Part shown: positions 1 to 64,000 of the stretch, one piece after another
Layout: the number at the start of each line of letters is the position of its first letter
Position numbering within the stretch: position 1 is the first letter of the stretch
NCBI GenBank assembly: GCA_021513695.1
Contig: CP084166.1
Span: forward strand, 1,024,001 to 1,088,000
DNA length: 64,000 bases
Source of the DNA: Candidatus Heimdallarchaeum aukensis
Lineage (GTDB): Archaea > Asgardarchaeota > Heimdallarchaeia > Heimdallarchaeales > Heimdallarchaeaceae
Direction of reading: 5' to 3'
Program-made: the position numbers and the translations under genes
The notes under the pieces: generated by a model
The model's database searches: none
The model's input: only the letters and a program-made list of their open reading frames with translations
What the model was told of the DNA's origin: nothing

Positions 1-802
1 GCCAGAATTTTATCTCCTTACTTGTTAATTTCTTTTTAGGGGTTAGTAACACTCCTGCAGCAGGAATGTTTATCCCTAGATCTATTCCCAGCACAGCTGG
101 GGGGAGAGAAGAAGAATTCTCTTCTTTAGGAGGATAAAAAGAAGAAGGAAGAACTCTTAGTTGGAAATACACCCACCATTCATGTGTAGAACGTTTATAT
201 CTTAGTTCTAAACTTTTCACCCTCCCTTTTTTTAACTCTTTCTGGTGGAAAGTGCTCATCTCTAAAGGTAACCATAACTTCTGATGATAGGAGGTGTTTC
301 TTCTCCACGTATCTAACGAGTCTCTTATCCCCACCCACCAACGAGTGAGAGTGTTATTCTTCTCTTTAGGTAAATGGACGAGAACGAACCTCTTTGCATT
401 AATTAGTTGTCTTCTCACTCTCTTTATTGGAGGACGAGTAGAACTGGGTTTATAACCTTGTTCGTATAATTGCACAGCTATATCTCTACATTCTTGAAAT
501 TCGTTGTGGGAACAATAAGGGAACATTTTCTTCAGGTCGTGAGGAACAGTCTTTCTTCTCTCTTCTTCTTTAACTTTTGAAGTCGTTAGCGTCAATTCAT
601 CTAGTTTTCCTCTATGAACTCTTATTTTCCCTTTTTTAGTTTTAGCACATATTTTTCTTCTGTTGTGATGAATTATTCTCACATACTTCTCTATTATCCT
701 CGTGTCTCTCCCCGTTATTCTCCTTAACCTTTCCTTTTTCCTCGTCGTCAACACCTCATTCTTTATTCTCACTTTCAAGGTTTTGACGACGTCCTCCACC
801 AT
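1..802 (-). CDS. tnpB: IS200/IS605-family TnpB (OrfB)-like protein, N-terminal ~267 codons. The ORF runs off the window start, which is why it is absent from the ORF track (no stop inside the window).
   Basis: Own minus-strand translation. ATG at 800-802 gives MVEDVVKTLKVRIKNEVLTTRKKERL...FPYCSHNEFQECRDIAVQLYEQGYK...RYKRSTHEWWVYFQLRVL...PAVLGIDLGINIPAAGVLLTP with no stop down to position 1. The KTLKVRI start resembles the TnpB N-terminus (K.YKFRLYPT) and GIDLGI resembles the RuvC-I motif. A GTG at ~691-693 is an alternative start. Confidence 0.55.
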   Translation of the reverse strand, partial: MVEDVVKTLKVRIKNEVLTTRKKERLRRITGRDTRIIEKYVRIIHHNRRKICAKTKKGKIRVHRGKLDELTLTTSKVKEEERRKTVPHDLKKMFPYCSHNEFQECRDIAVQLYEQGYKPSSTRPPIKRVRRQLINAKRFVLVHLPKEKNNTLTRWWVGIRDSLDTWRRNTSYHQKLWLPLEMSTFHQKELKKGRVKSLELRYKRSTHEWWVYFQLRVLPSSFYPPKEENSSSLPPAVLGIDLGINIPAAGVLLTPKKKLTSKEIKFW

Positions 803-960
803 TCTTTTCCTTCCTTCTTTTCTTTTTCTGTTTATTTTTTCTCTTGTTTTTTCTTCTTATCTTTTTTTATTCTACTTTTTTTCCCTATAAAAACCCCTCT
901 CCTCTTTCTCCTCTCCTTTCTTCTCTTTTTTCTCTCCTTCTTCCTCAACAACTGTAAATT
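700..960 (+). repeat. Strand-asymmetric polypyrimidine (CT-rich) low-complexity tract, purine-rich on the minus strand.
   Basis: Seen directly as runs such as ctcctttcttctcttttttctctccttcttcctc. The short ORFs 702..890 and 832..1059 are composition artefacts. Confidence 0.8.
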
Positions 961-973
961 ACGTGAAAAATAG

Positions 974-2553
974 ACACATGGTGACACAGGAAAAATAAAA
1001 TGGAAATTTAAAACTGGGGGATCAATAAGAGCATCTCCAGCTCTAGGAGATCTTAACAATGATGGCTATCTGGATATAGTTATAGGGTCTTCTGATTCTT
1101 ATTACTATGCATTTAATGGAAGAACTAGGACAATCCTCTGGACACTCAAGACAGAACTAATAATAGGGGGAACTGCTCCAACATTGGCAGACGTTGATGG
1201 GGATAACGAACTAGATGTCCTACTTAATGGTAAAAATGTGTATCTTGTTGGAGGAAGAAAGGGCAATTTAATCTCTATTTATAATCAAAATGAAGAGGTT
1301 GGAACTTCTATCACTGTTGGTGATTTGGATAATGATGGCAGTTTTGAGATGATATATGGTTCCAAAAGTGGAAACGTTTTTTGTTATACGATTACTAATT
1401 CTGATAAAACAAGTTATAGGATCTATTGGCAGGGGGATGGTGGTGATTTCTTCAATTCTGGAAACAGTTTTACAATAGATAAAGATGGAGATACTGTTTC
1501 TACTTTCTCTGAAAAAATTATTGGAACAGACCCAGAAAAAAGGATACGGATGGAGATTTTCTTATAGATGGATATGAAATATCTGCTACTAAAACAGACC
1601 CCTTAGTTCAAGATTCAGATAATAATAATATCGGAGACCAGAATGAAGATTTTGATGGTGATGGGTTAACAAACCTAGAAGAATATAAGAAAAAAACAGA
1701 TCCTTTGAGTAGAGACACAGATGAAGATTTTATACCAGATAAAATTGATATTTTCCCAATTTTGTTTCCAGAAGGTTTAATTTATCTCTCTCTATTCTTT
1801 CTTTTATCAATATTAATAGTTTCTACAATAGTAAAAAAGAGAATAGAAAATAAAGGCGATAAAAATGAAAGTCTTATTCTTAAATTTAAAATGAAAAGAA
1901 ATCAAATATTATCAGAGATATCTTGGAAAGGCTCTTATAATAATTACAAAAGTGTTCATTTACAAGCTTTTAGATGGTTTGGAATTTTTGCTATTTCATC
2001 TGCAATAATGATTAATTTTATCATTTATCCACTTTTTAAAACAGAAATTGTTTACCATGATATTGTAAAAACAAGCTATTCTACAGTTATCTATGTTTTA
2101 ATTAATGTTATTTATTTTGCGTTATTTTATTTATTAGGTTCTGGTTTTTACTCGCTAGGGTTTTCAAGTAATGGAGTAACTTTTAGCTATGATTCTATTG
2201 CTACAAACTTGTTTCTTTCTTCTCTTATCATTTTAAGCATTTCTTTCGTAAAAGTATCAATAAACTTAATTTTACTTCCAATTTTAACTTATTTACTTAC
2301 ATCTGCTTTCATCACACTTTATAATATACGAAAGGAAAAGATTACTAATAGTAATAATCTCTTAAACTTTGTTTTCATCCTTTTTCCAATATCTTTTCTA
2401 TCTCTTTTATGGTATCAAACGCTTTCTTTCTATTTTGCTATTCCACAACAAATTTTGAGGATAATTTCTTTGATAACAGGAGTGTTAATGTTTCTTCTAG
2501 CACTAGAAATCTTTACATTATCTACTCTGAATTCTCGTGAAAAAACAAAATAA
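974..2553 (+). pseudogene. Surface protein remnant with FG-GAP-like beta-propeller repeats, thrombospondin-type-3-like Asp-rich Ca-binding repeats and a C-terminal polytopic membrane domain. It is 5'-truncated with no start before TTG 1184, and it is frameshifted at an A6 run.
   Basis: The frame is open from 974, just after TAG 971-973, and encodes GDLNNDGYLDIVIGS, ADVDGDNELDVLLNG and GDLDNDGSFEMIYGS blades without any start codon. ORF 1184..1567 ends ...TDPEKRIRMEIFL*. Reading the A6 tract 1536-1541 as A7 joins it to the frame of ORF 1705..2553, giving ...TDPEKKDTDGDFLIDGYEIS...DFDGDGLTNLEEYKKKTDPLSRDTDEDF..., followed by a ~240-aa multi-TM tail. Confidence 0.55.
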
Positions 2554-2990
2554 AGAGCATTTGAAATCTAACAATTCTAGTACTCCTTTCTAATTTTTTT
2601 ATCTCACATAGATAATAGTTAGTTGTAATGTTTGAAAACAGGTTGTGAATAAAGTAATAATAGCTCCTCTGTCATTGATTATGCAATAAGTATAATCTTC
2701 CATATTCTTGACATTACATCTTATCTCTCAAATATGATTATCTATATGAACTCATTTCTTTAAACAAACTATCTTCATTTGCTTATTTTTGTAAATAGTA
2801 CATAATTTCCTATTATTAAGACAACAAAAATCTCCTAAAAAGTTCGGTAATACATGATTGAAAGAAGTCGATTGATGGAGAAATCCTGGTGATTAACTTC
2901 TTGAGAGATACTAATTAATTATTTTCGAGCAAATGCTCAAGAAAATGATTATTCTTCTTGGAACTCTTTAAACTACAAGACAGAGTAATT

Positions 2991-4031
2991 TTATGCTCTT
3001 TCACATTTATTTTTTTCATTATTTTCTACAATACATAGTTCTAGAAGTATATCATACGTTTTTATCATCTCTCTCATAGTTTTTAACATTATTGGGTAAA
3101 GACGCATAATACTATGATTCTTTGTATATTTATAATCTGAATGATAATTAGGATAACGCGAAGCACCAACATGTTTTTCCAAATTCATGCTTAAAATAAC
3201 TATATATGCAAACAGTAGTATAAGATAAAGATAACTTTCTATTTGTACTAACCAATCTTCTTTCTGAATTTGTGTGATAAATTCTTCTCTCAACATTCTT
3301 CGCTCATCAGTTTGCAATTTGATATTATATTCTTGTTCGATTGTTTGAATGACATAGTCTGTTATGCTAATGAACTCTTCTTTCACAATTTTATCAAAAT
3401 TTTCTTTTCTTATGGATTTTATTCCTTTCCTAAATAATGAAAACAGCTTGTTGTATTTAATTAATATTTCCTTTAATGTAGTGTGTTCAAGATACAGAGT
3501 TTCTTCTGATTTCCTTTTTTGCTCATAATCACTCAAATATTTATCAATTGCTTCTATAATGCTTAAAAATCCTTCTCTTTGGTTATCATTAGAATAATCA
3601 GCTAAAGATTCATAGAGATCTTTTAGTTTTTCGAAGAAGAATTTAGTAAAAGTATGTCCAACTTTTATAAGCCGTTCAGTTTGACACAGTCCAGTAAGTA
3701 GAAGTAGTGATTTTCCTAATTTCTCAACAGATTGTTGGAGGAAGAAAATAGACTGTGCATATAGTTTCTTGTGATATAGAATTTTTGAAGCTCTTAAATC
3801 CTCTTCAGCAGTATCTAACAGTCCTAAAGCTGATATTAAATCTCTCTTTTCTGGTGGGATCTCATACTGTGATCCATATTTTAATTGCCATATTAATTGC
3901 CTTTTGATATCTTCTATATCTGTTTCTTGTAATGCAATTTTGTCATTATTATCATTCATTAAATAGCACTGATGGTTAATATTTAAATAATTAATGGCAA
4001 CTATTATCATAATGCAATAAAAATCGAGCAT
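2991..4031 (-). CDS. HEPN-domain protein. The likely true start is the internal Met MNDNNDK near 3959.
   Basis: DLRASKILYHKK carries an Rx6H motif. It is followed by AQSIFFLQQSVEKLGKSLLLL, matching the QxxEKxxK helix typical of HEPN. Confidence 0.5.
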   Translation of the reverse strand: MLDFYCIMIIVAINYLNINHQCYLMNDNNDKIALQETDIEDIKRQLIWQLKYGSQYEIPPEKRDLISALGLLDTAEEDLRASKILYHKKLYAQSIFFLQQSVEKLGKSLLLLTGLCQTERLIKVGHTFTKFFFEKLKDLYESLADYSNDNQREGFLSIIEAIDKYLSDYEQKRKSEETLYLEHTTLKEILIKYNKLFSLFRKGIKSIRKENFDKIVKEEFISITDYVIQTIEQEYNIKLQTDERRMLREEFITQIQKEDWLVQIESYLYLILLFAYIVILSMNLEKHVGASRYPNYHSDYKYTKNHSIMRLYPIMLKTMREMIKTYDILLELCIVENNEKNKCERA

Positions 4032-4183
4032 CTGCTCTTTAAAATGAGAAACTATTTTATATTAAAAACTCTTAATTGGTTTTAAAACATGATAATTAAA
4101 GAAAAAAGAATAATTAAATCCTTCTATTTAACTATAAGGAGGAGTAAATAAACATAAAAAAATTGTGAGTAGAAGGGAAATAT

Positions 4184-5419
4184 ATGTCATTTAATTTTGA
4201 AGTTAAAAATACAATTGCATCCTTAAGGCAATCAAGGTTGAAGCTTGGCAATGTAGAAATAGAAACACCAAATTATATAATGACACATATTGAAACTAGA
4301 CGACTTACTACAGGGTATAATCTTGTTGGGAGTCGTGAGCCTAACCCAAAACTGAATGAATTAATTAGTGATCATATACCTGATAGATTAACTGCACAAA
4401 AAATATTTGAAAACTCCGATGAAATAGAAAAATTATGTAACAAGCTAGATAACTTGACTAAATCTGATCGGATGAATTTTGTTCAATTTCGTTTGAAGGC
4501 TGGAAATGAAATTAGCAAATATGAATTATGTCAAATTGTTAGGTTGCAGTCTGATATGAACAAATTTTCCATTATAACAATACCTGATCCTACTTGTTCA
4601 TATAATAACTCTTGGATTGATTCTATGGAAGCAGCTCTCTATGAGGCTAAGGTTTCACAAGAAGTTGGAACATCGGAACTATTTATGCCTACTGTTTCGC
4701 TTGCTCAGCCTTTATTGGATGTGGAAAAGAAAATTTCGTGGTTAATAGATAAGCAAGTTCCATCCATTGGATTAAGAGCACACGGGCCACATTTTCCAGC
4801 TACTTTGCACAAATCAACAAATCTGATTACACAATCAGATAATCCGATTTGGATTCATCTGTTTGACTTATCCAAAAAATATAAGAATGTGTCCCAACTG
4901 CATTTGGCACCTTTGACAAGTGTTGATACTATTTCCTTGAAAAAAAAACATGGGTATAGCAGCAGCAAGAAAAATATTATGGATGGTTTATTGCCAACAC
5001 CAGAGAATATATCTTTAGAACCAACTGCTAGGGAAATAGAAGAACAAAAGGTCAGAGAGATAAAGCGTAGTCAACGGTTTTTGTTTGAGCAATTAGCTTT
5101 AGGTTACATTTCTATAAATGAGCGGACTAAATGGATTGGTCATGAACTTTCTTGTACTTGTCCCATTTGTAAAAAGACAAAAGATATAGATACCTTTAGG
5201 ATTTATCTCTCAACACATGATAAAAACTCACTTCTACAAGTGCATGAATATACTGGTTTTAACCAGGAAATGTTGGCAATTAGAAAAAATATTAGGGATA
5301 ATGATATCTCAGAGTATTTTAGACAAAAAATATTAGTAAAACGACATAGACGCAAACTATCTAAAAGATATCCTGAGCTTGAAAGGTTTATTAATCCGCC
5401 TTTAGATAGTTACTTCTGA
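4184..5419 (+). CDS. TGT-superfamily transglycosylase (queuine/archaeosine tRNA-ribosyltransferase fold) without a PUA domain. It is a DpdA-like candidate.
   Basis: The N-terminus MSFNFEVKNTIASLRQSRLKLGNVEIETPNYIM matches the TGT start (F.F.i..R.g.l.l..g.ieTP.fMpv). The zinc motif SCTCPICKK...STHDKNSLLQVHEY has the CxCxxC...H pattern. The tail VHEYTGFNQEMLAIRKNIRDNDISEYFRQ parallels bacterial TGT (EHNIAFYQQLMQKIRDSISEGRFSQFAQ). IPDPTCSY and IHLFDLS are candidate equivalents of the catalytic TDSGG and MFDCV segments. Confidence 0.65.
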   Translation: MSFNFEVKNTIASLRQSRLKLGNVEIETPNYIMTHIETRRLTTGYNLVGSREPNPKLNELISDHIPDRLTAQKIFENSDEIEKLCNKLDNLTKSDRMNFVQFRLKAGNEISKYELCQIVRLQSDMNKFSIITIPDPTCSYNNSWIDSMEAALYEAKVSQEVGTSELFMPTVSLAQPLLDVEKKISWLIDKQVPSIGLRAHGPHFPATLHKSTNLITQSDNPIWIHLFDLSKKYKNVSQLHLAPLTSVDTISLKKKHGYSSSKKNIMDGLLPTPENISLEPTAREIEEQKVREIKRSQRFLFEQLALGYISINERTKWIGHELSCTCPICKKTKDIDTFRIYLSTHDKNSLLQVHEYTGFNQEMLAIRKNIRDNDISEYFRQKILVKRHRRKLSKRYPELERFINPPLDSYF

Positions 5420-5447
5420 GATATTTATCCAAGAAAAGGTGATATAA

Positions 5448-6059
5448 ATGAATCAAAAAGCGACAAAAAATATGTCGGAAGAAGAAAATAAAATGATAAA
5501 AAAATGGATCTATTTAATGTTAGCTGCAGATAACAATAGTTCAATCAAAGGAAAAGTTAGAATAACTAAAGAATTCTTTTTGATTACCAAGCAGTTAGCT
5601 CCTGAAGTATTTAAGGCAGCTCAATTCTATCCTTATCACTTTGGGCCTTATAGTACTCGTTTTGCTGTTTGTGTTAACGAACTGATTAAAAGTAATCATA
5701 TTAATATATTGTATAAAAGTGGAGATTATCATTATGAGTTGTCAAAAAAAGGTTTAGTTGAAGCTAAAAAATATTTGAAAACAATCCCTAAGAAAGAAAA
5801 ACAAGTAATTGATGATATTAAGAAAAAAAGTAAGTCTCAATCTTTAAAATCAATGTTAAAAGAAATTTACGAAAAATATCCTAAGTATACAGTTCGTTCT
5901 GTTATTAAAGCAGATCTTGATACTAAAAAAGTAAACTTAGATTCTGTAGAAAAAGTAGATGATAGTTCAGGGTTTGTTTCAAGTGATATGAAACATGAAC
6001 GTGACATCGTCTTGAAAGGTGAAGCTGCAAAAAGATTTCTAGAAATAATCTCAAAGTGA
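5448..6059 (+). CDS. Putative antitoxin partner of the downstream GNAT toxin. It is unusually long at 203 aa and has a DUF1778/TacA-like C-terminal tail.
   Basis: It ends 8 nt before the GNAT gene. Its C-terminal KHERDIVLKGEAAKRFLEIISK resembles the DUF1778 tail (ERD.VLL..EA..RFL..L). A possible winged-helix region lies at the N-terminus. Confidence 0.4.
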   Translation: MNQKATKNMSEEENKMIKKWIYLMLAADNNSSIKGKVRITKEFFLITKQLAPEVFKAAQFYPYHFGPYSTRFAVCVNELIKSNHINILYKSGDYHYELSKKGLVEAKKYLKTIPKKEKQVIDDIKKKSKSQSLKSMLKEIYEKYPKYTVRSVIKADLDTKKVNLDSVEKVDDSSGFVSSDMKHERDIVLKGEAAKRFLEIISK

Positions 6060-6066
6060 TACATCA

Positions 6067-6570
6067 ATGACTAGTCATGAAGTAGAGTATAAAATTGAGA
6101 AACTAAATATATCTCATACTCTATTAGACTTTGATTGTGGTGATGAAAACGTTAATGAGTATTTTAATCAGAGAAGCTATGAAGAAGTTGAATTAGGTAA
6201 TGCTCAAATTTATGTGTTTATACTTGTGAATACAAATGACCTCATAGGTTTCTATACGCTTTCAATGAAATCTGTTCGTTTTAACTATGAAGGAAGAGAA
6301 TATGATCAACCTGTGTGTTTGCTTGGGCAAATTGGAGTAAATAAAATTTTCCAAAATAAAGGTTGGGGAACAATATTAATTAAAGATGCAAAGAAGAGAT
6401 GTAAAAAAATCTCAGAAGATATTGGAAGCATTGGTTTATTATTGGAAACATATAAAGAAGAATTAGTGAACGGGTTTTTCAAGAAACTTGGTTTCGAATA
6501 TGTTGAACATCACAAAATGAAAAACCGAGGTACAAGATATAGATTGTTTTGCAAACATGAACATGAATAG
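6067..6570 (+). CDS. GNAT-family acetyltransferase, TacT/AtaT/KacT-like toxin.
   Basis: HTLLDFDCGDENVNEYFNQRSYEE...DLIGFYTLSMKSV matches the H..FdCG...LN.yL...A...ivGyytL signature of GNAT toxins. The acetyl-CoA loop is QNKGWGT. The protein is 167 aa. Confidence 0.7.
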   Translation: MTSHEVEYKIEKLNISHTLLDFDCGDENVNEYFNQRSYEEVELGNAQIYVFILVNTNDLIGFYTLSMKSVRFNYEGREYDQPVCLLGQIGVNKIFQNKGWGTILIKDAKKRCKKISEDIGSIGLLLETYKEELVNGFFKKLGFEYVEHHKMKNRGTRYRLFCKHEHE

Positions 6571-6624
6571 AAAAAGGAGAAATGGATATAAAACAGCTTA
6601 CTCTATTTAAAGCTTAAAGCTATT

Positions 6625-6666
6625 TTTGAATATTATTCTTTACTTTTTTCTAGCTCTAATCCTCTC
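6625..6666. repeat. Copy 1 of a 42-bp direct repeat, tttgaatattat[t/c]ctttacttttttc[t/c]agctctaa[t/c]cctctc.
   Basis: It is 39/42 identical to 9084..9125. All three mismatches are T/C transitions. Confidence 0.8.
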
Positions 6667-6901
6667 TTCTTGTTTAATTACTGTAAGTATAATTACTTGT
6701 TCGAGTGTAAGATTGTTGAAGTTCAGTTCAGTACCTAAATCATCCAAAAAAATAGTTATTTAATAGGAATTTATATTTAACTCGAAAAAATCCCATTTTT
6801 AATATTTCTTTATGAAAGTATTTTCAATAAACGGAAAGTTTGCTACAAGAACTCGAAGAGTTTTCTATTACTATTGCAATCCTTCTTTTTTAAAATGTAA
6901 T

Positions 6902-7354
6902 TTATTGTATAGAATCTATGAACCTCTTTAAATCCTCTTCTGGTAAATCAGTATATTTCTTATATCTCTTGAATTTTTTACTGAAGAATTTTATATCAAC
7001 ATAAATTTGTATTTTCTCTTTGCCTTCAATTTGTTTTCTGTCTGTTACAGGAAAAGTTGCCCAATATAACTTGTATTCTTTTGAATGCTTAAGTTCATAT
7101 TGTTGTTGTTTTGGTCTTATCTTTCCTTGATACTCAACACTATCAATTATCATTTTTATGTCCAACAGAAACATGAGTGTAGAAGCAGTTCCAGCATTAA
7201 TTATGTAAAGTCCCCATTCTTTTGCTTGTGGGTTGAATATTGGTCCAGATAAGTTTAGCGAAGCTCTTTTTGGTCTAAAGAAGGATAGGTATACTGTTAC
7301 AACTGACAGAAAAATAGATATTGTAGAGAATATTAATGAGACTACTTCTGTCAT
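6902..7354 (-). CDS. Hypothetical protein with an N-terminal transmembrane helix, 150 aa.
   Basis: ORF with hydrophobic N-terminus VVSLIFSTISIFLSVVTVYLSFF and no recognisable motif. It lies inside the direct-repeat-bracketed cassette. Confidence 0.4.
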   Translation of the reverse strand: MTEVVSLIFSTISIFLSVVTVYLSFFRPKRASLNLSGPIFNPQAKEWGLYIINAGTASTLMFLLDIKMIIDSVEYQGKIRPKQQQYELKHSKEYKLYWATFPVTDRKQIEGKEKIQIYVDIKFFSKKFKRYKKYTDLPEEDLKRFIDSIQ

Positions 7355-7589
7355 AAATACTAATACACATTATCAATTAATTAACAGTTCGGTATATTGT
7401 TTCACCCATGGCACATTCACCCCAAGATAAAATACTGAACCATTAGATGTTGGATCAATTGGTAAGGAGATCCTAAAGATTAAAGAGTAGTTTGATTTAG
7501 AGATTATTACTATAAATAATACTTATGTTGCTTTGTTTTGTAATGTTAAAAAACAAGTGATAAGCCAAATTTAAGGTTACTAAGTCTAA

Positions 7590-8933
7590 TTATTCCTCAT
7601 GAAGTAAAGGTGTTTCTAAAAGGACATTTGTTAAGTCGATATTGTTAGGGTTTATTTTTTTTGGATAAACAAAAGAGAAGTGGCAGACGTAAGATTTGTT
7701 GTTTCTTATTATTTTGATCCAAACATTTTCTGGTTTTTCCATTATTATTCTTAACATCCATGATGTATTTTCTTCTGATACTCTAAGCAAGGCATAAAGA
7801 GTTCTTTTTTTTAATTCTAGTGTCTTATACTTTTCGAATTTTTCTTTTAACTGTTCTGCGTTCCCCCAAAAAAGGTTGGGAAAAACTTTTTCATCTTTAT
7901 CAAATACTATTGTTATCTCTTTTATTTTATTGTACTCTGAAATATCTTTCAAGATTTCCTTCTTTTCATCAATAGGGATTCTTTGTTGAATACCTCTAGA
8001 TTTTCTTAAAATTTGATCGAGGAGAAACCATATTGAATTGTCCATATATTTAATAAACGAATTAATTTCCATTTTAAATGCAACTTCTGTTTTTTGTATT
8101 TCTACATTACCTTTTTTATTTATCCAACCGTTTATTTTAAAATAAGAAAAACGAGGATCGACATATTCGAAAGATTGTTTGGGTGGAAAGGTTTTTCCAT
8201 TTTTTCTTGCCAAAGTTATTGCATCTTCTATCCATAATTTGAAATTGGTATTTGCTGACCTTGCGGGAATTTTGTCAATAATAACCCATATCTCATCGTT
8301 ATTGAAATCCAGAACTTTTTTACCACTATGTGTAACAGTATTACGTAAGTATAGAAACACACTGAATGCAAGTGATGGATTGATATATTTATCTGAATAG
8401 GGCTCGTAATGTCTAATTAGTTCATCAAAAATACGTTCATACCTATATCGTTTTAATTCGGGAAGATTATTTAAATACGCTTCTGTGAATCTTGAAGTTA
8501 GTTCCAAAAGTTCCAGACCAGCTGAAACATATGTTTCAAAGAGACATATAAAAAGGAACTTTATAGTTGGTATTTTAGTCCAATCAAATCGTATTTGATA
8601 ATACTCTATTTGGTCTCTTACTAATTGGAAGTACGCAAGTCTATATTTAATGCTGTTTAATGTTTCAATATACCTTCCTTTTTTCACTAATTCATTAATA
8701 TGAAAAACTAGTAAACTGTAGTCTCTTGATTCGTTATGTGCTTCCAGATAGTATGAAAACATACTCAAAACGCCAAGACTTGTATCAAGAACATGCCGAG
8801 AAATACTAATTTCTTTTTTTTCTTTTTTTTCTTTTAACGAATTAAAAAACTCATATTCGTTAAGCAAAATTTTTAACAAAAGTTCATGAGATTCTTTACT
8901 TTCTATTTCTTGCTTATCCTTATTTTGATTCAT
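7590..8933 (-). CDS. Hypothetical protein, 447 aa.
   Basis: Long ORF inside the direct-repeat-bracketed cassette. No motif recognised by eye. Confidence 0.5.
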   Translation of the reverse strand: MNQNKDKQEIESKESHELLLKILLNEYEFFNSLKEKKEKKEISISRHVLDTSLGVLSMFSYYLEAHNESRDYSLLVFHINELVKKGRYIETLNSIKYRLAYFQLVRDQIEYYQIRFDWTKIPTIKFLFICLFETYVSAGLELLELTSRFTEAYLNNLPELKRYRYERIFDELIRHYEPYSDKYINPSLAFSVFLYLRNTVTHSGKKVLDFNNDEIWVIIDKIPARSANTNFKLWIEDAITLARKNGKTFPPKQSFEYVDPRFSYFKINGWINKKGNVEIQKTEVAFKMEINSFIKYMDNSIWFLLDQILRKSRGIQQRIPIDEKKEILKDISEYNKIKEITIVFDKDEKVFPNLFWGNAEQLKEKFEKYKTLELKKRTLYALLRVSEENTSWMLRIIMEKPENVWIKIIRNNKSYVCHFSFVYPKKINPNNIDLTNVLLETPLLHEE

Positions 8934-9083
8934 TTGTTATTAATATTATTTTATAACAAAATAAAAAAGTTTAGTTAAATATTACTGTGCAATTCTTCCT
9001 CTATTTTGATAAATAAATGAACTAGAATAATTTTCTTTCCAAGAATAAACTGCCTTTAAGGATAGTTAATAAGTAGTTAAAGG

Positions 9084-9125
9084 TTTGAATATTATCCTTT
9101 ACTTTTTTCCAGCTCTAACCCTCTC
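9084..9125. repeat. Copy 2 of the 42-bp direct repeat.
   Basis: It matches 6625..6666. It is immediately followed by the CT-rich tract 9126..9300. Confidence 0.8.
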
Positions 9126-9300
9126 CCCTCTCCCATCTTTACAATCCTTCTTTCCCCTGAAATTATTTTTTTTGTTTCCTTTTTCTATATTCTCTTTTCT
9201 TTCTAACCAACCTTATACTCTTTTTCTTTACCTTTGTTCTTGTTATTGCTTTTGTTACTGTTTTTAGTCCTAGTTCTGTACTATTAGTTCAGTCTCTTTT
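9126..9300 (+). repeat. Polypyrimidine (CT-rich) low-complexity tract.
   Basis: Seen directly as cctctcccctctcccatctttacaatccttctttcccc..., with the same compositional style as 700..960. ORF 9085..9267 is an artefact. Confidence 0.7.
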
Positions 9301-9500
9301 TTAGGATAATCTGTGGATAGTAATTCTTCAAGAAATTAGAGGAAAAATATGAAATCAATAATAAACTTTCTCTAAATTGTCTTAAGGTCTTCTTCTAGTT
9401 ATAACCTCCTTACAAGAAGATGCTTTACTTTGCAACAAAATGAAAAATAAACTAAAGAAACTATTCATAGGGTTTAAATACTTATTTCTCGTATAGGCTA

Positions 9501-10637
9501 ATGATGGAAATAAACAAAATTTATCTTAAAGATTGTATAGAAGGTATGAAGGAACTTCCTGAAGATAGCATAGATTTAATATTTGCAGATCCACCATATA
9601 ATCTTCAATTGAAAAATGAATTATATCGACCTAATCAGTCATTAGTGGATGCTGTAAATGATGAATGGGATAAATTTTCATCATTTGAAGAGTACGATGA
9701 TTTTACAAAAAAGTGGTTATCAGAATGTAGGAGGGTGTTAAAAAAAACAGGTTCTATATGGGTAATAGGGTCGTATCACAATATATTTAGAATCGGAAAA
9801 ATAATGCAAGATTTAGGTTTCTGGATATTAAATGATATCATTTGGATAAAAACAAACCCTATGCCAAATTTTAGAGGTACTAGATTTAATAATGCACATG
9901 AAACTCTGATTTGGGCTTCGAAAAATGAAAAAGCTAAACCTACTTTTCATTATAAAGCTATGAAGGTATTTAATAATGATAAACAAATGCGAAGTGATTG
10001 GTATATTCCAATTTGTATAGGAAAAGAAAGGTTGAAATTAAACGGAAAAAAATTACATTCTACACAAAAACCTGAAGCATTGCTATATAGAATAATAATA
10101 TCAACATCAAATGTAAATGATATAGTGCTTGATCCTTTTATGGGTTCAGGTACTACAGCTGCAGTAGCAAAGAAACTAAGAAGGAATTTTATTGGTTTTG
10201 AAACAAATGAAATATATGTAAAAGCAGCAAGAGAGAGAGTTGTTAAAGTCATACCCATGGATCCTGACATTTTGGATTATAAAGTGGAAAAAAAACCACC
10301 AAAAGTTCCTTTTGGTACTTTAGTAGAACATAATTATATTAAAGCTGGAGATTGGCTTTATTCAAAAGATATGAGATATAAAGCAATAATAAAAGCAAAT
10401 GGGTCAATTGAATATCAAGGTAAAAACGGTTCTATTCATAAAATTAGTGCTCAAATTTTAAATAAAAAAGCAAATAATGGATGGGATTTTTGGTATGTAA
10501 AAGAAAACGATAATCTTGTATCGATTGATACTATTAGAAGAAATTATGCAAGTAAAAACATGAATTATATGAATGATGAAATAGATATGAGAAATAAAAA
10601 AGTAACAGACAAACTTTTAACTAATTACTTGGAATAA
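9501..10637 (+). CDS. CcrM/M.HinfI-family beta-class N6-adenine DNA methyltransferase (probable GANTC specificity) with the CcrM-type C-terminal domain.
   Basis: Motif IV DLIFADPPYNLQL precedes motif I VLDPFMGSGTTAAVAKKL. Near-colinear matches to Caulobacter CcrM as I recall it include WVIGSYHNIFRIG, LGFWILNDIIWIKTNPMPNFRGTRFNNAHETLIWASK, KQMRSDW, HSTQKPEALLYRII, and C-terminal PKVPFGTLVE...GSIHKISAQIL...NGWDFWYV. Confidence 0.9.
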   Translation: MMEINKIYLKDCIEGMKELPEDSIDLIFADPPYNLQLKNELYRPNQSLVDAVNDEWDKFSSFEEYDDFTKKWLSECRRVLKKTGSIWVIGSYHNIFRIGKIMQDLGFWILNDIIWIKTNPMPNFRGTRFNNAHETLIWASKNEKAKPTFHYKAMKVFNNDKQMRSDWYIPICIGKERLKLNGKKLHSTQKPEALLYRIIISTSNVNDIVLDPFMGSGTTAAVAKKLRRNFIGFETNEIYVKAARERVVKVIPMDPDILDYKVEKKPPKVPFGTLVEHNYIKAGDWLYSKDMRYKAIIKANGSIEYQGKNGSIHKISAQILNKKANNGWDFWYVKENDNLVSIDTIRRNYASKNMNYMNDEIDMRNKKVTDKLLTNYLE

Positions 10638-10642
10638 TCTTC

Positions 10643-11512
10643 GTGCTTACTAATTATCTTCCCTATGAAGTTTTTAAAAGAATATTAACAAAGACAATCT
10701 TTCAAAATGCTAAAATAAGTTTATTAGAAAAAGTTGCTAAATATCCTTCAAGATATACAGGTTTATTTAGGCCTACCAAACCTAAATTAAAATTAATCCA
10801 GAACATTACTCAATCAAATGAAATTCTATTTGGCGATGCTTTTGAGATCATAATTAATGAATATTTGAATAGATTAGGTTTCTCTCCAATTAAAAAAAAT
10901 TATTCCTATAATGGAAATGACTTAATGTTTGATCAGATTGTAGGAAAAGAAAATACTATTATTTACATAGAACAAAAAATAAGAGATGATCATGATTCAA
11001 CAAAAAAAAGAGGTCAAATAGAAAATTTTGAGAAAAAGGGTGAATTATTATTGAAACTATATCCTGATTTCAAAATTACTGGTATAATGTATTTTATAGA
11101 CCCAAATTTAAAGAAAAATCGAAGATATTATATGCAAGAATTACAAAGAATAAGTACTCAATTTAATTTTGAAACTCATCTCTTTTATGGAAAAGAGTTT
11201 TTTGAATGGATAGGAAAAGATGAAATCTGGTTAGAAATAACAAGCTATTTATCAAAGTGGAAAGAAGAGATACCTGATTTTCCCACAATTAATTTTGATG
11301 AAAATCCCGAAGAATCTTTTGAGGAAATCAAGCATCTACAACCTAATTTACTGATAAAGCTTCTAAGAAATGATGCAATATGTAAGGAGATTTTTCCCGA
11401 ATTGTTCCCGGAAAAAACGACATTAAATCTACTTCTGGAATACTATATTCATGAAAGAGAAAAAAATAAGACTAATACAATGGTTATTGAACATTTAAAA
11501 AAAGTGTTGTGA
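10643..11512 (+). CDS. Putative Type II restriction endonuclease cognate to the CcrM-like methyltransferase.
   Basis: GTG start 6 nt after the methyltransferase stop. A candidate PD-(D/E)xK core lies at DLMFDQIVGKENTIIYIEQKIRDD (D...ExK). No other homology recognised. Confidence 0.45.
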   Translation: MLTNYLPYEVFKRILTKTIFQNAKISLLEKVAKYPSRYTGLFRPTKPKLKLIQNITQSNEILFGDAFEIIINEYLNRLGFSPIKKNYSYNGNDLMFDQIVGKENTIIYIEQKIRDDHDSTKKRGQIENFEKKGELLLKLYPDFKITGIMYFIDPNLKKNRRYYMQELQRISTQFNFETHLFYGKEFFEWIGKDEIWLEITSYLSKWKEEIPDFPTINFDENPEESFEEIKHLQPNLLIKLLRNDAICKEIFPELFPEKTTLNLLLEYYIHEREKNKTNTMVIEHLKKVL

Positions 11513-12322
11513 AAAAAAATCTAAAATCACAAAAAAGATCTATATAATTGTACGATTTTTTGTTCAAAAAAAAACTATCACCGTTTGATTGACATGTTAT
11601 AAAAATAGTTTCTGAAGAAAAACCTTTACATCCATTAACTCTCAGATGCTTTATACCATTATTTTGAAATAGATACTACATGCTTGAATTAAAATGAATT
11701 TCTGGACTAGTTGATTTTCCTTTCTTAATTATAAATTATATAATTTTCCTAATTGAATTGAGAGATAATTTTTCTTTTTCAAACCAAGCATGATCTATTA
11801 TAGGAGGTTTTAAACGGAGAAGATTCAAACTTTGGATATATATTCTACATATATTATAAATATTGTTTGATATTCATCATTTGAGTTTCTCAATAAAAGA
11901 TTATTCCATATTTTAGTTTCTAGTTTGAAGATTATGAATTATTTAATAAATGTCTTAAATTCGGGATACCTTTCTTTCATATTTTCCTCAGAATCATGTA
12001 ATGGAATTTGTAGTGTTCCTTTTACTAATATTCTATATTCCTCAAGTTTAAGAATATGATTTGATTATAGCAGTGTGCCATTACTTGTTATGTTTGTTGT
12101 TATTTTTTTCGATAAATGTAGAGATTCTGGTAAAGAAATAATGTTTTCAGTTATGAATTGTATATTATCATGAAATCTAACCTTCTTAATTTAACTCAAA
12201 TTAATTAAGTAGTAAAGATAATAAAAGAAGGTATCTAAATGTTTATTGCGGAGATTTATTATAGGGTTTTTAATTTTCATCTCCCACATCGAATAATACG
12301 CATTTATCAATAAATCCTTATA

Positions 12323-13342
12323 TTAATTAGAGCAATATGAAGTTTTATTTGTGAAAATTTCAGGATCATCTAGTTCTCTCAATCTTTTAAGTGTAACACT
12401 TTTCCATTTATCATAAAAATCAACTAAAATACCTTCTTTTTCCTTTAATGTTGGTTTTCCTGTATCATCATCCATAATAAATTCAAATCCGTAATCAATC
12501 TTAAAATTAAATTGATCTGTATGCAAAACTCTTTCATGAGGAAACTTAATATCGTTATCCAAAGATGAACAAAAATTATAATGTCGAACTTCAATATGAA
12601 TTGATGAGTTTGAATATAAACCAAGCCAGTCCATTATATTTTTCTTTGTTGATTGAGGATTATATCTATTTGCTTTCGGTGTTGTAGTACAAATAATAAA
12701 ATTGCCATTTCTTATATTCTCCTTTTCAAATTGTTTTACTAACCAATTTAATGTTTTATAGTGTCGCTTATTATTAACTAAATTTACACCAAGATATCTG
12801 TCCACAATCATTACTTCCTTTGCAAATCTGAATATCTTTTTGATAAATCTTGAATGCACTTCTGTTAAATTATTTAATTCTGCTAAGTTTAATGATGTAT
12901 TCTGTATTTTATTGTAGAAATCTATTTCTGTAATTAATTCCTCTGATACATAGCTACTACTCAATTTTCCAATTTCACACTTATTTCTACAATTATTGTA
13001 AGGAAGTATTATCCAATCTGGATTTTCTCTGCTTTGAATTTCACAATAAGCTATACATTCATCTTTTTTTTTCTTTCCTTCAATTTTAATTTCAATTATT
13101 CTTCTATTATTTTGCATATTCGAAAGCATTTCTTCTATGATGAGTCTTTCTTCTATTGGTATAAGTGAAAGGGTTTTTGATTTAATAGGTAAACTAAAAC
13201 CTTCTGGTTTTAGAAGTATACCGTTTTTTCTAAGGGAAATCAATAAAGAAACTAATATTTTAGAACGATACATAATAAGCGTAGAATTTTCAGAATTGTC
13301 ATCTAAAATTTTAGGAGATAATACAAATGTCTGTACCGTCAT
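12323..13342 (-). CDS. Partner protein of the ABC ATPase, 339 aa. It carries a Cys4 element with a possibly degenerate HNH-like scaffold.
   Basis: Its start overlaps the upstream stop (ATGA, 13339-13342). ECIAYCEIQSRENPDWIILPYNNCRNKCEIGK has Cx3C...DWIILP...Cx3C, reminiscent of the HNH DHIIP/CxxCN arrangement but with W in place of H. Confidence 0.4.
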   Translation of the reverse strand: MTVQTFVLSPKILDDNSENSTLIMYRSKILVSLLISLRKNGILLKPEGFSLPIKSKTLSLIPIEERLIIEEMLSNMQNNRRIIEIKIEGKKKKDECIAYCEIQSRENPDWIILPYNNCRNKCEIGKLSSSYVSEELITEIDFYNKIQNTSLNLAELNNLTEVHSRFIKKIFRFAKEVMIVDRYLGVNLVNNKRHYKTLNWLVKQFEKENIRNGNFIICTTTPKANRYNPQSTKKNIMDWLGLYSNSSIHIEVRHYNFCSSLDNDIKFPHERVLHTDQFNFKIDYGFEFIMDDDTGKPTLKEKEGILVDFYDKWKSVTLKRLRELDDPEIFTNKTSYCSN

Positions 13343-15249
13343 TCAAATAGCTCCTTATAACTTAGATCAAAGAAATCATCTGGCCATTCATTTATAAAAT
13401 TACCATGTTTGTCAAATTCGATAGGAACTATATTAGCTCCTAGTTTTGTTTTTTCAACAAATATAATTGATATAAGTTTTGGACTTATTTTCTTTTTCCT
13501 AATGAGTTTTTTGATTCGTAGAATTAATTGTTGACTATGAGTTTCAATTATAAATTGTTTTGATAAATTCCTTTTAACATGTTCAACAAAAAATTCTCCC
13601 AATTCAGCTTGCAATCTTGGATTAAGATGTATCTCTGGTTGTTCTATTAAAAGAATTTCATTTGGTTTATTTGACATTATCGTTTGTACAAGAATGGGGA
13701 GAACCTGACTCACACCAAATCCAATATCCGGTAATGCCACCGGATATTTTGTGATATTATCTTCGAATTTCAAGGAATATACCCCTGATAGTTTGTCTTT
13801 ATCTGCTGTATATGAGACTGTGTAACCGATTTTTAGTTTTTTCAACCAATTATTTAGTTCATTTATTTTATTTTTATATGAATAGATAAAATCTGCTGTT
13901 TTTGATCCTGAAACACCTACATTAATAGGTCTACTCCCTCCAAATATGTAATATCGAGATGGTTTATCTCTAAGAGGACCAATAAAAGTAATGCTCTTCA
14001 TCAATTCAATGAATTGATTTCTATTCTCTTCAGTCACGTCATAATCAAAATATAAATTCTTTTTTCCATGTTCAAGTTTAAAAAACGTGTTGATTTTAAG
14101 TAATTCACCTTTAATTGGATTACCAACAAATTCAATAGATAAATTATGATGAATAAACTTAATTAATTTGTTAATTAGATCTGTTTCTATCTCCGATGGG
14201 TCTTTAAACATAATAATTCTAAATAATTTCTCAATTTTCATATTAATTGATTCTTCAATTAGAATCCTAAAATCATGATCGATTAAAATATCATCTTTTA
14301 TTTCATTTAAACCAATTTCAACCTTTTTGCAAATTTTTTCAATTATTTTATCTTTTTTTAACAGAAAAAATTTGTTTTTTTCTAATTCTCTTCTAATTTT
14401 TTCTACTATATTTTTAATTTCAATTTTTTTCGCTTGACTATTTTCCTGATAAATTTTCAATATAGTTTCTATAGGAACTTTAATATTAATCGTAGGAATT
14501 TTATCGTTATCAAAATGAATCTTCTTTTCAATTTTTTCTTCTATATCAAAGACATCAATTTTAAATTTCTCTTCATATGCAGAATAAGAGATTATAAATG
14601 GTGTATCAATGTTTTCAACAATTGTGATTTTCTTGTATCCTCCAGATATTGACTCTCTCAAAAACGGTAAAAGAATCATCGGTATAACTCTTTCTGTACT
14701 TATTTTTGAAAGAGAACAAGTATATTTTATCCGCTGATAAATCCTAGAATTTTCTGTTTTGCAATATACTAATTTTGCTGAAATTAATGATTTTTCAATC
14801 TTTTTGCCATAATTTCTAGATATTCCCCATATTATTTTATCTAAAAGAATGTAAGGTCTCTCTTCAATCTTTTTTGAAATGTATGTTAAGTTGATTTTGA
14901 ATTTTTTAAAAATCCTTTCCTTGTATGGTGAAATATGAAGATAATCTGAGGATCGCCACTGTAACCCAATTTCAACTCTTTTTCTAGTATCATGACCAAA
15001 AACAATTTCTTCGAAAGGTCCAATATCAACATAAGTCCCTTGATGTAGAAGAACATTATTTGGGTCATTGTCTTCTATAGTTTGTTTTAAGGCTAAAAGT
15101 GATTTCAAAATAGATGATTTTCCACTACTATTTTCTCCAAATATCAGTGTAATCGGTTTACATGGTATTCTAGAGCCCTTTTTTCCAAAGGCTTTAAAAT
15201 TTCTTAAATAAATTTCAGTTAACATGAACAAACACCAAGTTTCTTTCAT
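13339..15249 (-). CDS. ABC/OLD-type ATPase of the AAA_15/AAA_21 kind, similar to the ATPases of Septu PtuA, PARIS AriA and AbiL.
   Basis: N-terminal LTEIYLRNFKAF...ITLIFGENSSGKSSILKSL is the Walker A. C-terminal ILLIEQPEIHLNPRLQ is the Walker B/D-loop, and FIIETHSQQLI is the H-loop. A long insert separates the two halves. Confidence 0.8.
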   Translation of the reverse strand: MKETWCLFMLTEIYLRNFKAFGKKGSRIPCKPITLIFGENSSGKSSILKSLLALKQTIEDNDPNNVLLHQGTYVDIGPFEEIVFGHDTRKRVEIGLQWRSSDYLHISPYKERIFKKFKINLTYISKKIEERPYILLDKIIWGISRNYGKKIEKSLISAKLVYCKTENSRIYQRIKYTCSLSKISTERVIPMILLPFLRESISGGYKKITIVENIDTPFIISYSAYEEKFKIDVFDIEEKIEKKIHFDNDKIPTINIKVPIETILKIYQENSQAKKIEIKNIVEKIRRELEKNKFFLLKKDKIIEKICKKVEIGLNEIKDDILIDHDFRILIEESINMKIEKLFRIIMFKDPSEIETDLINKLIKFIHHNLSIEFVGNPIKGELLKINTFFKLEHGKKNLYFDYDVTEENRNQFIELMKSITFIGPLRDKPSRYYIFGGSRPINVGVSGSKTADFIYSYKNKINELNNWLKKLKIGYTVSYTADKDKLSGVYSLKFEDNITKYPVALPDIGFGVSQVLPILVQTIMSNKPNEILLIEQPEIHLNPRLQAELGEFFVEHVKRNLSKQFIIETHSQQLILRIKKLIRKKKISPKLISIIFVEKTKLGANIVPIEFDKHGNFINEWPDDFFDLSYKELFE

Positions 15250-15317
15250 TCACACTCTTGATGAATTCTTTACAAATTTATGTAATAAAAATAAAAACTT
15301 TTCTGGAATATCTATGT

Positions 15318-18300
15318 TTAATTTTCACTAAGATATTTTATTATTTTAGGAAGTAGGAAAACATTTTTTCTTAATGTTGAAAAACTTAATGCTTCTCCTA
15401 GAAGTGTGTGAACTTGTTTAGGTATTTTTCCAAACATTGGATGACTAACTACATATCCATAGGTAAATGATTTGAAATTCCCACTTTCTATTATTACACG
15501 CATTGGCTCTTCCAACAAGCTCATATCACCAAAGTAAATGCTTGATAATGGTGATGATAATGCTCTTAAACGTTCAATAGTTGCTTTTTCAATATCTTCA
15601 CTCAAAAAAATATCACTATCTTCTATTATATCAAGAGTTATTAATAAATATGAATCACCAGCAAATATAATTGGTGGACTTAAAAGTTTACTAAATTTTT
15701 TTGCTAATGAAAATGCATTATTTGTTGAGTTGATAAAATGATATAAGCTTGGATATTTTCTACTTTTTTCATCTTTTTTTACATTTCTTCCATAATAAGT
15801 TCTGACCATCTTTTCTAAGTAGTTTAATCCTTTATTTATTGTGTATAAGTTTCGAGGTTTTTCCAGATAATTAAGTATTTCTTGTTTATCTGTTTTGTCA
15901 TAAGCTTTTACTGTTACACGAAAACCTTTTGCTATTTGTTGATTAGTGACTTTATAGAATAGATAAGAAGGTATCGTCATATCATTCCATCTACCTGCTT
16001 CATTAAATGTAAGTATAAATTCAGGAGAGGGATATAATCTGAAATGGTTTAATGCTGTTTTTATAGATGGAAAATAATTTTTCAAAAAATCATCTAAATA
16101 GATATTATCAACTGAAAATGCTCTTTTACTAACTCTTCCAAATAGACTGAATTTTCTTTTAGTTCTTTCCGAAATCTTGCTTCTGCTAAAAACTGGTAGG
16201 ACATGTTCATTATTGTTGATTAGTATATCTCTAATAAAACTTCTTAACTGATGAAATTTGATATTTTGATCTTTTAGAGTGGCATTTTTGTTCAAAGCAG
16301 AAATCATAGACACTAATCTTGGCTTCAAATCTGTTTCTTCTCCTCTCATCCTTTTAATTACTTGCCTAAAATATTCTAGATTGATCATAGAATCGAAATA
16401 AGTTGTTGAGCCATAGTCTGTTTTTAAGGGGAAAGGAGGAAGGATAATTAAAATTTCATGCCATGAATATGTAGTTCCAAATGCTAATGAAGAGGTTCCT
16501 ACTATATTTTTTTTAGGTGTTTCTTCTATTAATAATGTGTCACGAGAATCGTGAGTAATAGAAACTGCATCATAATTGTTTAAATGGAGGTATTCTACTA
16601 ATGAATCTACAAACTGTTTATTGTTAACATAAAAAATTACTTTACCCTCTTGTAAATATTTTTCAAATGATTTTTTTCTATTGTCAATTCGTGATTTTTT
16701 TACAAGCTTGTCTAATATTTCAAAAATTTTTTTAAAATTTATTTCCTCTTCATATTTACCCTCACAAATAAATGATGCTGCACAATAATCAATATTGAAA
16801 TTTAAGAGATATCTCAGAAAAATACCTTTAATCGGAGTATTAATTATTTTAAATTCCTCTGGTTCTTGAATGTCTTCATTAAAATTAGTTATTTGAAATT
16901 GTGTCATCCATTTTTTTGAATTTGGATCAACTAATGTGTTCAACATGGAAATTACTAATTTCATACTTGTGATAGATGCATCAGTAATTACAAAGCGAGG
17001 AACATTTATGTTATTATTTACCATTAATCGATTCCTTGCTTCTATTAGTAAATCAATAAAATTTTTTGCAACTGTTGGTCCAGAATTAGTTAATTCATCA
17101 AAGATGAACATATATGTCTTTGTGAATAGTAATTTCCAATTGTATGATTGTTTTAGAAAATAATCTAAAGCTTGGGAAGATACTAATATAACTTTTTGTC
17201 CTTGTTTCTCTAGTGCTTTTTTCAATCGATTTCCTGTTTCACTGAAAATTGTTTCATACCCCTTAAGTGTTATTGGATCTCTTATTAACTCTTTTTCTCT
17301 TTTACCAATAATTAATTCTAAATGGACATTTTTTTCTATATCATTTTTGATTAATCTTTGAATTTTATCTTTAGTTTGTATTAAGGTTGTAATTCTTGGA
17401 CAGAAATACAGAATAGTAAAGTTTTTTTTAGTTTTTGCAAGCTTTTTAATATAATTTGCAATCACATAATTTTTTCCAACACCTTGAGATGAACCATTTA
17501 TTATTATATTATAACAATCATTGGTTAATAATTTTAGGAAGTTCTTCTCATGTTCTTTTCTTACATTTTCTATTTCGTTTCTAGTAACACTCTGTCTTTT
17601 TACGATAGAAGGTTGAATCTTCTCTTTAGTTTCAGGATAAGCTTCAATAAATTCTGTTTTTTCATCCTTCAAAATTATTTTTAACTCCTCTCCTCTAGTT
17701 CCTTCAAAAAAATACATTCTTTTATTGTTTTTTTCTTTTATTCTCATCGATATTTTTCCACTCATAAATAATTCAAAAATTCGTCTTCTTTCAAAATCTT
17801 CCAATATATATTCTTTCTTTTTACCAAATTCTGTTTCCACTATAGTACTAGGAATCAAGTTACATAGAAATCGTAATATTTTCCTTAAATCGGTTTCAGA
17901 TTTAATATGAAAAGAAGATATAGCTCCAGGTAAAACTATTTGAACTTCAATCTCACTGTTATAATTTTGAGTTTCGTTATAATATAATTGTGCATAGGAG
18001 AATACTTTTAAGTATTTCTGGAGAGCTGTTGCAATTCTGTAAAAATCTCTTGCAGGAATCTTTTTGTTCTTATGTAAATTTAGTTTTCTTAGTTTTTCCT
18101 TTGAAAAATCTTCGACAATTAATTGTTCAATATAATCTTGAAGTAATCGCTCTTTCGTCATATTTACAAAAAATATATATGATTTAATATCGCCAATACA
18201 TAAGAACTCGATTTGGTTCATTTCATAATTAAAGGCTTCCTCTTGATTGTTAGATGTTTTCTTTCTAATGATTATAAAATCAGGTTTTTTTTCCCTAAAT

Positions 18301-18779
18301 GTTGGTTCTATAAATATTTCTAATTCTGTATCTGGTTTTTTCCATTCAAGATTTGCATTTAGTAATACCGATATTGAACATTGAAATCCTGTTTTTATCA
18401 TTCTTAAGGCTGTATATCCCACTTTTTGTTCTTCCAAAATATCTGTGATTTCTCTTTCATCAATCTTTAAGTCTGTTCTAAACATTTGCCTTTTTTGAAA
18501 ATAATTTTTAAATATTAAGTACGAATCTGTGATGCTTGATTTTCTGATAAATAAATCGATTGCTTGTTCTATCTGTATTCCAATTACATTTTCAAGATAT
18601 GAATTCAACTCTATTCTATTTTCAATATCTAAAATAGGTGGTTCAATTCTTATGCCTACAAAAGGTTTAATGTTGTAGCATTTTGATTTTGACGCAATTC
18701 CAAGAAAGAATCCAAATTCAAGTGCTTCTCCATATATTAATGGTGCTATTCTATTAATTTTCTTTTCGTAATTTACCAT
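15318..18779 (-). CDS. Large (1153 aa) P-loop NTPase or helicase-like protein with a possible N-terminal PD-(D/E)xK nuclease fold.
   Basis: Central Walker A IIINGSSQGVGKNYVIANY, Walker B-like YMFIFDELTNSG, and a possible motif III at VITDASIT. The N-terminus has ELEIFIEP...KKPDFIIIRKK...EFLCIGDIKSY (E..PD...DxK-like). Its start lies 1 nt after the stop of the upstream 973-aa gene. Confidence 0.55.
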   Translation of the reverse strand: MVNYEKKINRIAPLIYGEALEFGFFLGIASKSKCYNIKPFVGIRIEPPILDIENRIELNSYLENVIGIQIEQAIDLFIRKSSITDSYLIFKNYFQKRQMFRTDLKIDEREITDILEEQKVGYTALRMIKTGFQCSISVLLNANLEWKKPDTELEIFIEPTFREKKPDFIIIRKKTSNNQEEAFNYEMNQIEFLCIGDIKSYIFFVNMTKERLLQDYIEQLIVEDFSKEKLRKLNLHKNKKIPARDFYRIATALQKYLKVFSYAQLYYNETQNYNSEIEVQIVLPGAISSFHIKSETDLRKILRFLCNLIPSTIVETEFGKKKEYILEDFERRRIFELFMSGKISMRIKEKNNKRMYFFEGTRGEELKIILKDEKTEFIEAYPETKEKIQPSIVKRQSVTRNEIENVRKEHEKNFLKLLTNDCYNIIINGSSQGVGKNYVIANYIKKLAKTKKNFTILYFCPRITTLIQTKDKIQRLIKNDIEKNVHLELIIGKREKELIRDPITLKGYETIFSETGNRLKKALEKQGQKVILVSSQALDYFLKQSYNWKLLFTKTYMFIFDELTNSGPTVAKNFIDLLIEARNRLMVNNNINVPRFVITDASITSMKLVISMLNTLVDPNSKKWMTQFQITNFNEDIQEPEEFKIINTPIKGIFLRYLLNFNIDYCAASFICEGKYEEEINFKKIFEILDKLVKKSRIDNRKKSFEKYLQEGKVIFYVNNKQFVDSLVEYLHLNNYDAVSITHDSRDTLLIEETPKKNIVGTSSLAFGTTYSWHEILIILPPFPLKTDYGSTTYFDSMINLEYFRQVIKRMRGEETDLKPRLVSMISALNKNATLKDQNIKFHQLRSFIRDILINNNEHVLPVFSRSKISERTKRKFSLFGRVSKRAFSVDNIYLDDFLKNYFPSIKTALNHFRLYPSPEFILTFNEAGRWNDMTIPSYLFYKVTNQQIAKGFRVTVKAYDKTDKQEILNYLEKPRNLYTINKGLNYLEKMVRTYYGRNVKKDEKSRKYPSLYHFINSTNNAFSLAKKFSKLLSPPIIFAGDSYLLITLDIIEDSDIFLSEDIEKATIERLRALSSPLSSIYFGDMSLLEEPMRVIIESGNFKSFTYGYVVSHPMFGKIPKQVHTLLGEALSFSTLRKNVFLLPKIIKYLSEN

Positions 18780-18780
18780 T

Positions 18781-21702
18781 TTATATCAACTTCTCCTGAA
18801 TTTTTATTCTGTTTATCCCTTTGATGAAAATACTTGGATCTAGCAACTTTTTGGAATCAGGATATGGTAGATGAAATAACCTTTTTAAACTTTCAATACT
18901 AATTCCGCCTTTTTCATCTCCGTAAATGGTTAATATTCTTGAGAATTCTTTCAAATAAGAAATAGTTTCTTCAGACGATCTTTCATATGGTATTACAGTA
19001 AAAATAAGAGACGGTTGTAAATCTTTTTTAATTTCACCCTCAAGCTTTTCTTCTCTTCTCGAACCAAAAATCAACATTCCAACTATTTTTCTCTTATCTC
19101 TTCCATTATATTTCAAAGGTTCATTAATATATATAATTAATTGTCTATTTGATTTTGACTTTGGCAGTAATTTTCCAATTTCTCTTGAAGGAGTAAAAAT
19201 AGCTTTTTCATTAAAAACAAACAATGGAATTTTTAATTGTTTATTCTTTTCAAATATCCAGTCAATAATGGTATCTTCTTTACTAAGATCACTATCTTGT
19301 ATTTTTCTATTTACAGATTCAGATATAATGTCATAAGTGCTCTCCGTTCTTGAACTATGTTTAGCTCTTATTAAAATTAGAATATCTTCTTTTGCTAATT
19401 CTGATACTATTAGTGAGGCTAATTCAAAATTTATATCGCATCCTATGTTTCCAAATGAATCTTCTATAAAGTTTTCCTCCATTACATTAATTTCTCGTTC
19501 ATCAGTTAGGTGAGCATAAGCTGCGATATTTCTTATGTATCTTTGTTCTTCTTTAATTATTTCGACCCATTTTTCTGATGAAAGAGAAAGTAATAATATA
19601 TCTTTTGTTTTTATTAATTTATCAAGAGCTTTATCATGTAGAGTATATCCCGCTGTAGAAGTATTTTTTAAGGAGTGTGAAGTAAAATACCATTCATCCA
19701 TAAATAATCTTCCAAAAGCTTTATTTATATTATGATAATTTGATAAAAACTTGTACAAATAGATACCAGGTAAAGCAATTTTTTTCTCTTTGGAAGCTGT
19801 TTGATAAGTAAATAATTCTACTTTACCTATGTTATCAAAAGTATAAAATGAAAAAGGTCCATCGAAGTATTTTAAGATTTGATTTTTTGACCATACTACA
19901 TTCCCGTTTTTTCTAATACCATCTTTTGTCATCATTTGAACATTAATACGTCTTCTTGACCTATTGATTGTACTTTTATTTTGCCAGATTTTCTTTATTA
20001 TTTGCCTAATCTCTTTTTCTTTATATTCTTTTGATAAAGAATCAAAAGAAAAGCCTTGAGAATATTCGAAATATTTTGTTTCCCATGAGTGTACTCCTTT
20101 TAATAACATATAATAAAATTCATGAAAAAGACTTCTTTTTACTTTCTTCGATAAATATGGGATAAACCAAATGTTATCTCCTCCTTTTACAAATCTAAAT
20201 TCATGATTAAGCCTTGTTAAAGATTGTTTAATATCAGGGTCATTAATTAGGTATAGTATTGCACTATCTATAACTGCCTTTAAAGATGCAAAAAATCTAT
20301 AATTGTCGTTGTTTAGTCTTTCTCTCAAATCTGTATTAATTCTTTTGTGATATATTTCAATTTCTTCTGGAAAAAATTCAGTATTTGCTATAAGATAAGT
20401 GATAAATTCTTGTAATCCATATTCTTTATCTCCATACCAGATAGATGTTTTATTTTTTTCATCAATTCCTTCATTCTTTTTTAAATAAATATTTTCATGA
20501 ATAAAAACTATCAATCTTTTTGGATTTATTTGTTTGGGAGAGATGTTTATCTTTTGAATTCTTTCTAATTTCTCTTTTTTTGCGCATAAGTAATGATCAA
20601 ATTCTGGAAATTCACAATTTTCAACAATTTCCTTTAGTTTATCAAATAATTCTTCAAAATCTTTATAACTTATTTCGTTAAAACCTAAAAGTATTGAAAA
20701 AGCGAATAATTTATCTTTAATATCTTCAACCATTTCTAAGAATTCTTGGTCATTTGTATCCATTTGTTCCATTATCCATTCTTGAAGGTTAATGAGTAAA
20801 GGCAAGATTGTTTTTTCTTTATTCCAGCCTTCTCCATATATTCTGAAACAATAAAGGTTTTTATCATAATCTTCATGAAGATTAAGAAATTTTGGGCAGC
20901 TTCCTACAGAGATTAATCCAGGAAAAGAAGGAAATGACATACCTTTGAAACTATGATTTATTATTTTCTCAAACAGAGTTTTCTCTTCAGCTGATAATTT
21001 TTTAATAAATTTATCATTCTTAAGTAAGACGGTACATTCTTTCTTAAAATCTAAATATCTGTCGTATGCAGCATTACGAACTTCTTCATTTCTAATGTAT
21101 TTTATATAATATTTTACTAATTTTTTCTGAACTGGATTATTAATAATGTTTGAAAATTGCTCTGTAGCTTTAATGGAAACTTCTTCTGCTTTTAAAGCTG
21201 TTTTAAAAAATGAAATTGGAATCTCATTTTCATGAATTTTCTCATTTGCGTTTCTAAATCTTGATTCATTTTCTTGAATTTCAATATAAGAAAAAGTAGA
21301 ACCAACTTCTTCTGATTTCCATTCATCTCGCTTTGCTTTATCCCATAATGTTGCTGGATTTTCATACTTTTTTTCTTTTTTCATTAACTCTTCTTTAATT
21401 GTGATTATAACTTTGTCGCTTATCTCTAATAATGTAGTATTAGGACTTTGGACAATTCTAGATTTTAGCTTTTTCACCAGTAACCAATTTTGTAACGAGG
21501 GATCAGATATTTCATTAATTTCTTCTAATGTATTTTGATACGCTTTGTGAACTATTCTACAAAAATCATCAAAGGGATATGTTATAGTACAAAGCATATC
21601 AAAGAATTTTTTATCCTGAATATATTCTGAAATTAATTTTGAGAAGAATATAGACCAAAATTCTTTATCTATTCCTTCTGTTAGTTTTACTAATCTAGCC
21701 AC
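18781..21702 (-). CDS. Large (973 aa) hypothetical protein, first gene of the four-gene operon.
   Basis: Uninterrupted ORF with no P-loop and no motif recognised by eye. It is preceded by a 670-bp AT-rich promoter region. Confidence 0.5.
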   Translation of the reverse strand: MARLVKLTEGIDKEFWSIFFSKLISEYIQDKKFFDMLCTITYPFDDFCRIVHKAYQNTLEEINEISDPSLQNWLLVKKLKSRIVQSPNTTLLEISDKVIITIKEELMKKEKKYENPATLWDKAKRDEWKSEEVGSTFSYIEIQENESRFRNANEKIHENEIPISFFKTALKAEEVSIKATEQFSNIINNPVQKKLVKYYIKYIRNEEVRNAAYDRYLDFKKECTVLLKNDKFIKKLSAEEKTLFEKIINHSFKGMSFPSFPGLISVGSCPKFLNLHEDYDKNLYCFRIYGEGWNKEKTILPLLINLQEWIMEQMDTNDQEFLEMVEDIKDKLFAFSILLGFNEISYKDFEELFDKLKEIVENCEFPEFDHYLCAKKEKLERIQKINISPKQINPKRLIVFIHENIYLKKNEGIDEKNKTSIWYGDKEYGLQEFITYLIANTEFFPEEIEIYHKRINTDLRERLNNDNYRFFASLKAVIDSAILYLINDPDIKQSLTRLNHEFRFVKGGDNIWFIPYLSKKVKRSLFHEFYYMLLKGVHSWETKYFEYSQGFSFDSLSKEYKEKEIRQIIKKIWQNKSTINRSRRRINVQMMTKDGIRKNGNVVWSKNQILKYFDGPFSFYTFDNIGKVELFTYQTASKEKKIALPGIYLYKFLSNYHNINKAFGRLFMDEWYFTSHSLKNTSTAGYTLHDKALDKLIKTKDILLLSLSSEKWVEIIKEEQRYIRNIAAYAHLTDEREINVMEENFIEDSFGNIGCDINFELASLIVSELAKEDILILIRAKHSSRTESTYDIISESVNRKIQDSDLSKEDTIIDWIFEKNKQLKIPLFVFNEKAIFTPSREIGKLLPKSKSNRQLIIYINEPLKYNGRDKRKIVGMLIFGSRREEKLEGEIKKDLQPSLIFTVIPYERSSEETISYLKEFSRILTIYGDEKGGISIESLKRLFHLPYPDSKKLLDPSIFIKGINRIKIQEKLI

Positions 21703-22374
21703 AAACTTCTCTCCTCATAGGTAATTGTACTAAAACTTATCTTGAATGTTAAACAATTTCTTTTTTTATTTATATAATTTTTGATAATAAATGTTTTCAT
21801 CTTTTATTCATTTATTATCTGTATTCAATAAATTATTCATGAGTTTAGTTTTATCTTTTTAATATTAATCAAAAATATGCTATATGTTTAACTTTGACGA
21901 CTTAGAGTAATCTCAAATTGTTGTTATAGTAGTTAGATTTATTTTTTATTTATATTCACCCACTAAAGTTTTATTTAACTCGCTTCAACTCTTTAAATTA
22001 AATATGTCTAGTTGATAGATACATTTTCATCCTCCTATACGCTTGAAAATACTAGATGATTCTCTAGTTTAAATTATATGGTTAATGTAAGAAGATATAC
22101 AAGTTTAAATGCCATAAAACGGAGACGTTGGCCATGAAACAAAAATAAATAGAATACTGTTGTTTTCTAAGTGCAAAGAAAAATATATAGAAGTATAAAA
22201 TACAAAAATTAGTGTAAGAGAAAAATAAGAAACTCAACAAGAATTTACAAAAAGTAGTTTAGCATAAAAAATAAGAAAGTATTTTATTATGGTGCAATTG
22301 CTAAGACATGACAAAATAATATGGTTGTTTGGTGATTTAATTAGAAAAATTTAATAACCAAAGTAATTAAAAAA

Positions 22375-23127
22375 TTGAGGATGGAAATAGAGCATATTTT
22401 TTTTGACGACGGAGGAGTGCTAAACAATAATAATTTAAGAGAGAAACAGTGGCAAAAACTAATTTACGAGTTTTTTAGTCCTAAATATGGGAAAACACTA
22501 GATGATTGGAGTAAAGCAAACGAATACGCATTTCAAAGGTACTTAAAAAACTATTACAACTCAATAAAGGATGATCCTGACATAGATTATAAAGAACTAA
22601 TATCTTTCTTAGAGTTCAACTGGATTAAGGATATGTTTGTTTACCTCGATTTAATGGAGAATTTTCCAGATAAACCATTGAAGCTAGCTAGAGAAGCAGT
22701 AGTTTGGATCACACAAAGAGTGCAATCTGCTGTTCCTGGAATAGTTGAAGTCGTTAAAGAGCTAGCTAACCAGGGATATAAACTATATACGGCTTCAGCT
22801 GAAAATTCTTGGGAATTGAAAGGATATTTAAAAGGAATGGGTATAGACCACCTTTTTACCGAGTTTTATGGATTAGATGTCCTAAATAGAGCAGGAAAAG
22901 ATACTATTTTTTATAAACGTATGTTTGAACATGCTGGCGTGGAACCTAAAAATTCTATAGTTATTGACGATAGACCCAACAAGTTGTATTTTGCAAAAGA
23001 AACAGGAGCAACAGTAATACAGTCTAGAGTGTTAAAAGAGCATGATGTGGCAGTGAAATACTTTTATGAAAGAGCGGAAGAACTACTACCTCTTATTGAA
23101 AAAATTAACAACACAAATAAACTATGA
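22375..23127 (+). CDS. HAD-superfamily hydrolase. An ATG at 22381 preceded by GAGG may be the real start.
   Basis: Motif I IFFDDGGVL (DxDG) and motif IV-like VIDDRPNKL. Confidence 0.55.
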   Translation: MRMEIEHIFFDDGGVLNNNNLREKQWQKLIYEFFSPKYGKTLDDWSKANEYAFQRYLKNYYNSIKDDPDIDYKELISFLEFNWIKDMFVYLDLMENFPDKPLKLAREAVVWITQRVQSAVPGIVEVVKELANQGYKLYTASAENSWELKGYLKGMGIDHLFTEFYGLDVLNRAGKDTIFYKRMFEHAGVEPKNSIVIDDRPNKLYFAKETGATVIQSRVLKEHDVAVKYFYERAEELLPLIEKINNTNKL

Positions 23128-23185
23128 AAAATTAAAGTGTAGAAACTAAAACAAATAAAAAATGAAAAAAAATTCTTCAAAATTT

Positions 23186-23995
23186 CTATTCTTTTACGAA
23201 AGATTGATGGCCAAAGATAATTATTACCAATAACGCGTAGACAAAGAAAAGAACTGATCTTACTATTTCTGTTTTATCACCTAAATCAAACATTTCTCCA
23301 AAGAGGTTAACAAAAAAATGAAAGAAAATAACTGCTAAAATACTTCTGTTAGTGTTGTTAAATACCCAAGTTATTAATATAGATTGGATTATTATGTTGA
23401 ACATAAATAACCAAAATTGATAACTATTGAACCCTAACTCATTTTGATAAGTTCCTTTAATGAAAAAAAGTGGAATATGCCAAACAGCCCAAATGAGACC
23501 AAGGAATAAACTGGATAGCAAAGCGGAAAAATTAAGTTGTAATTTGTCTAAAGCATATCCTCTCCACCCTACTTCTTCGAAAAAAACAGCAACAAGGTTC
23601 AAGCTTATTGTTACAAAAATTAGACTTGGATTTGTAAAAAAATTTCTTATTCCAGTAAAATTACTCTCACCAAATTTAAAAAGATAAGCTATTAGAATTG
23701 CTAATAGTGAAGCTGATAAAGTAACAACTATTATAATGCCAAACCAAGAAAAACCAATACGACTAAAATTAATAACTCTTTTCCAAAATTCTTTTTTGTT
23801 ACTTTCTTTGTTTAAATAGAGAAGAATAAGAGAAACAACAGAAGGGCCTGTTCCTCCAAGAATATAGAAAATGACAGTAGGAAATTGAAGAGCTTCTTTT
23901 TTGGAGAATATAGCAATAAACCAAAAAGACCAGGAATAAATTAAGGTAAAAGCTAAATAAGACCAAGGAGAAAAAAAAACATTTTTTTCTAACAT
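23186..23995 (-). CDS. CPBP-family intramembrane metalloprotease (CAAX protease type).
   Basis: FFEEVGWRGY gives EExxxR, LIWAVWHIP gives FxxxH, and FFHFFVN gives HxxxN. Multiple transmembrane helices. Confidence 0.8.
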   Translation of the reverse strand: MLEKNVFFSPWSYLAFTLIYSWSFWFIAIFSKKEALQFPTVIFYILGGTGPSVVSLILLYLNKESNKKEFWKRVINFSRIGFSWFGIIIVVTLSASLLAILIAYLFKFGESNFTGIRNFFTNPSLIFVTISLNLVAVFFEEVGWRGYALDKLQLNFSALLSSLFLGLIWAVWHIPLFFIKGTYQNELGFNSYQFWLFMFNIIIQSILITWVFNNTNRSILAVIFFHFFVNLFGEMFDLGDKTEIVRSVLFFVYALLVIIIFGHQSFVKE

Positions 23996-24187
23996 TTAAT
24001 GTCAATTCAAATAAATCTTATTTAATTATTACCATTTGATTTTTAGAATTAGAAAGTTTCATTGAATTACATTTTCAAAGCTCTAAAATAAGAGAATTTC
24101 TGAAAAATTAGTTTTTTAATATTACAAAAAAGAAAGGAGAAGAAAAAAAAGAAACTTATTTGGTTATAATCTAAACCTTTGTAGAAT

Positions 24188-25369
24188 TTAGAGTAAATTC
24201 AAGGATTTGTGCTTTTCTACAATAGTTTGTACTAACTGATCTAGCGCTTTGAAATCCTCTTCTTTTGGATAGCCTTTACAGTATACTGGAGTTAGAATTT
24301 CGGCACTTTTTAATTTAGGAACCATAGCAACTACTTGTTTTACAGTATTTGAAAACCAGCCGTAGGAACCTATTACAGTTATGAATTTTATTTTTGGTCT
24401 AATAGCATTCAGTAGATAGGTTGCATAAACTGCAAGAGGATGAGGACCTGCATGTACAGTGGGTGTTCCAAGAACAACAGTAGCTGCTCCCACAAGATTA
24501 ATAGCAAGTTTACCTATATCTCCTCCTACTAAATCGAATTGATAAGCTGTTATACCTTCTTCAGCTAACTTTCCTACAAGGTATTCTACCATTTTTCTAG
24601 TTGTCCCGTGCATAGAAACATAAGGAATGACAACCAGATTCTCTCTTTTGTCAGAGATCCATTCTTCATAAGCATTGAGGATAAATTCTGGTTTATCATA
24701 AATAGGCCCGTGACTCGGGCAGATAAGTTTTATGTCTAACTCTGCAATTTTAGCCATATTACGCTTTATAATGTTACTAAATGGCATCATTATTTCTGCA
24801 AAATATCTTTTGGCAGCTTCGTAGACCAACCCCTCGTCAGTGACGTAAAGATCAGTTGTTGCTATATGTGAACCAAAGAAATCACATGAAAAAAGAATTT
24901 TGTCTTCAACTAAATAACTAACCATTGTTTCAGGCCAATGAACCCAAGGAGTATGAATAAAACGTAAAGTTTTATCACCTAAGGATATTTCTTCTCCATC
25001 TTCAACTACTTTAAACTGTTCTTCTGGGATAAGAAGATGGTTTGTTAACATGTCTTTTCCTTTTTCTGTAGTAACTACAGTAGCAGAAGGAAAGAGCTCT
25101 AAAACGGCAGGAATAGCTCCTGAATGATCTTGTTCAGAGTGATGGGAGATGATGTAATCTATTTGAGAAATAGAACTTAGCTGTTCTAATAGTTTCTCTG
25201 TCATTGGTGGATCGACAGAGTCAATTAGCGCTGTTTTTTCCTTTCCTTTGATTAAGTAAGCGTTATAGCTTGTTCCATCAGGTAAAGGAATAAGGGAGTC
25301 AAAAAGCCTTCTATCCCAATCAACAGCTCCTAACCAATATACGTTTTTAATTATTTCACGCATTTTCAT
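24188..25369 (-). CDS. fprA: Flavodiiron protein (FprA-type: metallo-beta-lactamase domain plus flavodoxin domain).
   Basis: ISHHSEQDHSGA matches the H-x-E-x-D-H diiron motif. The C-terminal flavodoxin-like region reads LICPSHGPIY...VVIPYVSMHGTTRKMVEYL. Confidence 0.85.
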   Translation of the reverse strand: MKMREIIKNVYWLGAVDWDRRLFDSLIPLPDGTSYNAYLIKGKEKTALIDSVDPPMTEKLLEQLSSISQIDYIISHHSEQDHSGAIPAVLELFPSATVVTTEKGKDMLTNHLLIPEEQFKVVEDGEEISLGDKTLRFIHTPWVHWPETMVSYLVEDKILFSCDFFGSHIATTDLYVTDEGLVYEAAKRYFAEIMMPFSNIIKRNMAKIAELDIKLICPSHGPIYDKPEFILNAYEEWISDKRENLVVIPYVSMHGTTRKMVEYLVGKLAEEGITAYQFDLVGGDIGKLAINLVGAATVVLGTPTVHAGPHPLAVYATYLLNAIRPKIKFITVIGSYGWFSNTVKQVVAMVPKLKSAEILTPVYCKGYPKEEDFKALDQLVQTIVEKHKSLNLL

Positions 25370-25575
25370 AGTAAAATGAACTATTTATTATTAAAAAACA
25401 TTTCTTTTAAACAACAAATTTGAATGCTTAATTAGTCCGTCTTTTTAAATTTCTATTTTCTAAAACGTTATTTTGCCTTTCCTTTTCTCCTTTTTCTAAT
25501 CCTTTTTCACCATTTTGTTTTTGAAGCTTAGAAACGACCTTTGATTTTTTCCAGTTCTATCGTTAGTTAAGATAT

Positions 25576-26520
25576 TTATAAAATAAAATAAGTTATAACC
25601 AAGATTTCTAGTGGAAGTAGAATCAAAGCAATTAATGTTAAAATCGTTATATATCTGCTTGTTATCGTCCCATCTAAGTTAAAATAGTTAGCGTAAGCAG
25701 TATTATTTACTGCAGGAGGAGAAAGACTTTGTATTATTAAAGAAACTTGAGCAGGAATTGCTAAAGGAAAGAAAAATATGGGTATTGTTGCTAATAACCC
25801 CCCTCCAAATCTGGTGACTATTCCTCGACTAATAGCTGCTTCCTTCCATTCTTGTTTTTTTGGGAATCTGAACTTTAATCCTACTAAAGCTAACATTAAA
25901 AACATTGTTACATCTCTGAAAATATTTACTCCAATGTTATTTGGAACAACGTTTCCTAAACTAACTCTCAAGATCGCTCCGATTATTAAACCTATAGAAG
26001 GTGGAAATAAGAGCATCCCTCTCATTATTTTCCATAGAGACTTTCCTTCAGTAGAACCAAAATAAATACCAATAAAAACGCCCAAACTGTTTCTAAGGAT
26101 CACATTAACTATTAGAAAAATAGAAGCAGCGAGTAATCCATCATTACCTACTAAACCTATGATTATTGGAAAAGGGTAAAAAAGACTGTTCATAAAACTT
26201 ACTGCACTAATTTCAGCTCCTTTTTGTGTATTAGTCATATCTAGTCTGTTTCGTATCCACAACCAATCTATAATCATAGAAAAAATGCAAGTTAGAATAC
26301 CAACTAGTACAATATAACCCCAAGATATTGATGTATCATCAATTCCTAACATTACAAAAATGAGAAGAACAGGAGTAAGAATATTTAAACCAATGAAAGT
26401 CAACCATTTACTTAATTTTTCAGAGTTTTTTAAAAATTGGAGAAGAAAACCAGCTAATATTCCTCCGTAGATAGTACCTATTCTAATAGCTAGTTCAGTA
26501 ATATAATGCATTAATCTCAT
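25576..26520 (-). CDS. Polytopic membrane transporter, possibly AEC (auxin efflux carrier/Mem_trans) family.
   Basis: 314 aa with about 10 transmembrane helices and AEC-like size and topology. Weak call. Confidence 0.4.
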   Translation of the reverse strand: MRLMHYITELAIRIGTIYGGILAGFLLQFLKNSEKLSKWLTFIGLNILTPVLLIFVMLGIDDTSISWGYIVLVGILTCIFSMIIDWLWIRNRLDMTNTQKGAEISAVSFMNSLFYPFPIIIGLVGNDGLLAASIFLIVNVILRNSLGVFIGIYFGSTEGKSLWKIMRGMLLFPPSIGLIIGAILRVSLGNVVPNNIGVNIFRDVTMFLMLALVGLKFRFPKKQEWKEAAISRGIVTRFGGGLLATIPIFFFPLAIPAQVSLIIQSLSPPAVNNTAYANYFNLDGTITSRYITILTLIALILLPLEILVITYFIL

Positions 26521-26957
26521 TTCTTTGATTTTATAGTCTTTTTTAAATTTACTTTTTAACGAAATTTTAATACAAAGAGTCTATTTTACTAATGCATAAT
26601 AAAACTATTTTTCTATAGATATTAGTGAATAACTATTAAAGCATTAAATGAACTTGCAAGTTTTAACTAGGTCATCTAAATGCGAACAGAAATAAAAAAA
26701 TTGATTCTAACGAACCAGATTTACAAACATTAACCTAAGAAAAATAATATGAAAAATCAGTAAAAGATATTCAGAAACATTTATTAAAGCTCTTAGAGCA
26801 GACAGACGAGAATAAGAACTTACTTTTGTAGAATCAATGGAAGAAGAAAAAGAAGAATTAGCTATATGAACCTATTAAGACGAGCTGCAACCGAAAGAAT
26901 TGATTTAAGTTAACTATTACGAAAACTATTAATGCTAATGAAGCTATAGTTACTATA

Positions 26958-27200
26958 GTGTATATGTCAACGACAATTCAAATAAAGAAAGAGACAAAAG
27001 AAGCTCTCTTTAATATAAAAAACAGATTAGAAAGAGAATTAGGTCGTCGTTTAAGTTATGACGAGGTTATAGAATATTTATTAGAAAAAAATGAATCCAC
27101 CTTTCCAAAAAAAGTATTAAGTGAATTTGCAGGAACGCTTGAGACTGAAGCCAAAGAAATATACGCTAATTTACGGAAGGAATATAGAGAAAATGACTAG
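26958..27200 (+). CDS. Ribbon-helix-helix VapB-like antitoxin.
   Basis: 80 aa. TIQIKKETKEALFNIKNRLE resembles an RHH N-terminus. Its stop overlaps the start of the PIN gene (ATGACTAG). Confidence 0.5.
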   Translation: MYMSTTIQIKKETKEALFNIKNRLERELGRRLSYDEVIEYLLEKNESTFPKKVLSEFAGTLETEAKEIYANLRKEYREND

Positions 27201-27660
27201 TCGCTCCCTAAAAGCTAAAGCTGCAGTTGTGGATACTGGTGTTCTGTTGGAGTATTTGACTTTAGACAAGACAAAAAAAGATTCAAGAAAATATTTTAAT
27301 TATTTGAATTCAGAATTATTCCAAAATCATAATTATAAACAAATATTCATTTCTTTTTTGACAAAAACGGAACTTTTGTATATAAGTTGTAGAATAAAGG
27401 GCTGGAGAAAAGCAAAAGAGTATGTAAGCAGCCTTGTAAATTCTTTTATTATTGTATCTAATGATGAAATTGATGAACTTGCAGCTTTGATAAAATGCAA
27501 AATCCCTATTGCGCTACCTGATTGTTTTAATTTAGCAATAGCTAAAATCTATAAAATACCAGCTTACTTTCTAGAAGAAAAAGAATTATCATCCCAAACA
27601 CAAAGAAAAATAATAACTGAATTAAATATCGATTTACACATTATTCAAAAAAGAGTATAA
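27193..27660 (+). CDS. PIN-domain VapC-like toxin. The start is moved to the internal ATG at 27193.
   Basis: MTSRSLKAKAAVVDTGVLLEY gives the first Asp. TKTELLY, SNDEIDELAA and LPDCFNLAIAKIY supply the remaining acidic PIN positions. The first 24 codons of the track ORF 27121..27660 overlap the antitoxin in another frame. Confidence 0.55.
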   Translation: MTSRSLKAKAAVVDTGVLLEYLTLDKTKKDSRKYFNYLNSELFQNHNYKQIFISFLTKTELLYISCRIKGWRKAKEYVSSLVNSFIIVSNDEIDELAALIKCKIPIALPDCFNLAIAKIYKIPAYFLEEKELSSQTQRKIITELNIDLHIIQKRV

Positions 27661-28250
27661 CAGCTTTAATTCATTTCTCTTTACCACTGATTAATCACTT
27701 TCTCAGCAAAACCTAATAATTTGTCTACTTTAACCTCTGTTCCATCATCTAAAATGACTTTTCCAGTAAAATATCCAAAAACTTGATGTTGAACTGATTT
27801 AAAAATCAGCAAGTTTACTTTTGAATTTCTGTCTATAATGGGTTCGAAATCCATTTCAAATCTTCCATCATTGCTTGTGAATTTCCAAGGTTTCAAGTAA
27901 TCAGATTCATCTATGTGAAAAGTAATCTGATCAAGTTTGTGTCCTTTGTTATTGTAATAGAAAATGTTCTCTGTTGCTGCAGAAGTGTCACCAAAACCAT
28001 ATCCTATATTAAAACCTACAGAAACACCATCTTGTATTCCTGAAGCTGAACCCCAGTACCAGATGTCTTTATAAGGCCAAACTCCCCTTCCCCAATCCAA
28101 TACCGCAAAACTATTCTCTTTTTTAAAGCTATACTCTTTATTACCATATTTTACTGTCCCTTCAGTAGGCATACAGTTAATTTTTTGATTATAGTAGAAG
28201 CATTTAGGTTTATTTTTCCAAGGAGTGGCGATAACCATTGTATCCATGCC
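27655..28250. repeat. About 595-bp segmental duplication, the copy of 28425..29020 (roughly 85-88% identical).
   Basis: The 188-aa ORF 27681..28247 is near-identical to residues 156-343 of ORF 28450..29481. Similarity continues about 25 bp past the stop (ttaccactgattaatcactttctcagcaaa versus ttaccatcgattcatcactttctcagcaaa). Confidence 0.85.
27681..28247 (-). CDS. Truncated paralog, the C-terminal half of the downstream 343-aa protein.
   Basis: It starts MDTMVIATPWKNKPKCFYYNQKINCMPTEG, which is internal (NMDTMVIATP...) in the full-length copy. Confidence 0.6.
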   Translation of the reverse strand: MDTMVIATPWKNKPKCFYYNQKINCMPTEGTVKYGNKEYSFKKENSFAVLDWGRGVWPYKDIWYWGSASGIQDGVSVGFNIGYGFGDTSAATENIFYYNNKGHKLDQITFHIDESDYLKPWKFTSNDGRFEMDFEPIIDRNSKVNLLIFKSVQHQVFGYFTGKVILDDGTEVKVDKLLGFAEKVINQW

Positions 28251-28449
28251 TTTATAGATTCACAATAGTAAGCAACAGAAAAATTGATTTACGATAGCAA
28301 CTCCGAAATTTTATAACACTAGCTACGATCTATAATATTGCTTACTTTCTGAACTAAAAAAGTAATCTTGCTCAATAAAAGGAAGTTATAACTAAACTAA
28401 ATATCACTTGACATAAGAAAAAAAATTAATCAATTTTGTTTCACGTTTT

Positions 28450-29481
28450 TTACCATCGATTCATCACTTTCTCAGCAAATCCTAATAGTTTGTTTATTTT
28501 TACCTCTTTTCCATTGTCTAAGATTACTTTTCCTGTAAAATAACCAAAAACTTGGTGTTGTACTGATTTGAATATGAGAAGATTTACTTTTGAATTTCGA
28601 TCAATTATTGGCTCAAAATCCATTTCAAACCGTTCATCGTTACTAGTGAATTTCCAAGGCTTAAGGTAATCTGTTTCATCTATATGAAAAGTAACTTGAT
28701 CGAGTTTGTGTCCTTGATTATTGTAATAGAAAATATTTTCTGTAGCTGCAGAAGTATCACCAAACCCATAACCTATATTGAAGCCTACAGGAACCCCATC
28801 TTGTATTCCTGAAGCTGACCCCCAATACCAAACATCTTGGTATGGCCAAACTCCTCTACCCCAATCAAGAACTGCAAAACTGTTGTTTTTCTCAAAAATG
28901 TATTCTTTATCGCCATATTTTACTTTTCCTTCTGTAGGCATACAATTTATTTTCTGATTATAATAGAAACATTTAGGCTTATTTTTCCACGGAGTGGCAA
29001 TTACCATAGTATCCATATTTGGTTCTTGATGAAGTAAAAGTTCTCCTTTGATATCTGATTTTTTAGTAAAATTGGGAAAATTAAATCTAATTATCCTTTG
29101 TTCATTCTTCTTTTCTATATTTATACTCAGTTTTTTGCCTTTATACTTAATATCACCAAAATCAGAAGAAAGAGGTAAGTTTGTTCTACCTCTTGTGAAT
29201 AACTTCATTTCTTCTCCTGTAACAAAAGTTTTTTTCTTAAAATCTAACCAGACTATATTATATAATCCCATTATCCCTAAATCAGCTATAGTAAAGGTGA
29301 TCGCATAATCTGGATGAATAACAGCATAATAATCCCATTCTTTTATTCTGAACCATTTTTTCCTAATTTTTTCTCTATTGTATTTTAAATAAGGTTTCCT
29401 TGACCAACCTTTGTAGTTCAAGTGGCCTTTTTCATTTAGTAATTCTCCTTCTGAAATTATCTCATTTTGAGTAGACATCAC
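28450..29481 (-). CDS. Conserved hypothetical protein, 343 aa, full-length paralog.
   Basis: Long ORF with WYWGSASGIQDG and GFNIGYGFGDTSAATENIFYY. Family not recognised. Confidence 0.6.
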   Translation of the reverse strand: MMSTQNEIISEGELLNEKGHLNYKGWSRKPYLKYNREKIRKKWFRIKEWDYYAVIHPDYAITFTIADLGIMGLYNIVWLDFKKKTFVTGEEMKLFTRGRTNLPLSSDFGDIKYKGKKLSINIEKKNEQRIIRFNFPNFTKKSDIKGELLLHQEPNMDTMVIATPWKNKPKCFYYNQKINCMPTEGKVKYGDKEYIFEKNNSFAVLDWGRGVWPYQDVWYWGSASGIQDGVPVGFNIGYGFGDTSAATENIFYYNNQGHKLDQVTFHIDETDYLKPWKFTSNDERFEMDFEPIIDRNSKVNLLIFKSVQHQVFGYFTGKVILDNGKEVKINKLLGFAEKVMNRW

Positions 29482-29621
29482 TTTAACAATCTTTTAAAAT
29501 TCAAATATTTTTCTATAAGGGGATTCAAGATATTCAAAGATTAGAATTATAGTGTTTAATCATTTTGAATAATAAATCATCGAAAATTAAGTATATATTA
29601 GTAAACTGGAATTTTATTTAG

Positions 29622-30299
29622 ATGTTTAATGTAAGATTTCCAACTTCTCTCAATGAAGCTAGAAAATTTCAACAAATTGTATCCCAACAAATCTCCCTCA
29701 AAGATGAATTTGGAGATATTAACTATATTACCGGATTAGATATCTCTTACAAGAATAAAAGAGCTTATGGCGCAGCAATTGTTTATGATTGCAAAAATAA
29801 GAAAGTAATTGAGAAAAAAAGAGTAGAAATGTTACCAAAATTCGAATATGTCTCAGGATTTCTTTTTATGCGAGAGGTGCCAATATTTCTAAAATTAGTA
29901 GACCAACTAGTAAATCAATCTGATTTATTTCTTGTAGATGGGCACGGAATAGCTCATCCTGCTTATGCAGGGTCAGCTACCGTTTTTGGGTATTTCATAA
30001 AAAAGCCTGTAATTGGAGTAGCAAAAGCTCCAATGAATGTTTTTGAATTTGGAAGTGAAGAAAAAAGAGAAGATTTTCTTATAACAAACCTTTATGTAGG
30101 AAAAAGACTTGTTGGAAAAAAGATAGCTTACAAAGATAAAAATTGGAAACCAATTTATGTTTCACCAGGTAATAACATTTCAATTTCTTCTTCCTTAGAT
30201 GTAGTTATTAACTTGCTTGACTCAAAGCACAAGCTTCCTAAACCACTATTGCTTGCTCATCTAGCAGCAAATGAGTACAAAGAAAACATATATCATTAA
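29622..30299 (+). CDS. nfi: Endonuclease V.
   Basis: The layout YITGLDISYKNKRAYGAAIVYD and the size (225 aa) fit EndoV. Confidence 0.75.
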   Translation: MFNVRFPTSLNEARKFQQIVSQQISLKDEFGDINYITGLDISYKNKRAYGAAIVYDCKNKKVIEKKRVEMLPKFEYVSGFLFMREVPIFLKLVDQLVNQSDLFLVDGHGIAHPAYAGSATVFGYFIKKPVIGVAKAPMNVFEFGSEEKREDFLITNLYVGKRLVGKKIAYKDKNWKPIYVSPGNNISISSSLDVVINLLDSKHKLPKPLLLAHLAANEYKENIYH

Positions 30300-30460
30300 C
30301 ACAATTGTCCTTCCAAAACTAATAAATAAAATCGCGCTTTTTAAGAAGCATTATCACAAATAATTTCATTGATTCTTCAACCATAAAACTTTGTTTGCAA
30401 CACTTTAAAAAAGAAATAAAAAGGAAAAATAGTTTTAGATTTGGAGTTTAATCTTAGATT

Positions 30461-32524
30461 TTACTTTTTTAAGTTAAATACAAGGCTTTTAACAGTCATG
30501 GGATAAACTTGACCTGAATAGAGAGGTTCTCCAATATCTATCCAGTCTCCTTCTTCTAATTCTATTTCATCAAGGCACATGAAATTATTTTGAAGCGATG
30601 TTTCTCTCTTAAGAGTTAGTCCCACCGTTCCTCCTATGTCTTCTTTAAAAATCAAAATGATCAGTTTGTTGTTACTAATTGAATTAGCAAATGAAGTTTC
30701 TAGTGCTTTTGCAAAAGATTTTATGTAATATTCGCTTCGATAAATCGGTTCGTCAAAAAATAGTGCTACAATATCCTCTCCTTCTTTCATATCAAATTTC
30801 AAATAAGCTTGATGAATAGCCTTTTTTGTCTTTTCGATACTAAATTCTTTTTTGTTCAAGTTTACTTTAATTACTGGAATATTTTTTATAGGTAAGTTCA
30901 AATTTCTATCAACATAACAAGTAGATCCGGAAACAGTGAGTGAAAATGAACCCGCTCCAATAACTGTTGCTCTAATGGTATTTTCAGGTTCAATTAGGGG
31001 AATATCCTTCTCTTTAATCAGTTTTTTTATCTCTTTTGCAAGTCTTTTTCCTATATCATCATATTCTATTGTTTCTTTTCCGTAGATATATTCAGCTACT
31101 CCTCCAGAAAAGGAAAAACCATCTATTTTTACTGAATAATCTAAATCTTCAGTCATCATAAGCTTTTTTGCTATTGTACTTTTTGCTGGACCTAAAAGAA
31201 CTTCGATTAAAACTTCTGCGTAAGTTTTTACTATCTTTTGAATATCACCCTCAGATATTGTATCTCCAACTTGATAACTCAATCCTAATTGCTGCATAAT
31301 AAACTCTGTAGGCTCATCTATTCTCGTAATTTTATAATTCTTATCTACACCAAGTAATCTCCCTCCAATATTAATGCATGCAGTGCTTAACACATCTCCA
31401 CAAGAAGCTATAGCTAAGTTACTTGTTCCTCCTCCAACATCTACATTCATATATGTTTTTTGATCAATTTCTGAGCGAGAAACAATACCACTTCCCATCG
31501 CTGCTAGATAAGATTCAAAATTAGGACCCGCAGTAGCACTGACAAACTTACCTGATTCAGAAGAAAGACGTTGCACTATCTCTTCTGCATTCTTTTTCTT
31601 TGCTGTTTCTCCTGTTATAATCACTGCTCCAGAATTAACCATTTCCTTTTTTATACCAGCTCTTTTATATTCGCTTTGAAAGAAAGAGATTAATTTCTCA
31701 ATATCTATAGTAAAACGGTCAAGCAAAGGAGTATCAATTATTTTCCCTTCATAAATAATTTCTCTATTAGTGAGATGAAATCTGTTCGTCATATTAAGAA
31801 AATTTCTTTCTCTTTGATATGATAAGCGTGAAAAAAATAAATGAGAGGTAGAAGAACCCACATCTATCCCCACACTTAGCAAGGTCATATATTCTTTCGA
31901 ATCAATTTCTGTAGAATGTTTAGTTTCGCTTTGCTCTTCTTTCCTTTCTTCTGAAAATGTTTTCTCTAATAACTTTATTTTTTCTGGTGCTTTCCTTATA
32001 ATTTTTATTTTAACTGGAGAACCACAATGAGTTTTTAGTTCCAGCTTCTCATCAGAATTTAAAATCCGCTTCTTCTCCTCAGGTTCAATTTCAAATTCTT
32101 GCTTACAGACTGAGCAGAAATAAACAATATCCGTTGATTTATCCGTTCTTGGTAATATTGGCCCTTTATCTATTACATGTCTAATCTCTCCCCGAGCTTT
32201 TCTTCTTGCACCCAGCAAGGTCATATTATATATTCGATCAATTGAATCAATGAATACATTAAATACTTCATCTCGATTGAGAATTTTCTCTAAAGCTCTC
32301 GCATATTCCTTTCTAACTTTTTTCAATTTTTCAAAATCAGTCATCAATTCATTGTCGTTTGAATTCAAAAGATCTTCATACTCTTTAACAAATTTTTTTG
32401 ACAGTGCTTCTGCATTTTGTGGGAATAGTTTAAACAAAATTGCTTGGGTAGTTCCTATAATTGCCCATTTAACATTCTCCACATTTATACATAAATTGGT
32501 TAAATCGTCAGAATCGTTTTCCAT
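30461..32524 (-). CDS. EutA-like ASKHA-fold reactivase fused to a ~200-aa N-terminal extension containing a Zn ribbon.
   Basis: LLSVGIDVGSSTSHLFFSRL, NSGAVIITGETAKKKNA, FVSATAGPNFESYLAAMGSG and MNVDVGGGTSNLAIASCGDVLSTACINIGGRLLG are colinear with E. coli EutA as I recall it. The N-terminal part has YFCSVCKQEF...THCGSP. Confidence 0.7.
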   Translation of the reverse strand: MENDSDDLTNLCINVENVKWAIIGTTQAILFKLFPQNAEALSKKFVKEYEDLLNSNDNELMTDFEKLKKVRKEYARALEKILNRDEVFNVFIDSIDRIYNMTLLGARRKARGEIRHVIDKGPILPRTDKSTDIVYFCSVCKQEFEIEPEEKKRILNSDEKLELKTHCGSPVKIKIIRKAPEKIKLLEKTFSEERKEEQSETKHSTEIDSKEYMTLLSVGIDVGSSTSHLFFSRLSYQRERNFLNMTNRFHLTNREIIYEGKIIDTPLLDRFTIDIEKLISFFQSEYKRAGIKKEMVNSGAVIITGETAKKKNAEEIVQRLSSESGKFVSATAGPNFESYLAAMGSGIVSRSEIDQKTYMNVDVGGGTSNLAIASCGDVLSTACINIGGRLLGVDKNYKITRIDEPTEFIMQQLGLSYQVGDTISEGDIQKIVKTYAEVLIEVLLGPAKSTIAKKLMMTEDLDYSVKIDGFSFSGGVAEYIYGKETIEYDDIGKRLAKEIKKLIKEKDIPLIEPENTIRATVIGAGSFSLTVSGSTCYVDRNLNLPIKNIPVIKVNLNKKEFSIEKTKKAIHQAYLKFDMKEGEDIVALFFDEPIYRSEYYIKSFAKALETSFANSISNNKLIILIFKEDIGGTVGLTLKRETSLQNNFMCLDEIELEEGDWIDIGEPLYSGQVYPMTVKSLVFNLKK

Positions 32525-32552
32525 ATTTATTAGACAATTGTAAGATATAAAT

Positions 32553-32936
32553 ATGTTTTTATACTATAAAAATACAATAATGTATGTGGGGCAAATGGTT
32601 AGAAGAACAATGTTGGAAAGAGCAAAAGCTATTTTTGAATTCATTAAAAAGGTTGATGAACCGTTCCCCAAGTCAAAATTGCAAAAAATAGGGCTGAATC
32701 CTGAAACAGCAGAAAAGTGGTTGGAGTTAATAATATACATCCAAAGACAACCGAGAATAAGGCTTGTAAAAACAAAGAATACAACAATAATAGAAAAAAC
32801 AGAAAAAGGGTATCATGTGATGAGTAGAGAGGTGTTTATGGATCCGACTAGAAGCTATAAGGAACGTTTTTACGCTTTACAAGATTATTTAAGTGCTTTA
32901 ATTACTACAGAAAAACTAGAAAAGGAGCAAAAATAG
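32553..32936 (+). CDS. Hypothetical small protein, possibly winged-helix.
   Basis: ORF only, 127 aa. Confidence 0.35.
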   Translation: MFLYYKNTIMYVGQMVRRTMLERAKAIFEFIKKVDEPFPKSKLQKIGLNPETAEKWLELIIYIQRQPRIRLVKTKNTTIIEKTEKGYHVMSREVFMDPTRSYKERFYALQDYLSALITTEKLEKEQK

Positions 32937-33399
32937 ATTCTCGGAATAGTTATTATTTGTTCATATTTTGAATGACCTCTGCAAGCGTTTGGAATTGTTC
33001 AAGGGAAGGTTTTTTTATTACTCTATCTTTTGAAATAACTATTCTATCAAAATCTAATCTTTTTGCATTAGTAACTCGAATAGGAACGATTGAACTGGGT
33101 AAGATATTGCCAAATAAATCTATGTCTCTTACTCCCCTATCCTTTTTCTTTAATTATAATAATTATTCTGGTTTCAATAGCTCATTTGTTAGGAAACTCT
33201 TTTGATGCTTTTTTAAGCAAATTTAAGGAAAGCTTCCAGAAAGAGCTTCTCTACTGTTTGTATTGGTCTTATATTTCACTTTCCTTTTCTAACTCCTTAC
33301 CGTCTAAAAAAAGAAAAAGAAGAGAAGACCCAAAAATAAACAAAAGTAAAATTTTGCTCAAACTTTTTATAGATAAATAGTGTTTATTATCTGACCAAA

Positions 33400-33927
33400 A
33401 TGTTATGGGTTACAAGAGATTATGTACATGTAGATAGAGTAGCTTGTCCTTGGTTGATCAAGCGTTTTGTTGACAAGAAAGCCCAATTCGTTTTCTTGCC
33501 TAGAGAAGAAATAACTGAATTTGTAGAAAAAACAGGAGCAATTCCTTTTGATACAGGAACAGGAATAGAACTCGATCACTTTGAACGTGATGGAGTAAAG
33601 TATTGCACTTTTGACGCAATTATTGAAAAGTATAATCTAACAGAAGATCCCGCTTTAGCAAAATTGAGAAAAATAGTCCGTTCTGGGGATACAGAAAGAG
33701 AACCAAGTGAAAAACTAGCTTATGGTTTAGAAGCAGTAGCAAGTGGAGCTCCTCTATTGTGTGAGTCTGACCACGATGCTTTGGAGTTGGAATTCCCATT
33801 TTACGATATTTTATATGCTTATCTCCAAAGAGAAGTAATATTAGAACGATATAAGAAAGAAATAGCTGATCTAAAAACACGAGGAGAGAGAAGGAATTTC
33901 ATTAAAGAAAAAATGAAAGAGTTGTAG
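33400..33927 (+). CDS. ChrB C-terminal-domain-like (Chrom_resist) protein.
   Basis: LWVTRDYVHVDRVACPWLIKRFVDKKAQFVFLP matches the WvTR...DRiAcaWLIrRFid motif I recall for that domain. Confidence 0.55.
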   Translation: MLWVTRDYVHVDRVACPWLIKRFVDKKAQFVFLPREEITEFVEKTGAIPFDTGTGIELDHFERDGVKYCTFDAIIEKYNLTEDPALAKLRKIVRSGDTEREPSEKLAYGLEAVASGAPLLCESDHDALELEFPFYDILYAYLQREVILERYKKEIADLKTRGERRNFIKEKMKEL

Positions 33928-34028
33928 AAATATTTCTAATTTATCATAAAACTATTTTTACTCTTTTTTCTTTTTTCAGAAAGAGATAAAAAATATAATT
34001 TGACGAGTGTTCACACTATAATTAAAAA

Positions 34029-35312
34029 ATGGTGAGTGAAATTACCAAGAAGTCAATTTCCACTATCCACGAGTACTTAAAAAGTTTTAAGTTGGATAGT
34101 AAAGAAAAAAAACGAAATTACTCAAAAAAACTAAATCAAAAATCAACGAAAATTGATTATTTGGAAATTGACGGAAAGAAAATTATCAGATACACTAACG
34201 AGTTCTGGACTTCTAAACAAAGACAAGCAGCTTCAATCCATGAAATATCTTATAGAGCTTGCTTTAAGGCCCAACTACCTAGATTTTTTATTCAGTTGTT
34301 AACTAAAGCAGATGAGATAGTATATGATCCTTTTAGTGGAAGAGGAACAACAGTCATAGAAGCAGGAATAATGGGAAGAAGAGTGATATCAAACGATATT
34401 AACCCTCTAAGTGAGATATTAACAGCTCCTAGATTCTTTGTCCCAACAATAAAAGAAGTAGAAGAAAGGTTAAGCGAGATAAAAGTAGATTATAGATCTG
34501 AAGCTGAAATAGATCTGTCAATGTTTTATCACAAAAAAACAGAAGCAGAAATAGTGTCTCTAAAGAATTATCTAAAAGAAAGAAAAGAAAAGAATGAAGA
34601 AGATATGATAGATAAGTGGATAAGAATGGTAGCAACAAATCGCTTGTCTGGACACTCAAAAGGATTTTTTTCAGTATTCACTCTTCCACCCAACCAAGCA
34701 GTATCACAAGAAAGACAAAAAAAGATCAATGAAAAAAGAGACCAAGTTCCAGAATATAGAGAAGTAAAAAAACTAATAGTAAGAAAAACAAAGGCCCTAC
34801 AAAGGAATATAACGAAAGAAGAAAAAGTAAAACTAGCAGAAGCAGGAAAAACAGCAAAGTTCCTAACATCTGACGCAAGAAAAACACCAGAAATAGAAGA
34901 TGAAAAAGTATCCCTGATAGTAACTTCTCCTCCATTTTTAGACGTGGTGCAATATTCAAAAGATAATTGGCTAAGATGTTGGTTTAATGATATTGACGTA
35001 AAAGAGATAGAAAAAAAGATAACAATAACAAGAAAACTAGATGAATGGACCAAAGTGATGAAGGAAGCATTCAAAGAATTCTATAGAATAATAAAACCAG
35101 GAGGTTATATAGCCTTTGAAGTAGGAGAAGTAAGAAAAGGAAAGATAAAACTAGATGAAGAAGTGGTACCAATAGGAATAGAAATTGGATTTGAACCAGT
35201 AGGAATAGTAATCAATCTTCAAGAATTTACAAAAACAGCAAATATTTGGGGGATAGAAAACAACGAATATGGAACAAATACGAATAGAATAGTGTTATTT
35301 GAGAAAAAATAA
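34029..35312 (+). CDS. SAM-dependent amino-methyltransferase (N6-adenine or N4-cytosine, alpha-like order) with no cognate restriction enzyme nearby, i.e. an orphan.
   Basis: Motif I IVYDPFSGRGTTVIEAG, then about 190 aa later motif IV LIVTSPPFLDVVQY. A K/E-rich insert lies between them. Confidence 0.55.
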   Translation: MVSEITKKSISTIHEYLKSFKLDSKEKKRNYSKKLNQKSTKIDYLEIDGKKIIRYTNEFWTSKQRQAASIHEISYRACFKAQLPRFFIQLLTKADEIVYDPFSGRGTTVIEAGIMGRRVISNDINPLSEILTAPRFFVPTIKEVEERLSEIKVDYRSEAEIDLSMFYHKKTEAEIVSLKNYLKERKEKNEEDMIDKWIRMVATNRLSGHSKGFFSVFTLPPNQAVSQERQKKINEKRDQVPEYREVKKLIVRKTKALQRNITKEEKVKLAEAGKTAKFLTSDARKTPEIEDEKVSLIVTSPPFLDVVQYSKDNWLRCWFNDIDVKEIEKKITITRKLDEWTKVMKEAFKEFYRIIKPGGYIAFEVGEVRKGKIKLDEEVVPIGIEIGFEPVGIVINLQEFTKTANIWGIENNEYGTNTNRIVLFEKK

Positions 35313-35517
35313 AAAATAATGTGAGTTCTATATCTCTGTGGTAGAGAGCGATCAATATTCTCTTCTGGCTCAATGATAGGAATGGGTTCTTCTATCAGTC
35401 GTTCTTGAGAGCAAGATTTCTACACAAAAATTTTTTGCGTAAAAATCGAGTGATAAAATAAATATTAGATATTTGATTGGCCAAGAATATAGACTTAAAC
35501 TTTTTTAAAGTAAATAA

Positions 35518-35940
35518 TCAGCTGCTATAATTTTTATCTTGACTTAGGTCGCATATTATTTCTTTATATCCATCTATTAGTAGTCGTAAGTTGACTAACA
35601 CTCCTCGCCCAATTATTATATCTTTATTTTCTAGGAAAGTTTCAACAACAATAGGTATTTTTTTCTCATTAACTTTCATCTCTGATAATGCAGAACGCAA
35701 AATTATCTCTTCTCCAGAGATCGTTTCAGCAATGAATTGTTCTGTTTCTTTTAAAAGAGCTTCCTCAAACCCATGGTTCTTGAAATCTTCAAAAGGAATT
35801 AAAATATCTCCATCAAATCCTGTGTCTATTATTACATTTTCATATTTTACCCATTTTAATTCTTTTTTTGAAAAGAGATCAATGTTAATTGCAAATTGTT
35901 TTATTCGATAGGTATTGTTTAGAAACTGCCAACATTTCAA
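35518..35940 (-). CDS. Retropepsin-like (clan AA) aspartic-protease-fold protein.
   Basis: VIIDTGFDGDILIP contains the D-T-G signature. 140 aa, directly abutting the upstream RHH-like gene. Confidence 0.45.
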   Translation of the reverse strand: MKCWQFLNNTYRIKQFAINIDLFSKKELKWVKYENVIIDTGFDGDILIPFEDFKNHGFEEALLKETEQFIAETISGEEIILRSALSEMKVNEKKIPIVVETFLENKDIIIGRGVLVNLRLLIDGYKEIICDLSQDKNYSS

Positions 35941-36336
35941 TTAACTCACCACTTTTTTTCTTTTCATATACCAGCCTAATTGTCTCCTTTTTGTGTGGTC
36001 GAATTTAACAATATTTTTAGGTGCAATAATTCTCGTCTCTGAAGACAATGTAGGTGATTTGTATAAGTCTTCAATAGTCTTGAATGCTGCAACAACTTTA
36101 TAGTTTGAATCAATCACGATATATTGTTCAGGATATTTTCCCCGTAAATTTTCTATTATTTCTGCATTATAGTTGTTTTTCATTTCTAATATCCTTTTTT
36201 GCTTTGCAATCCACTCTTCTATAGCGTTCTTTAAAGCAAGTGAAATGTTCCCTTTTTTAAGTCCATATTTTTCAGCAATAACCTTTCTAAATTCTTTTTC
36301 TAATTCTTCTGGAACTTCACCCTTTATTGTTGCCAT
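35941..36336 (-). CDS. RHH/CopG-like DNA-binding protein.
   Basis: The N-terminus ATIKGEVPEELEKEFRKVIAEKYGLKKGNISLALKNAIEEWIA has an RHH-like pattern. A palindrome-rich operator lies immediately upstream. Confidence 0.45.
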   Translation of the reverse strand: MATIKGEVPEELEKEFRKVIAEKYGLKKGNISLALKNAIEEWIAKQKRILEMKNNYNAEIIENLRGKYPEQYIVIDSNYKVVAAFKTIEDLYKSPTLSSETRIIAPKNIVKFDHTKRRQLGWYMKRKKVVS

Positions 36337-36343
36337 TTTTAAT

Positions 36344-36374
36344 CATATGTACATATGTACTTACGTACTTAAGT
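36344..36374. promoter_or_regulatory. Candidate operator made of tandem 8-bp GTA-ending units and overlapping palindromes.
   Basis: The units are CATATGTA CATATGTA CTTACGTA CTTAAG. The 12-bp perfect palindrome GTACATATGTAC is at 36349-36360. The block starts 8 bp upstream of the RHH gene start codon. Confidence 0.5.
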
Positions 36375-36400
36375 TTATCTTCAAAAGGATTTTTGAAAAA

Positions 36401-37729
36401 TTAATAATTTAGATATTTCTTCCATTCCCATTCTGTAATTTTTTTAGAATTTGATTTTTCTTCGATTAGTGTATATTCTTGAAACTCTTTTTCTTTTATT
36501 TTTATAAACGAATTGAAAATGTGTTCTCCCAAAACTTCTTTCAGAAAAGGGTTCTTTTTGGAGTTCTCTAGTGCTTCTATTAACGATGTAGGCAATAGGG
36601 GGTATTTTTCTCTTCTTTCATCAACATCCATTGAGAAAAGATTCTCTGAGACCTGTTCTGAAGGTTCAAGTTTTTCTCTGATTCCTTCCATTCCAGCAGC
36701 TAAAAGAACCGTGAAAGCAATATATGGGTTACAAGTAGGGTCAGAAGCTCTAAATTCTATGGTTATTGTTCTGTTCTTCCTTAATTTATACGTAGGTATA
36801 CGAATCAAAGTGCTTCTGTTACCAATTCCCCAAGAAGAATAAATAGGAGCTTCAAATCCAGGAACTAACCTTTTATAACTGTTAACAGTAGGAGCAAGGA
36901 AAAGTAGAATATCTTTAGAATACTTGATTAATCCTGCAATGAACATTTTTCCTAGTTCAGATAAACCTTTTTCACCGTTAAACACGTTGTTATTTGTTTT
37001 TGTATCAACTAAACTTTGATGAATATGTATACCAGAACCATTAAGATTAATGAAAGGCTTAGGCATAAAAGTTGCTATAAGACTAAAATTAGAAGCTAAC
37101 TGGCGAACAATAAATTTGTATGTTTGAATATTATCCGCAGTTCTAAGAGCTTCAGCATATCTAAAATTTATTTCGTGTTGACCTGGAGCAACCTCGTGAT
37201 GAAGAAATTCAGGTTTAATACCAAAATGCTCAAGAATCTCAGCCATCTCTAAACGAAAATAAGAGTGGAAGTCTAGATATTCTGAAGAAAAGTAAGAAGC
37301 ATTATCTGAAGGCTTTTTTCCATCAATAAGGAAGAATTCTATTTCACTTCCTGTATAATATTTATAGTTGAATTCCTTTTCTATCTTTTCTAAATATCCC
37401 TTTAGCAAGAATCTGGTGTCTCCAGGAAAAGGTTCGCCAGAAGGTTCAACAATTTCGCAAAAAACTCTTCCAATTCTTTTATCCCAAGGGTAAACTACAA
37501 AAGTGTCAAGAACAGGCTTAAGTAATAAATCGCTATTATCTATTGTAGTAAAACCTTCAATACTGCTCCCGTCTAAACCAAATTCTAAAAAGTTGTTCTG
37601 CTCCAACTCACTCTTTGTAACAGTAATAGATCTCAAGTGGCCAACTATATCAGTAAACTGTAGATTGACATACTTTACACTTTCAACAATTTCCTTTGTT
37701 ACTTCCTCTGTAATCATTTTTCGAACCAT
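36401..37729 (-). CDS. glnA: Glutamine synthetase type I.
   Basis: 442 aa with a GS catalytic-domain layout (FLHHEVAPGQHEINF..., HIHQSL, NRSTLIRIP). Confidence 0.9.
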   Translation of the reverse strand: MVRKMITEEVTKEIVESVKYVNLQFTDIVGHLRSITVTKSELEQNNFLEFGLDGSSIEGFTTIDNSDLLLKPVLDTFVVYPWDKRIGRVFCEIVEPSGEPFPGDTRFLLKGYLEKIEKEFNYKYYTGSEIEFFLIDGKKPSDNASYFSSEYLDFHSYFRLEMAEILEHFGIKPEFLHHEVAPGQHEINFRYAEALRTADNIQTYKFIVRQLASNFSLIATFMPKPFINLNGSGIHIHQSLVDTKTNNNVFNGEKGLSELGKMFIAGLIKYSKDILLFLAPTVNSYKRLVPGFEAPIYSSWGIGNRSTLIRIPTYKLRKNRTITIEFRASDPTCNPYIAFTVLLAAGMEGIREKLEPSEQVSENLFSMDVDERREKYPLLPTSLIEALENSKKNPFLKEVLGEHIFNSFIKIKEKEFQEYTLIEEKSNSKKITEWEWKKYLNY

Positions 37730-37792
37730 TCAATTGTATACTTGTGTTTGATATAAATCTAATATTTATTAGGGTTTATAAAAAAAGACGAA

Positions 37793-37831
37793 ACGTATGT
37801 TTAAAAAGAAAAAATTTTTAAAAACATATGT
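37793..37831. promoter_or_regulatory. AT-rich 39-bp imperfect palindrome in the glnA-lrp divergent intergenic region.
   Basis: ACGTATGTTTAAAAAG...TTTTTAAAAACATATGT, with arms AC(G/A)TATGTTT. Confidence 0.4.
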
Positions 37832-37892
37832 CCTATTTAATGTTGTATTGAATAATAAAACCATACAAATATTCAATTGAGAATGTGATTAA

Positions 37893-38333
37893 ATGGATAG
37901 TGTAGATGAGAAAATAATTAAAATTTTACAATCAGACTCAAGATTGTCAGCAAGAGCAATAGCAAAAAAAATGAACATAGCTCCATCAACAGTGTTGTCT
38001 AGAATAAAGAAGCTAGAAGAAAAAAAGATAATAAGAGATTATACTATAACCCTCGATTATGCAAATTTAGGTTATGATGTTCCTGTAATTATAGATGTAA
38101 AAGTTTCAAAAGGAAAATTGTTTGAAGTAGAAAACGAAATAGCAAAATCAAAAAATGTAATAGCAGTATATGATGTAACAGGAGACTTCGATGTAGTAGT
38201 ATTAGCTATTTTTAAGACAAGAAAAGGATTAGATCAGTTCATTAAAAAGCTTCAAGCTTACAAATATGTAGAAAGAACAAATACAAAACTAATTCTAAAT
38301 ACAATAAAAGATTCGTCAACAATAAAAATATAA
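37893..38333 (+). CDS. lrp: Lrp/AsnC-family transcriptional regulator.
   Basis: KIIKILQSDSRLSARAIAKKMNIAPSTVLSRIKKLEEKKIIRDYT is an HTH, followed by a RAM domain. Confidence 0.85.
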   Translation: MDSVDEKIIKILQSDSRLSARAIAKKMNIAPSTVLSRIKKLEEKKIIRDYTITLDYANLGYDVPVIIDVKVSKGKLFEVENEIAKSKNVIAVYDVTGDFDVVVLAIFKTRKGLDQFIKKLQAYKYVERTNTKLILNTIKDSSTIKI

Positions 38334-38361
38334 CAAAAAGGTGTAGAAGTCAATACGAAGT

Positions 38362-39618
38362 GTGTGGAAAAAGAATAGGTGTAAGACAAAGAATAGTGTA
38401 TCAGATTATTTCAAAAGAATTTTAAATCGAAAGAATTTTGTAAAAATGCTTATGAAATTGAAAAAAGAAACAAAATTGCTATTGATACTTTTTTCAACAT
38501 ATATATTTCTTAACAGTGTTTTTATTCTGTACTGCATATTCATAAATACCAATTATGTTACTGAAGTACCAGATCAAGGAAATTTTGTCACAAGAGGGTC
38601 AGGAATTCTTTCTGGACTTTTACCTTATAGAGACTTTTATACAAATGCTGCTCCTTTAAGTCCATATGTTTGGTCAATTATAGTATTGATTTCCAGTTTA
38701 CTAGTGGTCAAATTTGACTTTGTAGTAAGATTCTTTTTCTCTTTATGTCTAATTTTGTCAAGTTTAATTTTATTTAAAATTCAAAAAAAGAAAAATAATC
38801 CCAAGGCATTCATTATGGCCCTTGTTTATGGATTAAATCCCTTTTTTCTTTACCTAAATGTTATATGGGGAGGAGATGAGTGTATTCTGCCATTACTTAT
38901 TTTAATACCTATATTCTTATTTGAAGAAAATAAACCTGTATTAGGCACAATTACTATAGCACTTGGAGCAGGAATAAAATACTATCCTGTTCTGTTAGCT
39001 CCTCTCATTTGGGCATATTTTGAAAATTGGAAGAAGAGAACAGTAGGAATAAGCTTATTTGTACTATTAGTTGGTTTAATATACATTCCTTTTTATTTCA
39101 TAGCTCCAGAAGAATTTCTTTTTCAGTTTAAAGATCCAGTTCAAGAAACATTTGGTGGAAACCAGGGAATATTATCTGTTATTCAAGCTTTTTTCAATTT
39201 GGATCTAGAAAAATACAATTTATACTTTAAAATAACCACGATAATTGTTTTATTTATTTGTGGGATATTTTTCCTATTTAGAAGAGAAGATAACTATATG
39301 GATGCTTTTCCTTTTCTTTTGATTTTTTTGATTTTTTACCCGAAATTCCAGATTTCTTATGTTGTTCTCCTTTTTCCATTTATAATCGAGTATATTTTTA
39401 TAGAAAGAAAAATTTATGTTAGCACAGCTTTTTATACTCTTTCTCTGGTATATGGTGATAGTGCAAATTCGCTAATGGAAGAAAATCTGTCAAATTTAGC
39501 TATGATTATATTATATTGGTTAATTGTTCTTGTATTTTATTTGCTGGCGTTTTCACTGCTTGTAATGTATTTCTCTACAACTAAAAAAATATCTTCAGAA
39601 CAAAAGACAGAAACTTAA
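38362..39618 (+). CDS. Polytopic membrane protein, possibly a GT-C-type glycosyltransferase.
   Basis: 418 aa with many transmembrane helices. Weak call. Confidence 0.35.
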   Translation: MWKKNRCKTKNSVSDYFKRILNRKNFVKMLMKLKKETKLLLILFSTYIFLNSVFILYCIFINTNYVTEVPDQGNFVTRGSGILSGLLPYRDFYTNAAPLSPYVWSIIVLISSLLVVKFDFVVRFFFSLCLILSSLILFKIQKKKNNPKAFIMALVYGLNPFFLYLNVIWGGDECILPLLILIPIFLFEENKPVLGTITIALGAGIKYYPVLLAPLIWAYFENWKKRTVGISLFVLLVGLIYIPFYFIAPEEFLFQFKDPVQETFGGNQGILSVIQAFFNLDLEKYNLYFKITTIIVLFICGIFFLFRREDNYMDAFPFLLIFLIFYPKFQISYVVLLFPFIIEYIFIERKIYVSTAFYTLSLVYGDSANSLMEENLSNLAMIILYWLIVLVFYLLAFSLLVMYFSTTKKISSEQKTET

Positions 39619-39740
39619 TCTCAATCCTCTGTTTTCGATGTCTAAACAGCTAAACTTTTCATATTTTAATTAATTTAAAACAATTTTTTCTTCATTTCCT
39701 TTCAAACAAATTTAAAAATAAAGTTCAAAAGTTTATTACT

Positions 39741-41162
39741 ATGCACCTCATAGAAAGGATTCCTATACCAGTAAAGGAAGATACTTCTTCACTAGAGCGA
39801 ATTGTAACTTTAGATTTTCTACGAGGAGTAGCTATTCTTTTTATGACCTTTGCTCACTGTTTTTACCATTCGTATGATTACAGTTGGGCTATTGAAAATC
39901 CAGAACTGTTGTTGGCCTATCCAAAAATACTAGTAGGAATAGGGGTATTAATCGCTTATTTAGGGAGCTGGAACACCTTTTTTCTATTAATTTCTTCAAT
40001 AGTCAACACCTACTCAATGACTAAAAGAATAAAAAATGGAAAAGATGCGAAAGAAGTTTTCAGAAAAAGGTTGTTAAGTGGAATAATTTTACTGTTTTAC
40101 AGTTATTTTATCGACGCTTTTGGTTACTATGGTTACTTTGGTTATGCAATAAGAACAGGCGATTGGTCAAACATTTATTTTATTTGGGCCCAGATGTTCC
40201 AAATAAGCACAATTCAAATTATTTCTCTATCGATAATAATTACAACTATAATAAACTATTATTTGTTAAGAAATGGAAAACACGATAATGACAGAAAAAA
40301 TTTGTTCATATACGGCTTTTTAGCTTTAGCAATTCTCGTCTCAACACAATTTGTCCACGATTGGGTAGATAATATGAATTGGGAAAAACCAACTGTTTAT
40401 CCAGGAATAGTTACACCAGTAATTGAACCAAATTGGCCAAATCCCTACATACAAGCACATAACGCATCAATAAAAACGTTCTTTTTAGTAATTATAGCAG
40501 GACACCTAGAACCAATCTTCCCATGCTTAGCAACAGGTTTTATAGGTGCAATGATAGGAATAATTCTATCAAATGATCGCCCTCCTAAAAAACTACCTCT
40601 TTTTGCTTCATTAGGAGGATTAATATTCATAATAATAGGAATAATTTTAATCATTCTAGGACTTCCATACTCCTTATTCGACCAGAGACCTGAAATTCCA
40701 ACTTTTATTATACAACTAGGTGGGCAGATAATGGTAGTGATGCTTTTCCTAAGAATAGTAGAGTATAGAGGAAAATCGGAAAAGTTTGCTAATAATCAAA
40801 TTGTTAAACATTTTAGACTTTGGGCAATAGCTTCATTATCAATTTATTGGTTAGAATTAGTGGATCTCTTTCCTAAATGGATTTTGAACATAATATTCGC
40901 AAAGAAAATAGGAAAAAATCTCTTTGAACATAGTTTAGGTTACGGTTACTTTACAATAGCTTTAGGAGTAGGTGCTTTCTCATTCTTATTCTACGAATTA
41001 ATAGTGTTTTTGTGGTCAAGAGTGAATTTCAAAGGTTCATTTGAATGGTTTTTGATTAATTTACAAGCAATAGGGTCAAAAACTAAATCAAAGAGACTAA
41101 ATGTAAAGGCATTGTTGAACCAAAGTAAATATATTGTATTCACAGAGGATAAACAAGCATAA
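39741..41162 (+). CDS. DUF1624/acyltransferase-3-like membrane protein.
   Basis: The N-terminus VTLDFLRGVAILFMTFAHCFYH fits that family, and the protein has many transmembrane helices. Confidence 0.45.
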   Translation: MHLIERIPIPVKEDTSSLERIVTLDFLRGVAILFMTFAHCFYHSYDYSWAIENPELLLAYPKILVGIGVLIAYLGSWNTFFLLISSIVNTYSMTKRIKNGKDAKEVFRKRLLSGIILLFYSYFIDAFGYYGYFGYAIRTGDWSNIYFIWAQMFQISTIQIISLSIIITTIINYYLLRNGKHDNDRKNLFIYGFLALAILVSTQFVHDWVDNMNWEKPTVYPGIVTPVIEPNWPNPYIQAHNASIKTFFLVIIAGHLEPIFPCLATGFIGAMIGIILSNDRPPKKLPLFASLGGLIFIIIGIILIILGLPYSLFDQRPEIPTFIIQLGGQIMVVMLFLRIVEYRGKSEKFANNQIVKHFRLWAIASLSIYWLELVDLFPKWILNIIFAKKIGKNLFEHSLGYGYFTIALGVGAFSFLFYELIVFLWSRVNFKGSFEWFLINLQAIGSKTKSKRLNVKALLNQSKYIVFTEDKQA

Positions 41163-41246
41163 AAAATAAAGATACTGTAGATGATTTCTCGCTGATAATT
41201 CTTTTTTCAATTTTTATTTGCAAAAATAAAAAAATAAAAAGAATGG

Positions 41247-44200
41247 TCAAAATCTTTTTCTAGTTCTAATTTTAATCCAGCAAGAAAAAACCATAACAAT
41301 AAGGATTGTAATAAATGGGAATGGAAGAATAATAGTATTCTTATTGTTAGTATCATCTCCTGCTGAAGAAGTGGAATCAGTTTGAGAACTACTCTGTAAA
41401 TAGATTACGAATTGACTGGTTGAAGCGATGTTCTCATGAATATCTGAAGCTTCAATGTAGAAAGTCACCTTTTTTTCTTTAATAAATGGTCCTACTTGCA
41501 CGTAATAGACCCCATCTGAAGGTGTCATTAGAACAGACGTTTCTACTGTAGAATCACCTATTGTATAATATAATTTTATATATTTTAATTGACTTTCATC
41601 TGTTACTTTAGCAGATATTTCAATAACAGTTTGATCAGTAGGTTCTGAAGGAGTGTATTGAACGTCTGTTATCGTTGGAGGAATATCATCATAAATAAAA
41701 ATAGAAATTGAAATTTCGTAGAGTTCACTTCCTATAAAGTTTCCAAAAATGTCGACAGCTATGATGTAGAAACTAACTAAACTATTAGCTTCAAAAGGAC
41801 CTAAAGTACAATTATAGGTGTCATCACCAATGTAAGTCATTGTGGGAGAAAACCATTCACCATTGCTTTCGTATACCAACATAACGAACTGTACATCAGA
41901 TTCATAGTCGACAACATTGGCATATATATCTATAGTGTCTAATTCAGTTGGATTTTCAGGAGAATATTGAATATTTAAAATAGCTGGCGCTATATTGTCA
42001 ATTATTGTACCATTGTTTCTTACTGTATCAATGGCAGTTTCAACAGGTAACCATAGTTTTTCATATGTTGTAGTATAAAATAATAAATAATATTCAATAG
42101 TTTCATTAGCTGTTAAAACTAAAGATAATGAGTTATTTCCATAATTGTCTTTATCACCTAAAACACTCATTACATTTCCATAATGTTCATCAGTCCAACC
42201 ATCACCGTGGTAACTATAGTTGGCGAACATAGCAAATCCTTGTTTGTGATAGTCATCAAACATTGTTACATACATCATATTATTGTACGGAGAAACCTCA
42301 CTTGGTAAAATCAAATCCCCACTGTCAAACGGAAAAGAAAGAGCATCAAGAGCTCCAGAATAATAGTAATAGTCATTTGCTTGGTCTCCACCAGTTGTTA
42401 ACTGCAAACGAGTTTCAAGATTGTAAACGTCAGAATAATTGTTAGGGTTGTAAATATAACCACTAACTTTTATTAAGCCAGAGTTCCTTTGGACAGACAT
42501 GTTCATGTCTAAATAAACAACTTCATTTTTTGAAGAATAGATCATCTTTTGTTCCAAAGAAATATTAGCTCTGTATCCATCATTATAAACAATATCCATT
42601 CTTGTAAATTCATAGGGTTCATAACTCTCAGATTGTTTAGTTTGAATAAAATGAGAAAGAACATCAGTGCCAAGAGATACAACCTCAGACTCTGTTCCTG
42701 TTTTCAAGACAAAAGATGTATCGTTTGTTACACACCATTCGTAATAATCGGTGTTAATCCATAACTTGTTGAAATCGTCAATATAGACAAAATCTGAGCC
42801 TGGAGGAATGATGGGTGCTTTATAGATCATAGAATAATACATAGTGCTTGAAACGGCATCAAGACTGTTATCGTTGATAAGATTACCTAAAACAACTACA
42901 CTTCCATTATACAGAAAATGTAAAATATCTCCATTTGCCTTACCAACATCTATAATATCTCTATGACCGTCATTGTCAAAATCAACAAAAGAATCAGCTT
43001 GGTAATTATTATTACTAAGATAATAATATGGAAGACGTGAAACAGGCCTATCAGACTGCCACAACTTGTTTCCAGTACTTGTATCTATAAGTGCAAATCC
43101 TTCTTGATTGGTTGCAATATTTGTCAATATCTCATAATTTCCGTCATTATTATAATCAAATACAGCATCAGCAAAAAATAGCGAGTTGCCTGGAATGTTA
43201 ATAGCTGGAACTACATCTGCTCCAGTATTAACGTCAAGTAGATGAATGTACTCCGATGTACCACCATATGAACCAGTACCTATTGCAATTAACCCCTTGC
43301 TTAATAACTCATCAGTAACCAAATAGTTGCCATCAGCACTACCTTCTAGAGAAACAGACCAGATTTCTGTAAGATCAGTATCATACAATCTCCAATAAGA
43401 AGAACCCCAACCACCTATTAGCCACTCTGGCAGTCCATCACTGTCAAAATCATAAATGTAAGGCTTGCTTAATCCCCACGTACTGACATTAAAATCAACA
43501 AGTGTGGTTGGTATAAAATCCTTAAAATTTACCATCCTAAAATAAGTATTTGAATCATCCGGCCAACCGTAGAACATTATGTCTCTTACACCATCATTAT
43601 CATAGTCATATAAAATAGGAAAGTTTCCTAACTTTGGATATCCTCCATCGTAGTTAACTAAAATATCTCCATTAGTAGAATCAAAAATTAATAGTTGAAC
43701 AGGAGTAGGAGAAGTGTCATCATTAAATTGCTTGCCAAAAATTAATTCTTGAATACCGTCACCATTAAAGTCTTCAAATTCATAGAATCTGTAATAGTCA
43801 CTAGAACCTAAAATAAGTGTTTGTGACCAAACAATCTCTCCAGTATTTTCGTCAAGTCTATAAAATGTATAGTTAAAGTTATCCTCATATGCTTCAATAA
43901 ACCAAGTATAGATTTCTAAAACTCCGTCATTATCAGCGTCTTCAACTGCTCCAGGATTCATGTGGTCTTTTAACCACTGTAAAACCCATTTTCCATCTAT
44001 GTAACTAAATTTACCCATTTTTCTTGTACCTGTACTGTCCTCAAACTCAACTAAAATACTTGTAGTTTCATCTGACTGAAAGGTATCATAAGTTAAAGGG
44101 TTATCTTGAATTTGACTTATTTGAGAGCTAATATTGTTTTTATCTAGAAAAACAGAAGTATTAGTTATTTGGTTCCAGTCTTGACGGATCAAAAATGCAG

Positions 44201-44261
44201 ATAATAACAATAGAAGTAATATTAGAATTGTTTTTCTTTTTAATAACCTAAAGCCTGACAA
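41247..44261 (-). CDS. Secreted surface protein with FG-GAP-like repeats and a C-terminal membrane anchor, 1004 aa.
   Basis: N-terminal signal peptide. Blades DFNGDGIQELIFG, DYDNDGVRDIMFYG, DFDSDGLPEWLIGG and DFDNDGHRDIIDVG. C-terminal anchor PFPFITILIVMVF followed by a basic tail. Confidence 0.6.
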   Translation of the reverse strand: MSGFRLLKRKTILILLLLLLSAFLIRQDWNQITNTSVFLDKNNISSQISQIQDNPLTYDTFQSDETTSILVEFEDSTGTRKMGKFSYIDGKWVLQWLKDHMNPGAVEDADNDGVLEIYTWFIEAYEDNFNYTFYRLDENTGEIVWSQTLILGSSDYYRFYEFEDFNGDGIQELIFGKQFNDDTSPTPVQLLIFDSTNGDILVNYDGGYPKLGNFPILYDYDNDGVRDIMFYGWPDDSNTYFRMVNFKDFIPTTLVDFNVSTWGLSKPYIYDFDSDGLPEWLIGGWGSSYWRLYDTDLTEIWSVSLEGSADGNYLVTDELLSKGLIAIGTGSYGGTSEYIHLLDVNTGADVVPAINIPGNSLFFADAVFDYNNDGNYEILTNIATNQEGFALIDTSTGNKLWQSDRPVSRLPYYYLSNNNYQADSFVDFDNDGHRDIIDVGKANGDILHFLYNGSVVVLGNLINDNSLDAVSSTMYYSMIYKAPIIPPGSDFVYIDDFNKLWINTDYYEWCVTNDTSFVLKTGTESEVVSLGTDVLSHFIQTKQSESYEPYEFTRMDIVYNDGYRANISLEQKMIYSSKNEVVYLDMNMSVQRNSGLIKVSGYIYNPNNYSDVYNLETRLQLTTGGDQANDYYYYSGALDALSFPFDSGDLILPSEVSPYNNMMYVTMFDDYHKQGFAMFANYSYHGDGWTDEHYGNVMSVLGDKDNYGNNSLSLVLTANETIEYYLLFYTTTYEKLWLPVETAIDTVRNNGTIIDNIAPAILNIQYSPENPTELDTIDIYANVVDYESDVQFVMLVYESNGEWFSPTMTYIGDDTYNCTLGPFEANSLVSFYIIAVDIFGNFIGSELYEISISIFIYDDIPPTITDVQYTPSEPTDQTVIEISAKVTDESQLKYIKLYYTIGDSTVETSVLMTPSDGVYYVQVGPFIKEKKVTFYIEASDIHENIASTSQFVIYLQSSSQTDSTSSAGDDTNNKNTIILPFPFITILIVMVFSCWIKIRTRKRF

Positions 44262-44330
44262 TAATTTTACCCACTTAATAATTTGCTAAATATACCCTAT
44301 AAAATATTAAAGGATTTTGGGACTCTCAGA

Positions 44331-45104
44331 ACAGGTAGTGTCTAGTTTTTATACCGCCTCCTAGGCAAAAAGGAACTAAGGGGTGGATGTCCCAAGCTCT
44401 GATGAGGACGAACGAAATTATAATGGAGCATAAAGAGAATAAGGAAACCAGAAAGATGAGTAGAGCCATAGACGGCACGGATAGGACAAGTGCAGTGGAG
44501 AATAGAATGAAACCAACGATAACTCTTAAGGGTAGCATTAAAACGTTCAATATAGGAGCGTAAACCACCTTTGATAACAGAGATTTTGATACCGAGACGA
44601 AGTAAAACAGGATACCATACCCCTACATCTGTAACGACAATACGAGGATTAAAACCCTATACCAGCATTTGAACCAATAACGGAAAGTTAGTAAACATTC
44701 AAGATTACTCCGTCCTTTAGTAATACTAAAACCCAGTAAAGTCTTGTTGTAAGGATCTAACGCGAACCACATATACATTGAGCCTTGAGAGGTCCTAATC
44801 TCTGTTTCATCTACTACTATAATCTCTGGTATTCTCCCTCTCTCTGCTACAATTCTATGTAAACTTTCCCTAAAGAGCCTGAACTTCTTTACCCAATACC
44901 ATAATGTTTGATGCGTTAAACCATTCTTCCATGCTACTGTCCTCAAACCATTCTTTGAACCAATATATTCATAAATCGCTTTTATTATTATCTTTTTGGG
45001 GACTCTGCATCTCTTAAAAAGAGTAGATAGTTTTTGAATGTTCATATCTTACTATTAGAGTCCCCACAAATATTTTTGTCGGAAGAAAACTAGACACTAC
45101 CCTG
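44331..45104 (-). mobile_element. IS6-family insertion sequence, about 774 bp, with 18-19-bp terminal inverted repeats.
   Basis: Left end CAGGTAGTGTCTAGTTTT at 44331-44349. Right end AAAACTAGACACTACCCTG at 45086-45104 (reverse complement CAGGGTAGTGTCTAGTTTT). An IS6-type transposase fills the interior. Confidence 0.8.
44342..45045 (-). pseudogene. IS6-family DDE transposase disrupted by a single frameshift.
   Basis: ORF 44623..45045 has the IS6 HTH (KIIIKAIYEYIGSKNGLRTVAWKNGLTHQTLWYWVKKF) and VVDETEIRTSQG...FALDPYNK. A second frame continues PRIVVTDVGVWYP...YIERFNATLKSY...HYNFVRPHQSLG to a TAG inside the left inverted repeat. Inserting 1 nt at ttaatcctcg (44650s) restores one ~240-aa ORF. 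Confidence 0.75.
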
Positions 45105-45129
45105 CTTTCTTATTAAAAATATTTAAATA

Positions 45130-45429
45130 TCAATAAAATTTCAAAAATTCCATCGTATCCTTACAATAGAGGAAAGAGGAACATCTTCTAACTGTGCTCG
45201 TTGTGGAAAAGAAGTTTCTCGACCTGTTAAAGGTTTAGTTCATTTCTCCTCTTGCAACTAAACCTTCCACTCTGATTTAACAGGAGCAATGAATATCACT
45301 GGCAAGTTCATTGTTTCTCTTTTCAGTCCCCGTGGGACAACTATCACTGATTACCTCACTGGTCAGAAATTCAGTTCTACTCATCTCACTGTTTTCCGAG
45401 GGCTCAGTCATTGGTTACAGTCCCAGTAG
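45130..45429 (+). pseudogene. Decayed C-terminal fragment of an IS200/IS605 TnpB (zinc finger plus RuvC-III region), with visibly higher GC than the surroundings.
   Basis: Own translation gives ...GTSSNCARCGKEVSRPVKGLVHFSSCN*. A shifted frame then gives FHSDLTGAMNITGK..., matching the TnpB C-terminus (C..CG...R.f.C..CG...DrD.NAA.NI). Confidence 0.55.
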
Positions 45430-45737
45430 ACAAAAAAGAAATTAATTCTATCCTTTTATATTTGAGGGTTAGTTCTTTCTTTTTTGTCTCTCGTGGAGTG
45501 AAGGAAAAAAGAAAAAAGATTTATACTTTTTTTCTTCCTTCTTTATGATTCCCACGATTCGTGTATGATGTCTGTATCAATCCCTCATTCTTTCATTGTA
45601 TGTTTAGGTTGAGTTTTCAAGCGATTAAACTTTTATTAGTTTTCTCTCTTGAAAGACCGAGTGCGAAAAACTTACGTAAAAAAGTAAATCATAAAGTTTA
45701 TTAAAACCGTATTTATTTCTCACTTATTGGGGTTTGT

Positions 45738-46835
45738 ATGGATTACTATCAAATTGCTAAATTAGCAGAGGGTTCGATACTATTACTTATAGCTGTTATA
45801 ACTCTTATTATTGGAAGGAGAAACAGTAGTATTTTTTACGTAAACTGGTTTTTTTTTACCCTTACTTTTAGTGCTTATCAATTCACCTTATACTTTGAAT
45901 ATTCCTACCAGACCCTGACATTGTATCAAATGGTTCAAACAACAAGAGCTTTTTTTATCACGATATTACTTGGAGCAACATTACAGCAATCACGTATTTT
46001 TCAAAGAAAATCTACCTTTTTCTTCATGGCATCGGTAACCATCTTTATGTTATACATTATCTGGGTTCCTTTAGCAATAAAAGAAACTGTAGAAACTTTT
46101 AGAGATGTCCAAGTAGTACTATTTCATACTATTAGAACAGATATTTTTGGACTTATTTTTGGTCTTCTAATTATTCTATCAGCTACTTTTTTGCTACCGA
46201 TTATTGTTAGAAATATAAAAATTATAAGAAGTTCAAAATTTTCAAATAAGCTAGTTACGAATATAATTATGACTTTAATAGTTATTATTTGTCTATTTGC
46301 TTTGGGAGGAGTTACTATTGCAAGAAGAGCACAAATGCTATATGATGTTAAAGAATACAAAATTGCTGAGATTTTTGTAGAATTAATAAGTGTGTCTTTC
46401 ACTTCGATTTACTTGAGTCAAAGCCAGAGTCATGGTATTCAAGCAGTATTAATAGTAGACAGAGAGGGTAATCCAATCTTAGGCTATTCTCCTCTAAAAA
46501 GAGAAAAAATCTCTTTTGAAGAGAAAATAATAGCTGCTTCAGGTTTTCTCTCATCATTATTTATGTTTGTTAAAAATTATGTTGCATCATCGAAAAATGA
46601 AGAATTCAAAGAATTAAAAACAACAAACTCTTCATTGCTATTCTACAGTGGAGAGAAATTCTTTTTGATTGTCCAATCCTACCTTACAAGTTCACAATTA
46701 GATATAGTTTCTGAAAGAGTTCTACGAGAAATAGATTTCTATTTATCCTCTCTTCCTCTAAATGAGATGCCTGATGAAAAACAGAGAAGTGATCTCTTCT
46801 TTTTATTAGACAAGAACTTTTATCTTCTCGCGTGA
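45738..46835 (+). CDS. Membrane protein (about 6 transmembrane helices) with a C-terminal roadblock/LC7-like domain (tentative).
   Basis: C-terminal GIQAVLIVDREGNPILGYSP...AASGFLSSLFMFV...EKFFLIVQSYL resembles roadblock domains. Confidence 0.35.
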   Translation: MDYYQIAKLAEGSILLLIAVITLIIGRRNSSIFYVNWFFFTLTFSAYQFTLYFEYSYQTLTLYQMVQTTRAFFITILLGATLQQSRIFQRKSTFFFMASVTIFMLYIIWVPLAIKETVETFRDVQVVLFHTIRTDIFGLIFGLLIILSATFLLPIIVRNIKIIRSSKFSNKLVTNIIMTLIVIICLFALGGVTIARRAQMLYDVKEYKIAEIFVELISVSFTSIYLSQSQSHGIQAVLIVDREGNPILGYSPLKREKISFEEKIIAASGFLSSLFMFVKNYVASSKNEEFKELKTTNSSLLFYSGEKFFLIVQSYLTSSQLDIVSERVLREIDFYLSSLPLNEMPDEKQRSDLFFLLDKNFYLLA

Positions 46836-46866
46836 AAGATAATCTCTTTTAATTAAGCTAATAATA

Positions 46867-47565
46867 TTATTTTTTGGTTAAAGTGATTTCTTCTTCATAC
46901 ATATAAGGGTACGCTCTAAAGGTGATATTTAGTTTAATCGCAGCGAAAAAAATGAAGAACAAAGAGATTATTGCAAAGCTTCCAGCGATTATGTCTAGGG
47001 TTGTAAAGTATGAAAAGTAGAATAGAATGTAACGAATTAAAATAATAAGAAATGTAAGGGCTTGTAGTAAAAAGCCTATACTCATAAAGTAATCTGGTTT
47101 TTTAATTACTTTTTCTTCTTCAAATTTAAGAGCTAAATCTTGTTTTAGGTAAAAGAACTCTGTTGCACAAGCTAAATTTCCAATTATCATAAATAATAGT
47201 CCTAATATTTCTAAAATGTCTGATTTCCCTAGCTCTTGAATCGTAAATAATAGAAGAGATACAAATATTGACGAGCTTCCGATTATAGCAAACTTCCAGC
47301 TTTTTCTTCCATATTTCCATTTTGTTTCTTTATCTAAAGTAAATTCTTTTGAAGCGTAACCTATACCCAAAATTCCGGTTATGACAACAAAGTAAAGAAA
47401 GTTTATCCCATTAAAACCTTGATAGGGAACAGTCAACATAGCTTTATTTAATAGAATCAAAAAAAGATAGAAAAAACCGAGAAGAAATCCTCCACTTTTT
47501 ATTAAATTAGCACTCTGATATTTATTCATTTCATTCTTCTCCTTCATAATCATCTGTTTCATCAA
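46867..47565 (-). CDS. Polytopic membrane protein.
   Basis: ORF. Its start overlaps the upstream gene by 35 nt. Confidence 0.45.
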   Translation of the reverse strand: MMKQMIMKEKNEMNKYQSANLIKSGGFLLGFFYLFLILLNKAMLTVPYQGFNGINFLYFVVITGILGIGYASKEFTLDKETKWKYGRKSWKFAIIGSSSIFVSLLLFTIQELGKSDILEILGLLFMIIGNLACATEFFYLKQDLALKFEEEKVIKKPDYFMSIGFLLQALTFLIILIRYILFYFSYFTTLDIIAGSFAIISLFFIFFAAIKLNITFRAYPYMYEEEITLTKK

Positions 47566-48211
47566 GATCTTCTTCTTTCTTTTTCACTATTGATTGGAAA
47601 AAGTAAACAAGATTCAAGAAACCAAGAATAATAATAAAGTTCGAGACAAACAGAATATATGATGCAACATCTATTAACCAATCTGGTCGAGAAACAAGGT
47701 CACTTATGAGAAATTCATTAGTCCAAAGAAAAACATAGCCTATAGAGGTTAAACCATATCCATAAACTAGGAACAATCTAGGGGTTACTTGGGAGAGATC
47801 ATCTGAATATATCTTCTTTTGTAGTTTAAACAGCTTGAGAAAACTTATTATTATAAGCAAATAATAAATTAACCCTGTAATTAATCTGTAAATTTGAAAG
47901 CCCACAGAAATCCAAACTGCTTTTTCATTATAAATAAGGTATAGGGTAATGTTAAATAGATCAAGAATAGAAGCGCTAGTTAGAGAGATACTTACAAATT
48001 TCCAAGAAGAAAAATTACTTTTCAGCATTTTTCCAAATCTATAGAAACCTAAAGCTAAAAAGATAATAGATAAATCAAAAGCTATTCCGATATAAGTTGC
48101 TGCAGAAGCAAAATAAAGGAATATAGAAAAAACATACAATAAGAGACTTGCTATTCCTGATATTAGCAAATAATTCTGAATTTCTTTTGTAAAATTATTA
48201 ATCAACATCAT
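47531..48211 (-). CDS. Polytopic membrane protein.
   Basis: ORF. Overlaps both neighbouring genes. Confidence 0.45.
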   Translation of the reverse strand: MMLINNFTKEIQNYLLISGIASLLLYVFSIFLYFASAATYIGIAFDLSIIFLALGFYRFGKMLKSNFSSWKFVSISLTSASILDLFNITLYLIYNEKAVWISVGFQIYRLITGLIYYLLIIISFLKLFKLQKKIYSDDLSQVTPRLFLVYGYGLTSIGYVFLWTNEFLISDLVSRPDWLIDVASYILFVSNFIIILGFLNLVYFFQSIVKKKEEDLDETDDYEGEE

Positions 48212-49130
48212 TCACCCTGTAGGGATTTCTTTCTCCACATTCTTCACAAAATAATGCGTCTGGGTCTAGTTCAACTCCACACTTAATACAAAACATTTTT
48301 TTCTTTACTGCTTTGTCTTGTTGTTCAGTAGTTAATGAAGGAGGATATAGCTTTTTTTCTTCTAAACTCTCCAAGACAAAACTTGGTTCTTCTTTTCTAG
48401 TTAGTAGTTTATTTATAAGTTCAGGAGGAATATTATCTAAAAGGAGGAATATTTTACGTAATTTCCAAATTCCAATTACTATGAAAACTAAATAGGAAAC
48501 TTCAACTATACTTAATACAAAGAATATAGTCTTAAAATCTTGATTTAGAGTACCTACCAAATAATATATCTTTGGAGGAGAGAGAATAAAGAAAGAAATT
48601 GCATTTTCACTTGTAGAATTTATAACATATTTCATTGGTGGAAAAATTACGTTTAGTAAGTTATAAATGAACAACAAAACAAATCCTATAGTAAATGACC
48701 AAGTAAGTTGAATAATATTTCGTTTATTCTTAACATGTTGTTCAGTAATATCTTGAATAATTATGCTACAATATATAAGGAAAGAAGAGTTAACAACATA
48801 AACAATTTGTAAAGCTAACACCATTTTATCAGAAAGAAAATTAAATTTAAAGTCTATATAAGATAATAAAATTAAACTTGAGGAAATGATACCATATATT
48901 GCAAGAAAAACCACTAATTGATTGATGGATACCTTTTTTTCTTCCTTATTAAACAAGAAGAAGCCCACACCAACCCAAATTAATGCTATTTGAGAGAGAA
49001 AATCAGGTAAAACGTGAATGAATATTATTTTATAGGAAACAAATGCTTCAACAAAAGTTTGTAAAATTATTATAGCTACATAAACAAAAGTAGACAAAGT
49101 AATATGCTTTCTTGCATTTAATGTAATCAT
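48198..49130 (-). CDS. Polytopic membrane protein with a C-terminal zinc ribbon.
   Basis: The C-terminus FCIKCGVELDPDALFCEECG has CxxC-x10-CxxC. Confidence 0.5.
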   Translation of the reverse strand: MITLNARKHITLSTFVYVAIIILQTFVEAFVSYKIIFIHVLPDFLSQIALIWVGVGFFLFNKEEKKVSINQLVVFLAIYGIISSSLILLSYIDFKFNFLSDKMVLALQIVYVVNSSFLIYCSIIIQDITEQHVKNKRNIIQLTWSFTIGFVLLFIYNLLNVIFPPMKYVINSTSENAISFFILSPPKIYYLVGTLNQDFKTIFFVLSIVEVSYLVFIVIGIWKLRKIFLLLDNIPPELINKLLTRKEEPSFVLESLEEKKLYPPSLTTEQQDKAVKKKMFCIKCGVELDPDALFCEECGERNPYRVNDVD

Positions 49131-49212
49131 ATGACGAAAAAATAATTATTATTTTTAAACTTATATAAAAAGAAGAAAAGGAAGAAATAAAAAAGCTTGA
49201 ATTATTTTAGAT

Positions 49213-49758
49213 TTGATGAGATTATCTTCCACTCTATCTCTTATTTCAATGGTAATAGGCTTTCTTAGTGTATTAACTCCTGCTTGTTTTTATCTAGGAT
49301 ATGGTACAAGCCCAGATCAAGTTCTAGCTATGTCTTGGATAGAGTTACATGAAAGTCCAGTTTTGTGGATATATTTAGCTGTTACCTTTATTGTTGGAGC
49401 TCATGATATAGAAATCTTACAAGGGATAGATTTTATTAGAAAGTCCAATATCAAGATTTTACGTACAATTCTTCTAATAATTGGTGTACTAATGGCTTTT
49501 TCATTAGAATTATCAGTTAATGTTTATTATTCCCAAGGACCAACTTTTTGGAAGGAAAGTCTATTCTTTCAGATTCCAGATCATGAATTAATACAAGAGT
49601 TTGCATCAATTGGCTATTTCTTAATTAGAATTTGCAGATTAATTCTGACTATTGCTGTTATCTTAGCTATATTTGATAGATATACACCTACTTATTATCG
49701 TAAACTCGCTCTTGATGCAAGAGAGGAATATACTAAAAGATACTTTGAAAATAAATAG
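49213..49758 (+). CDS. Hypothetical membrane protein.
   Basis: ORF with transmembrane segments. Confidence 0.4.
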   Translation: MMRLSSTLSLISMVIGFLSVLTPACFYLGYGTSPDQVLAMSWIELHESPVLWIYLAVTFIVGAHDIEILQGIDFIRKSNIKILRTILLIIGVLMAFSLELSVNVYYSQGPTFWKESLFFQIPDHELIQEFASIGYFLIRICRLILTIAVILAIFDRYTPTYYRKLALDAREEYTKRYFENK

Positions 49759-49857
49759 AAGATTATCAAAATTCAAATTGTTTTTTTCTTTTATTGAGTA
49801 CTCGTCTAAATTATAGAGAAGAAATTTAAACTAAAAAAAATAATTGTACATATCACT

Positions 49858-50925
49858 ATGACACCTTCGAAATTCTACTTATCAATGTCCATTCTTGTTC
49901 TAGATGATCTTGGAATAGAATTACGGGTTTCTTCTGACACAAAAATTAAACAGGAAGATATCGTTCTTATCGCCAACTTTTATTCTCCAATTATAGAAGC
50001 ATCAAAATCAGAAATCGGAGTATTTGGTCCTCTACCTGTCCCTAAATATCAAGAAAAGTATAACTTACTTGTTGTTTTATTTGAGCACAATGATTCAAAA
50101 ATAAAAAATAAACGTGCTCTTTCTAAAAGTGGTCTAGCTAGATGCTTAGGGCTGATAATTTATGAAAAAAAATATACAGAAAAAATCAATCTTGCCCACA
50201 GTTCAATCTTTGTAACAATTCAGAATTTTTTTAAAAAAGTAGATGATCTCTCCTCTTTGACTGAAAATCAAGTTGCTGAACTAAGTAATGATATTATTAA
50301 TACAATTCGCGAAAAAGAGAAAAATGTAAAATTGAAAAATATTGATGAATACATTTCAGAACTCTCTAATCGTATAAATATGTTAGAAATGCTCGCGACA
50401 ACCCTACAAAAAAGATACAAAATAGGATTCTTTACAGACGATGAATTCGCTTACAAACTAATTATTTCTGCTATTTTTGCGATTCAAAATATAGATCTGG
50501 TCTTATCTTATTCAGTTTCGGAGTGGATAATTCAAATACAAACATGTAACGGTGAGTATTATATTTCAAGACTTTATGATTTGGAAACTTTAGCTGATAT
50601 TTCAGAAATAAAAGACTTGAATTATGTAATATACCAAGGAAGATGTGATCTAGATAAAAGTCAGATAAAAAGACATTTTCGAAATATCGACAGAATAAAT
50701 AAACAAAATAAAGATACCCAAATAATTTTTACAACAACGAACGAAGCTTCAACCATTCCTATTAATGTTAAAAAAATTCTGCTAGAAGAAGAAAAACAAA
50801 GAGAAAATGTTCTCCTTCTTGTTACAATAGGAGATATATATAGATCTTTGGAAAATACATTATTCAAAATCGTTAATGACCTATTAGAAAAAAGAGAAAT
50901 GCAAATCCAAGAAAATTATGAATAA
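49858..50925 (+). CDS. Hypothetical protein, 355 aa.
   Basis: ORF only. Confidence 0.4.
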   Translation: MTPSKFYLSMSILVLDDLGIELRVSSDTKIKQEDIVLIANFYSPIIEASKSEIGVFGPLPVPKYQEKYNLLVVLFEHNDSKIKNKRALSKSGLARCLGLIIYEKKYTEKINLAHSSIFVTIQNFFKKVDDLSSLTENQVAELSNDIINTIREKEKNVKLKNIDEYISELSNRINMLEMLATTLQKRYKIGFFTDDEFAYKLIISAIFAIQNIDLVLSYSVSEWIIQIQTCNGEYYISRLYDLETLADISEIKDLNYVIYQGRCDLDKSQIKRHFRNIDRINKQNKDTQIIFTTTNEASTIPINVKKILLEEEKQRENVLLLVTIGDIYRSLENTLFKIVNDLLEKREMQIQENYE

Positions 50926-50933
50926 TTATTCTG

Positions 50934-51500
50934 TTATAGAACAGTTAGAATTTTGCTCGTTTGAATAAGATCCTTTACACATCTCACAACTTGAGGTGTA
51001 TCAGGAACCAATGAAAAAGAGACAGAAGTATCAATTTTGTCTTTTACTTGTTCTATTAATGTTGTTACTTTCTCAGAAATCCTAAAAGTTTCTTTCTCTG
51101 AAAGGGTGTCTTGAACAACATCTACAATACTGATGAAAATATCTTTTTCTAATGCTTGATTTAATATTCCAAATAGTTTTTCAGCTTTGTTAAAATGATC
51201 AAGATTCATTCCTTCCATAACAACAAGTAATCCGTGGCATAAATTAAATAAGTGATTAGAAAAAACATCGCTCGTATAATCAAGAATTAAGAATTGTGTC
51301 TTAAACTCCTCATTTTCAATTGTGATATCGCAATTTACAGGGTGATATCCACCTACAAAATCAATTTTTTCAGGAACAGACGCAAAAGGTGAAAGAATCT
51401 TTCTTATTAAGTTATTTTCTCCGTGCACAAGAATCTTAATCCTTTTGGCAAAGTGTTCCATAGCTTCATCTTCATTTTTTTGTTTTAAAAACTTTACCAA
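50934..51500 (-). CDS. Hypothetical protein, 188 aa.
   Basis: ORF only. Confidence 0.4.
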   Translation of the reverse strand: MVKFLKQKNEDEAMEHFAKRIKILVHGENNLIRKILSPFASVPEKIDFVGGYHPVNCDITIENEEFKTQFLILDYTSDVFSNHLFNLCHGLLVVMEGMNLDHFNKAEKLFGILNQALEKDIFISIVDVVQDTLSEKETFRISEKVTTLIEQVKDKIDTSVSFSLVPDTPQVVRCVKDLIQTSKILTVL

Positions 51501-51567
51501 TAAATTAAAGCGTTAAGAAAATATTTTTAACGCGAGTGAAAAAGAGAACTCAAGAAGGATTGGTACA

Positions 51568-52476
51568 ATGTTTGAGCTTCTTGGATTAAGTATTCTAGTT
51601 ATTTTAGGATTATTCGGTTTAGGACTACTTATAGGGGCAATTTCTCCAACTTTTGGAATAGGGGGAGGATTGCTTACTGTTCCTTTGCTCATTTTACTTT
51701 ACGACTTTTCAGGTGAAGTAGCTACAGCAACATCACTAGGTGTTATTATTTTTACCTCCCTAAGCGGTAGTTTAGCATATATTCGTGAAAAAAGAATTGA
51801 CTTCAAAATAGCTTTTACTTTCATGATTTTCGCTATACCTGGTTCAGTCTCTGGAGCGTTGGTTAGCAGATGGTTAAAAAGTCAGAATTATGAAATAGAC
51901 TACTTTCAATACATTTTTGCAGGAACAATGATTATTATTTCAATTTATAAGATAGCAACAATATTCTTTCATGGCAAAAATAACTCATCAACAAATACTT
52001 CCGAAGAAAAAGTTGAAAATGAAAAAGAAGCAACGAAAAAAGTAATAAAAGAAAAATTTACTGTAATAAGATCTTTTGATGATAAGCGTGGAGTACATTT
52101 TGAATATAAAACTAAACTCTTCCCTGGAGTAATTATTGCTTTTGTAGGAGGTTTTATTGGAGCAATGCTTGGTCTAGGAGGAGGAGTAATTTATGTGCCG
52201 ATTTTAACAATGGTTTTAGGGATTCCTGCAGGAATTGCAACAGCTACTTCCACTTTCACCATTCTATTTGCTAATCCTTTTGCAGTAGCTCTAAGATGGT
52301 CTTCAATTCAATGGAATTATGTTCTTTTCCTTTCAATTGGGACAATTATATCAGCAAATATTGTTCCAAAATTTCTACATAAGATTAAGTCAAAATGGAT
52401 ATTAACAGGATTTTGGACATTAGCCATACTTGCAGCTATAAGGTTGTTGCTTAAAGTTTCGGGAGTCAACATCTAA
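51568..52476 (+). CDS. TauE/SafE (TSUP) family membrane transporter.
   Basis: Two repeats with GIGGGLLTVPLL and GLGGGVIYVPIL. Confidence 0.75.
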   Translation: MFELLGLSILVILGLFGLGLLIGAISPTFGIGGGLLTVPLLILLYDFSGEVATATSLGVIIFTSLSGSLAYIREKRIDFKIAFTFMIFAIPGSVSGALVSRWLKSQNYEIDYFQYIFAGTMIIISIYKIATIFFHGKNNSSTNTSEEKVENEKEATKKVIKEKFTVIRSFDDKRGVHFEYKTKLFPGVIIAFVGGFIGAMLGLGGGVIYVPILTMVLGIPAGIATATSTFTILFANPFAVALRWSSIQWNYVLFLSIGTIISANIVPKFLHKIKSKWILTGFWTLAILAAIRLLLKVSGVNI

Positions 52477-52557
52477 AACCTTTTGATTTTTCTTTTTATA
52501 TTAGAAGATAAACCAGATATTTTGCACAAAATCTATAAAAGTGAATAGAATTTTTAA

Positions 52558-53409
52558 TTGATTAAAATGGTTGAATTTATTAAAATCACTCCATCTGTTT
52601 ATGCACATGTTATGGGAGAAACAAGAGGAAACATTGCATTTATTAATTTAGGAACAGCTTTGGCTTTTATTGATTCTGGAATGTATCCAACTGTAGCCAA
52701 AGAAGCTAGAAAGGTTGCAGAAGAAACTACAGGGTTAAAAACAAAATATTTGATAATTACTCATTACCATAGTGACCATATTCTTGGAAATCAAGCCTTT
52801 GAAGATTGTAAAATTATATCTTCAAAAGATACATCTAACTTAATTAAAAAAGTCGCTGAAGAACGTTTTTCAGAAGATAACATAAAAAAAATTATTGAAG
52901 AGAATCCTGAACTTAAAGATAAATGGAAGGAACTACGCATTGTTTTTCCCAATGAAACTTTTGAAGATAGTTATATCCTAAAAGAGGGAAAGAAAGAACT
53001 TGAGATAGTTCAAGTAGGCGGGCATACTAAAGGTAGCTCTTATGTTTATTTCAAAGAAGAAAAAGTAGTTGTTGTCAGTGATTTACTTTTTTCTGAGACT
53101 TTTCCTTATGCTGGAGATGAAACTTCAGATATTTATCAGTGGATAAAAGCTTTAGAAGCAATAACGAAATTACAAACCAACATAATAGTTCCTGGACATG
53201 GGCCTATTACATCAGTAAAAGAAATTGAAAAATATATACATTACTTCAAAGAATTTGTAGAGAAAGTGGAAAAACATGTTAAAGATGGCAAACAACTAGA
53301 AGACATTAATATTGAGAAAGATATACCATCTTTTCCCTATCAAGTTGATGAAACAAGGGTAAAAATGATGGTTGAACAGGTCTACAAAACAATAAAAAGA
53401 AAAGAATAG
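52558..53409 (+). CDS. Metallo-beta-lactamase-fold hydrolase.
   Basis: ITHYHSDH matches HxHxDH. Confidence 0.75.
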   Translation: MIKMVEFIKITPSVYAHVMGETRGNIAFINLGTALAFIDSGMYPTVAKEARKVAEETTGLKTKYLIITHYHSDHILGNQAFEDCKIISSKDTSNLIKKVAEERFSEDNIKKIIEENPELKDKWKELRIVFPNETFEDSYILKEGKKELEIVQVGGHTKGSSYVYFKEEKVVVVSDLLFSETFPYAGDETSDIYQWIKALEAITKLQTNIIVPGHGPITSVKEIEKYIHYFKEFVEKVEKHVKDGKQLEDINIEKDIPSFPYQVDETRVKMMVEQVYKTIKRKE

Positions 53410-53421
53410 ATAATTGTAGAT

Positions 53422-54285
53422 CTAATACAATTCTTTAATTATATGCATAGAGTCTATAGATTCTTGTAAACTTAGTTCGTAGACAATCGGTCCTTTAAAC
53501 TTCTTTTTAATTAGGAAATCCATGAATTCTTTTACTGGTAAGTCTAGAGAGCCTAAAGTTTTATGGTCTACAGCAGGAAATCGGCCATCATGCAAATGGA
53601 TTTCAACTATTTTATCGTAATATCTATCCAGAAAACTCATTATTTCAATTTCTCCAGAGTAACCAGCTAATAAATGACCAGTGTCAAAACATATTCCCAA
53701 GTCTAACTCTTCTATTACTTTATACATTAATTCAAAGGGGAATTCGATATTTTCTACAGCAATTTTTTTAGTTGGAAAGTCTATGCTTTCAATTAGTAAG
53801 TTTAAAGATTCTTTAGCATAATTTGTAAATTGGTTTACAGCTAGGTTCTTAATCTTATTGTTGATATTCATTCTCAAGAATTCTACAGTTAAAGAGCCTG
53901 TTGGGTGAATAACATAACAGATTGGATCTAATTCTTTCGTAAGGTTTATTGCATCAGTAAAAGCTTCTACTGCAGCCTTTCTTATATGAGGAGAAAAAGC
54001 AGCGGGTTCTATTCCCCAAAGCGGAAGATGGACTGAAAAAGATAATCCTAATTTACTTTTTATATCTTTTAACAACCCTATTTTGTCTGGTGTAAATAGA
54101 TGGGGAAATACGTATAAAAGATCTCCATTTATTTCTAAATGTTTAAACCCTGCTTCTATTGACTTATTTATTATTGATATAAAATTTAGTTTTGTAATAT
54201 CGATTTCTTCATCTTTTTTACCTTCAAACAGACTAGCTAGATCTGCAAAATCTAAAGGTCTATGTCCAAACAGAAGTTCATTCAC
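53422..54285 (-). CDS. Xylose-isomerase-like TIM-barrel protein (sugar phosphate isomerase/epimerase).
   Basis: IVEIHLHDGRF...HKTLGSLDLPVKEFMDFL is the typical C-terminal metal-site segment. Confidence 0.65.
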   Translation of the reverse strand: MNELLFGHRPLDFADLASLFEGKKDEEIDITKLNFISIINKSIEAGFKHLEINGDLLYVFPHLFTPDKIGLLKDIKSKLGLSFSVHLPLWGIEPAAFSPHIRKAAVEAFTDAINLTKELDPICYVIHPTGSLTVEFLRMNINNKIKNLAVNQFTNYAKESLNLLIESIDFPTKKIAVENIEFPFELMYKVIEELDLGICFDTGHLLAGYSGEIEIMSFLDRYYDKIVEIHLHDGRFPAVDHKTLGSLDLPVKEFMDFLIKKKFKGPIVYELSLQESIDSMHIIKELY

Positions 54286-55605
54286 TTATTCCACCTCTAT
54301 TTTCTTTAAGAAAGGGTCAAAATCTCCAAACATTATTACAGGTATCGATAATAAAATAAACAAAGACACTATTGGTCCTAACCATTTAAGTCCCAAAGAG
54401 TTAGGGTTATCTGGATCATGAATTAAAGGAATAAGTAGAAGAGCTAATGCTTGAAAAATGTTTAGGGGGATTGAGTTAAAACCAGTATACATTCCTGCTC
54501 TTGCTTCATTCGTTTCTTTGCTATCTTTATCGGCGATGTCAGCTATAATAGCATAAGGAAAGAGATAAATTGATGACAAACCTAGTCCCATAAGAAAGCC
54601 AAAAATGTATCCTTGAACATTTACAGGCAGAAATGGTAGTTTACCTACAACTAGTGTCAAAGGCAGAATCAGTGAAGAATAAAGAAAACCACTAATAAGA
54701 CTTTTTTTCTTACCGATTTTCTTTGCGAGTTTTCCCCAAAAGACAAAGGATATCATAACTGTTCCAAACATAGATATTCCAAAAATTGCGAAATCTACTA
54801 TCCCACTAAGCCCTATATATTCAATAAAATCTAGTGTTAAGGATAGAAGAATTGTTACACCTATAGAATATATTCCTTGTCCAATGAGCCAAATTACATA
54901 GTTTTTGTTCTTCATCACAGTTTTTATTTCGTTAACAATGTCCCTTTCGACTGGTTTAATTTCTTTTTCTTTAATTGAAATAAGAGTGGGTAAAAACATC
55001 ATTATTTCTATTACAGCAAAAACGACAACTGAAACTAGTAAAACTATACCTGCTTTACTGTCTATTCCTCCTTGCTCGTTTAGATATCCTGCAATGAAAA
55101 AAGTAAAACCTAATCCTACAATTGTTGCTATCAAGTTTGAAGAGTTTTGTAAAGCAGATACTTCTATTCTCTCATCTTCTCCGGTTATTTCAGGCATCCA
55201 AGACTGATATGGAGTAAGAAGATATCCATAAAACAAATTGAATAATGAATTCCAGATAAGTAACCAAGAAAATACAGCTACTTGGTTATTTAATGGAATG
55301 AACAAGTGTGGAATAAATAACATTACAAATGAAAGAGCTAAAGCTGGTGCCCCTGTCCAAATGAAAAATTTTCTTTTTCCTAATTTCATATTTGGAGGGA
55401 GAATATCAGAAATATAACCAAAAAGGAAACCAGAAAAAGCAATAACTATCTTTCCCACAGCATTCCCAATTGAATTCCAAGTTTGATTCAAAGCGAAGTG
55501 ATTGTTGTATATCCATACTGTTGCTAATGAACTCATATTCATGAAAATAGATGTCCCGAACCTACAAGAACCGTAGAACATTTTTTGCTTTCTCGTAAGG
55601 CACAT
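54286..55605 (-). CDS. MFS transporter (glycoside-pentoside-hexuronide symporter-like).
   Basis: 12-transmembrane-helix layout with a GKLAKKIGKKK loop. Confidence 0.7.
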   Translation of the reverse strand: MCLTRKQKMFYGSCRFGTSIFMNMSSLATVWIYNNHFALNQTWNSIGNAVGKIVIAFSGFLFGYISDILPPNMKLGKRKFFIWTGAPALALSFVMLFIPHLFIPLNNQVAVFSWLLIWNSLFNLFYGYLLTPYQSWMPEITGEDERIEVSALQNSSNLIATIVGLGFTFFIAGYLNEQGGIDSKAGIVLLVSVVVFAVIEIMMFLPTLISIKEKEIKPVERDIVNEIKTVMKNKNYVIWLIGQGIYSIGVTILLSLTLDFIEYIGLSGIVDFAIFGISMFGTVMISFVFWGKLAKKIGKKKSLISGFLYSSLILPLTLVVGKLPFLPVNVQGYIFGFLMGLGLSSIYLFPYAIIADIADKDSKETNEARAGMYTGFNSIPLNIFQALALLLIPLIHDPDNPNSLGLKWLGPIVSLFILLSIPVIMFGDFDPFLKKIEVE

Positions 55606-55648
55606 GGAAAATAGTAGAATTTAAAGTTAAAAAAGTTAACGGGAGAAT

Positions 55649-56389
55649 TTAGCTATCTCCTTGAATTTGGGACGCAACCCATTGTTTAATCATTGAAAAA
55701 GCTTTTTCTTTACCCAAATCTTCCGGAATTATATGTCCTCCTTCATTAATAAAAAGGAGGGTTTTGTCCTTACATGTTATTTTATCATATATTTTTTTTG
55801 CGTGACTTACTGGAACTGATGGATCTCTTATTGAATGAAGAATCAGAGTAGGTACAGAAATTTTAGGTAGATTTTTTCGTGTTTCTTTTAGCAAATCCAT
55901 CAACCAGAAAACACTTTTTGTATAATATTTGTTATAACACTTATGGGCTTTCTTTACTTCTTCATCCTCTATCTCCTCATTAGTATTATATTGAAATGGC
56001 ATCAGCTTTACCAAAAAAGGGAATAACTTAAGAAAAACAGCCCTGAAATCAGGAATTTTATAAGGGGCAGACATTGCTATTGCTCCTGTGATTGAAAGAT
56101 TTTGAGAAGCTAGATATAGAGAAATAGCTCCTCCCATACTTAAACCTGCAACAAATACTTTATCGACCTCGTTTTTAAGTTCAATAAGTTTTTCATTTGC
56201 ATAATTAACAATTTCAAGCCAAGTTAGGTTAGCATGTTCTTCAGCAGTTGTCTCGTGTCCTGGTAGAGTTATGTTATTTACAATATAACCTTCATTTTTC
56301 AGAAAGTTTTCTAAAGGTTGCATTTCAAAATGAGTTCCAGTAAAACCGTGTATCAAGATAAAGCCTATTTTTTCTTGAGACATAAGCAA
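55649..56389 (-). CDS. Alpha/beta-hydrolase-fold esterase.
   Basis: Nucleophile elbow VFVAGLSMGGA (GxSxG). N-terminus FILIHGFTG. Confidence 0.75.
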   Translation of the reverse strand: MLMSQEKIGFILIHGFTGTHFEMQPLENFLKNEGYIVNNITLPGHETTAEEHANLTWLEIVNYANEKLIELKNEVDKVFVAGLSMGGAISLYLASQNLSITGAIAMSAPYKIPDFRAVFLKLFPFLVKLMPFQYNTNEEIEDEEVKKAHKCYNKYYTKSVFWLMDLLKETRKNLPKISVPTLILHSIRDPSVPVSHAKKIYDKITCKDKTLLFINEGGHIIPEDLGKEKAFSMIKQWVASQIQGDS

Positions 56390-56510
56390 ATATTAGTATT
56401 TTTTCTTTTCAATCTTTTTGTCAAAATAAATTGAAATGATTAGCTTTGATTCAGATTTTTGTCCTTATTAAAAAATTTCAAACACAAAAACACAAAGCTA
56501 AAATAGAAAG

Positions 56511-57101
56511 ATGTTTAATAAATTCTGTATGATTAATGATCTTTGGTTCTGGATAATCATTGGAACAATTGTTATGTTTTTATTTATATGGCTATTTGTA
56601 TCTATTTACCGTGGAATTAAGCATGAAATGTTACAGATTTTAGGTTATCTTTTACTTATTGCAGGCTTGTCTCTTTCTATAGGTAGTTATCCAGCACCAG
56701 CTTATTTTGATATAATTGGAGGTATTTTAGGATATATTGCCTTAATTATCTCTTTCTTTAGTGTTCTAATGGCTAATAGACGTTGGGTCATTAGAAGAGG
56801 AATAAAAAATCTTAACAAATTCAGAAACCTAATGATTTTTGCTTATGCTAGACACCCTCTTACTCTAGCAATGATTATAGTAAGTTTAGCAGTATTTATG
56901 ATTAACAATTCAGTGCTTTCTAATGTTCTTTGTGTAATGGCTGGAATGTGCTTTATCTTATCATCTATTGAAAAAGACCTTTTTTATGAGCAACAATATG
57001 GATATCCTTACAAATTCTACTGCAGCAAAGTTCCTCGTTTTAATCTTATTTTAGGTTTTATTAGATCATTCAAAACAGAAAAAGAAGAAAGTACGGGGTA
57101 A
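56511..57101 (+). CDS. ICMT/PEMT-family membrane methyltransferase-like protein.
   Basis: RHPLTLAMII...SSIEKDLFYEQQYGYPYKFYCSKVPRF resembles the ICMT C-terminal signature (RHP...EE..L...FG..Y..Y...V.R). Confidence 0.55.
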   Translation: MFNKFCMINDLWFWIIIGTIVMFLFIWLFVSIYRGIKHEMLQILGYLLLIAGLSLSIGSYPAPAYFDIIGGILGYIALIISFFSVLMANRRWVIRRGIKNLNKFRNLMIFAYARHPLTLAMIIVSLAVFMINNSVLSNVLCVMAGMCFILSSIEKDLFYEQQYGYPYKFYCSKVPRFNLILGFIRSFKTEKEESTG

Positions 57102-57109
57102 GTAACAGT

Positions 57110-58399
57110 TTATTCTTCTAAAGTGTCTACTGATGGAATTAGGAATATCCAGAGACCAGCAATCAATGCAAATATTCCACCTAAAATAATTGCTCCACTA
57201 AATCCAAATTTAGAATTTAGCATTAATGTTACAATTAAAGGAGCAAAGAAAGTTCCTAGTCTTCCAGTATTAAAACTCACAGAAGTTCCTGTGGCCCTAA
57301 CTTTTTGAGGAAAGATTTTAGCGAATAAGGGTCCAAAACCGGAGAATATTCCTGTTCCTAGGCCTATAATTATGAAAGATAGAATAAGCATTCCTTTATT
57401 TGTTCCAGCAAAAGCAAATACTGTTGCACCAGTTGCAAGAATAACGGTGTAGCTGAAAAAAGTAATTTTAGGTTTTTCAGTAATATCTGCAATGAATCCA
57501 AAAGAAAGATAACCAATAAAAGCACCTAGTTGAGCTAAAAGAGTAATTTTTCCAACCCATGAAGCATCATCGAGAATAGATTTGAGATATTTTGGTGCCC
57601 AGGAGAAAATAACCCAATATGCCATTAAAGCAAAGAAAGACAGTATTATTCCTAAAAGGAGTGAGAGTTTTACTTTCTTTAGATCTTTAAATTGGTGATT
57701 GAGGGTCATTCGTATATAAGCTGCACCTCTTGGTATAGTTCGCTCTTTTTCATCATCTTCAACTATTTTCATCTCATCTGCGGCTTCTGCCTTAAATATT
57801 AGAAATTTGGGAGATTCAGGAAGAAAGAAAATCATTAAGATTGCGAAAAATAATGAAACTGCACCAGAACCACCATAAGACCATCTCCAACCAATTATTG
57901 GTGTGAGAAAAGAGCCTACAACGGCAGCTAAAGCTGCTCCTAATGGAGCTCCTGTTTGGATAAAAGCACTAGCAGAACCTCGATATTTTTTCGGTATAGT
58001 CTCATTTACAAGCGTGTGTCCTGCAGCCCATTCTCCTCCAATTCCAAACCCTGTAATTAATTGAAACAGTATCAAAGCCGTGAAAGATTGAGCAAAAGAA
58101 CACAACACAACTCCAAGAGAAAAGATCATTATCGAAGCAACAATCATTGTTTTTCTTCCAAAAATATCACTTAGATAACCTAGAATTATTCCACCTAAAG
58201 CAGTCACGGAGAGAGAAGCAGAATAAATTAAAGCTAGTTGATGATCTGTTAAATTAATTTCATCAGGTATATACAACATCAAAAAACTGTACAATATCAA
58301 ATTGTAAAAATCAAATAACCAACCTATCCATGAAAATGATATAACTTTAGTATAATTCCAATTAATATTTTTCACATTCATCTGGCTCAGATGAAGCAT
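57110..58399 (-). CDS. MFS transporter.
   Basis: GRKTMIV loop motif and a 12-transmembrane-helix layout. Confidence 0.8.
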   Translation of the reverse strand: MLHLSQMNVKNINWNYTKVISFSWIGWLFDFYNLILYSFLMLYIPDEINLTDHQLALIYSASLSVTALGGIILGYLSDIFGRKTMIVASIMIFSLGVVLCSFAQSFTALILFQLITGFGIGGEWAAGHTLVNETIPKKYRGSASAFIQTGAPLGAALAAVVGSFLTPIIGWRWSYGGSGAVSLFFAILMIFFLPESPKFLIFKAEAADEMKIVEDDEKERTIPRGAAYIRMTLNHQFKDLKKVKLSLLLGIILSFFALMAYWVIFSWAPKYLKSILDDASWVGKITLLAQLGAFIGYLSFGFIADITEKPKITFFSYTVILATGATVFAFAGTNKGMLILSFIIIGLGTGIFSGFGPLFAKIFPQKVRATGTSVSFNTGRLGTFFAPLIVTLMLNSKFGFSGAIILGGIFALIAGLWIFLIPSVDTLEE

Positions 58400-58447
58400 T
58401 CTAAAAGTGCTTTTAAAATTGACTAAATAAACCTAATCAAAATTTTT

Positions 58448-58936
58448 TTACTTTAACTTTTCAACTATAATTGCTGGACAAATATTGAAAATTCCAGGGT
58501 GTTTACTTAATTTTTGCTCGAATTCATTCAACTCTTCTAGATCATGGAACCAAGCTTCTATCATTACCATGTGATCACCTGTAGAGGTTGACAAACTTAT
58601 TACTTCTGGTAAGTTTTTTAGTTCTAAAAGTGTTGAAGTGTAGTGTTCTTCCTTAATATCAAAACCAATCATTGCCTCAATTTTATAACCAATTTTTCTT
58701 GGATCCACATCAATAGTAAATTTTCTAATAACACCTTTGTTTATCATTTTTTTTACTCTTTTTCTCACTGTAGCTTCTGTAACAGAGAATTTTTCAGCTA
58801 TTTTGTTATAAGAAATTCTACTATTTTTTTTTAATTCTTGTATTATATCAATATCCGTAATTTTTCTTCTTTGAACAGTCATTTTTTCTACCTTTGTCCA
58901 ACTATACTTTATATGTATGGTTCGAATTTCGAACAT
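58448..58936 (-). CDS. Lrp/AsnC-family transcriptional regulator.
   Basis: IDIIQELKKNSRISYNKIAEKFSVTEATVRKRVKKMINKGVIRKFT is an HTH, followed by a RAM domain. Confidence 0.8.
   Translation of the reverse strand: MFEIRTIHIKYSWTKVEKMTVQRRKITDIDIIQELKKNSRISYNKIAEKFSVTEATVRKRVKKMINKGVIRKFTIDVDPRKIGYKIEAMIGFDIKEEHYTSTLLELKNLPEVISLSTSTGDHMVMIEAWFHDLEELNEFEQKLSKHPGIFNICPAIIVEKLK
58920..58934. promoter_or_regulatory. 15-bp near-perfect palindrome GTTCGAATTTCGAAC overlapping the first codons of this Lrp gene.
   Basis: Arms GTTCGAA and TTCGAAC with a single central mismatch. A third TTCGAA lies at 58981-58986 in the intergenic region towards the peroxiredoxin gene. Confidence 0.5.
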
Positions 58937-58994
58937 TTTTATTTTGTAATTAGAAAAGATTTATATAAACTTTCGTATATTTCGAATCAGAAAG

Positions 58995-59672
58995 GTGAAT
59001 AAAATGGAAAAAGGATATGAAGAAACCGGAAAAATACCTTTAATAGGGACACAGTTCCCAAAAATGGTTGTAAACACATCTCAAGGAATGAAAAAACTTC
59101 CCATGGATTACAAAGGAAAATGGGTCGTTTTGTTTAGCCATCCTGCAGACTTTACACCCGTATGTACCACTGAATTTGTTAGCTTTCAAAAGCACTATGA
59201 CCAATTTAAAGAACTAAATGTTGAACTTATAGGATTAAGCATGGACCAAGTTTTTAGTCATATAAAATGGATTGACTGGATAAAGGAACAACTAGATGTG
59301 GAGATTAAATTCCCAATAATTGCAGATCATGGAGAAGTAGCTCGTAAACTTGGAATGTTGCATTATAAAGCCACAAATACTGTTAGAGCTGTATTTATCA
59401 TTGATCCTAAAGGAATAATTCGTGCAATTTTATATTACCCAAGTGAACTTGGAAGAAATATGAAAGAAATATTAAGAATGATAAAAGGCTTAAAATTTGC
59501 TGAAGAACACAATGTAGCTATTCCAGCCAACTGGCCTGAAAATGAACTTATTCAAGATAAAGTAATCATACCTCCTGCAGGAGATGTAGAAACAGCAAAA
59601 GACAGACTTGCTCATGCCAAAGCTGGAGAACATGAGTGCTTTGATTGGTGGTTCTGTTATAAAAAAGTATAA
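58995..59672 (+). CDS. Peroxiredoxin of the Prx6/1-Cys archaeal type.
   Basis: [15 protein letters not shown] active site and the C-terminal CFDWWFC typical of archaeal Prx. Confidence 0.9.
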
Positions 59673-59738
59673 TTTTTTTTCTTATCTTTTTATTTTTTAT
59701 AGACAATTTTTAAAAAATGGCTAATGAAAGAATAGTTA

Positions 59739-60584
59739 ATGAATGATGATAAACACATAGAATTCTTAACAACAAAGACTAATCCTGAAGTTAAAATCAG
59801 GTTAATGACAATAAAAGCAAAGAATTCTAAATATTCTAATCGTAATTTTTTTCTAATTATGGGGTGGTTAAGTGAAATTAACTTATTTGAACCACTAGCT
59901 GAACAATTAGCAGAATTTGGTAATGTTTTCATTTATGAACCCAGGGGGTACGGAAAATCTATCACACCTCACAAAAAAGGGCTTTTTTCAATTGAGGAGT
60001 ATAATAAAGAAATATCTACTGTCCTACAATTAAAGGGGCTAAAAGATAAAGAATTCATTATTTTTGGTAGTTGCTCTGGTGGAGCAATGGCTTTCTGCTA
60101 TTATTTGGACGGCAAAGGCCCTAAACCTTTTGCAATGGCTATTATCAGCCCTCAACCACATTACAAAACACCTTTTTGGTTACCTATCTTTGGCCATTTA
60201 CCCAACTTTCTTATGAATTTTATTCAAAAATTAATTATTATTTTTATGAATATTTATCTGAAATTTAAAGATCCTGAGGAAGTAAAAAACGTTATTCATG
60301 CAAAAACACAATTAACAAAAAATGATGCATGGTGTCTTCGTAGATTTGTTCATGAATTCATAATCCCTTACGATATCAGAGATAGAATAGCTGATATAGA
60401 CATTCCTATGGTAATGTTTGTAGGCAAAAAAGACCATTTTCTAAACCTAGAGCAATCAAAACAATTCTTACTTAACCCTAAATCCAAATTAATTGAGCTT
60501 GAAGAAACTGCTCATAGAATTCAAGAAGGAAATGAAAAGAAAATGGCTGAAGAAACAAATATTTTTCTTGAAAATCTACTCTAG
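59739..60584 (+). CDS. Alpha/beta-hydrolase-fold protein, possibly with a Cys nucleophile (dienelactone-hydrolase-like).
   Basis: IIFGSCSGGAMAF has G-x-C-x-G at the nucleophile elbow. Confidence 0.45.
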   Translation: MNDDKHIEFLTTKTNPEVKIRLMTIKAKNSKYSNRNFFLIMGWLSEINLFEPLAEQLAEFGNVFIYEPRGYGKSITPHKKGLFSIEEYNKEISTVLQLKGLKDKEFIIFGSCSGGAMAFCYYLDGKGPKPFAMAIISPQPHYKTPFWLPIFGHLPNFLMNFIQKLIIIFMNIYLKFKDPEEVKNVIHAKTQLTKNDAWCLRRFVHEFIIPYDIRDRIADIDIPMVMFVGKKDHFLNLEQSKQFLLNPKSKLIELEETAHRIQEGNEKKMAEETNIFLENLL

Positions 60585-61519
60585 TGAACTTTCTTTTTCT
60601 TTACTTCTTCTATTTGCTCAATTGTTGGAACTAGTGAAACTATTATTGTTCCTTCACCAGTATTTACTCCAATTATCGGACTGCATACAGACTTATAGAT
60701 AGAAGACAATTCTACTTTTTGTTTAAGTTTGTTTTCTATATATTCTACCCCTTGTTCGTTGTTTAAATGTGTAATAATCATGTTATATTTCCAGCCGTTT
60801 TTTATTTTACTAAGAGTTAAATGAACCAATCGTTTAACCATTGATCTCTTAAAAAAAAGACCAGGAAACTTTGAAATCAATTTCCCTTGTTTAGACATTA
60901 TAGCAACAGGCTTTACCTTCATAAATCTTGTAAAGTCAAGTAGTAGTTTTGATTTTAGTCTTCCAGATTTATAGACATTATCTAATGTTAGAAAACCAAC
61001 TGTAAGAATAGAATATTTTTTCATTTCTTCTAGTATTTCAATTATATATTCCAACTCTTTTCCTTTTTTAGCTAGTTTCGCAGCAGTGAGAACAAGCAAT
61101 CCTTGTACTCCTGAAGCTGAAACAGAATCAATGAGAGTTATTTTTCCTTTAAACTTTCTAGCGATTATTCTAACACTATTAAAAGTTGAAGTTAGAGCTG
61201 AAGAAACAGAAATATAAATGATATGATCATATTTTTGTTTATTTAGCGCATTATCAAAAGCAGTTTGATAATCTGCAATATCTGGTGCAGAAGATTGAGG
61301 TAAATAATCAAGTTTTGCAATTTCATTGTAATATTCTGAAATGGATAGATCTTTTCCGACTTTCCATACTTTATCTTTTAATAAAACATTATGTGGTATT
61401 TGTTCAATATCCCATTCATCATAGAGTTCAACTGGCAAGTCTGCAGCAGAATCAGTAATGATTTTGATTTTCATTCTTATTATGAAGCTAATAGCACTAA
61501 TGTTAAATTTTTCCTCCAA
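60581..61519 (-). CDS. DegV-family fatty-acid-binding protein.
   Basis: The N-terminus KIKIITDSAADLP is the DegV signature start. Confidence 0.8.
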   Translation of the reverse strand: MEEKFNISAISFIIRMKIKIITDSAADLPVELYDEWDIEQIPHNVLLKDKVWKVGKDLSISEYYNEIAKLDYLPQSSAPDIADYQTAFDNALNKQKYDHIIYISVSSALTSTFNSVRIIARKFKGKITLIDSVSASGVQGLLVLTAAKLAKKGKELEYIIEILEEMKKYSILTVGFLTLDNVYKSGRLKSKLLLDFTRFMKVKPVAIMSKQGKLISKFPGLFFKRSMVKRLVHLTLSKIKNGWKYNMIITHLNNEQGVEYIENKLKQKVELSSIYKSVCSPIIGVNTGEGTIIVSLVPTIEQIEEVKKKKVH

Positions 61520-61611
61520 AAATTTAGAAATAATTTGTTTTTATTATTTAGTTGCTTGGGAAAAAAACATAAACATCAAAACATAGATAATTTAGAGAGA
61601 GTTGGTTTAAA

Positions 61612-63372
61612 TTGAGAACTGAAGAAATAATTTCATATGCAATGGCTGATAAGAAGGCAAGTTTAATTTTGAGAGGAGGAAAAGTAGCTAATGTTTATAC
61701 AAGAGAACTAATTGATGCAGACGTTGTAATTGCAGATAATTATATTGTATATGTTGGAAAAAACACAGATGATTTTAAAGGTGAAGAAACACAAATTATT
61801 GAGTTAGAAAACAAGGTAATCTGCCCAGGATTAATAGAATCACATATTCACGTTGAATCATCCATGTTATCTTTAACTGAATTCTCCAAAGTTGTAGTTT
61901 CTAAAGGAACCACCACATGTGTAATTGATCCCCACGAAATCGCAAATGTTTGTGGAATTGAAGGTATAAACCTATTTATTGAAGAAAGTAAAGAATTACC
62001 TGTGAAATTTTTAATTGAAGCTCCTTCTTGTGTTCCTTCTTTATCTGGTTTTGAAACACCAGGAGCTGAATTAGATGTCAAAAAAATCATAAAGTTGCTT
62101 AAAAAAGATGAGATATTTGGTTTAGCAGAGATGATGAATTTTCCTGGAGTTTACCTCCGATTTCCTGATGTACTAGGAAAAATTGATGCTGCAAAAAAAT
62201 CTAAAAAGATAGTAGAAGGGCATGCTCCTCTCTTAACAAATAAAGAATTACAAGCATATATTGCTGCTGGAATTTCTTCTGACCATGAAGCTACAACAGC
62301 AGAAGAAGCTTTAGAAAAACTGCGTTTAGGAATGAAACTACAAATTAGAGAAGGTTCTTTTGCTAAAGATCTTGAAAACATATTCTCCGATTTGATAAAA
62401 TATGACATTGATTATAGGAACATTATTATTGCTTCTGATGATAGAAATCCAATTGATTTAGTTGAAAAAGGTCATTTAGATTACTCTTTTAGAAAACTTG
62501 TTAAACTAGGTGTTGACCCCATCAAAGCTTTACAGATGTTTACTATTAACACAGCAACTCACCTAAAATTGGATAACAAAATAGGTGGAATCTCTCCTGG
62601 TAAAATTGCAGATATTGTAGTGGTTAACGATTTGGAGAACTTTAACGTGGAAATGACTATTGTTGAAGGAAAGATTATTTATAGAGAGAATAAGGTTCAA
62701 CAAAATATTATTAGAAAAAAATATCCCAAATCTGTTTTAGAAACAATGAAATTTTTTGAAGTTCCTTCAGTCAATGACCTTATGATTGATGAGGAAGAGG
62801 AAGAGATAACTGTTAATGTAATCGGATTAAAGGAACATTCTCTAATTACTGAACATTTACAATTAAAATTAAAAGCAACAGATGGATACCTTCAACCAGA
62901 TTTAGAACAAGATATTCTCCCTGTTTTTGTTATAAATCGCCATACACCAGAGAAAAATATCGGAAAAGGTTTTATCCAAGGTTTAGGAATAAAAGAAGGT
63001 GCTTTAGCAAGTACAATAGCTCACGATTGTCATCAAGTAATTTGTACTGGAACTAGTTATGACCTAATTATACAAGCTTTACAAAAAATCAAAGAAATAG
63101 GTGGAGGACAAGTTGTTGTAACAAAAAACAGTGTAGCAACACTTCCTTTGAAAATTGCTGGATTAATGAGTACTGAAACTTCTTCAGAAGTTGTTAAAAA
63201 AATAAGAAACATTAATCAAGAGTTGAAGAAACTTCAACCAGCATTATCAGAACCCTTTATGGCTCTAGCTTTTGTAGCTTTACCTGTAATTCCACACTTG
63301 AAAATAACTGATAAAGGATTAGTAAATGTTGATGCTTTTAGTTTCATTGAATTAAAAGTTCTAGAAAAATAG
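61612..63372 (+). CDS. ade: Adenine deaminase.
   Basis: Amidohydrolase motif PGLIESHIHVESSM, then HAPLLT...SSDHEAT. 586 aa, typical for Ade. Confidence 0.85.
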   Translation: MRTEEIISYAMADKKASLILRGGKVANVYTRELIDADVVIADNYIVYVGKNTDDFKGEETQIIELENKVICPGLIESHIHVESSMLSLTEFSKVVVSKGTTTCVIDPHEIANVCGIEGINLFIEESKELPVKFLIEAPSCVPSLSGFETPGAELDVKKIIKLLKKDEIFGLAEMMNFPGVYLRFPDVLGKIDAAKKSKKIVEGHAPLLTNKELQAYIAAGISSDHEATTAEEALEKLRLGMKLQIREGSFAKDLENIFSDLIKYDIDYRNIIIASDDRNPIDLVEKGHLDYSFRKLVKLGVDPIKALQMFTINTATHLKLDNKIGGISPGKIADIVVVNDLENFNVEMTIVEGKIIYRENKVQQNIIRKKYPKSVLETMKFFEVPSVNDLMIDEEEEEITVNVIGLKEHSLITEHLQLKLKATDGYLQPDLEQDILPVFVINRHTPEKNIGKGFIQGLGIKEGALASTIAHDCHQVICTGTSYDLIIQALQKIKEIGGGQVVVTKNSVATLPLKIAGLMSTETSSEVVKKIRNINQELKKLQPALSEPFMALAFVALPVIPHLKITDKGLVNVDAFSFIELKVLEK

Positions 63373-63550
63373 TTACTTAAGAATACATTTGTATTTTTAA
63401 TAGTACTTCCGCAATAAGTTGACTGATTTCTATAGGTTAAAATTATAGGAGTTCATACTATCATTGGCGTGTTCTCAATTCATACTTTTTGAGATAATTC
63501 GGAAGTACTATTTTAATTAAAAATATTTTTATAATGAATTTTCTTTTTTT

Positions 63551-64000
63551 CTTGATTTCTATGACAGATGAAATTATTGTCAGAACTAAAGATTTGCGAA
63601 GAACTTTTGAGTTTGGAGAAACAGAAGTTATAGCTTTAGATAAAATAGATATGGAAATAAGAAGAGGAGAATTTGCAGTGGTTCTTGGTCCTTCTGGATC
63701 AGGAAAAACTACCTTACTTAATATGATAGGAGGAATTGACAAACCTACAAAAGGAAAAGTGGAAGTAGATGGAGAAGAAATAACAGCTTACGACAAAGAT
63801 AAACTAAATGAATATAGAAGAAATGATGTAGGCTGGATTTTTCAATTTTTCAACATTGTAGCAAGTCTTAGAGCTTGGGAAAATGTTGGTTTAGCTTTAG
63901 AATTTAAAGAGGGGTATAAAACCTCAGAGATAAAAAAACTCTCTTATGAAATTTTAGAACATGTTGGGCTAAAAGGAAAAGAAGAAAGATTTCCCAGCCA
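63551..64000 (+). CDS. ABC transporter ATP-binding protein (MacB/LolD-like), 3'-truncated by the window end.
   Basis: ATG at 63551. VVLGPSGSGKTTLLNMIGG is the Walker A, followed by a Q-loop (FQFFNI). The frame runs open to the window end. Confidence 0.8.

Follow-up and report, generated by a model that had tools for sequence, protein, structure and literature searches.

Y1 HUH TnpA transposases recognize subterminal hairpins and cleave on the 3' side of a short motif. A target-site duplication is the normal product of cut-and-paste DDE enzymes and of casposases, and Fanzor1 genes are carried in transposons with terminal inverted repeats (TIRs). The definition of the IS200/IS605 family excludes TIRs (PMC13565253; PMC3119063). 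In a rearranged class of TnpB, defined as 'TnpB2' (PMC10530073) and as 'RIIr' (PMC10691335), Gly or Pro takes the place of the RuvC-II Glu, and an alternative conserved Glu lies ~45 residues downstream, in beta-5 (PMC10530073; PMC10691335). TnpBs of this class are experimentally active (PMC10530073; PMC10691335), and rearranged-site TnpBs and Fanzors have been reported to be active, compact and programmable nucleases without collateral activity (PMC10530073). The motif GTTCACTCA has been reported for aCas1-linked Asgard TnpBs (PMC10691335).

The window analyzed here comprises 64,000 nt of the Candidatus Heimdallarchaeum aukensis contig CP084166.1 (positions 1,024,001 to 1,088,000). The feature at its left edge is, with high probability, an Asgard TnpB element lodged in an FG-GAP gene, with a TnpB2/RIIr-type active site, a candidate omega-RNA at its 3' end and mobilization in trans. 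The gene is of an ordinary, already annotated kind; public records name members of its family only 'transposase', 'zinc ribbon domain-containing' or 'TnpB'. The unusual part is the ends of the element.

An edge-truncated gene and its active site

Translation of the minus strand from 802 down to 2 yields 267 stop-free codons, beginning with ATG and reading off the window edge. This bears out the preliminary description, which had noted an open frame from 802 with no stop in the window and a GIDLGI motif. The N-terminus reads MVEDVVKTLKVRIK..., and GIDLGI, the RuvC-I motif, occupies residues 239-244 (window 88-71, minus strand), with the codon of the RuvC-I Asp, D241, at 82-80. The frame is absent from the ORF list because it leaves the window, an omission now explained by the edge-truncated TnpB gene. 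At ~30% GC, about 8% of random codons are stops, and arithmetic from base composition puts the chance of 267 open codons at ~1e-10; because of this probability, together with homologues of the 267-aa fragment at E = 1e-160, the frame is no chance ORF. The fragment alone has no relevant Pfam or NCBIfam match, and a full-length relative is therefore needed for profile assignment.

L086, a contig of the same locus that is 98-99% identical to the window, carries the identical 267 aa on into an intact 485-aa protein (gene at 5538-6995; 100% amino acid identity with the window part), with a single, synonymous difference from the window over 1-802. Window 1-802 (minus strand) contains the first 267 of about 485 codons of this RuvC-II-rearranged TnpB-family gene, i.e. 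the WED/REC N-terminal half and RuvC-I, cut by the window edge. The suggestion of a partial TnpB gene is thus supported, as the extended protein combines PF07282, guided_TnpB similarity and a Cas12f/TnpB/Fanzor fold. Profile searches on the full ORF, proposed in the preliminary description, succeeded in part: PF07282 (Cas12f1-like_TNB) matches the 485-aa protein at 35.3 bits (cutoff 26.3), NCBIfam guided_TnpB (NF040570) reaches E = 7e-22 and 78 bits, under its 100-bit cutoff, and PF01385 gives a weak match only. A profile of the family retrieves Cas12f/TnpB chains among PDB sequences at E = 2e-20. The AF2 model (pLDDT 86, pTM 0.69) matches Cas12f, TnpB and Fanzor structures along its whole length (WED-REC-RuvC-TNB fold), with Cas12f, TnpB and Fanzor2 as the leading Foldseek matches (8dzj, 3e-15; 8iaz, 2e-12; 8h1j, 1e-11; over ~460-490 columns).

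The family is a small TnpB clade restricted to Asgard archaea, and its N-terminal ~200 residues are specific to it in sequence (68 clusters among 1.84e9 representatives). D241, E399 (numbering of P0034), four Cys (C406, C409 and C423 among them) and D433 are invariant in 113 family members. The dN/dS ratio across family copies is 0.13-0.22, indicating that the family is under purifying selection. In the same 113 sequences the canonical RuvC-II Glu (hhhEdL) is replaced by Gly (VVIGYPK), with G346 at least 90% conserved and aligned, in HMM alignments, onto the catalytic Glu of Cas12f, AsCas12f and TnpB. The L086 protein also carries a zinc ribbon (CARCG...CSSCN; CxxC...CxxC) and the RuvC-III Asp in HSDLTGAMNIA. 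RuvC-II, RuvC-III and zinc-finger motifs had all been anticipated in the leftward continuation; the latter two are present, while the canonical RuvC-II Glu is a Gly, apparently compensated by E399. This residue lies 53 residues past G346, just before the TSxxC zinc-ribbon motif, and in the AF2 model strand 340-347 ends at G346 and strand 394-398 directly precedes E399. From conservation and its place in the modelled secondary structure, E399 would supply the third carboxylate in place of the canonical RuvC-II Glu, and the active site is, judged by its motifs, of the TnpB2/RIIr rearranged class. By analogy with characterized relatives, the protein is predicted to perform RNA-guided, TAM-dependent DNA cleavage.

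The missing canonical Glu, along with Cas12f as the best structural and profile match, could also mark a TnpB that has been domesticated and is nuclease-dead (TldR-like), or else a CRISPR effector of miniature size (Cas12f-like), in place of a transposon nuclease. Such an identity is highly improbable, given that the alternative Glu and both Asp are invariant in the 113 sequences, that the copies are many, mobile and polymorphic, and that the Heimdall copies lie in unrelated contexts with no fixed neighborhood. Moreover, CRISPR-like arrays are absent from the window and from the surroundings of the element: searches for CRISPR arrays in L086 and in window 1-12000 found none, Rfam over the whole window returned nothing at gathering score and no CRISPR match, and the CRISPR effector reading was rejected for lack of arrays.

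The window shows its own copy only up to codon 267, and at least one relative (P0002, H. aukensis) stops at exactly this position. Logan contig L083, from the same locus, breaks off within the element, at about window position 870. The window's left edge is read as a repeat-induced assembly break.

The interrupted FG-GAP gene and the anatomy of the element

The element adjoins the 3' remnant, about 195 codons long, of an FG-GAP/PQQ-like beta-propeller surface-protein gene (978-1567, plus strand), which is matched by Pfam FG-GAP and FG-GAP_3 at E = 7e-12 and 8e-13. P0031 is 99% identical to the remnant and P0032 reads through the insertion point; the N-terminal ~250 residues of the protein are separated from the remnant by the insertion. 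The frame follows a TAG at 971-973 and is open from 974, as previously described, with its first canonical start (TTG) at 1184 and its stop at 1565-1567. The boundary itself has to be moved. Two MAG contigs (L084/L085) carry the gene uninterrupted and are 100% identical to window 978-1092; since identity with the uninterrupted gene starts at window 978, the element comprises 1-977 and the junction moves from 973 to 977/978. As 978-980 belong to the target, the 'FG-GAP frame' owes its codons 974-979 to the element. The trinucleotide directly 5' of the element is CAT (978-980, minus strand; ATG on the plus strand), which is found in the empty site and is therefore target-derived. The element is polymorphic at this locus, which is occupied in the window and L086 and empty in L084/L085.

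An element that had landed in, or replaced, the 5' end of the FG-GAP gene was the original proposal. The empty site establishes the landing; the loss of the 5' part is a separate event, because this part is missing past the right end of the element in L086 and was therefore removed by a later rearrangement. A search of JGI metagenomes for the opposite junction, in which the right end would abut the FG-GAP 5' part, yielded no match; a target duplication is accordingly not readable at the window site. The headless surface-protein gene in the window is accounted for by the insertion. The same rearrangement could suggest that the window copy is a dead remnant, i.e. a functionless pseudogene left by recombination between copies. 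In L086 the right end reads CATA, not CATG, and at a distance of 1.6 kb there is a solo fragment of the 3' RNA. Elsewhere, the window's second copy shows clear decay, and several family copies are frameshifted or carry premature stops. Against this, the L086 copy is intact over 485 codons and only one synonymous base from the window in the shared 802 nt, and the family is under purifying selection, making a dead copy a distinctly unlikely account.

The element is ~1.88 kb long and contains a single gene, in keeping with the compact 1.8-1.9-kb units found among Heimdallarchaeum copies. One complete genome holds at least 11 copies, with 7 of 11 intact, and boundaries are sharp. The first base of the window copy is 977, and its left end (952-977, minus strand), delimited by copy alignment and empty-site comparison, is GTGTCTATTTTTCACGTAATTTACAG, a degenerate left arm of the TIR. 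It is followed by a purine-rich 5' leader and putative promoter region (803-951, minus strand; alignment of 13 copies), visible on the plus strand as low-complexity pyrimidine repeats (tandem rows at 818-943). A TATA-like box, TTTTTATAG, at 893-885 (minus strand), about 85 nt upstream of the ATG, is kept in all close copies, suggesting a putative promoter. TIRs of 25-31 bp that extend up to the very tips are present in every subfamily; in sister subfamilies the highest-ranking inverted pair is formed by the 31-nt TIRs and is exactly terminal, Heimdallarchaeum TIRs are tipped with CATG, and three different TIR sequences occur side by side in one genome. Across 22 copies, the left flank is V-CAT (C in 22/22, A in 22/22, T in 21/22), T is never found at -4 (0/22), the right end is always ...TCAT, and no target-site duplication is present. 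V-CAT is a candidate TAM by analogy. With CAT alone as the TAM, the element would also present a target at its own right end (...TCAT and the adjoining flank); to avoid itself it would need a 'never T at -4' rule, for which 0/22 is a statistical hint only.

An omega-RNA had been expected just outside the window, and L086 agrees: downstream of its stop codon, ~250 nt are conserved among copies, followed by a defined right end at which a covariation-supported fold finishes. This fold has 75 pairs, with pairing in 98% of cells (in slid controls, 43-52%), and its doubly changed cells number 41, compared with 16.7 +/- 3.5 in shuffles, a covariation drawn from essentially two lineages and few independent events. 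No Rfam family matches the 3' RNA. It is regarded as an omega-RNA candidate, its guide position being placed by analogy.

A TnpB fragment previously reported at 45130-45429 is real and represents a decayed second copy at 45148-45692 (plus strand), consisting of the last ~92 codons, the full 3' non-coding region and the right end. Its C-terminal fragment (45148-45429; PF07282, 31 bits) covers the zinc ribbon and RuvC-III, interrupted by an in-frame TAA at 45259-45261 and with one zinc-ribbon Cys changed to Phe. The complete 3' non-coding region (45430-45692; nhmmer E = 1e-77), comprising the omega-RNA candidate and right end, fits the consensus fold with 98% of cells paired and terminates ...AAAAAGTAAATCAT at 45692. 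This decayed fragment at 45.1-45.7 kb is thus explained as a member of the same element family. Searches of the window for further solo ends or MITE-like derivatives, including with nhmmer, gave chance-level matches only. A 140-aa ORF at 44626-45045, considered as IS6-like, was dropped, having no Pfam match.

Proposed mechanism and mobilization

Window 1-977 would represent the left ~52% of a ~1.88-kb, Asgard-specific, single-gene insertion element, arranged from the left as a degenerate TIR, a TATA-like box and leader, a 485-codon gene, a ~250-nt RNA and a right repeat ending ...TCAT, with only the leader and first 267 codons (WED/REC and RuvC-I) inside the window. The right end of the window copy would be expected as ...GTAAATCAT(A/G), after 218 more codons and the 3' RNA. 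The element probably landed 3' of CAT in the FG-GAP gene without target duplication, before the 5' part of the gene was removed. By analogy, its protein would bind the 3' RNA, with the guide read from the DNA flanking the right end, and would cut element-free insertion sites next to V-CAT, thereby favoring element retention and homing. Transposition itself would be catalyzed in trans by an enzyme encoded outside the element.

The element is not a textbook IS200/IS605 element, having TIRs, no left-end hairpin and no TnpA at the fetched loci. The IS200/IS605-type label initially given to it stands with respect to the V-CAT target and the lack of target-site duplication, and fails with respect to hairpin ends, a TnpA and the absence of TIRs. 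It may still be that these are classical IS200/IS605 elements (IS1341-type, TnpB-only) moved as single-stranded DNA by a Y1 HUH TnpA encoded elsewhere, a tentative account that agrees with the strict one-sided left-flank motif, the constant ...TCAT right end, insertion without duplication and the small hairpins found immediately inside the right end, and with the 'IS200/IS605 family ... TnpB' names given to some members by NCBI. It is opposed by left ends whose folding does not exceed that of shuffles (z = -0.9 to +0.7), by true 25-31-bp inverted repeats out to the tips, which the family definition excludes, and by the lack of a TnpA-like ORF beside any member in the ~90 loci fetched (ORFs within 4 kb clustered for 82 loci). 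No serine-recombinase TnpA of the IS607 family neighbors the gene at the fetched loci either. A metagenome scan for left ends of the window type returned only two more copies, both leading straight into tnpB.

The TIRs found in all subfamilies could point instead towards a non-autonomous TIR transposon with TnpB as cargo, moved as double-stranded DNA by a trans-acting transposase, e.g. a DDE enzyme or the Asgard homologue of Cas1 (aCas1). The ends of published TnpB transposons linked to DDE enzymes are symmetrical, and the Thor sister branch has the GTTCACTCA motif and always adjoins a 1,598-aa orphan ORF. This possibility is likewise short of probable: the 22 copies lack a target-site duplication, the target motif is one-sided, three TIR sequences in one genome sit poorly with one enzyme acting in trans, no partner gene is found near any Heimdall copy, and the Thor neighbor has no detectable Cas1 or other domain (searches of Pfam, NCBIfam and the sequences of the PDB gave no match). 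Upstream ORFs of ~200 aa at the Thor loci, considered as a partner transposase, are spurious antisense frames.

A more speculative idea, and an unlikely one, is that these elements form a distinct class of TnpB transposon with an undescribed mode of movement, a prokaryotic counterpart of the Fanzor1 TIR transposons. The class could be defined by co-evolving 25-31-bp CATG-tipped TIRs, a strict one-sided V-CAT and the lack of duplication, hairpins and transposase gene, a combination that fits neither Y1 or serine TnpA nor ordinary cut-and-paste and therefore suggests undescribed movement. A counterpart to Fanzor1 TIR transposons could be envisaged because a Fanzor-type site and TIR ends occur together in the lineage of archaea that is nearest to eukaryotes. 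The two ends might pair with each other in single-stranded DNA, forming a 'panhandle' that presents both CAT| cleavage sites, or the elements might be moved by an Asgard-specific enzyme such as aCas1. Whichever enzyme acts in trans on the Asgard TnpB element, its end architecture, set against the IS200/IS605 and IS607 paradigms, bears on how the very numerous TnpA-less archaeal tnpB elements move. The anatomy of this Asgard-restricted family is now described with respect to ends, target, promoter region, RNA, active site, copies and selection. Given that rearranged-site nucleases are reported to be active and compact, a 485-aa protein of this family, with its RNA defined and a short TAM proposed, is a plausible candidate for genome editing.

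Relation to known systems

The closest parallel in the active site is with TnpB2/RIIr proteins, e.g. TvTnpB of Thermoplasma volcanium (Jiang et al. 2023, PMC10530073; Altae-Tran et al. 2023, PMC10691335). Both have Gly in place of the RuvC-II Glu, a compensating Glu ~45-55 residues downstream, past the next beta-strand, an archaeal host and an RNA encoded at the right end. The mobile elements differ: that of TvTnpB is an IS605 with a Y1 TnpA, LE/RE hairpins and NTGAC, whereas the window element has no TnpA and instead has TIRs and V-CAT. The canonical IS200/IS605 TnpBs of ISDra2 and ISFba1 (PDB 8H1J, 8EXA, 8IAZ) share the overall fold (Foldseek E = 1e-11 to 2e-12), with one RuvC domain and a zinc ribbon and a 3' omega-RNA overlapping the right end, and their elements likewise insert beside a short left-flank motif without target-site duplication. 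Unlike the window protein, they retain the RuvC-II Glu and a DRDxN-type RuvC-III and are smaller (~400 aa); unlike the window element, theirs have hairpin ends rather than TIRs, and a TnpA partner.

Cas12f (type V-F) is the best structural and profile match, with similar size and domain order. In contrast to Cas12f, the window gene lacks a CRISPR array or cas genes and is multi-copy and transposon-borne. The eukaryotic and giant-virus Fanzors have the same rearranged catalytic arrangement, and Mimivirus Fanzor2 is retrieved with the family profile (E = 2e-9) as well as in the fold comparison (E = 5e-11). The window gene differs from Fanzor in its prokaryotic host and in having no introns or NLS; as Cas12f and TnpB structures outrank Fanzor, no special Fanzor affinity is shown. 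The aCas1-associated Asgard TnpBs (Cas1H-Asgard-1/2; Altae-Tran et al. 2023) belong to the same protein family (Thor branch 31-35% identical), are likewise Asgard-restricted and have repeat-flanked loci. In the Thor branch, GTTCACTCA follows shortly after the gene (at least 17 loci), while the Heimdallarchaeum copies, including that of the window, have neither GTTCACTCA downstream nor a large neighboring ORF.

The truncated TnpB gene and its active site

A partial reading frame of the TnpB type, with the N-terminus MVEDVVKTLKVRIK, occupies positions 802-2 on the minus strand and stays open for all of its 267 codons; because it runs past the window edge, it is missing from the mechanical ORF list, as the preliminary description stated. 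Its GIDLGI motif (residues 239-244) lies at 88-71. On composition, an open stretch of 267 codons at about 30% GC would not be expected by chance. The 267-residue fragment alone matches no Pfam or NCBIfam model, and its strong homologues, many of them labelled 'partial' and located at contig ends, come nearly all from Heimdall-, Thor- and Promethearchaeota MAGs. The same locus is found with a complete element on a contig of GCA_054384295.1 (L086), to which window positions 1-2662 align at 98.4% identity. This contig carries an intact 485-aa ORF that includes the window's 267 residues with no amino acid difference, the shared 802 nt differing by a single, synonymous base. Its full-length product matches PF07282 above threshold, the Cas12f1-like TNB/zinc-ribbon domain present in the C-terminal half of close relatives, and scores below the 100-bit curated cutoff against NCBIfam 'guided_TnpB' (E = 7e-22, 78 bits).

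A profile of 113 family sequences matches Cas12f and TnpB chains in the PDB (E = 2e-20 to 2e-16), as well as mimivirus Fanzor2 (2e-9). An AlphaFold2 model (pLDDT 86, pTM 0.69), built for a family member with 91% identity, matches Cas12f, ISFba1 TnpB, ISDra2 TnpB and Fanzor2 over approximately 460-490 columns (E 3e-15 to 5e-11). The identification of the partial gene proposed from sequence as tnpB is supported by its continuation, its domain and profile matches and the modelled fold. Sequence similarity to solved structures begins only near residue 200, and most of the part encoded in the window (WED/REC) is therefore recognizable by fold, not by sequence; for the N-terminal half, 1.84 billion cluster representatives include just 68 relatives. 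In public records family members go under 'transposase', 'TnpB' or 'InsQ', and the Heimdallarchaeum genome paper mentions that transposase families have multiplied, with no analysis of the present one (PMC8813620). A Ca. H. aukensis member, K9W45_00690 (264 aa), ends exactly at the window end, reading ...QIKF where other copies read FW, which indicates a premature stop at the Trp codon. Given this stop in the complete H. aukensis genome, the integrity of the window copy cannot be taken for granted.

The catalytic motifs expected beyond the edge are present in the complete copy and its relatives with one substitution: the RuvC-III Asp and the zinc ribbon are found, while the canonical RuvC-II Glu is replaced by Gly. 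Both Asp residues, D241 of RuvC-I and D433 of RuvC-III (HSDLTGA/NADLNGA), are invariant. At the canonical RuvC-II position the sequence is VVIGYPK, with its Gly aligned to the Cas12f catalytic Glu in HMM alignments. An alternative Glu, E399 (..DE.GTSS.C / ..PEQWTS..C), is invariant in 113/113 sequences and is placed after the next beta-strand in the AlphaFold2 model. This arrangement matches the published rearranged active site (RIIr; 'TnpB2/Fanzor'): in RIIr clades Glu is changed to Gly with a compensating Glu on beta-5 (PMC10691335), and in the 'TnpB2/Fanzor' arrangement the alternative Glu lies approximately 45 residues away and is essential in ApmFanzor (PMC10530073). With the acidic triad conserved and no CRISPR arrays near the element, readings of the protein as a CRISPR effector or as a dead TnpB are both rejected.

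Element copies and the interrupted FG-GAP gene

A scan of one genome per species recovered 80 loci, all in Asgard archaea. The complete Ca. Heimdallarchaeum endolithica genome holds 11 close copies, seven of which keep an ORF intact over 480 codons or more, and two further copies at 53% identity. Pairwise dN/dS between copies is 0.13-0.22 (0.08-0.18 for the N-terminal 267 codons). Copies aligned with their flanks have sharp boundaries and lengths of 1.79-1.88 kb, with a purine-rich leader bearing a conserved TTTTTATAG box 5' of the ATG. In the window this leader (818-943) forms an extreme polypurine tract (plus strand: polypyrimidine) that is imperfectly complementary, at many places, to pyrimidine-rich parts of the 3' RNA region of the same element; these matches may be an effect of composition only. 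The anticipated structured RNA, a candidate omega-RNA, is supported by covariation in approximately 250 conserved nt that follow the stop codon and terminate in ...AAAAAGTAAATCAT. RNAalifold yields 75 pairs, eight with compensatory changes; 98.3% of cells are paired in the consensus fold versus 43-52% with slid partners, and 41 cells are doubly changed versus 16.7 +/- 3.5 in shuffles, a level reached by 0/500. Independent covariation events are few because the copies form about two lineages. No Rfam family matches this RNA.

To the right of the element, a plus-strand frame follows a TAG at 971-973, is open from 974 and ends at 1567, with no canonical start until TTG at 1184. Pfam matches (FG-GAP 7e-12, FG-GAP_3 8e-13) show that it is truly a fragment of an FG-GAP/PQQ-like beta-propeller, in agreement with the decapitated surface-protein gene first described. 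A homology search with this remnant found the same fragment annotated in Ca. H. aukensis (P0031, 99% identical) and a relative, P0032, whose frame continues through the insertion point. The contigs of the latter (L084/L085) are 100% identical to window 978-1092. The empty site reads ...TCTATATGATTG and then ATGGTGACACAGG, the occupied site ...AAAATAGACAC and then ATGGTGACACAGG; this comparison places the element's end at 977 and assigns the ATG, which reads CAT on the strand of the element, to the target. The uninterrupted gene thus confirms landing within the FG-GAP gene. On L086, DNA past the right end is unrelated to the 5' part of this gene, with an Arf-family GTPase gene approximately 415 nt further on, so the gene was interrupted first and then lost its head by rearrangement. 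A search of JGI metagenomes for the junction that a simple insertion predicts was negative, and an independent Logan assembly of the locus (L083) breaks within the element, at ~870 in window coordinates, the behaviour expected of a repeat.

Just downstream of the GTPase gene, approximately 1.6 kb past the right end and beyond the window, L086 carries a solo fragment of the 3' RNA region (3512-3650, minus strand; nhmmer E = 2e-32). It is a remnant of another copy, consistent with rearrangement of the locus by recombination between copies. On L084 the uninterrupted gene (2876-3810) is in three pieces: an internal block of 86 beta-propeller blade codons (3134-3394) runs on the other strand between inverted blade-motif copies (..GKNGTVL / ..GKNGTLL), which could reflect intragenic inversion, repeat recombination or an assembly artefact.

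The TnpB fragment suspected near 45130-45429 proved to be the last ~92 codons of a second copy, with an in-frame stop and one Cys lost, followed by its whole 3' RNA region and right end (45148-45692, plus strand). The window contains no further element ends. A 140-aa ORF without a Pfam match (44626-45045, minus strand) abuts, with the adjoining 45046-45147, the truncated 5' edge; it may be part of another mobile-element gene, one that truncated this copy. Approximately 0.9 kb from the second TnpB fragment lies a second, intact FG-GAP surface protein gene (41247-44261, minus strand; 1,004 aa, C-terminal TM anchor), and the nearness of both window copies to FG-GAP genes is probably coincidence. 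On Logan contig L083, identical in sequence, precomputed Pfam labels place a weak HEPN domain at ~2991-4031 (minus), an N6/N4 methyltransferase and a HinfI-like restriction enzyme at ~9504-11512 (plus), and an AAA_21/SMC_N-type ATPase then a large ResIII helicase at ~13339-15318 (minus), suggesting a defence-island-like neighbourhood.

Element ends and target site

Both ends are tipped CATG and form mutually inverted repeats. In subfamily B and the 18H4_34 subfamily the top inverted pair is exactly terminal (31 nt, 84% and 81% complementary, respectively), and loci L014/L015 provide a third pair; in the window's own subfamily the repeat is weaker, matching at about 15-17 of 22 positions. Repeat sequence varies among subfamilies, with left and right ends changing together. 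Among 22 copies, the left flank reads V-C-A-T before the element's G (C and A in 22/22, T and G in 21/22), with T at position -4 in none. The right end reads ...TCAT in all 22, the base after it varies (G 15, A 5, T 1, C 1), and no copy has a target duplication. Single-stranded folds show no hairpin at the left end (z = -0.9 to +0.7) and only small ones at the right. The neighbourhoods of the Heimdall copies show no recurrent TnpA, DDE or Cas1-like partner, and two additional left ends from metagenomes run directly into tnpB.

IS200/IS605 elements by definition have hairpins and lack terminal inverted repeats (PMC13565253, PMC3119063). The proposed IS200/IS605-type assignment therefore stands for the TnpB nuclease, the one-sided target and the absence of target duplication, yet two family-defining features fail, with terminal inverted repeats present and the left hairpin absent, and no TnpA recurs next to the Heimdall copies. 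The preliminary finding is real and was correctly read. This TnpB insertion element, sitting at a contig edge, is of an ordinary kind. Its end architecture is atypical, as yet without explanation, and the sole part that would interest a specialist.

Asgard subfamilies and characterized relatives

In a Heimdall subfamily at ~37% identity, a gene for a ~900-aa HerA/DUF87-type ATPase (PF01935, E = 8e-13) precedes the TnpB-like gene by approximately 415 bp in the same orientation (L026 1833-4586, plus; also L034, L037, L038 and L076). The pair is repeated on three contigs of one MAG and may be a larger mobile unit with cargo. At 22 Thor loci (including L044, L046 and L047) the TnpB-like homologue is longer (~560-580 aa) and always has a 1,598-aa ORF in divergent orientation approximately 250 bp away, as on L087 (4955-9751, minus, next to 10001-11740, plus). 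This ORF has no match in Pfam, NCBIfam or PDB sequences, and may be either the published 'aCas1' partner or a gene not described before. Cross-species homology spans both genes and ends right after the 3' RNA. The Thor GTTCACTCA motif makes up a hairpin loop, the stem of which shows covariation across species, and an inverted copy of the motif, GAGTGAACTC, lies approximately 70 nt upstream of the TnpB gene (L043 4930-4938, minus, and 6741-6749, plus; L046 6747-6755); the ~1.8-kb Thor module is therefore bracketed by a conserved 10-bp inverted repeat, and its 'hypervariable region' may be the covarying stem rather than a guide.

Altae-Tran et al. described the GTTCACTCA motif for aCas1-linked Asgard TnpBs (PMC10691335); the Thor branch of the family carries it, whereas the Heimdallarchaeum copies lack it. 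The closest characterized relatives are TvTnpB, the Thermoplasma volcanium TnpB, which has the rearranged site and is active (PMC10530073), and other rearranged-site TnpBs; by fold, they are Cas12f and the ISDra2 and ISFba1 TnpBs.

What the first reader, a model, noticed from the sequence alone, without database searches (positions are those of the whole stretch)
4184..5419. PUA-less TGT-superfamily protein in a defense island: candidate DpdA-like DNA transglycosylase
The protein has the TGT N-terminus and the CxCxxC...H zinc site, and its C-terminal helix region parallels bacterial TGT. It is only 411 aa, lacks a PUA domain, and diverges in the catalytic core (IPDPTCSY where TDSGGFQ is expected). 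Its neighbours are HEPN, a toxin-antitoxin pair and a restriction-modification system, not tRNA-modification genes. That profile fits DpdA, the TGT paralog that inserts 7-deazaguanines into DNA, better than a housekeeping archaeosine TGT. Archaea make preQ0 for archaeosine, so a lone DpdA could be sufficient to modify DNA.
Basis: partly seen in the sequence, partly recalled or inferred. Interest (0 to 1): 0.7.

Follow-up and report, generated by a model that had tools for sequence, protein, structure and literature searches.

The report
TGT-fold partner of a toxin-antitoxin module
The gene encodes a very divergent relative of tRNA-guanine transglycosylases that is not the cell's archaeosine enzyme and does not look like the DNA-modifying DpdA; it is the conserved third gene of a mobile three-gene toxin-antitoxin-like module, an association not found in the literature searched.

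The parts
4184..5419 (+). TGT-fold, Zn-binding protein (411 aa), first gene of the three-gene operon; UJG41675.1, annotated 'hypothetical protein'
4184..4270 (+). N-terminal three-stranded beta-sheet 'lid' plus beta1 ending in E-T-P29 (res 1-29)
   Evidence: DSSP strands 3-11, 14-21 and 24-28; aligned with high confidence to the N-termini of arcTGT and E. coli Tgt; P29 kept in 74/78 relatives. DpdA lacks this lid (PMC10164549)
4580..4591 (+). I-P-D135-P motif at the end of beta4: equivalent of the base-binding Asp (E. coli D143, arcTGT/DpdA D130)
   Evidence: hhalign confidence 7-9; D in 51/78 and E in 8/78 relatives
4919..4939 (+). beta8 motif S-V-D248-T-I-S251-L (family G-[IV]-D-[TS]-x-S), which pairs with the TGT motif G-[VI]-D-[ML]-F-D(nucleophile); Ser251 falls on the nucleophile column
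   Evidence: hhalign (low confidence there); D248 in 74/78; position 251 is S 53, T 9, A 9
4940..5077 (+). Variable insertion (res 253-298) between beta8 and the beta-hairpin: lower-confidence loop plus a helix; 13-86 aa across the family
   Evidence: pLDDT falls to 55-83 here; length range
5084..5089 (+). F301-E302 (family F-[D/E]): alternative candidate for the catalytic acid, paired by HMMER with F248-D249 of arcTGT
   Evidence: D 48, E 10 of 78; Glu in all 8 aligned members of the window's clade
5153..5245 (+). Zn-binding motif C324-x-C326-x2-C329-x24-H354
   Evidence: C 76/78, C 75/78, C 70/78, H 77/78; aligned to the Zn sites of arcTGT, QTRT1 and E. coli Tgt
5448..6059 (+). PanA-like winged-helix protein (203 aa), putative antitoxin; carries a ~45-aa C-terminal extension seen only in GNAT-linked versions
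   Evidence: UniRef name 'Antitoxin SocA-like Panacea domain-containing protein'; PADLOC PDC-M19A 1.3e-14 and a weak match to the DarG antitoxin domain; Pfam DUF4364 and SocA_Panacea only sub-threshold or weak; wHTH match to AspA; extension
6067..6570 (+). GNAT toxin of the TacT/KacT/AtaT (aminoacyl-tRNA acetyltransferase) family, 167 aa
   Evidence: PDB hits to TacT, KacT and AtaT chains, E 9e-17 to 5e-7; Pfam Acetyltransf_1/7
4032..4183 (.). AT-rich intergenic region shared with the divergent HEPN gene; presumed promoter region of the operon (archaeal promoter not tested)
   Evidence: sequence read directly
978..7178 (.). 6.2-kb block (membrane protein, HEPN, triad) shared at 97.5% identity with Ca. 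H. endolithica, above the 80-94% identity of the flanks
   Evidence: blastn of the window vs L005

Best explanation
The protein belongs to a rare, uncatalogued branch of the tRNA-guanine transglycosylase superfamily. It has a TIM barrel with the TGT N-terminal lid and the C-terminal zinc subdomain, and no PUA domain. It is the accessory third component of a mobile, three-gene PanA-like toxin-antitoxin (or abortive-infection) module. In this window the operon is TGT-like, then a PanA-like winged-helix antitoxin, then a TacT/AtaT-type GNAT toxin. In related clades the order is PanA-like, a small 3-TM membrane protein, then TGT-like. Shown: the fold, the zinc motif, the base-binding Asp, the operon, its conservation, the swap of the toxin, and the presence of a separate canonical tgtA in the genome. 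Inferred: because the toxin changes while the TGT-like and PanA-like genes stay together and co-diverge, the TGT-like protein most likely works through the PanA-like protein. I propose it is a nucleic-acid-recognising (tRNA-like or foreign nucleic acid) sensor or regulator that controls release of the toxin, or an enzyme with chemistry different from canonical guanine exchange. Canonical transglycosylation is doubtful because only one of the three TGT/DpdA Asp residues is recognisably kept.
Against: No experiment or complex prediction links the three proteins physically. The Panacea assignment of the partner is soft: Pfam PF13274 reaches only E>=0.022 in 5 of 26 members, and DUF4364/wHTH hits are stronger. 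In two more divergent TGT-like clades, with one locus each, no PanA-like gene was detected (L024, L026/27). The family keeps many invariant polar residues (E59, Q122, D135, H225, H240, D248, E355, E362), which fits an active enzyme as well as a sensor. The mapping of the general acid/base and nucleophile positions rests on low-confidence alignment columns. It could not be checked on coordinates.
Confidence: 0.45

Rival explanations
1. Active RNA-directed enzyme. The TGT-like protein still breaks or exchanges an N-glycosidic bond in tRNA (or rRNA). It acts as a second toxin or effector neutralised by the PanA-like protein, or it prepares or marks tRNA for the GNAT toxin.
For: The fold is closest to tRNA-acting TGTs and keeps their N-terminal lid. 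The base-binding Asp and Zn subdomain are kept. Conserved acidic and His residues (E59, D248, D/E302, H225) could form a relocated active site. In this clade the partner toxin family acts on aminoacyl-tRNA. The protein is basic (pI 9.0; C-terminal tail pI 10.4).
Against: There is no Asp at the beta3 position, and Ser/Thr/Ala sits on the nucleophile column. In the low-confidence part of the hhalign alignment, the E. coli GGL base-pocket motif (residues 213-215) pairs with window R198-A199-H200 (family consensus R-Y-R). In most clades the partner effector is a membrane protein, so co-operation with a tRNA-acetylating toxin cannot be the general role.
Confidence: 0.2
2. One reading: a DpdA-like DNA transglycosylase that inserts preQ0 or another 7-deazaguanine into genomic DNA, using the host's archaeosine precursor pool.
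For: It is a TGT superfamily member outside the housekeeping copy and lies in a defence island next to an R-M system. Phage and bacterial DpdA show that TGT folds can act on DNA (PMC10164549). There is an enlarged insertion after beta8.
Confidence: 0.06
3. Cap10-like protein modifier. The TGT fold has been repurposed to bind or transfer a nucleobase onto a protein partner (here the PanA-like protein or the toxin), as in type IV CBASS deazaguanylation.
Against: No QueC-like Cap9 partner is conserved nearby. Cap10 has lost the Zn site, which this family keeps. Cap10 keeps the D73/S74 pair that is missing here.
Confidence: 0.07
4. Not a conflict system. A winged-helix regulator, a small membrane transporter and a TGT-like salvage or modification enzyme form a metabolic or tRNA-modification operon.
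For: In most clades the layout is wHTH, then membrane protein, then TGT-like. One locus (L007) sits next to ribosomal protein and RNA polymerase genes.
Against: In the window's clade the third gene is a bona fide TacT/AtaT-family toxin. The module is rare, patchy and set in unrelated flanks. The PanA-like protein matches defence and antitoxin models. The membrane proteins (about 180 aa, about 3 TM) do not match known transporter families.
Confidence: 0.06
5. It is the housekeeping archaeosine tRNA-guanine transglycosylase of this archaeon.
For: The weak best curated hit is TIGR00432 arcTGT. Asgard tgtA commonly lacks PUA.
Against: It scores 21.6 bits against a cutoff of 350 and covers only model positions 270-331. 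The genome paper reports a single tgtA spanning the whole model in both genomes. Close relatives are extremely rare.
Confidence: 0.01

Closest known systems
Archaeosine tRNA-guanine transglycosylase (TgtA/arcTGT; PDB 1iq8) and bacterial/eukaryotic TGT (E. coli Tgt, Z. mobilis TGT, QTRT1)
   Same: [quoted passage not shown]
   Different: About 12-16% identity, far below all curated cutoffs. There is no Asp at the TDSGGFQ position; Ser (or a relocated Glu/Asp) sits in place of the nucleophile; in the low-confidence part of the alignment the GGL pocket motif is replaced. It has a variable 13-86-aa insertion after beta8 and no C1-C3/PUA domains. It is encoded in a toxin-antitoxin-like operon, not as a single-copy housekeeping gene.
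QTRT2, the non-catalytic subunit of eukaryotic TGT (PDB 6fv5)
   Different: No detectable sequence relationship. QTRT2 pairs with a catalytic TGT paralog, whereas this protein is linked to a PanA-like protein and a toxin.
DpdA (DNA preQ0 insertase of the Dpd system; PDB 7ui4) and phage DpdA
   Same: A TGT-superfamily paralog outside tRNA housekeeping, in a defence context, with a Zn site and an enlarged insertion after beta8.
   Different: [quoted passage not shown] It keeps all three Asp and works with DpdB/DpdC. None of these is seen here, and there is no sequence hit.
Cap10 of type IV CBASS (PDB 9ntn)
   Different: Cap10 lost the Zn site, keeps D73/S74/D122/D248 and depends on the QueC-like Cap9 and a CD-NTase. 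Those partners are absent here.
PanA-PanT (Panacea-domain) toxin-antitoxin systems (Kurata et al. 2022, PMC8832971)
   Same: A PanA-like antitoxin gene lies immediately upstream of interchangeable toxins, including membrane toxins and GNATs. Accessory third genes are documented as a category.
   Different: No TGT-like accessory gene appears in the paper's text or held supplements. The Panacea domain here is only weakly detectable. The lineage is archaeal (Asgard).
TacAT / AtaRT / KacAT GNAT-RHH toxin-antitoxin systems
   Same: The toxin is homologous to TacT, KacT and AtaT (E 1e-16 to 1e-7).
   Different: The antitoxin is a PanA-like wHTH protein with a special C-terminal extension instead of an RHH/DUF1778 protein. 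A third, TGT-fold gene is present. The catalytic Tyr position is Phe in this window.

Membership tests
TGT superfamily (fold level) | (beta/alpha)8 barrel with a C-terminal Zn subdomain (CxCxxC...H) | tested here: met
TGT superfamily (catalytic) | Base-binding Asp (Zm D156 / Ec D143 / Ph D130) | tested here: met
   D135 aligned with confidence 7-9; D/E in 59 of 78
TGT superfamily (catalytic) | General acid/base Asp of the TDSGGFQ motif (Zm D102 / Ec D89 / Ph D95 / DpdA D95) | tested here: not met
   No conserved Asp at the end of beta3 (res 97-105; family [HYF]-P-[RQK]). Caveat: alignment confidence is low there, and E59 on the neighbouring strand could substitute.
TGT superfamily (catalytic) | Nucleophile Asp of G-[VI]-D-[ML]-F-D (Zm D280 / Ec D264 / Ph D249 / DpdA D256) | tested here: inconclusive
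   hhalign puts S251 on this column. HMMER pairs E302 (family D/E in 58 of 78) with Ph D249. No coordinates were available to decide.
arcTGT (TgtA, TIGR00432) | Full-length match above the curated cutoff | tested here: not met
   21.6 bits vs cutoff 350, model positions 270-331 only
arcTGT (TgtA, TIGR00432) | It is the genome's single tRNA G15 enzyme | tested here: not met
   The PMC8813620 supplement reports a separate tgtA spanning the whole TIGR00432.2 model in both Heimdallarchaeum genomes
DpdA | Sequence or profile similarity to DpdA | tested here: not met
   7ui4 is not among PDB hits at E<=10, while arcTGT scores 4e-9. No PADLOC hit for the protein or 78 relatives; I did not verify that this PADLOC release holds a DpdA model. 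No phage tblastn hit.
DpdA | [quoted passage not shown] | tested here: not met
DpdA | Genomic association with dpdB/dpdC (bacteria) or 7-deazaguanine synthesis genes (phages) | tested here: not met
   The conserved neighbours are only a PanA-like gene and a toxin. The rest of the window was not exhaustively screened for que genes (one search was uninformative).
DpdA | 7-deazaguanine in DNA / guanine exchange on DNA | not testable with these tools
   Needs LC-MS of nucleosides or an in vitro exchange assay
PanA-PanT toxin-antitoxin | Antitoxin carries a Panacea (DUF4065, PF13274) domain | tested here: inconclusive
   UniRef names it a Panacea domain protein. In my scans PF13274 reaches only E>=0.022 in 5 of 26 members, and DUF4364 reaches E 1.8e-6 in 8 of 26. 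PADLOC PDC-M19A gives 1e-12 to 1e-14.
PanA-PanT toxin-antitoxin | [quoted passage not shown] | tested here: met
   Junctions of -20 to +28 nt (one of 89) in 11 loci; present in two Heimdallarchaeum species and in several metagenomic lineages
PanA-PanT toxin-antitoxin | Toxin is toxic and is neutralised by the cognate PanA | not testable with these tools
   Needs expression assays
GNAT toxins (TacT/AtaT/KacT) | Homology to the toxin-type GNAT fold with the acetyl-CoA motif | tested here: met
   E 9e-17 to 5e-7 to TacT, KacT and AtaT chains; the Q-x-x-G-x-G motif 'QNKGWG' is present
GNAT toxins (TacT/AtaT/KacT) | Catalytic Tyr near the C-terminus | tested here: not met
   Phe in the window ('GFFKKLGF' vs 7f37 'NFYLKYAF'); Tyr in 4 and Phe in 3 of 7 triad GNATs

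The most novel reading that the evidence does not exclude
The TGT-fold family defines a previously unrecognised class of archaeal tripartite immune/toxin-antitoxin modules. In these, a scaffold derived from tRNA-modification enzymes acts as the infection sensor or as a nucleobase-transferring regulator. It would recognise a viral or altered nucleic acid, or modify tRNA or the PanA-like protein, and so license interchangeable toxins (a tRNA-acetylating GNAT or a membrane protein).
Probability: 0.25. Interest if true: 0.8.

Novelty: new variant of a known kind. Interest (0 to 1): 0.55.

Why it matters
TGT-fold proteins have recently turned up in immunity twice: DpdA modifies DNA, and Cap10 conjugates a deazaguanine to a protein. 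A third, independent recruitment of this fold would widen that theme. Here it would be an obligate partner of a promiscuous antitoxin and of swappable toxins, in Asgard and other archaea. It would also give a tractable three-gene system for asking how accessory proteins control toxin-antitoxin or abortive-infection modules. For annotation, it warns against calling every PUA-less, island-borne TGT paralog a DpdA. It defines a family of about 100 representatives that currently has no Pfam, NCBIfam, PHROG or PADLOC model.

Full report
OBSERVATION. The window carries an ATG-initiated ORF at 4184..5419 on the + strand encoding 411 aa. Its sequence is identical to UJG41675.1 (K9W45_04220, 'hypothetical protein') of the circularised genome of Candidatus Heimdallarchaeum aukensis, and it is 98% identical to the ortholog in Ca. 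H. endolithica. Curated libraries barely see it. Pfam TGT scores 16.6 bits (cutoff 26.3) and NCBIfam TIGR00432 (arcTGT) scores 21.6 bits (cutoff 350), both on residues ~320-383 only. PADLOC gives nothing. Only seven 90%-identity clusters among 5.8 billion are detectable relatives of the single sequence. An exhaustive profile search of 1.84 billion representatives finds 101 proteins of mostly 350-430 aa.

WHICH CATALYTIC FEATURES SURVIVE. hhalign posterior confidences are high for three regions. The first is the N-terminal lid with the 'ETP' strand. The second is the helix-3 Gln122 and the beta4 strand ending in I-P-D135-P, which pairs with E. coli I-F-D143-E. The third is the CxCxxC...H site with the following helices. 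Elsewhere confidence is 0-3. Reading the strand order of the model, I assign beta3 to residues 97-102. There the family consensus is [HYF]-P-[RQK], with no conserved Asp. On beta8 the family motif G-[IV]-D248-[TS]-x-S251 mirrors the TGT motif G-[VI]-D-[ML]-F-D. That puts Ser251 (S 53, T 9, A 9 of 78) on the nucleophile column. HMMER instead pairs F301-E302 (family D 48, E 10) with arcTGT F248-D249. I could not decide between these without coordinates. The DpdA structure paper states that the three active-site Asp residues are invariant in both TGTs and DpdA (PMC10164549). Here only one of them is placed with confidence. The family nevertheless has its own nearly invariant polar set: E59, Q122, D135, W223-x-H225, H240, D248, E355 and E362.

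NOT DpdA, NOT THE HOUSEKEEPING ENZYME. [quoted passage not shown] The present protein has the lid. Its post-beta8 insertion varies from 13 to 86 aa in the family and is poorly ordered. It shows no sequence similarity to 7ui4. It has no phage relatives by tblastn or in BFVD. [quoted passage not shown] Our protein covers only positions 270-331 of that model, so it is a second, non-housekeeping paralog. The absence of PUA is not informative in this lineage.

THE REAL CONTEXT: A THREE-GENE MODULE. The gene is followed after 28 nt by a 203-aa gene (5448-6059) and, 7 nt later, by a 167-aa GNAT gene (6067-6570). The GNAT is a member of the aminoacyl-tRNA-acetylating toxin family, with PDB hits to TacT, KacT and AtaT at E 9e-17 to 5e-7. 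UniRef names the 203-aa protein 'Antitoxin SocA-like Panacea domain-containing protein'. In my scans the Panacea model is only weakly matched. The firmer hits are DUF4364/winged-helix, PADLOC PDC-M19A (1.3e-14) and the antitoxin-side domain of DarG. I therefore call it PanA-like. Every homolog of either gene that I could place on a contig shows the same triad, in the order TGT-like (~398 aa), PanA-like (~203 aa), GNAT (143-174 aa as called). Junctions run from -7 to +28 nt (one of 89), and the flanks are unrelated. This holds for L001/L002, L003, L004, L008-L010, L011, L012-L014 and the H. endolithica locus L005. Identities among these versions are 27-48% for the TGT-like protein (86% between the close pair L008/L011), so the arrangement is old.

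THE TOXIN SWAPS, THE TGT-LIKE/PanA-LIKE PAIR STAYS. For two more distant clades I recovered loci by exact look-up and by a metagenome scan. In all of those with enough upstream sequence (L006, L007, L016, L020/L021, L023) the order is PanA-like (155-169 aa; E 1e-19 to 1e-32 to the window protein, weaker for the truncated L006 copy), then a 175-199-aa protein with about three predicted TM segments, then TGT-like. Genes overlap or lie up to 14 nt apart. L018, cut short upstream, still shows the TM protein. The GNAT-linked PanA-like proteins carry a conserved ~45-aa C-terminal extension that the TM-linked ones lack, which is a plausible toxin-specific neutralising add-on. Pairwise identities of TGT-like and PanA-like proteins correlate across 11 loci (Spearman 0.69). 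The pairs are not independent, so I treat this as descriptive. Kurata et al. showed that Panacea antitoxins pair with many toxin types, notably membrane toxins. They list predicted PanA-GNAT pairs and 25 'accessory' third-gene clusters, but no TGT-like protein (PMC8832971). The linkage has limits. In single loci of two still more divergent clades I found no PanA-like gene. L024 has a 93-aa winged-helix-looking gene 6 nt upstream. L026/L027 have a 6-TM protein and an unrelated GNAT upstream, and their TGT-like protein has Asn at position 135.

ISLAND. Window 978-7178 (a membrane protein, a HEPN protein and the triad) is 97.5% identical to H. endolithica, while the flanking core genes are 80-94% identical. 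The next 15 kb has no counterpart in H. endolithica apart from one 134-bp match. It carries a GANTC-type R-M pair, an AAA ATPase with DUF3696, a ResIII helicase and large unknown genes. So the module lies in a variable defence island and may have been exchanged recently.

MECHANISM. Shown: the fold, the zinc motif, the base-binding Asp, the operon, the conservation and the toxin swap. Inferred: an accessory that stays with the PanA-like protein while the toxin changes from a tRNA acetyltransferase to a membrane protein is unlikely to serve one particular toxin's chemistry. More likely it acts on or with the PanA-like protein, as a sensor of a nucleic-acid cue or a regulator of antitoxin availability, or as an independent enzymatic effector kept in check by the same antitoxin. 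The protein is basic (pI 9.0, with a very basic C-terminal tail). It also keeps the TGT parts that in known TGTs contact tRNA (my own knowledge), which fits nucleic-acid binding. I give the accessory/sensor-regulator reading 0.45, an active RNA-directed enzyme 0.2, and Cap10-like protein modification, a non-conflict operon and DpdA-like DNA modification about 0.06 each. The housekeeping reading is about 0.01.

NOVELTY. No paper in the searchable library describes a TGT-fold protein in PanA-type or other toxin-antitoxin modules, and no curated model covers the family. I rate it a new variant of known kinds: a new branch of the TGT superfamily and a new tripartite form of PanA-type modules. It is not categorically new, and its function remains to be shown.

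Noticed in passing
window 6067-6570 (GNAT), and L004, L008 vs L001, L003, L011, L012: The position of the catalytic Tyr of GNAT toxins (7f37 'NFY') is Phe in the window GNAT and in 2 other triad GNATs, and Tyr in 4. Tyr-to-Phe is the substitution used to inactivate TacT/AtaT for crystallography (my own knowledge), so some of these toxins may be attenuated or use another residue.
   Followed up: partly
window 5925-6059 (res 160-203 of the PanA-like protein): A conserved ~45-aa C-terminal extension (IDDGPGFVSS...LKxEAAKRFLELIS) occurs only in PanA-like proteins linked to GNAT toxins. It is absent from those linked to membrane proteins, so it is a candidate GNAT-neutralising segment.
   Followed up: partly
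window 978-7178 vs 7178-22332; L005: The HEPN + triad block is 97.5% identical between Ca. H. aukensis and Ca. H. endolithica, although flanking core genes are 80-94% identical. The following 15 kb has no counterpart in H. endolithica apart from one 134-bp match. This is a variable island, possibly with recent exchange.
   Followed up: partly
window 9501-11512: Type II R-M pair: a CcrM-like N6-adenine methyltransferase with a C-terminal RAMA domain (9501-10637) and an HpyAIV-family restriction enzyme (10643-11512).
   Followed up: partly
window 12323-21702 (- strand): A run of four minus-strand genes: a 339-aa unknown gene overlapping by 4 nt a 636-aa AAA_15/AAA_21 ATPase with DUF3696 (PADLOC NsnB / HEC-03B / PDC-M55A-like), then a 1153-aa ResIII helicase and a 973-aa protein with no Pfam hit. 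This is probably one or two further defence systems.
   Followed up: no
window 2991-4031 (-): A 346-aa protein with a HEPN domain only at res 71-115 and a long uncharacterised remainder. It is divergent from the triad but is not conserved next to it in other loci.
   Followed up: partly
window 6902-7354 (-) and 7590-8933 (-): Two ORFs (150 aa and 447 aa) with no Pfam or PADLOC hit lie between the triad and the R-M system. The 447-aa ORF lies wholly, and the 150-aa ORF partly, in the stretch with no counterpart in H. endolithica (the shared block ends at 7178).
   Followed up: no
L024 330-1000; L026 3001-4703: Divergent TGT-like clades without a detectable PanA-like gene. L024 has a 93-aa winged-helix-looking gene 6 nt upstream and a 60-aa gene that looks AbrB-like by eye. 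L026/L027 have a 311-aa 6-TM protein and a RimJ-type GNAT upstream, and their TGT-like protein has Asn at position 135.
   Followed up: partly
window 34029-35312 (+): Another DNA methyltransferase (N6_N4_Mtase, matched in two stretches, plus UPF0020), far from the island.
   Followed up: no
window 1-802 (-): An ORF running off the window start resembles, by eye, a transposase/TnpB-like N-terminal region rich in basic residues. It was not searched.
   Followed up: no

Follow-up and report, generated by a model that had tools for sequence, protein, structure and literature searches.

A three-gene module of Asgard archaea with a TacT/AtaT/KacT-type GNAT, a Panacea-like candidate antitoxin and a divergent TGT-superfamily protein

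Positions 4184 to 6570 (+ strand) of the window, i.e., the whole 64,000-nucleotide stretch of Candidatus Heimdallarchaeum aukensis DNA analyzed here, form an operon-like module of three genes that is found in Asgard archaea and lies within a defense island. The genes encode a divergent protein of the tRNA-guanine transglycosylase (TGT) superfamily, a candidate antitoxin of 203 amino acids and a GNAT acetyltransferase, and all three open reading frames are intact (Table 1). We consider it probable that the last two genes are a toxin-antitoxin pair of the published kind that combines a Panacea-type antitoxin with a GNAT toxin. An earlier note on this DNA had described only these two genes (5448 to 6570). 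Both are present as it claimed, each starting with ATG and with GGTGAT found 6 nt before the ATG at 5448, but its span leaves out the conserved third gene. Scanning for sigma-70 promoters and terminators gave the same counts as shuffled sequences, the sigma-70 model not being applicable to archaea, and no operator was callable directly upstream of the module (4032 to 4183), where the inverted repeats are AT-rich low-complexity matches.

Table 1. Positions of the three genes and of their notable elements in the window
Feature	Position	Strand	Extent in protein	Basis or remark
TGT-superfamily (tRNA-guanine-transglycosylase-like) gene, divergent	4184..5419	+	411 aa	Conserved first gene of module
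Candidate antitoxin gene	5448..6059	+	203 aa	Panacea/DarG-CTD-like winged-helix domain plus C-terminal tail
Globular winged-helix domain with invariant FYPYHFGPYST motif	5475..5897	+	Residues ~10-150	AF2, profile search
(I/V)DDxxGFV motif in linker predicted to be disordered	5958..5978	+	Residues 171-177	Conservation
C-terminal tail ERDIVLKGEAAKRFLEIISK, putative toxin-binding strand and helix	5997..6056	+	Residues 184-203	AF2, hhalign
GNAT gene, TacT/AtaT/KacT toxin type	6067..6570	+	167 aa	PDB phmmer, PHROG, plasmid relatives
Acetyl-CoA-binding motif QNKGWG (Q-x-x-G-x-G)	6352..6369	+	Residues 96-101	Read from sequence
Codon TTC at site of catalytic Tyr (TacT Y140, KacT Y145, AtaT Y144)	6478..6480	+	Phe138	Alignment

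The gene order is conserved. Each of the 10 fetched three-gene loci has the GNAT gene downstream of the antitoxin gene, and so do the two-gene locus L017, which has no TGT-like gene, and 12 of the 14 metagenome loci whose downstream sequence extends for 97 nt or more. The two genes are tightly linked, as is typical of GNAT toxins with an upstream antitoxin gene, and conserved adjacency of the kind described for PanA is likewise observed: the window has a 7-nt gap, and 9 of the 10 fetched loci have gaps between -4 and +10 nt, the 89 nt in L024 being an artefact of a mis-called GNAT start. Practically all related loci that extend far enough upstream have the TGT-like gene (~400 aa) directly before the pair, with gene overlaps of 4 and 7 nt occurring in this linkage. 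This conserved third gene in Asgard loci is a new observation. The module occurs in defense islands and beside integrases with variable flanking genes, and neither a QueC-like nor another 7-deazaguanine gene adjoins it. A literature search found nothing on toxin-antitoxin systems in Heimdallarchaeum or on GNAT in Asgard archaea.

The 167-aa protein belongs by sequence to the TacT/AtaT/KacT group, as the earlier note had proposed, and the signatures quoted there, LDFDCGDENVNEYF and LIGFYTLS, were found in its sequence. Both Acetyltransf_1 and Acetyltransf_7 of Pfam exceed their cutoffs, and all 15 matches with E values of 8.8e-17 to 4.7e-6 in a phmmer search of PDB sequences are TacT/TacT2/TacT3/KacT/AtaT-type chains (7f37, 8.8e-17; 6g96, 2.5e-14; 5fvj, 1.3e-12; 5xun, 2.1e-9; 6ajn, 4.1e-7); the next GNAT follows at an E value of 0.13. 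Furthermore, the protein matches the acetyltransferase PHROG 1758 (4e-28) and has relatives in 1,329 plasmid records, of which the three inspected are all annotated with a GNAT gene adjoining a DUF1778 gene. The Q/R-x-x-G-x-G/A motif of GNAT toxins is present in the window protein, and 18 of the 20 GNAT orthologues from three-gene modules carry Q-x-x-G-x-G/A, the exceptions being L022 (SGKGWG) and L024 (QGNKMG). Judged by these matches, the GNAT descends from aminoacyl-tRNA-acetylating toxins and may itself be toxic. By homology, it would stop translation by acetylating the amino group on charged tRNA.

The catalytic tyrosine of the TacT/AtaT/KacT/ItaT toxins is lacking in the window GNAT. Where wild-type plasmid toxins of bacteria have FY or YY, the aligned window protein has FF; PDB chain 7f36_A also has FF, in contrast to the FY of L013, its natural homologue on a plasmid. 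Among the 20 GNATs of three-gene modules, tyrosine occupies this position in 14 and phenylalanine in 6, namely, the window protein and members of five other lineages. This recurrent Tyr/Phe polymorphism at the catalytic site is a new observation. The exchange Y140F abolishes toxicity of TacT (PMC4942678), and Y144F lowers that of AtaT (PMC7595197). Because of the phenylalanine at this position, the toxin in this genome is probably attenuated. The earlier note, unaware of Phe138, had made its claim depend on a toxic GNAT, a point that this residue touches directly.

The upstream protein had been called atypically long for a partner of such a GNAT, and rightly so, since the canonical DUF1778 partners fetched from plasmids measure 88 to 95 aa. 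Its AF2 model has a pLDDT of >90 across residues 10 to 150. The predicted fold of this globular domain fits the toxin-binding domain of DarG (C-terminal) and Panacea, and the top structural match is to a domain that binds toxin rather than to a DNA-binding protein. In a profile search, 2,094 representative proteins were found to share the domain, mostly as stand-alone proteins of 145 to 170 aa. Pfam assignments among 109 of the relatives include DUF4364 (20), SocA_Panacea (13), a UPF0175 antitoxin-domain match (10) and PadR (8). The window protein has no hit to the Panacea family PF13274 and so stays short of its gathering threshold; PF13274 matches 3 of 19 family members (best E value, 0.022) and 13 of the 109 wider relatives (best, 1e-4). 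UniRef names the 203-aa protein a Panacea domain protein. A phmmer search of PDB sequences with this protein gave only a chance match (E value of 1), and a scan of IMG/VR with its family gave no matches. In the predicted model, the globular domain is a winged helix like those of Panacea and the DarG C-terminal domain. Identity of the module with PADLOC candidate PDC-M19 was considered and rejected, as the match is confined to the antitoxin domain and neither the GNAT nor the TGT-like protein matches anything in PADLOC; a literature search found nothing on PDC-M19.

Beyond the globular domain, the protein carries two conserved elements. In the (I/V)DDxxGFV motif, no variation is seen at D171 and D172, and conservation is 90% or higher at G175, F176 and V177, yet the AF2 model has a pLDDT of <50 at residues 171 to 186. 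Since the motif is conserved without predicted structure, it suggests a partner-binding site. The C-terminal tail, with a helix predicted by AF2 at residues 192 to 202, is conserved across all the three-gene loci and divergent in L017. It is the segment that the earlier note had likened to the toxin-binding tail of DUF1778, and such a likeness was found: in hhalign, residues 182 to 201 fall on DUF1778 positions 47 to 66 (betaB-alphaC) with a score of 15.7 (P = 0.012; probability, 3.7%), aligning IVLKGEAAKRFLEII in register with, e.g., MVVSPEAYSNFLERL of DUF1778. Only 1 of 300 column-shuffled tails reached this score (shuffle mean, 8.8; standard deviation, 1.7). The resemblance is therefore short and weak, yet above what composition alone would give. 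The betaB-alphaC element of a DUF1778 antitoxin forms the high-affinity contact with KacT (PMC6698736). The 203-aa protein stops where DUF1778 goes on to the P-x-x-P linker and the alphaD helix, and it has a counterpart for only ~20 residues of the ~40-residue toxin-binding region. The proposal of a "fused or re-engineered antitoxin" is partly right because the tail aligns weakly but above chance to DUF1778, and an extra globular domain is indeed present.

The same proposal could also be read as a DUF1778/TacA-type antitoxin by descent that acquired an N-terminal domain and neutralizes as TacA, KacA and AtaR do. We regard this as very unlikely. The in-register tail speaks for it, but DUF1778 of Pfam matches neither the window protein (E ≤ 1) nor any of the 19 family members (E ≤ 10), no ribbon-helix-helix (RHH) is present in the AF2 model, the alphaD and P-x-x-P part that KacA packs along KacT (PMC6698736) is missing, and the match is too short to separate descent from convergence. 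It is also unlikely, if somewhat less so, that the module is no toxin-antitoxin system and that the 203-aa protein is a PadR/winged-helix transcription factor of an operon in which the TGT-like protein and the GNAT, as two enzymes modifying nucleic acids or tRNA, jointly serve a nontoxic modification pathway. Such a role agrees poorly with a GNAT that is specifically closest to toxin GNATs and not to housekeeping ones, with a best structural match to a toxin-binding rather than a DNA-binding protein, with a conserved disordered tail typical of antitoxins and with the location of the module in defense islands beside integrases with variable flanks.

We return to the toxin-antitoxin reading of the last two genes. 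According to this reading, the 203-aa protein would be the antitoxin and would hold the toxin by its conserved C-terminal tail, in which a disordered linker with DDxxGFV precedes a strand and helix resembling the betaB-alphaC toxin clamp of DUF1778. The winged helix would act as a scaffold or sensor or make a second contact, a role that has been proposed for multidomain PanA. In the Asgard lineage, the pair would have the TGT-like protein as its obligate partner.

Pairs of DUF4065 and GNAT proteins have been published and validated, namely, VcaA-VcaT of Varibaculum cambriense with its "clade C" GNAT toxin (Bikmetov 2022, PMC9177977), and a Panacea domain with a borrowed C-terminal element (Phd-C) neutralizes Doc (Ernits 2023, PMC10440598); the antitoxin swap is thus not new. 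The Asgard pair shares with VcaA-VcaT a GNAT of the TacT/AtaT family, an upstream partner of Panacea type instead of DUF1778, the antitoxin gene in first place and tight spacing. It differs from VcaA-VcaT in being archaeal, in an antitoxin domain too diverged for the DUF4065 threshold of Pfam, in a conserved C-terminal extension of ~50 residues, in the TGT-like third gene and in the polymorphic catalytic Tyr/Phe. With the GNAT-DUF1778 type II systems TacAT, KacAT, AtaRT and ItaRT, it shares the toxin family and the C-terminal strand and amphipathic helix, which resembles their betaB-alphaC; in contrast, its antitoxin has no RHH, alphaD or P-x-x-P linker, and the window GNAT lacks the 6-residue basic loop (RRNxPD) of the aligned bacterial toxins. 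As in multidomain PanA with Phd-C, a globular Panacea-type domain is joined to a short C-terminal segment similar to the neutralizing tail of the antitoxin classically paired with the toxin, but the toxin is a GNAT instead of Doc, and neutralization by the tail is here a putative function. DarG of the Mycobacterium tuberculosis DarTG system (PDB 7YK3) has a similar C-terminal domain fold; the Asgard protein has no macrodomain, and the toxins are unrelated, that of DarTG being an ADP-ribosyltransferase.

The module brings the validated DUF4065-GNAT pairing into Asgard archaea. To our knowledge, work on GNAT toxins and Panacea antitoxins has dealt almost wholly with bacteria. After Panacea with Phd-C, this would be a second natural case of a Panacea-type domain with an apparently borrowed neutralizing tail, which backs the modular "linear neutralization" model.

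The first gene encodes, as judged from sequence comparison, a strongly diverged TGT-superfamily protein in which the zinc site is intact and the catalytic aspartates are not clearly conserved. All of its HMM scores lie below threshold: PF01702 scores 16.6 bits against a cutoff of 26.3 (7 of 8 family members match, all under threshold), and NCBIfam arcTGT scores 21.6 against a cutoff of 350. C324, C326, C329 and H354 of the C-x-C-x-x-C...H zinc site are invariant and align to C279, C281, C284 and H307 of ArcTGT. Global hhalign of the family against Escherichia coli Tgt gave no match, and since only a permissive local alignment (P = 0.009) was collinear, conclusions on single catalytic aspartates are weak. 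In this low-confidence alignment, only the invariant Asp135 of a P-D-P motif meets a functional aspartate (Ec D143), and equivalents of the catalytic Ec D89 and D264 (Zymomonas mobilis D102 and D280) are not clearly conserved. The predicted model (pLDDT, 59.7) contains a low-confidence insertion of ~50 residues (231 to 280). Like ArcTGT, Tgt, DpdA and Cap10, the protein has the N-terminal motif, the zinc site and, in this low-confidence model, a putative beta/alpha barrel core, and in size it is near Tgt and DpdA; a point of difference is the lack of PUA or C-terminal tRNA-binding domains. We favor, as a guess, an accessory or sensor subunit that binds tRNA or protein over a canonical base-exchange enzyme. 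In GTDB genomes, a scan with the family picked up the Ca. H. endolithica chromosome alone, with search patterns too narrow to estimate distribution. The literature searched ties no TGT-like gene to a GNAT toxin module and pairs no DUF4065 with a transglycosylase.

It is possible, and we advance it tentatively, that the TGT-like protein is integral to a three-component defense system, as a sensor, a subunit recruiting tRNA or protein, or a second effector under the same antitoxin. A precedent is Cap10 of type IV CBASS, a TGT-family protein reportedly repurposed in defense to bind a protein N terminus (bioRxiv 10.1101/2025.04.06.647259), and the Asgard protein may likewise bind or modify a protein. 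This fits the near-universal and partly overlapping gene linkage, the conserved zinc site with no clear D89 and D264 equivalents, the two separate conserved tail motifs, one perhaps for each of two partners, and the defense island. The two-gene locus L017, the missing 7-deazaguanine genes, the low pLDDT and the weak Tgt alignment argue against it. A similarly tentative form is an obligately tripartite Asgard system, in which a remodeled, possibly noncatalytic TGT protein would act with the GNAT toxin and the Panacea/DarG-like antitoxin, either as the subunit that senses tRNA or a trigger and thereby governs toxin release or, bound via the second tail motif of the antitoxin, as second effector; if true, toxin control would here be coupled to a scaffold from tRNA modification, which would be a new architecture. 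The substrates of TGT enzymes are tRNA or DNA, and one member of the group, in CBASS, has a modified protein as its binding partner; if the TGT-like protein were functionally tied to a toxin that targets tRNA, this would therefore be a new way to control or target such toxins.

Rather unlikely, in our view, is a decaying or domesticated remnant whose GNAT is catalytically dead, so that the pair is no longer a toxin-antitoxin system. The phenylalanine in six lineages and the loss or reduction of toxicity in the TacT and AtaT mutants agree with this, but all other motifs are kept in intact genes, the GNAT sequence is listed under accessions from the two Heimdallarchaeum genomes, whose versions of the 203-aa protein are one residue apart. 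Furthermore, phenylalanine recurs in otherwise well-conserved orthologues, which points to tolerated variation rather than decay. Tyr129, invariant in the clade within an E-T-Y-K motif, could compensate for Phe138. The natural Tyr- and Phe-bearing orthologues offer a ready comparison of the weight of the catalytic residue outside enterobacterial toxins.

The candidate antitoxin and toxin genes lie in the same direction with a spacing of 7 nt, and a Shine-Dalgarno-like GGTGAT is located 6 nt 5' of the ATG at 5448; this ORF pair and every motif cited in the earlier note were found in the sequence. UJG41676.1 of Candidatus Heimdallarchaeum aukensis has the same sequence as the 203-aa protein, from which the Ca. 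H. endolithica version departs at a single residue; both genomes have accessions for the GNAT sequence. Since both proteins match Heimdallarchaeum entries, the window corresponds to an Asgard archaeon. The description that fits the pair best is that of an archaeal variant within the known Panacea-type/GNAT toxin-antitoxin family, with two new features: an obligate linkage to a tRNA-guanine transglycosylase (TGT)-like gene, which forms a three-gene module with the pair, and a Tyr/Phe polymorphism at the catalytic position, where this genome encodes Phe.

Genes of the three-gene module and of its surroundings in the window
Feature	Position	Strand	Remarks
HEPN protein, 346 aa	2991-4031	-	N-terminal HEPN, Pfam 1.5e-7; divergent from module, upstream
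First gene of module	4184-5419		sub-threshold TGT matches
203-aa ORF	5448-6059	+	ATG start
GNAT ORF, 167 aa	6067-6570	+	ATG start
Type II methyltransferase	9501-10637	+	N6/N4 DNA methylase with RAMA domain; PADLOC MTase_II 1e-171
Type II REase	10643-11512	+	7e-76; begins 5 nt after methylase
NsnB/AriA-like AAA_15/AAA_21 ABC-type ATPase, 636 aa	13339-15249	-	C-terminal DUF3696; PADLOC NsnB 1.6e-58, HEC-03B, AriA
ResIII helicase-like protein, 1153 aa	15318-18779	-	ResIII helicase motif

The assignment of the GNAT to the TacT/AtaT/KacT type held up. A comparison with all PDB sequences yielded 15 matches with E values of 8.8e-17 to 4.7e-6 (7f37, 6g96, 7f36, 7ak8, 5fvj, 7ak7, 9ilr, 5xun, 5zgn, 6gts, 6gtq, 6gtp, 6ajn, 6ajm, and 7chd), all of them TacT/TacT2/TacT3/KacT/AtaT-type toxins, and the next GNAT followed at an E value of 0.13. 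Acetyltransf_1 and Acetyltransf_7 (Pfam) were above cut-off, and an alignment revealed that the F-D-C-G-D...N-x-Y-F motif, the IGFY strand, and the Q-x-x-G-x-G acetyl-CoA motif are shared with wild-type bacterial toxins. Relatives were detected by tblastn on 1329 plasmids; in the three plasmid regions inspected, the GNAT annotation is located directly 3' of a DUF1778 gene (88-95 aa). A 6-residue basic loop (RRNxPD / KKYPST) of three aligned bacterial toxins is missing from the archaeal GNATs, around window residues 74-81, so that their tRNA recognition may differ from that of the bacterial toxins.

Before the G-F motif, the aligned bacterial toxins harbor F-Y or Y-Y, whereas the window GNAT has F137-F138, with F138 aligned to the catalytic tyrosine (TacT Y140, KacT Y145, AtaT Y144). 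This register was checked independently with 7f36_A, which has FF in place of the FY of the natural plasmid homologue, as expected of an engineered non-toxic Y-to-F crystallisation mutant. The toxicity of TacT is abolished by Y140F (PMC4942678), and that of AtaT is lowered by Y144F (PMC7595197). Of the 20 GNAT orthologues compared across three-gene loci, 14 carry Tyr at this position and six carry Phe (window and loci L001, L008, L011, L024, and L036), the latter being spread over several sub-lineages of otherwise well-conserved proteins. A clade-specific E-T-Y-K motif occupies residues 127-130 of the window GNAT (nt 6445-6456). Its Y129, nine residues before F138, is invariant in all 20 proteins, with no equivalent in the aligned bacterial toxins or in the GNAT of the more distant locus L017, and one may speculate that it is a candidate for compensating the lost canonical catalytic Tyr.

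The earlier note had suggested that the partner is a fused or re-engineered antitoxin with an extra N-terminal domain and a DUF1778-like tail. This reading is supported in part: a globular domain and a tail with a short DUF1778-like stretch are present, but no DUF1778 match was obtained for the 203-aa protein at E <= 1 or for 19 homologues at E <= 10. Its UniRef name is "Antitoxin SocA-like Panacea domain-containing protein," and it matched PDC-M19A (1.3e-14) and the C-terminal half of DarG (2.6e-4) in PADLOC as well as PHROG 24871 (1e-12); DUF4065/Panacea proteins are reported homologues of the DarG C-terminal toxin-binding domain (PMC13621843). The AlphaFold2 model from a 19-sequence alignment was confident (pLDDT 82.8), with a globular region at residues 10-150 (pLDDT above 90), disorder at ~155-186, and a terminal helix at 192-202. 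A profile search among 1.8 billion representative proteins identified 2094 relatives of the globular domain, the majority of them stand-alone proteins of 145-170 aa and only about 18 as strong as the full-length family (E <= 1e-30). A Pfam scan of 109 relatives gave DUF4364 in 20, SocA_Panacea in 13 (best E 1e-4), PadR in 8, and additionally the UPF0175 antitoxin family in 10. Because of these database matches, the model, and the relatives' Pfam matches, we assign the globular domain to the Panacea/DarG-CTD winged-helix group as a diverged member missed by present Pfam thresholds.

Two conserved segments were found in the C-terminal 35 residues: (I/V)DDxxGFV at residues 171-177, inside the predicted disordered region, and L-K-x-E-A-A-K-R-F-L-E-x-I-S at the very C terminus. 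Using hhalign with a DUF1778 reference alignment of six sequences from plasmid and viral loci, tail residues 182-201 (KHERDIVLKGEAAKRFLEII) aligned to DUF1778 positions 47-66 (score 15.7, P 0.012), a score reached by one of 300 column-shuffled tails (mean 8.8, sd 1.7). The aligned DUF1778 region, betaB-alphaC, is the element that engages KacT through a parallel sheet and a hydrophobic contact (PMC6698736). The proposed DUF1778-like tail is thus borne out for this stretch, but not for the P-x-x-P linker and alphaD of the DUF1778 clamp, which have no equivalent in the tail. The likeness appears real but short, with descent and convergence indistinguishable, and the antitoxin may hold its toxin by a terminal clamp similar to that of DUF1778.

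Bikmetov et al. described a clade of true toxin GNATs partnered by DUF4065 proteins, not DUF1778; they demonstrated toxicity for VcaT, its neutralisation by VcaA, and acetylation of mostly Gly-tRNA (PMC9177977). Ernits et al. found that Doc is neutralised by a Panacea antitoxin via two C-terminal helices analogous to Phd and suggested a sensor role for the Panacea domain itself in that case (PMC10440598). The order of the window antitoxin, a Panacea-like domain, a linker, and a classical-antitoxin-like tail, is consistent with their model, and by analogy neutralisation would most likely be tail based, with the Panacea-like domain acting as in that model.

For the first gene, which the earlier note had overlooked, the Pfam TGT match was below threshold in seven of eight family members (best 1.7e-4), as was that to NCBIfam archaeal tgtA (6e-5). 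With the family profile, archaeosine TGT was the sole PDB match (E 0.002), taking in the N-terminal motif and the zinc ligands, all four of which are invariant in the family. A permissive hhalign comparison with E. coli Tgt was collinear over 326 columns (P 0.009) and placed an invariant P-D-P aspartate opposite the base-recognising Asp143, with no conserved counterparts of catalytic D89 and D264. We conclude from these profile comparisons that the product is a strongly diverged TGT-superfamily protein, possibly a non-canonical one. Cap10 of type IV CBASS is a TGT-family protein repurposed in defence that binds its partner's modified N terminus (bioRxiv 10.1101/2025.04.06.647259). In the literature searched, no paper connected TGT-like genes with DUF4065 or GNAT toxin modules.

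Wherever the contig extends far enough around a homologue of the 203-aa protein, a gene of 394-411 aa comes before it and a GNAT of 156-174 aa after it (window, L001, L004, L005, L008, L010, L011, L022, L023, and L024); the genes flanking this triad vary between loci. Within the triad, neighboring genes are separated by -7 to +29 nt, with overlaps of 4 and 7 nt among them; an apparent 89-nt gap in L024 is an artefact of a mis-called GNAT start. When the first gene was used as the starting point of the search, all three loci obtained had this triad. Of 17 further loci from JGI metagenomes, 14 extend more than 240 nt upstream, 13 of them with the first gene, and 14 extend at least 97 nt downstream, 12 of them with the GNAT (the exceptions for the GNAT being L030 and L042). 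Of the metagenome loci with plenty of upstream sequence, L042 (JGI Ga0209536_100302864) alone has no TGT-like gene; its match to the 203-aa family spans residues 43-103 only, and the protein may therefore be incomplete or more distantly related. L017 (ENA ERZ27249683 contig, 704-1832) is a more distant two-gene version with a 204-aa homologue and a 164-aa GNAT, in which the TGT-like gene, both antitoxin tail motifs, and the F-D-C-G-D of the GNAT are missing. This divergence of antitoxin tail and GNAT N-terminal motif hints at tail-toxin co-variation. L016 (ENA ERZ25073868 contig, 3001-4362) harbors tandem paralogues of 206 and 205 aa with both tail motifs, flanked by two weak SocA_Panacea genes. 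Neither a GNAT nor a TGT-like gene lies close to these paralogues, which are possibly orphan antitoxins or belong to an island rich in antitoxins.

Judged by its neighbors, the module is located in a putative defence island. No MNT-type partner was seen beside the HEPN protein. The methylase and the REase are a type II restriction-modification pair. A 339-aa gene with no family match overlaps the stop of the 636-aa ATPase gene (together 12323-15249, - strand), and the two look like a defence system of the Nhi/PARIS/Gabija-like ATPase class. The ResIII gene adjoins a 973-aa gene with no Pfam or PADLOC match (together 15318-21702, - strand), and this pair apparently extends the island. ARAGORN detected no tRNA genes in the whole 64-kb window (1-64000). 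Integrases lie beside the module in L004 and L017, that of L017 being phage-type.

Follow-up and report, generated by a model that had tools for sequence, protein, structure and literature searches.

In the 64-kb stretch of Candidatus Heimdallarchaeum aukensis DNA analyzed here (hereafter, the window), two 42-bp sequences repeated in direct orientation bracket a 2.4-kb cassette of two genes (Table 1). We regard the two copies as a locus-specific junction duplication, most likely the attL/attR-type scar of an inserted, self-contained two-gene module, and assign a probability of roughly 40% to this reading. The repeat pair had been noticed in the initial annotation, and its position, length, and divergence stood up to reanalysis: the copies match at 39 out of the 42 positions, and at the remaining three (13, 27, and 36), copy 1 always has T where copy 2 has C.

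Table 1. Features in and around the two-gene cassette, with positions counted in the window.
Feature	Position	Strand	Description
TnpB/Cas12f-like IS element, 5' part	1..977	-	GIDLG motif; PF07282 on the homologue in L004
Left neighbor, three-gene module	4184..6570	+	411 aa (weakly TGT-like), 203 aa (DUF4364-like, PDC-M19A-like), and 167-aa GNAT acetyltransferase
42-mer copy 1	6625..6666	+	TTTGAATATTATTCTTTACTTTTTTCTAGCTCTAATCCTCTC; T,T,T variant
150-aa orphan protein	6902..7354	-	One N-terminal transmembrane helix, residues about 4-26 (hydropathy)
447-aa protein	7590..8933	-	N-terminal HEPN-like helical domain and C-terminal beta-rich domains
42-mer copy 2	9084..9125	+	TTTGAATATTATCCTTTACTTTTTTCCAGCTCTAACCCTCTC; C,C,C variant
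Pyrimidine-rich (C+T) non-coding tract	9126..9300	+	Directly abuts copy 2
Linker of about 100 bp	9345..9447	+	Shared by three haplotypes that differ otherwise; core TTAAGGTCTTCTTCTAGTTATAACCTCCTTACAAGAAG at 9382-9419
Right neighbor	9501..11512	+	N6/N4 DNA methylase with RAMA domain, 378 aa (Pfam 3e-70), and 289-aa HinfI-like nuclease (PF09520)

Uniqueness and Boundaries of the Repeat Pair

When the window was scanned for the 42-mer pattern with up to three mismatches, exactly two matches were recovered, while 100 dinucleotide-preserving shuffles yielded none. The pair was the only short repeat of at least 90% identity in a whole-window repeat scan, the others reaching 83% at most. Outside both copies, the identity dropped on both sides from 93% to the background level within 1-2 bp, and no longer gapped homology was found around the copies, the left and right flanks aligning no better than shuffled sequences. 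The abrupt edges on all four sides thus fit a duplication of defined length, such as that of an att site or a target, rather than a decayed larger duplication. In principle, the 42 bp could be the last recognizable piece of a larger segmental duplication or of a gene-conversion patch, mechanistically meaningless in either case, and both the highly rearranged state of the island and the AT-biased decay (C to T) seen in copy 1 would agree with such an origin. We nevertheless consider this origin very improbable, as neutral decay would leave graded similarity in the flanks instead of the drop described above.

Copy 1 is located between convergent gene ends, 55 bp downstream of the stop codon of the GNAT gene and about 235-236 bp downstream of that of the 150-aa gene. 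Copy 2 is located between divergent gene starts, 150 bp upstream of the start of the 447-aa gene and 375 bp upstream of that of the methylase gene. The interval between the two copies (6667-9083) comprises exactly two ORFs, both on the minus strand, and the cassette sits between the GNAT-containing module and the pair of the N6/N4 methylase and the HinfI-like nuclease, in agreement with what had been described for the gene content and the setting. The cassette can be seen as a complete unit of two same-strand orphan genes with non-coding margins of their own (150 bp and ~235 bp). It is not distinct in composition, with a GC content of 0.29-0.30 vs. 0.26-0.33 in its neighbors.

No further copy of the 42-mer was found in approximately 100 kb of Heimdallarchaeum DNA (the window, L004, L013, and L014); the counts were two in the window, one in 20.5 kb of Ca. 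H. endolithica, and zero in the other loci. The occurrence of two copies 2.4 kb apart and none elsewhere in the ~100 kb favors a local event over a dispersed motif. Scans of public genome and metagenome contigs with a 22-nt core, a pattern blind to the H. endolithica variant and applied to collections that do not include the source genome, returned one chance match each with unrelated flanks. Viral contigs gave no match to the 22-nt core or to a pattern of the 25-nt left half. A third, much weaker look-alike had been proposed at ~674-716 but did not survive scrutiny: it matches at just 22-24 of the 42 positions, its score is equaled or beaten at no fewer than 27 other positions in the window, and we regard it as background within the minus-strand TnpB-like coding region.

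Sequence Features of the 42-mer

A known RNA or tRNA was ruled out, as Rfam searches (at the gathering and E<=1 thresholds) and ARAGORN found nothing. A hairpin, an attC site, and an intrinsic terminator were ruled out as well, since the 42-mer folds no better than shuffled sequences; when each copy was folded as DNA on either strand, the z-scores ranged from -0.68 to +1.02, with no stem across the 42-mer. On the minus strand, the 42-mer can be read as ...RGLELEKSK(G/E)*, and two of the three differences between the copies are synonymous in this reading. We rejected a coding remnant on this strand, given that chance alone readily accounts for the coincidence in phase (about 0.78) and stop codons abound in the upstream frames.

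The 42-mer could alternatively be a functional cis-element or a tiny gene present in two copies, namely an operator for a shared regulator, a core promoter, an oligo-T terminator (the 42-mer includes a T6 run), or the beginning of a short hydrophobic ORF (TTG-NIILYFF...). At 42 bp, the repeat is about as long as the core promoters or operators of archaea. Furthermore, T5/T6 runs occur on the plus strand 55-80 nt past the stop codon of the GNAT gene, where a terminator is expected, and both copies open plus-strand ORFs (45 and 60 codons) starting with LNIILYFF. In the sister species H. endolithica, copy 1 is conserved in place and almost without change (L004 10559-10600; 41/42), and it is conserved in Logan contigs as well. 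On the other hand, the two copies occupy opposite contexts, convergent ends vs. divergent starts, and one of them would be directed antisense into a gene, whichever strand the element is placed on. The neighboring genes have their own TATA-like boxes by the start codons (TTTAAATA at 9476-9483 in the case of the methylase gene), and no good match to BRE/TATA was found within the 42-mer. Copy 1 is conserved no better than its left flank, which shows 0 differences over 54 positions between the species; the continuations of the two plus-strand ORFs are unrelated to each other; and the copy-1 ORF shows three changes between the species, of which two are non-synonymous. Finally, the left module is kept at 69% nucleotide identity in the distant contig L010, where the motif is missing downstream of the homologous GNAT module. 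With no hairpin, Rfam family, or tRNA in the 42-mer and with TATA-like boxes belonging to both neighboring genes, no alternative function is apparent, and we judge a cis-acting or coding role to be improbable.

The Cassette Genes

Neither the 447-aa protein nor any of 25 homologues matched Pfam or PADLOC, and the former had no sequence match in PDB. Across 26 homologues, E133, R197, and H202 are invariant (the latter two within 'RNTVTH'), the Rx4H motif so formed corresponds to the Rx4-6H motif of HEPN proteins, and the helical domain has an all-alpha, HEPN-like fold. The 447-aa protein is predicted to be a HEPN-type RNase, and it defines an unannotated HEPN-like family of about 30 metagenomic members recurring in defense islands. 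The HEPN-like fold and the Rx4H motif, together with the location of the remote relatives in defense islands, make the cargo plausibly defense-related, as the initial annotation had suggested from the neighborhood.

The 150-aa protein had no match in Pfam or PADLOC, and its relatives were only truncated copies in H. endolithica-type contigs. Exact-protein look-ups with the 447-aa, 150-aa, GNAT, methylase, and 411-aa proteins and a 41-aa fragment led to no locus other than this one and its variants in H. endolithica and the JGI haplotype, with no second context for either cassette gene in the public assemblies searched. No flanking repeats were found around the remote homologues of the 447-aa gene, and a tblastn search of phage and plasmid collections with the 447-aa protein found no match. 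A 187-aa partner of a remote homologue was considered as a counterpart of either cassette protein but showed no homology to them. Likewise, no relationship between the 447-aa family and a neighboring Pfam-HEPN protein was detected by hhalign.

We compared the 447-aa protein with HEPN toxins and abortive-infection effectors, including the HEPN-MNT toxins (5yep, 7ae2, and 8xdj), the HEPN domain of AbiA (8oz7), and Csm6. Unlike these, the 447-aa protein is much larger, carrying additional helices at the N terminus and, at the C terminus, beta domains similar to PilZ or split-barrel folds. It also has no MNT partner, its neighbor being a single-pass membrane protein, and no sequence-level match to the HEPN families of Pfam or PADLOC.

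The Locus in the Sister Species and Other Haplotypes

The island is hypervariable and prone to recombination, with three haplotypes that differ by whole-module replacements. In H. endolithica, copy 1 remains attached to 513 bp of the cassette, whereas copy 2 is absent from the locus and the rest of the cassette is replaced by a 383-bp repeated, MITE-linked element with breakpoints at 7178 and 9314. The third (JGI) haplotype diverges at 9345, not at copy 2. The linker common to all three occurs only once in the window and shows no significant folding. The empty site with a single repeat copy, which the initial annotation predicted, was not found, and the breakpoints in H. endolithica and the JGI haplotype (7178, 9314, and 9345) ignore the repeats. 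These breakpoints are still compatible with an older insertion, as no true empty site is available for comparison. No circular junction or pop-out allele was seen in the assembled contigs searched.

The differences between the two species amounted to 3/1650 in 5000-6649 vs. 16/529 in 6650-7178 (Fisher p = 6e-8), a step in divergence that is localized only to 5965-6650 and partly reflects coding constraint; the third-codon sites showed just 1/370. Copy 1 contains the first interspecies difference of this step, which would be anticipated for an exchange tract terminating at or close to the 42-mer. Local operon swaps between the genomes of Ca. H. aukensis and Ca. H. endolithica have been described by Wu et al. 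(PMC8813620). Those swaps resemble the locus studied here in that the same two genomes are concerned, the flanks are conserved, and the defense modules between them are fully replaced. The part of that report considered here deals with CRISPR-Cas loci and large mobile elements, and mentions neither the cassette locus nor the 42-mers nor the HEPN-like cassette.

Possible Relationship to Transposable Elements

The C+T-rich tract noted after copy 2 was recovered (at least 85% C+T in 80-nt windows over 9119-9204), and the purine-rich strand of 9126-9300 contained no intact ORF. The tract is loosely similar to the leader upstream of the TnpB gene and to a MITE end in L013, a similarity that may be compositional. 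The TnpB leader is AG-rich, appearing on the plus strand as a CT tract at 779-956, and no strongly C+T-rich tract besides these two occurs in the window. Compared with the sister species, the TnpB IS interrupts an FG-GAP gene, and synteny resumes at 978.

These similarities raise the alternative that the right part of the 42-mer (TCCAGCTCTAACCCTCTCCCC...) and the C+T tract together represent a terminus of an IS or MITE that has decayed, copy 1 being a secondary copy of the end-plus-flank junction generated by aberrant transposition or repair. The candidates for such an element are the L013 family with TCCAGCCCTACCTCCCCCC terminal inverted repeats and the local TnpB elements with their AG-rich leader. 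L013 contains a 546-bp element bounded by the inverted repeats TCCAGCCCTACCTCCC and GGGGGGTAGGGCTCGA, the left arm of which matches 9108-9128 of the window with two substitutions and two indels. When aligned together with the C+T tract, the 42-mer scored 22 against L013 and 23 against a chunk of the TnpB leader, vs. a maximum of 21 among 70 control chunks, and activity of MITEs and IS elements can be demonstrated at the locus itself. The 42-mer alone, however, was not significantly similar to L013 (3/70 controls reached the score) or to the IS leader (81/200 shuffles), so that the signal of a transposon end may be purely compositional. Moreover, we found no inverted partner end in the window and no inverted repeats immediately flanking the direct repeats, be it on their outer side or on their inner side, where 6667-6786 was compared with 8964-9083 (93/300 shuffles reached the score). 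A degraded transposon end would also leave unexplained the identical sharp edges of both copies and the 24 bp of supposed flank. Altogether, we hold this origin to be unlikely.

An ordinary target-site duplication is not in accord with the repeats, as no terminal inverted repeats lie inside them and their length is outside the 2-15 bp of such duplications; no target duplication approaching 42 bp is known. The IS200/IS605-TnpB elements and their PATE/MITE derivatives share some traits with the locus: the island is bordered by a TnpB IS at the left window end, the element that took the place of the right-hand portion of the cassette in H. endolithica has TTTTACGTAA-type ends, and C+T-rich leaders accompany such elements. 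Unlike them, the 42-mer lacks a subterminal hairpin and does not align significantly with the IS ends, and IS605-family elements are not known to make target duplications.

Proposed Insertion of the Cassette and Comparison With Known Integrative Systems

In archaeal genomes, integrated elements such as the SSV-type and pNOB8-type tyrosine-integrase elements are flanked by attL/attR direct repeats, and 42 bp is within the range of archaeal att cores. The cassette locus is similar to them in that sharp-edged direct repeats of ~40 bp bracket foreign-looking cargo and that the host genus carries integrative elements. Among the latter, HeimV1, HeimM2, and aloposons are described as integrating at tRNA genes (PMC8813620). 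In contrast, the 42-mer site is neither in a tRNA gene nor at a recognizable gene end, the cargo is just 2.4 kb and includes no integrase, neither an empty site nor a circular form was observed, and the repeats carry three differences in 42 positions. Searches of 42 ORFs of the window (every ORF but one with 100 aa or more in 1-22 kb, plus 27 further right) against Pfam, NCBIfam, and PADLOC revealed neither a tyrosine nor a serine recombinase, the TnpB gene being the only transposase-like gene. The interpretation of the repeats as attL/attR in the initial annotation holds as to the non-random, sharp-edged repeats around a self-contained two-gene unit, but neither an empty site with breakpoints at the repeats nor an integrase or recombinase in the window came to light. 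It also counts against such an insertion that the homology to H. endolithica runs through copy 1 straight into the cassette.

Under the preferred reading, insertion into an att-like site, we infer the following course of events. A 42-bp site would have pre-existed between the GNAT module and the block of the C+T-rich tract, the linker, and the restriction-modification genes, in a hypervariable defense island. A module bringing its own upstream and downstream non-coding margins, the single-pass membrane protein, and the HEPN-like putative RNase would have inserted into this site, by means of a recombinase that may have been supplied in trans or may since have been lost. The resulting scar would now probably be inert, yet could serve as a substrate for homologous pop-out of the module.

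Integron cassettes and their attC sites, including those of archaeal integrons (Ghaly et al. 2022, PMC9668308), are another system to be compared. The likeness consists in a small, promoter-containing cassette of one or two genes, a recurring sequence resembling a recombination site, and an array of adaptive or defense genes; the GNAT module preceding the cassette ends with the same 42-mer. Unlike integrons, only two sites exist, the neighboring modules are in mixed orientation, and the 42-mer has no attC-like imperfect palindrome with foldable R''-L''/L'-R' inverted repeats; no IntI gene was found, with no integrase in the 64-kb window. Since the GNAT and HEPN/TM modules end in the same site and an interspecies exchange tract may stop there, it is conceivable, though a long shot, that the 42-mer is the site of an undescribed cassette-exchange system that, with an integrase acting in trans, would shuffle small defense modules of Asgard archaea by an integron-like logic with no attC hairpins, and that the HEPN-like/TM pair would be a new defense system of the abortive-infection type.

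Implications

If the repeats are only a scar or the relic of a transposon, they would amount to ordinary genome archaeology. If the 42-mers are true recombination sites, on the other hand, they would mark a 2.4-kb mobile unit with a candidate HEPN-type defense effector in the archaeal lineage closest to eukaryotes, and would offer a handle on the module-wise rebuilding of defense islands in these genomes. Independent of the repeats, the unannotated HEPN-like family may represent a new abortive-infection effector.

A 42-bp direct repeat encloses a two-gene unit

Sequence reading of 6300-9500 and a repeat finder identified two direct copies of a 42-bp sequence (the 42-mer) at the ends of a ~2.4-kb interval. 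The copies are identical at 39 of 42 positions, the mismatches being T/C as described in the initial annotation; each time, copy 1 has the T and copy 2 the C. The pattern with up to three mismatches occurred twice in the 64-kb window and never in 100 dinucleotide-preserving shuffles, and a whole-window scan found the 42-mer to be the sole short repeat of at least 90% identity. Other repeat families in the window (GC ~27-31%) were at most 83% identical, the chance level for AT-rich DNA; the one non-chance family among them is a 300-nt pair with 83% identity in two adjacent, paralogous DUF2804 genes (188 aa, apparently truncated, and 343 aa), a local gene duplication with one copy partial.

The edges of the 42-mer are sharp, and homology beyond them was not above shuffles, whether the two neighborhoods were aligned with MAFFT or each of the four flank combinations was aligned locally. 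That the pair is the residue of a larger duplication is quite improbable. Two ORFs and no others lie in the interval 6667-9083, each on the minus strand as previously claimed, with non-coding margins of 235 bp (150-aa gene side) and 150 bp (447-aa gene side). A pyrimidine-rich tract directly follows copy 2, again as annotated. The look-alike proposed at 674-716 was not upheld: its best match is 22-24 of 42 positions, a score that no fewer than 27 further sites in the window attain, and it falls within TnpB-like coding sequence. In public sequence collections, which apparently lack the source genome, a 22-nt core of the 42-mer gave chance matches only, with unrelated flanks.

Coordinates of the features in the window and at the orthologous H. 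endolithica locus (L004)
Feature	Window	Strand	L004	Remark
TnpB/Cas12f-like IS, 5' part	1-977	-		GIDLG RuvC motif; start MVEDVVKTLKV near 800
Left alignment	978-7178		4913-11112	97.5% identity
Divergence segment	1251-2650			~7%
Divergence segment	2650-5000			~1.5%
Divergence segment	5000-6649			0.18% (3 differences)
Divergence segment	6650-7178			3.0% (16 differences/529 bp)
Defense-type island	~2650-22330			between FG-GAP/membrane gene and HAD hydrolase
Island item 1				Pfam-HEPN protein
Island item 2	4184-6570			411 aa (weak TGT-like), 203 aa (DUF4364-like, PADLOC PDC-M19A 1e-14), 167-aa GNAT
Island item 3				two-gene unit (150 aa, 447 aa)
Island item 4				N6/N4 methylase with RAMA domain, HinfI-like nuclease
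Island item 5				339-aa gene, 636-aa AAA_21/DUF3696 ATPase (PADLOC NsnB, HEC-03B, AriA-like)
Island item 6				1153-aa (ResIII) and 973-aa proteins
Copy 1	6625-6666
150-aa protein gene	6902-7354	-		one N-terminal transmembrane helix
447-aa protein gene	7590-8933	-		HEPN-like
Copy 2	9084-9125
Replaced interval	7179-9313		11106-11488	383-bp element
383-bp element, second copy			16567-16949	inverted, 5 kb away, 97.7% identity
Right alignment	9314-9447		11483-11616	86% identity
Linker	9345-9447			~100 bp, non-coding; core TTAAGGTCTTCTTCTAGTTATAACCTCCTTACAAGAAG
R-M and downstream genes				replaced by other genes in L004
DUF2804 pair	27680-27979, 28449-28748

Neither strand of the 42-mer showed secondary structure. 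Rfam returned no match, also when relaxed to E<=1, no tRNA was found, and there are no inverted repeats immediately inside or outside the copies. The pair does not qualify as a classical target-site duplication, and with neither an attC fold nor IntI it is not an integron. The 42-mer probably does not serve the neighboring genes as a core promoter, because TTTAAATA precedes the methylase ATG by 18 nt and an AT-rich, TATA-like stretch immediately precedes the 447-aa gene. One copy lies at convergent gene ends and the other at divergent gene starts; therefore, a strand-specific promoter or terminator role is sensible for one copy only. Small plus-strand ORFs (LNIILYFF...) begin in both copies, but their continuations differ and no sign of purifying selection was seen. 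We thus regard a cis-element or small ORF as improbable.

The island and its counterparts

The genome of Ca. Heimdallarchaeum aukensis is circular and 3.08 Mb in size (Wu et al. 2022, PMC8813620). The cassette had been placed between a toxin-antitoxin pair and a restriction-modification (R-M) system. The latter is indeed at the right, but the pair is probably part of a three-component candidate defense system, because the 411-aa, 203-aa, and GNAT genes form a conserved module. The module recurs with 69% nucleotide identity in a distant ENA metagenome contig (L010, 4491-6874), and no 42-mer is present downstream of it there.

The GNAT protein is identical in the sister species Ca. H. endolithica, and through it we reached the orthologous locus (CP084167.1), which was compared by blastn. 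The alignment continues uninterrupted through copy 1, which bears one further C>T in H. endolithica, and takes in the 3'-terminal 277 bp of the 150-aa gene. The 383-bp element then replaces the 5' half of this gene, the 447-aa gene, copy 2, and most of the C+T tract. A single 42-mer remains, as expected of an empty site; nevertheless, this is not the predicted empty site, because the 42-mer is still joined to part of the cassette and neither breakpoint coincides with a repeat. A third haplotype, represented by two JGI metagenome contigs (L013 and L014), is 99.3-99.8% identical to 9345-20636 and unrelated left of 9345, so the break is not at copy 2. Exact-protein look-ups of all cassette and flank genes gave no other context, circular junction, or pop-out allele. 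The linker is unique in the window and is kept in three haplotypes, with different modules next to it on one side or both; it had no significant RNA fold and no viral-contig match, and may mark a further module boundary or site of recombination.

Along 978-7178, divergence between the two species is mosaic. Its last step, from 0.18% to 3.0%, is significant (Fisher 6e-8) and holds at near-neutral sites, with 1 of 370 third-codon positions differing in the 203-aa and GNAT genes. The first interspecies difference right of the GNAT gene is inside copy 1. The step, placeable only within 5965-6650, fits a recent inter-species exchange tract ending at or near the 42-mer. The interval 2650-7178 is 97-99.8% identical to L004 against a genome-wide ANI of 88% (PMC8813620), an indication of recent inter-species transfer of the HEPN/TGT-like/203-aa/GNAT block.

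Transposon-related elements

The TnpB IS carries an AG-rich leader and a TTTTTATA box. It disrupts an FG-GAP gene whose H. endolithica counterpart is intact, and synteny is regained from 978 onward; in the sister genome, an IS copy with 80% identity lies 4 kb away and is oppositely oriented. The ends of the 383-bp element contain a palindrome, TTTTACGTAA, similar to the TnpB IS end TTTTCACGTAATTT, and the element is probably an IS605/TnpB-derived MITE. One of its copies coincides precisely with the deletion in which the 447-aa gene and copy 2 were lost, with 6-7 bp microhomologies (CATGAGT, TGGATA) at both junctions. In L013, whose sequence elsewhere shares 99.8% identity with the R-M block, a 546-bp element (348-893) with terminal inverted repeats of ~45 bp (TCCAGCCCTACCTCCC / GGGGGGTAGGGCTCGA) sits 140 bp left of the linker. 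Both JGI contigs end near this element, a sign that it may be a multi-copy repeat. The left arm of the element is similar to 9108-9128 of the window.

The main rival to site-specific insertion is that the 42-mer pair reflects a copied transposon-end junction. The 42-mer plus C+T tract gave higher scores with L013 and with the IS leader than with 70 control chunks, and no tract in the window apart from these two, the C+T tract and the IS leader, is strongly C+T-rich. However, the 42-mer alone did not exceed controls, and the similarity may be homology or shared composition only. We consider this origin rather unlikely.

The cargo

Neither protein matched Pfam or PADLOC. The 150-aa protein has no relatives other than truncated versions of itself. 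The 447-aa protein matches K9W45_04240 of Ca. H. aukensis with 100% identity, and a word-indexed search returned only itself; an exhaustive HMMER search found 32 remote homologs (best 36% identity), most of 300-360 aa and spanning residues ~45-310. Three residues, E133, R197, and H202, are invariant in the alignment, the latter two in an Rx4H motif (RNTVTH). The protein is best described as a predicted member of an unannotated HEPN-like family. Two remote homologs on long contigs both lie in defense contexts, one neighboring BrxC-like, R-M, ParB_N, and AAA_15/21 genes and the other adjoining an OLD-TOPRIM ATPase, and thus the proposed defense-related cargo is reasonably supported. No flanking repeats surround these two homologs. 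A Logan contig from SRR15988958 (L025, 2532-3594) agrees with the window at 99.9% identity, yet there the 447-aa gene is split into 41-aa and 298-aa ORFs; this frameshift is either an assembly artifact or a variant in the population that inactivates the HEPN-like gene.

Origin and implications

We propose that a 42-bp site would have been duplicated in a single local event, the insertion of the 2.4-kb module, because the edges are sharp and coincident, the repeat is unique, its copies are closely spaced and enclose a complete two-gene unit, the island is demonstrably modular and recombination-prone, and the divergence step falls at copy 1. The insertion may have been of the attL/attR type, with a recombinase acting in trans or since lost, to which we assign a probability of roughly 40%; the share left by this and the rival readings is attributed to no particular origin. 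The pair works like the attL/attR of archaeal integrated elements, but the recombinase gene, empty site, and tRNA target of such elements were not found here. The attL/attR interpretation of the initial annotation is thus partly supported: sharp direct repeats surround a complete unit, but the window contains no integrase, and the predicted empty site was not found in the haplotypes compared.

The 42-mer pair is a real, if modest, finding, and however it arose, homologous recombination between the copies could delete the module. The cargo represents a predicted HEPN superfamily member that is new and lacks annotation, and its placement in a defense island agrees with the 'local operon swap' behavior already described for these two genomes (PMC8813620).
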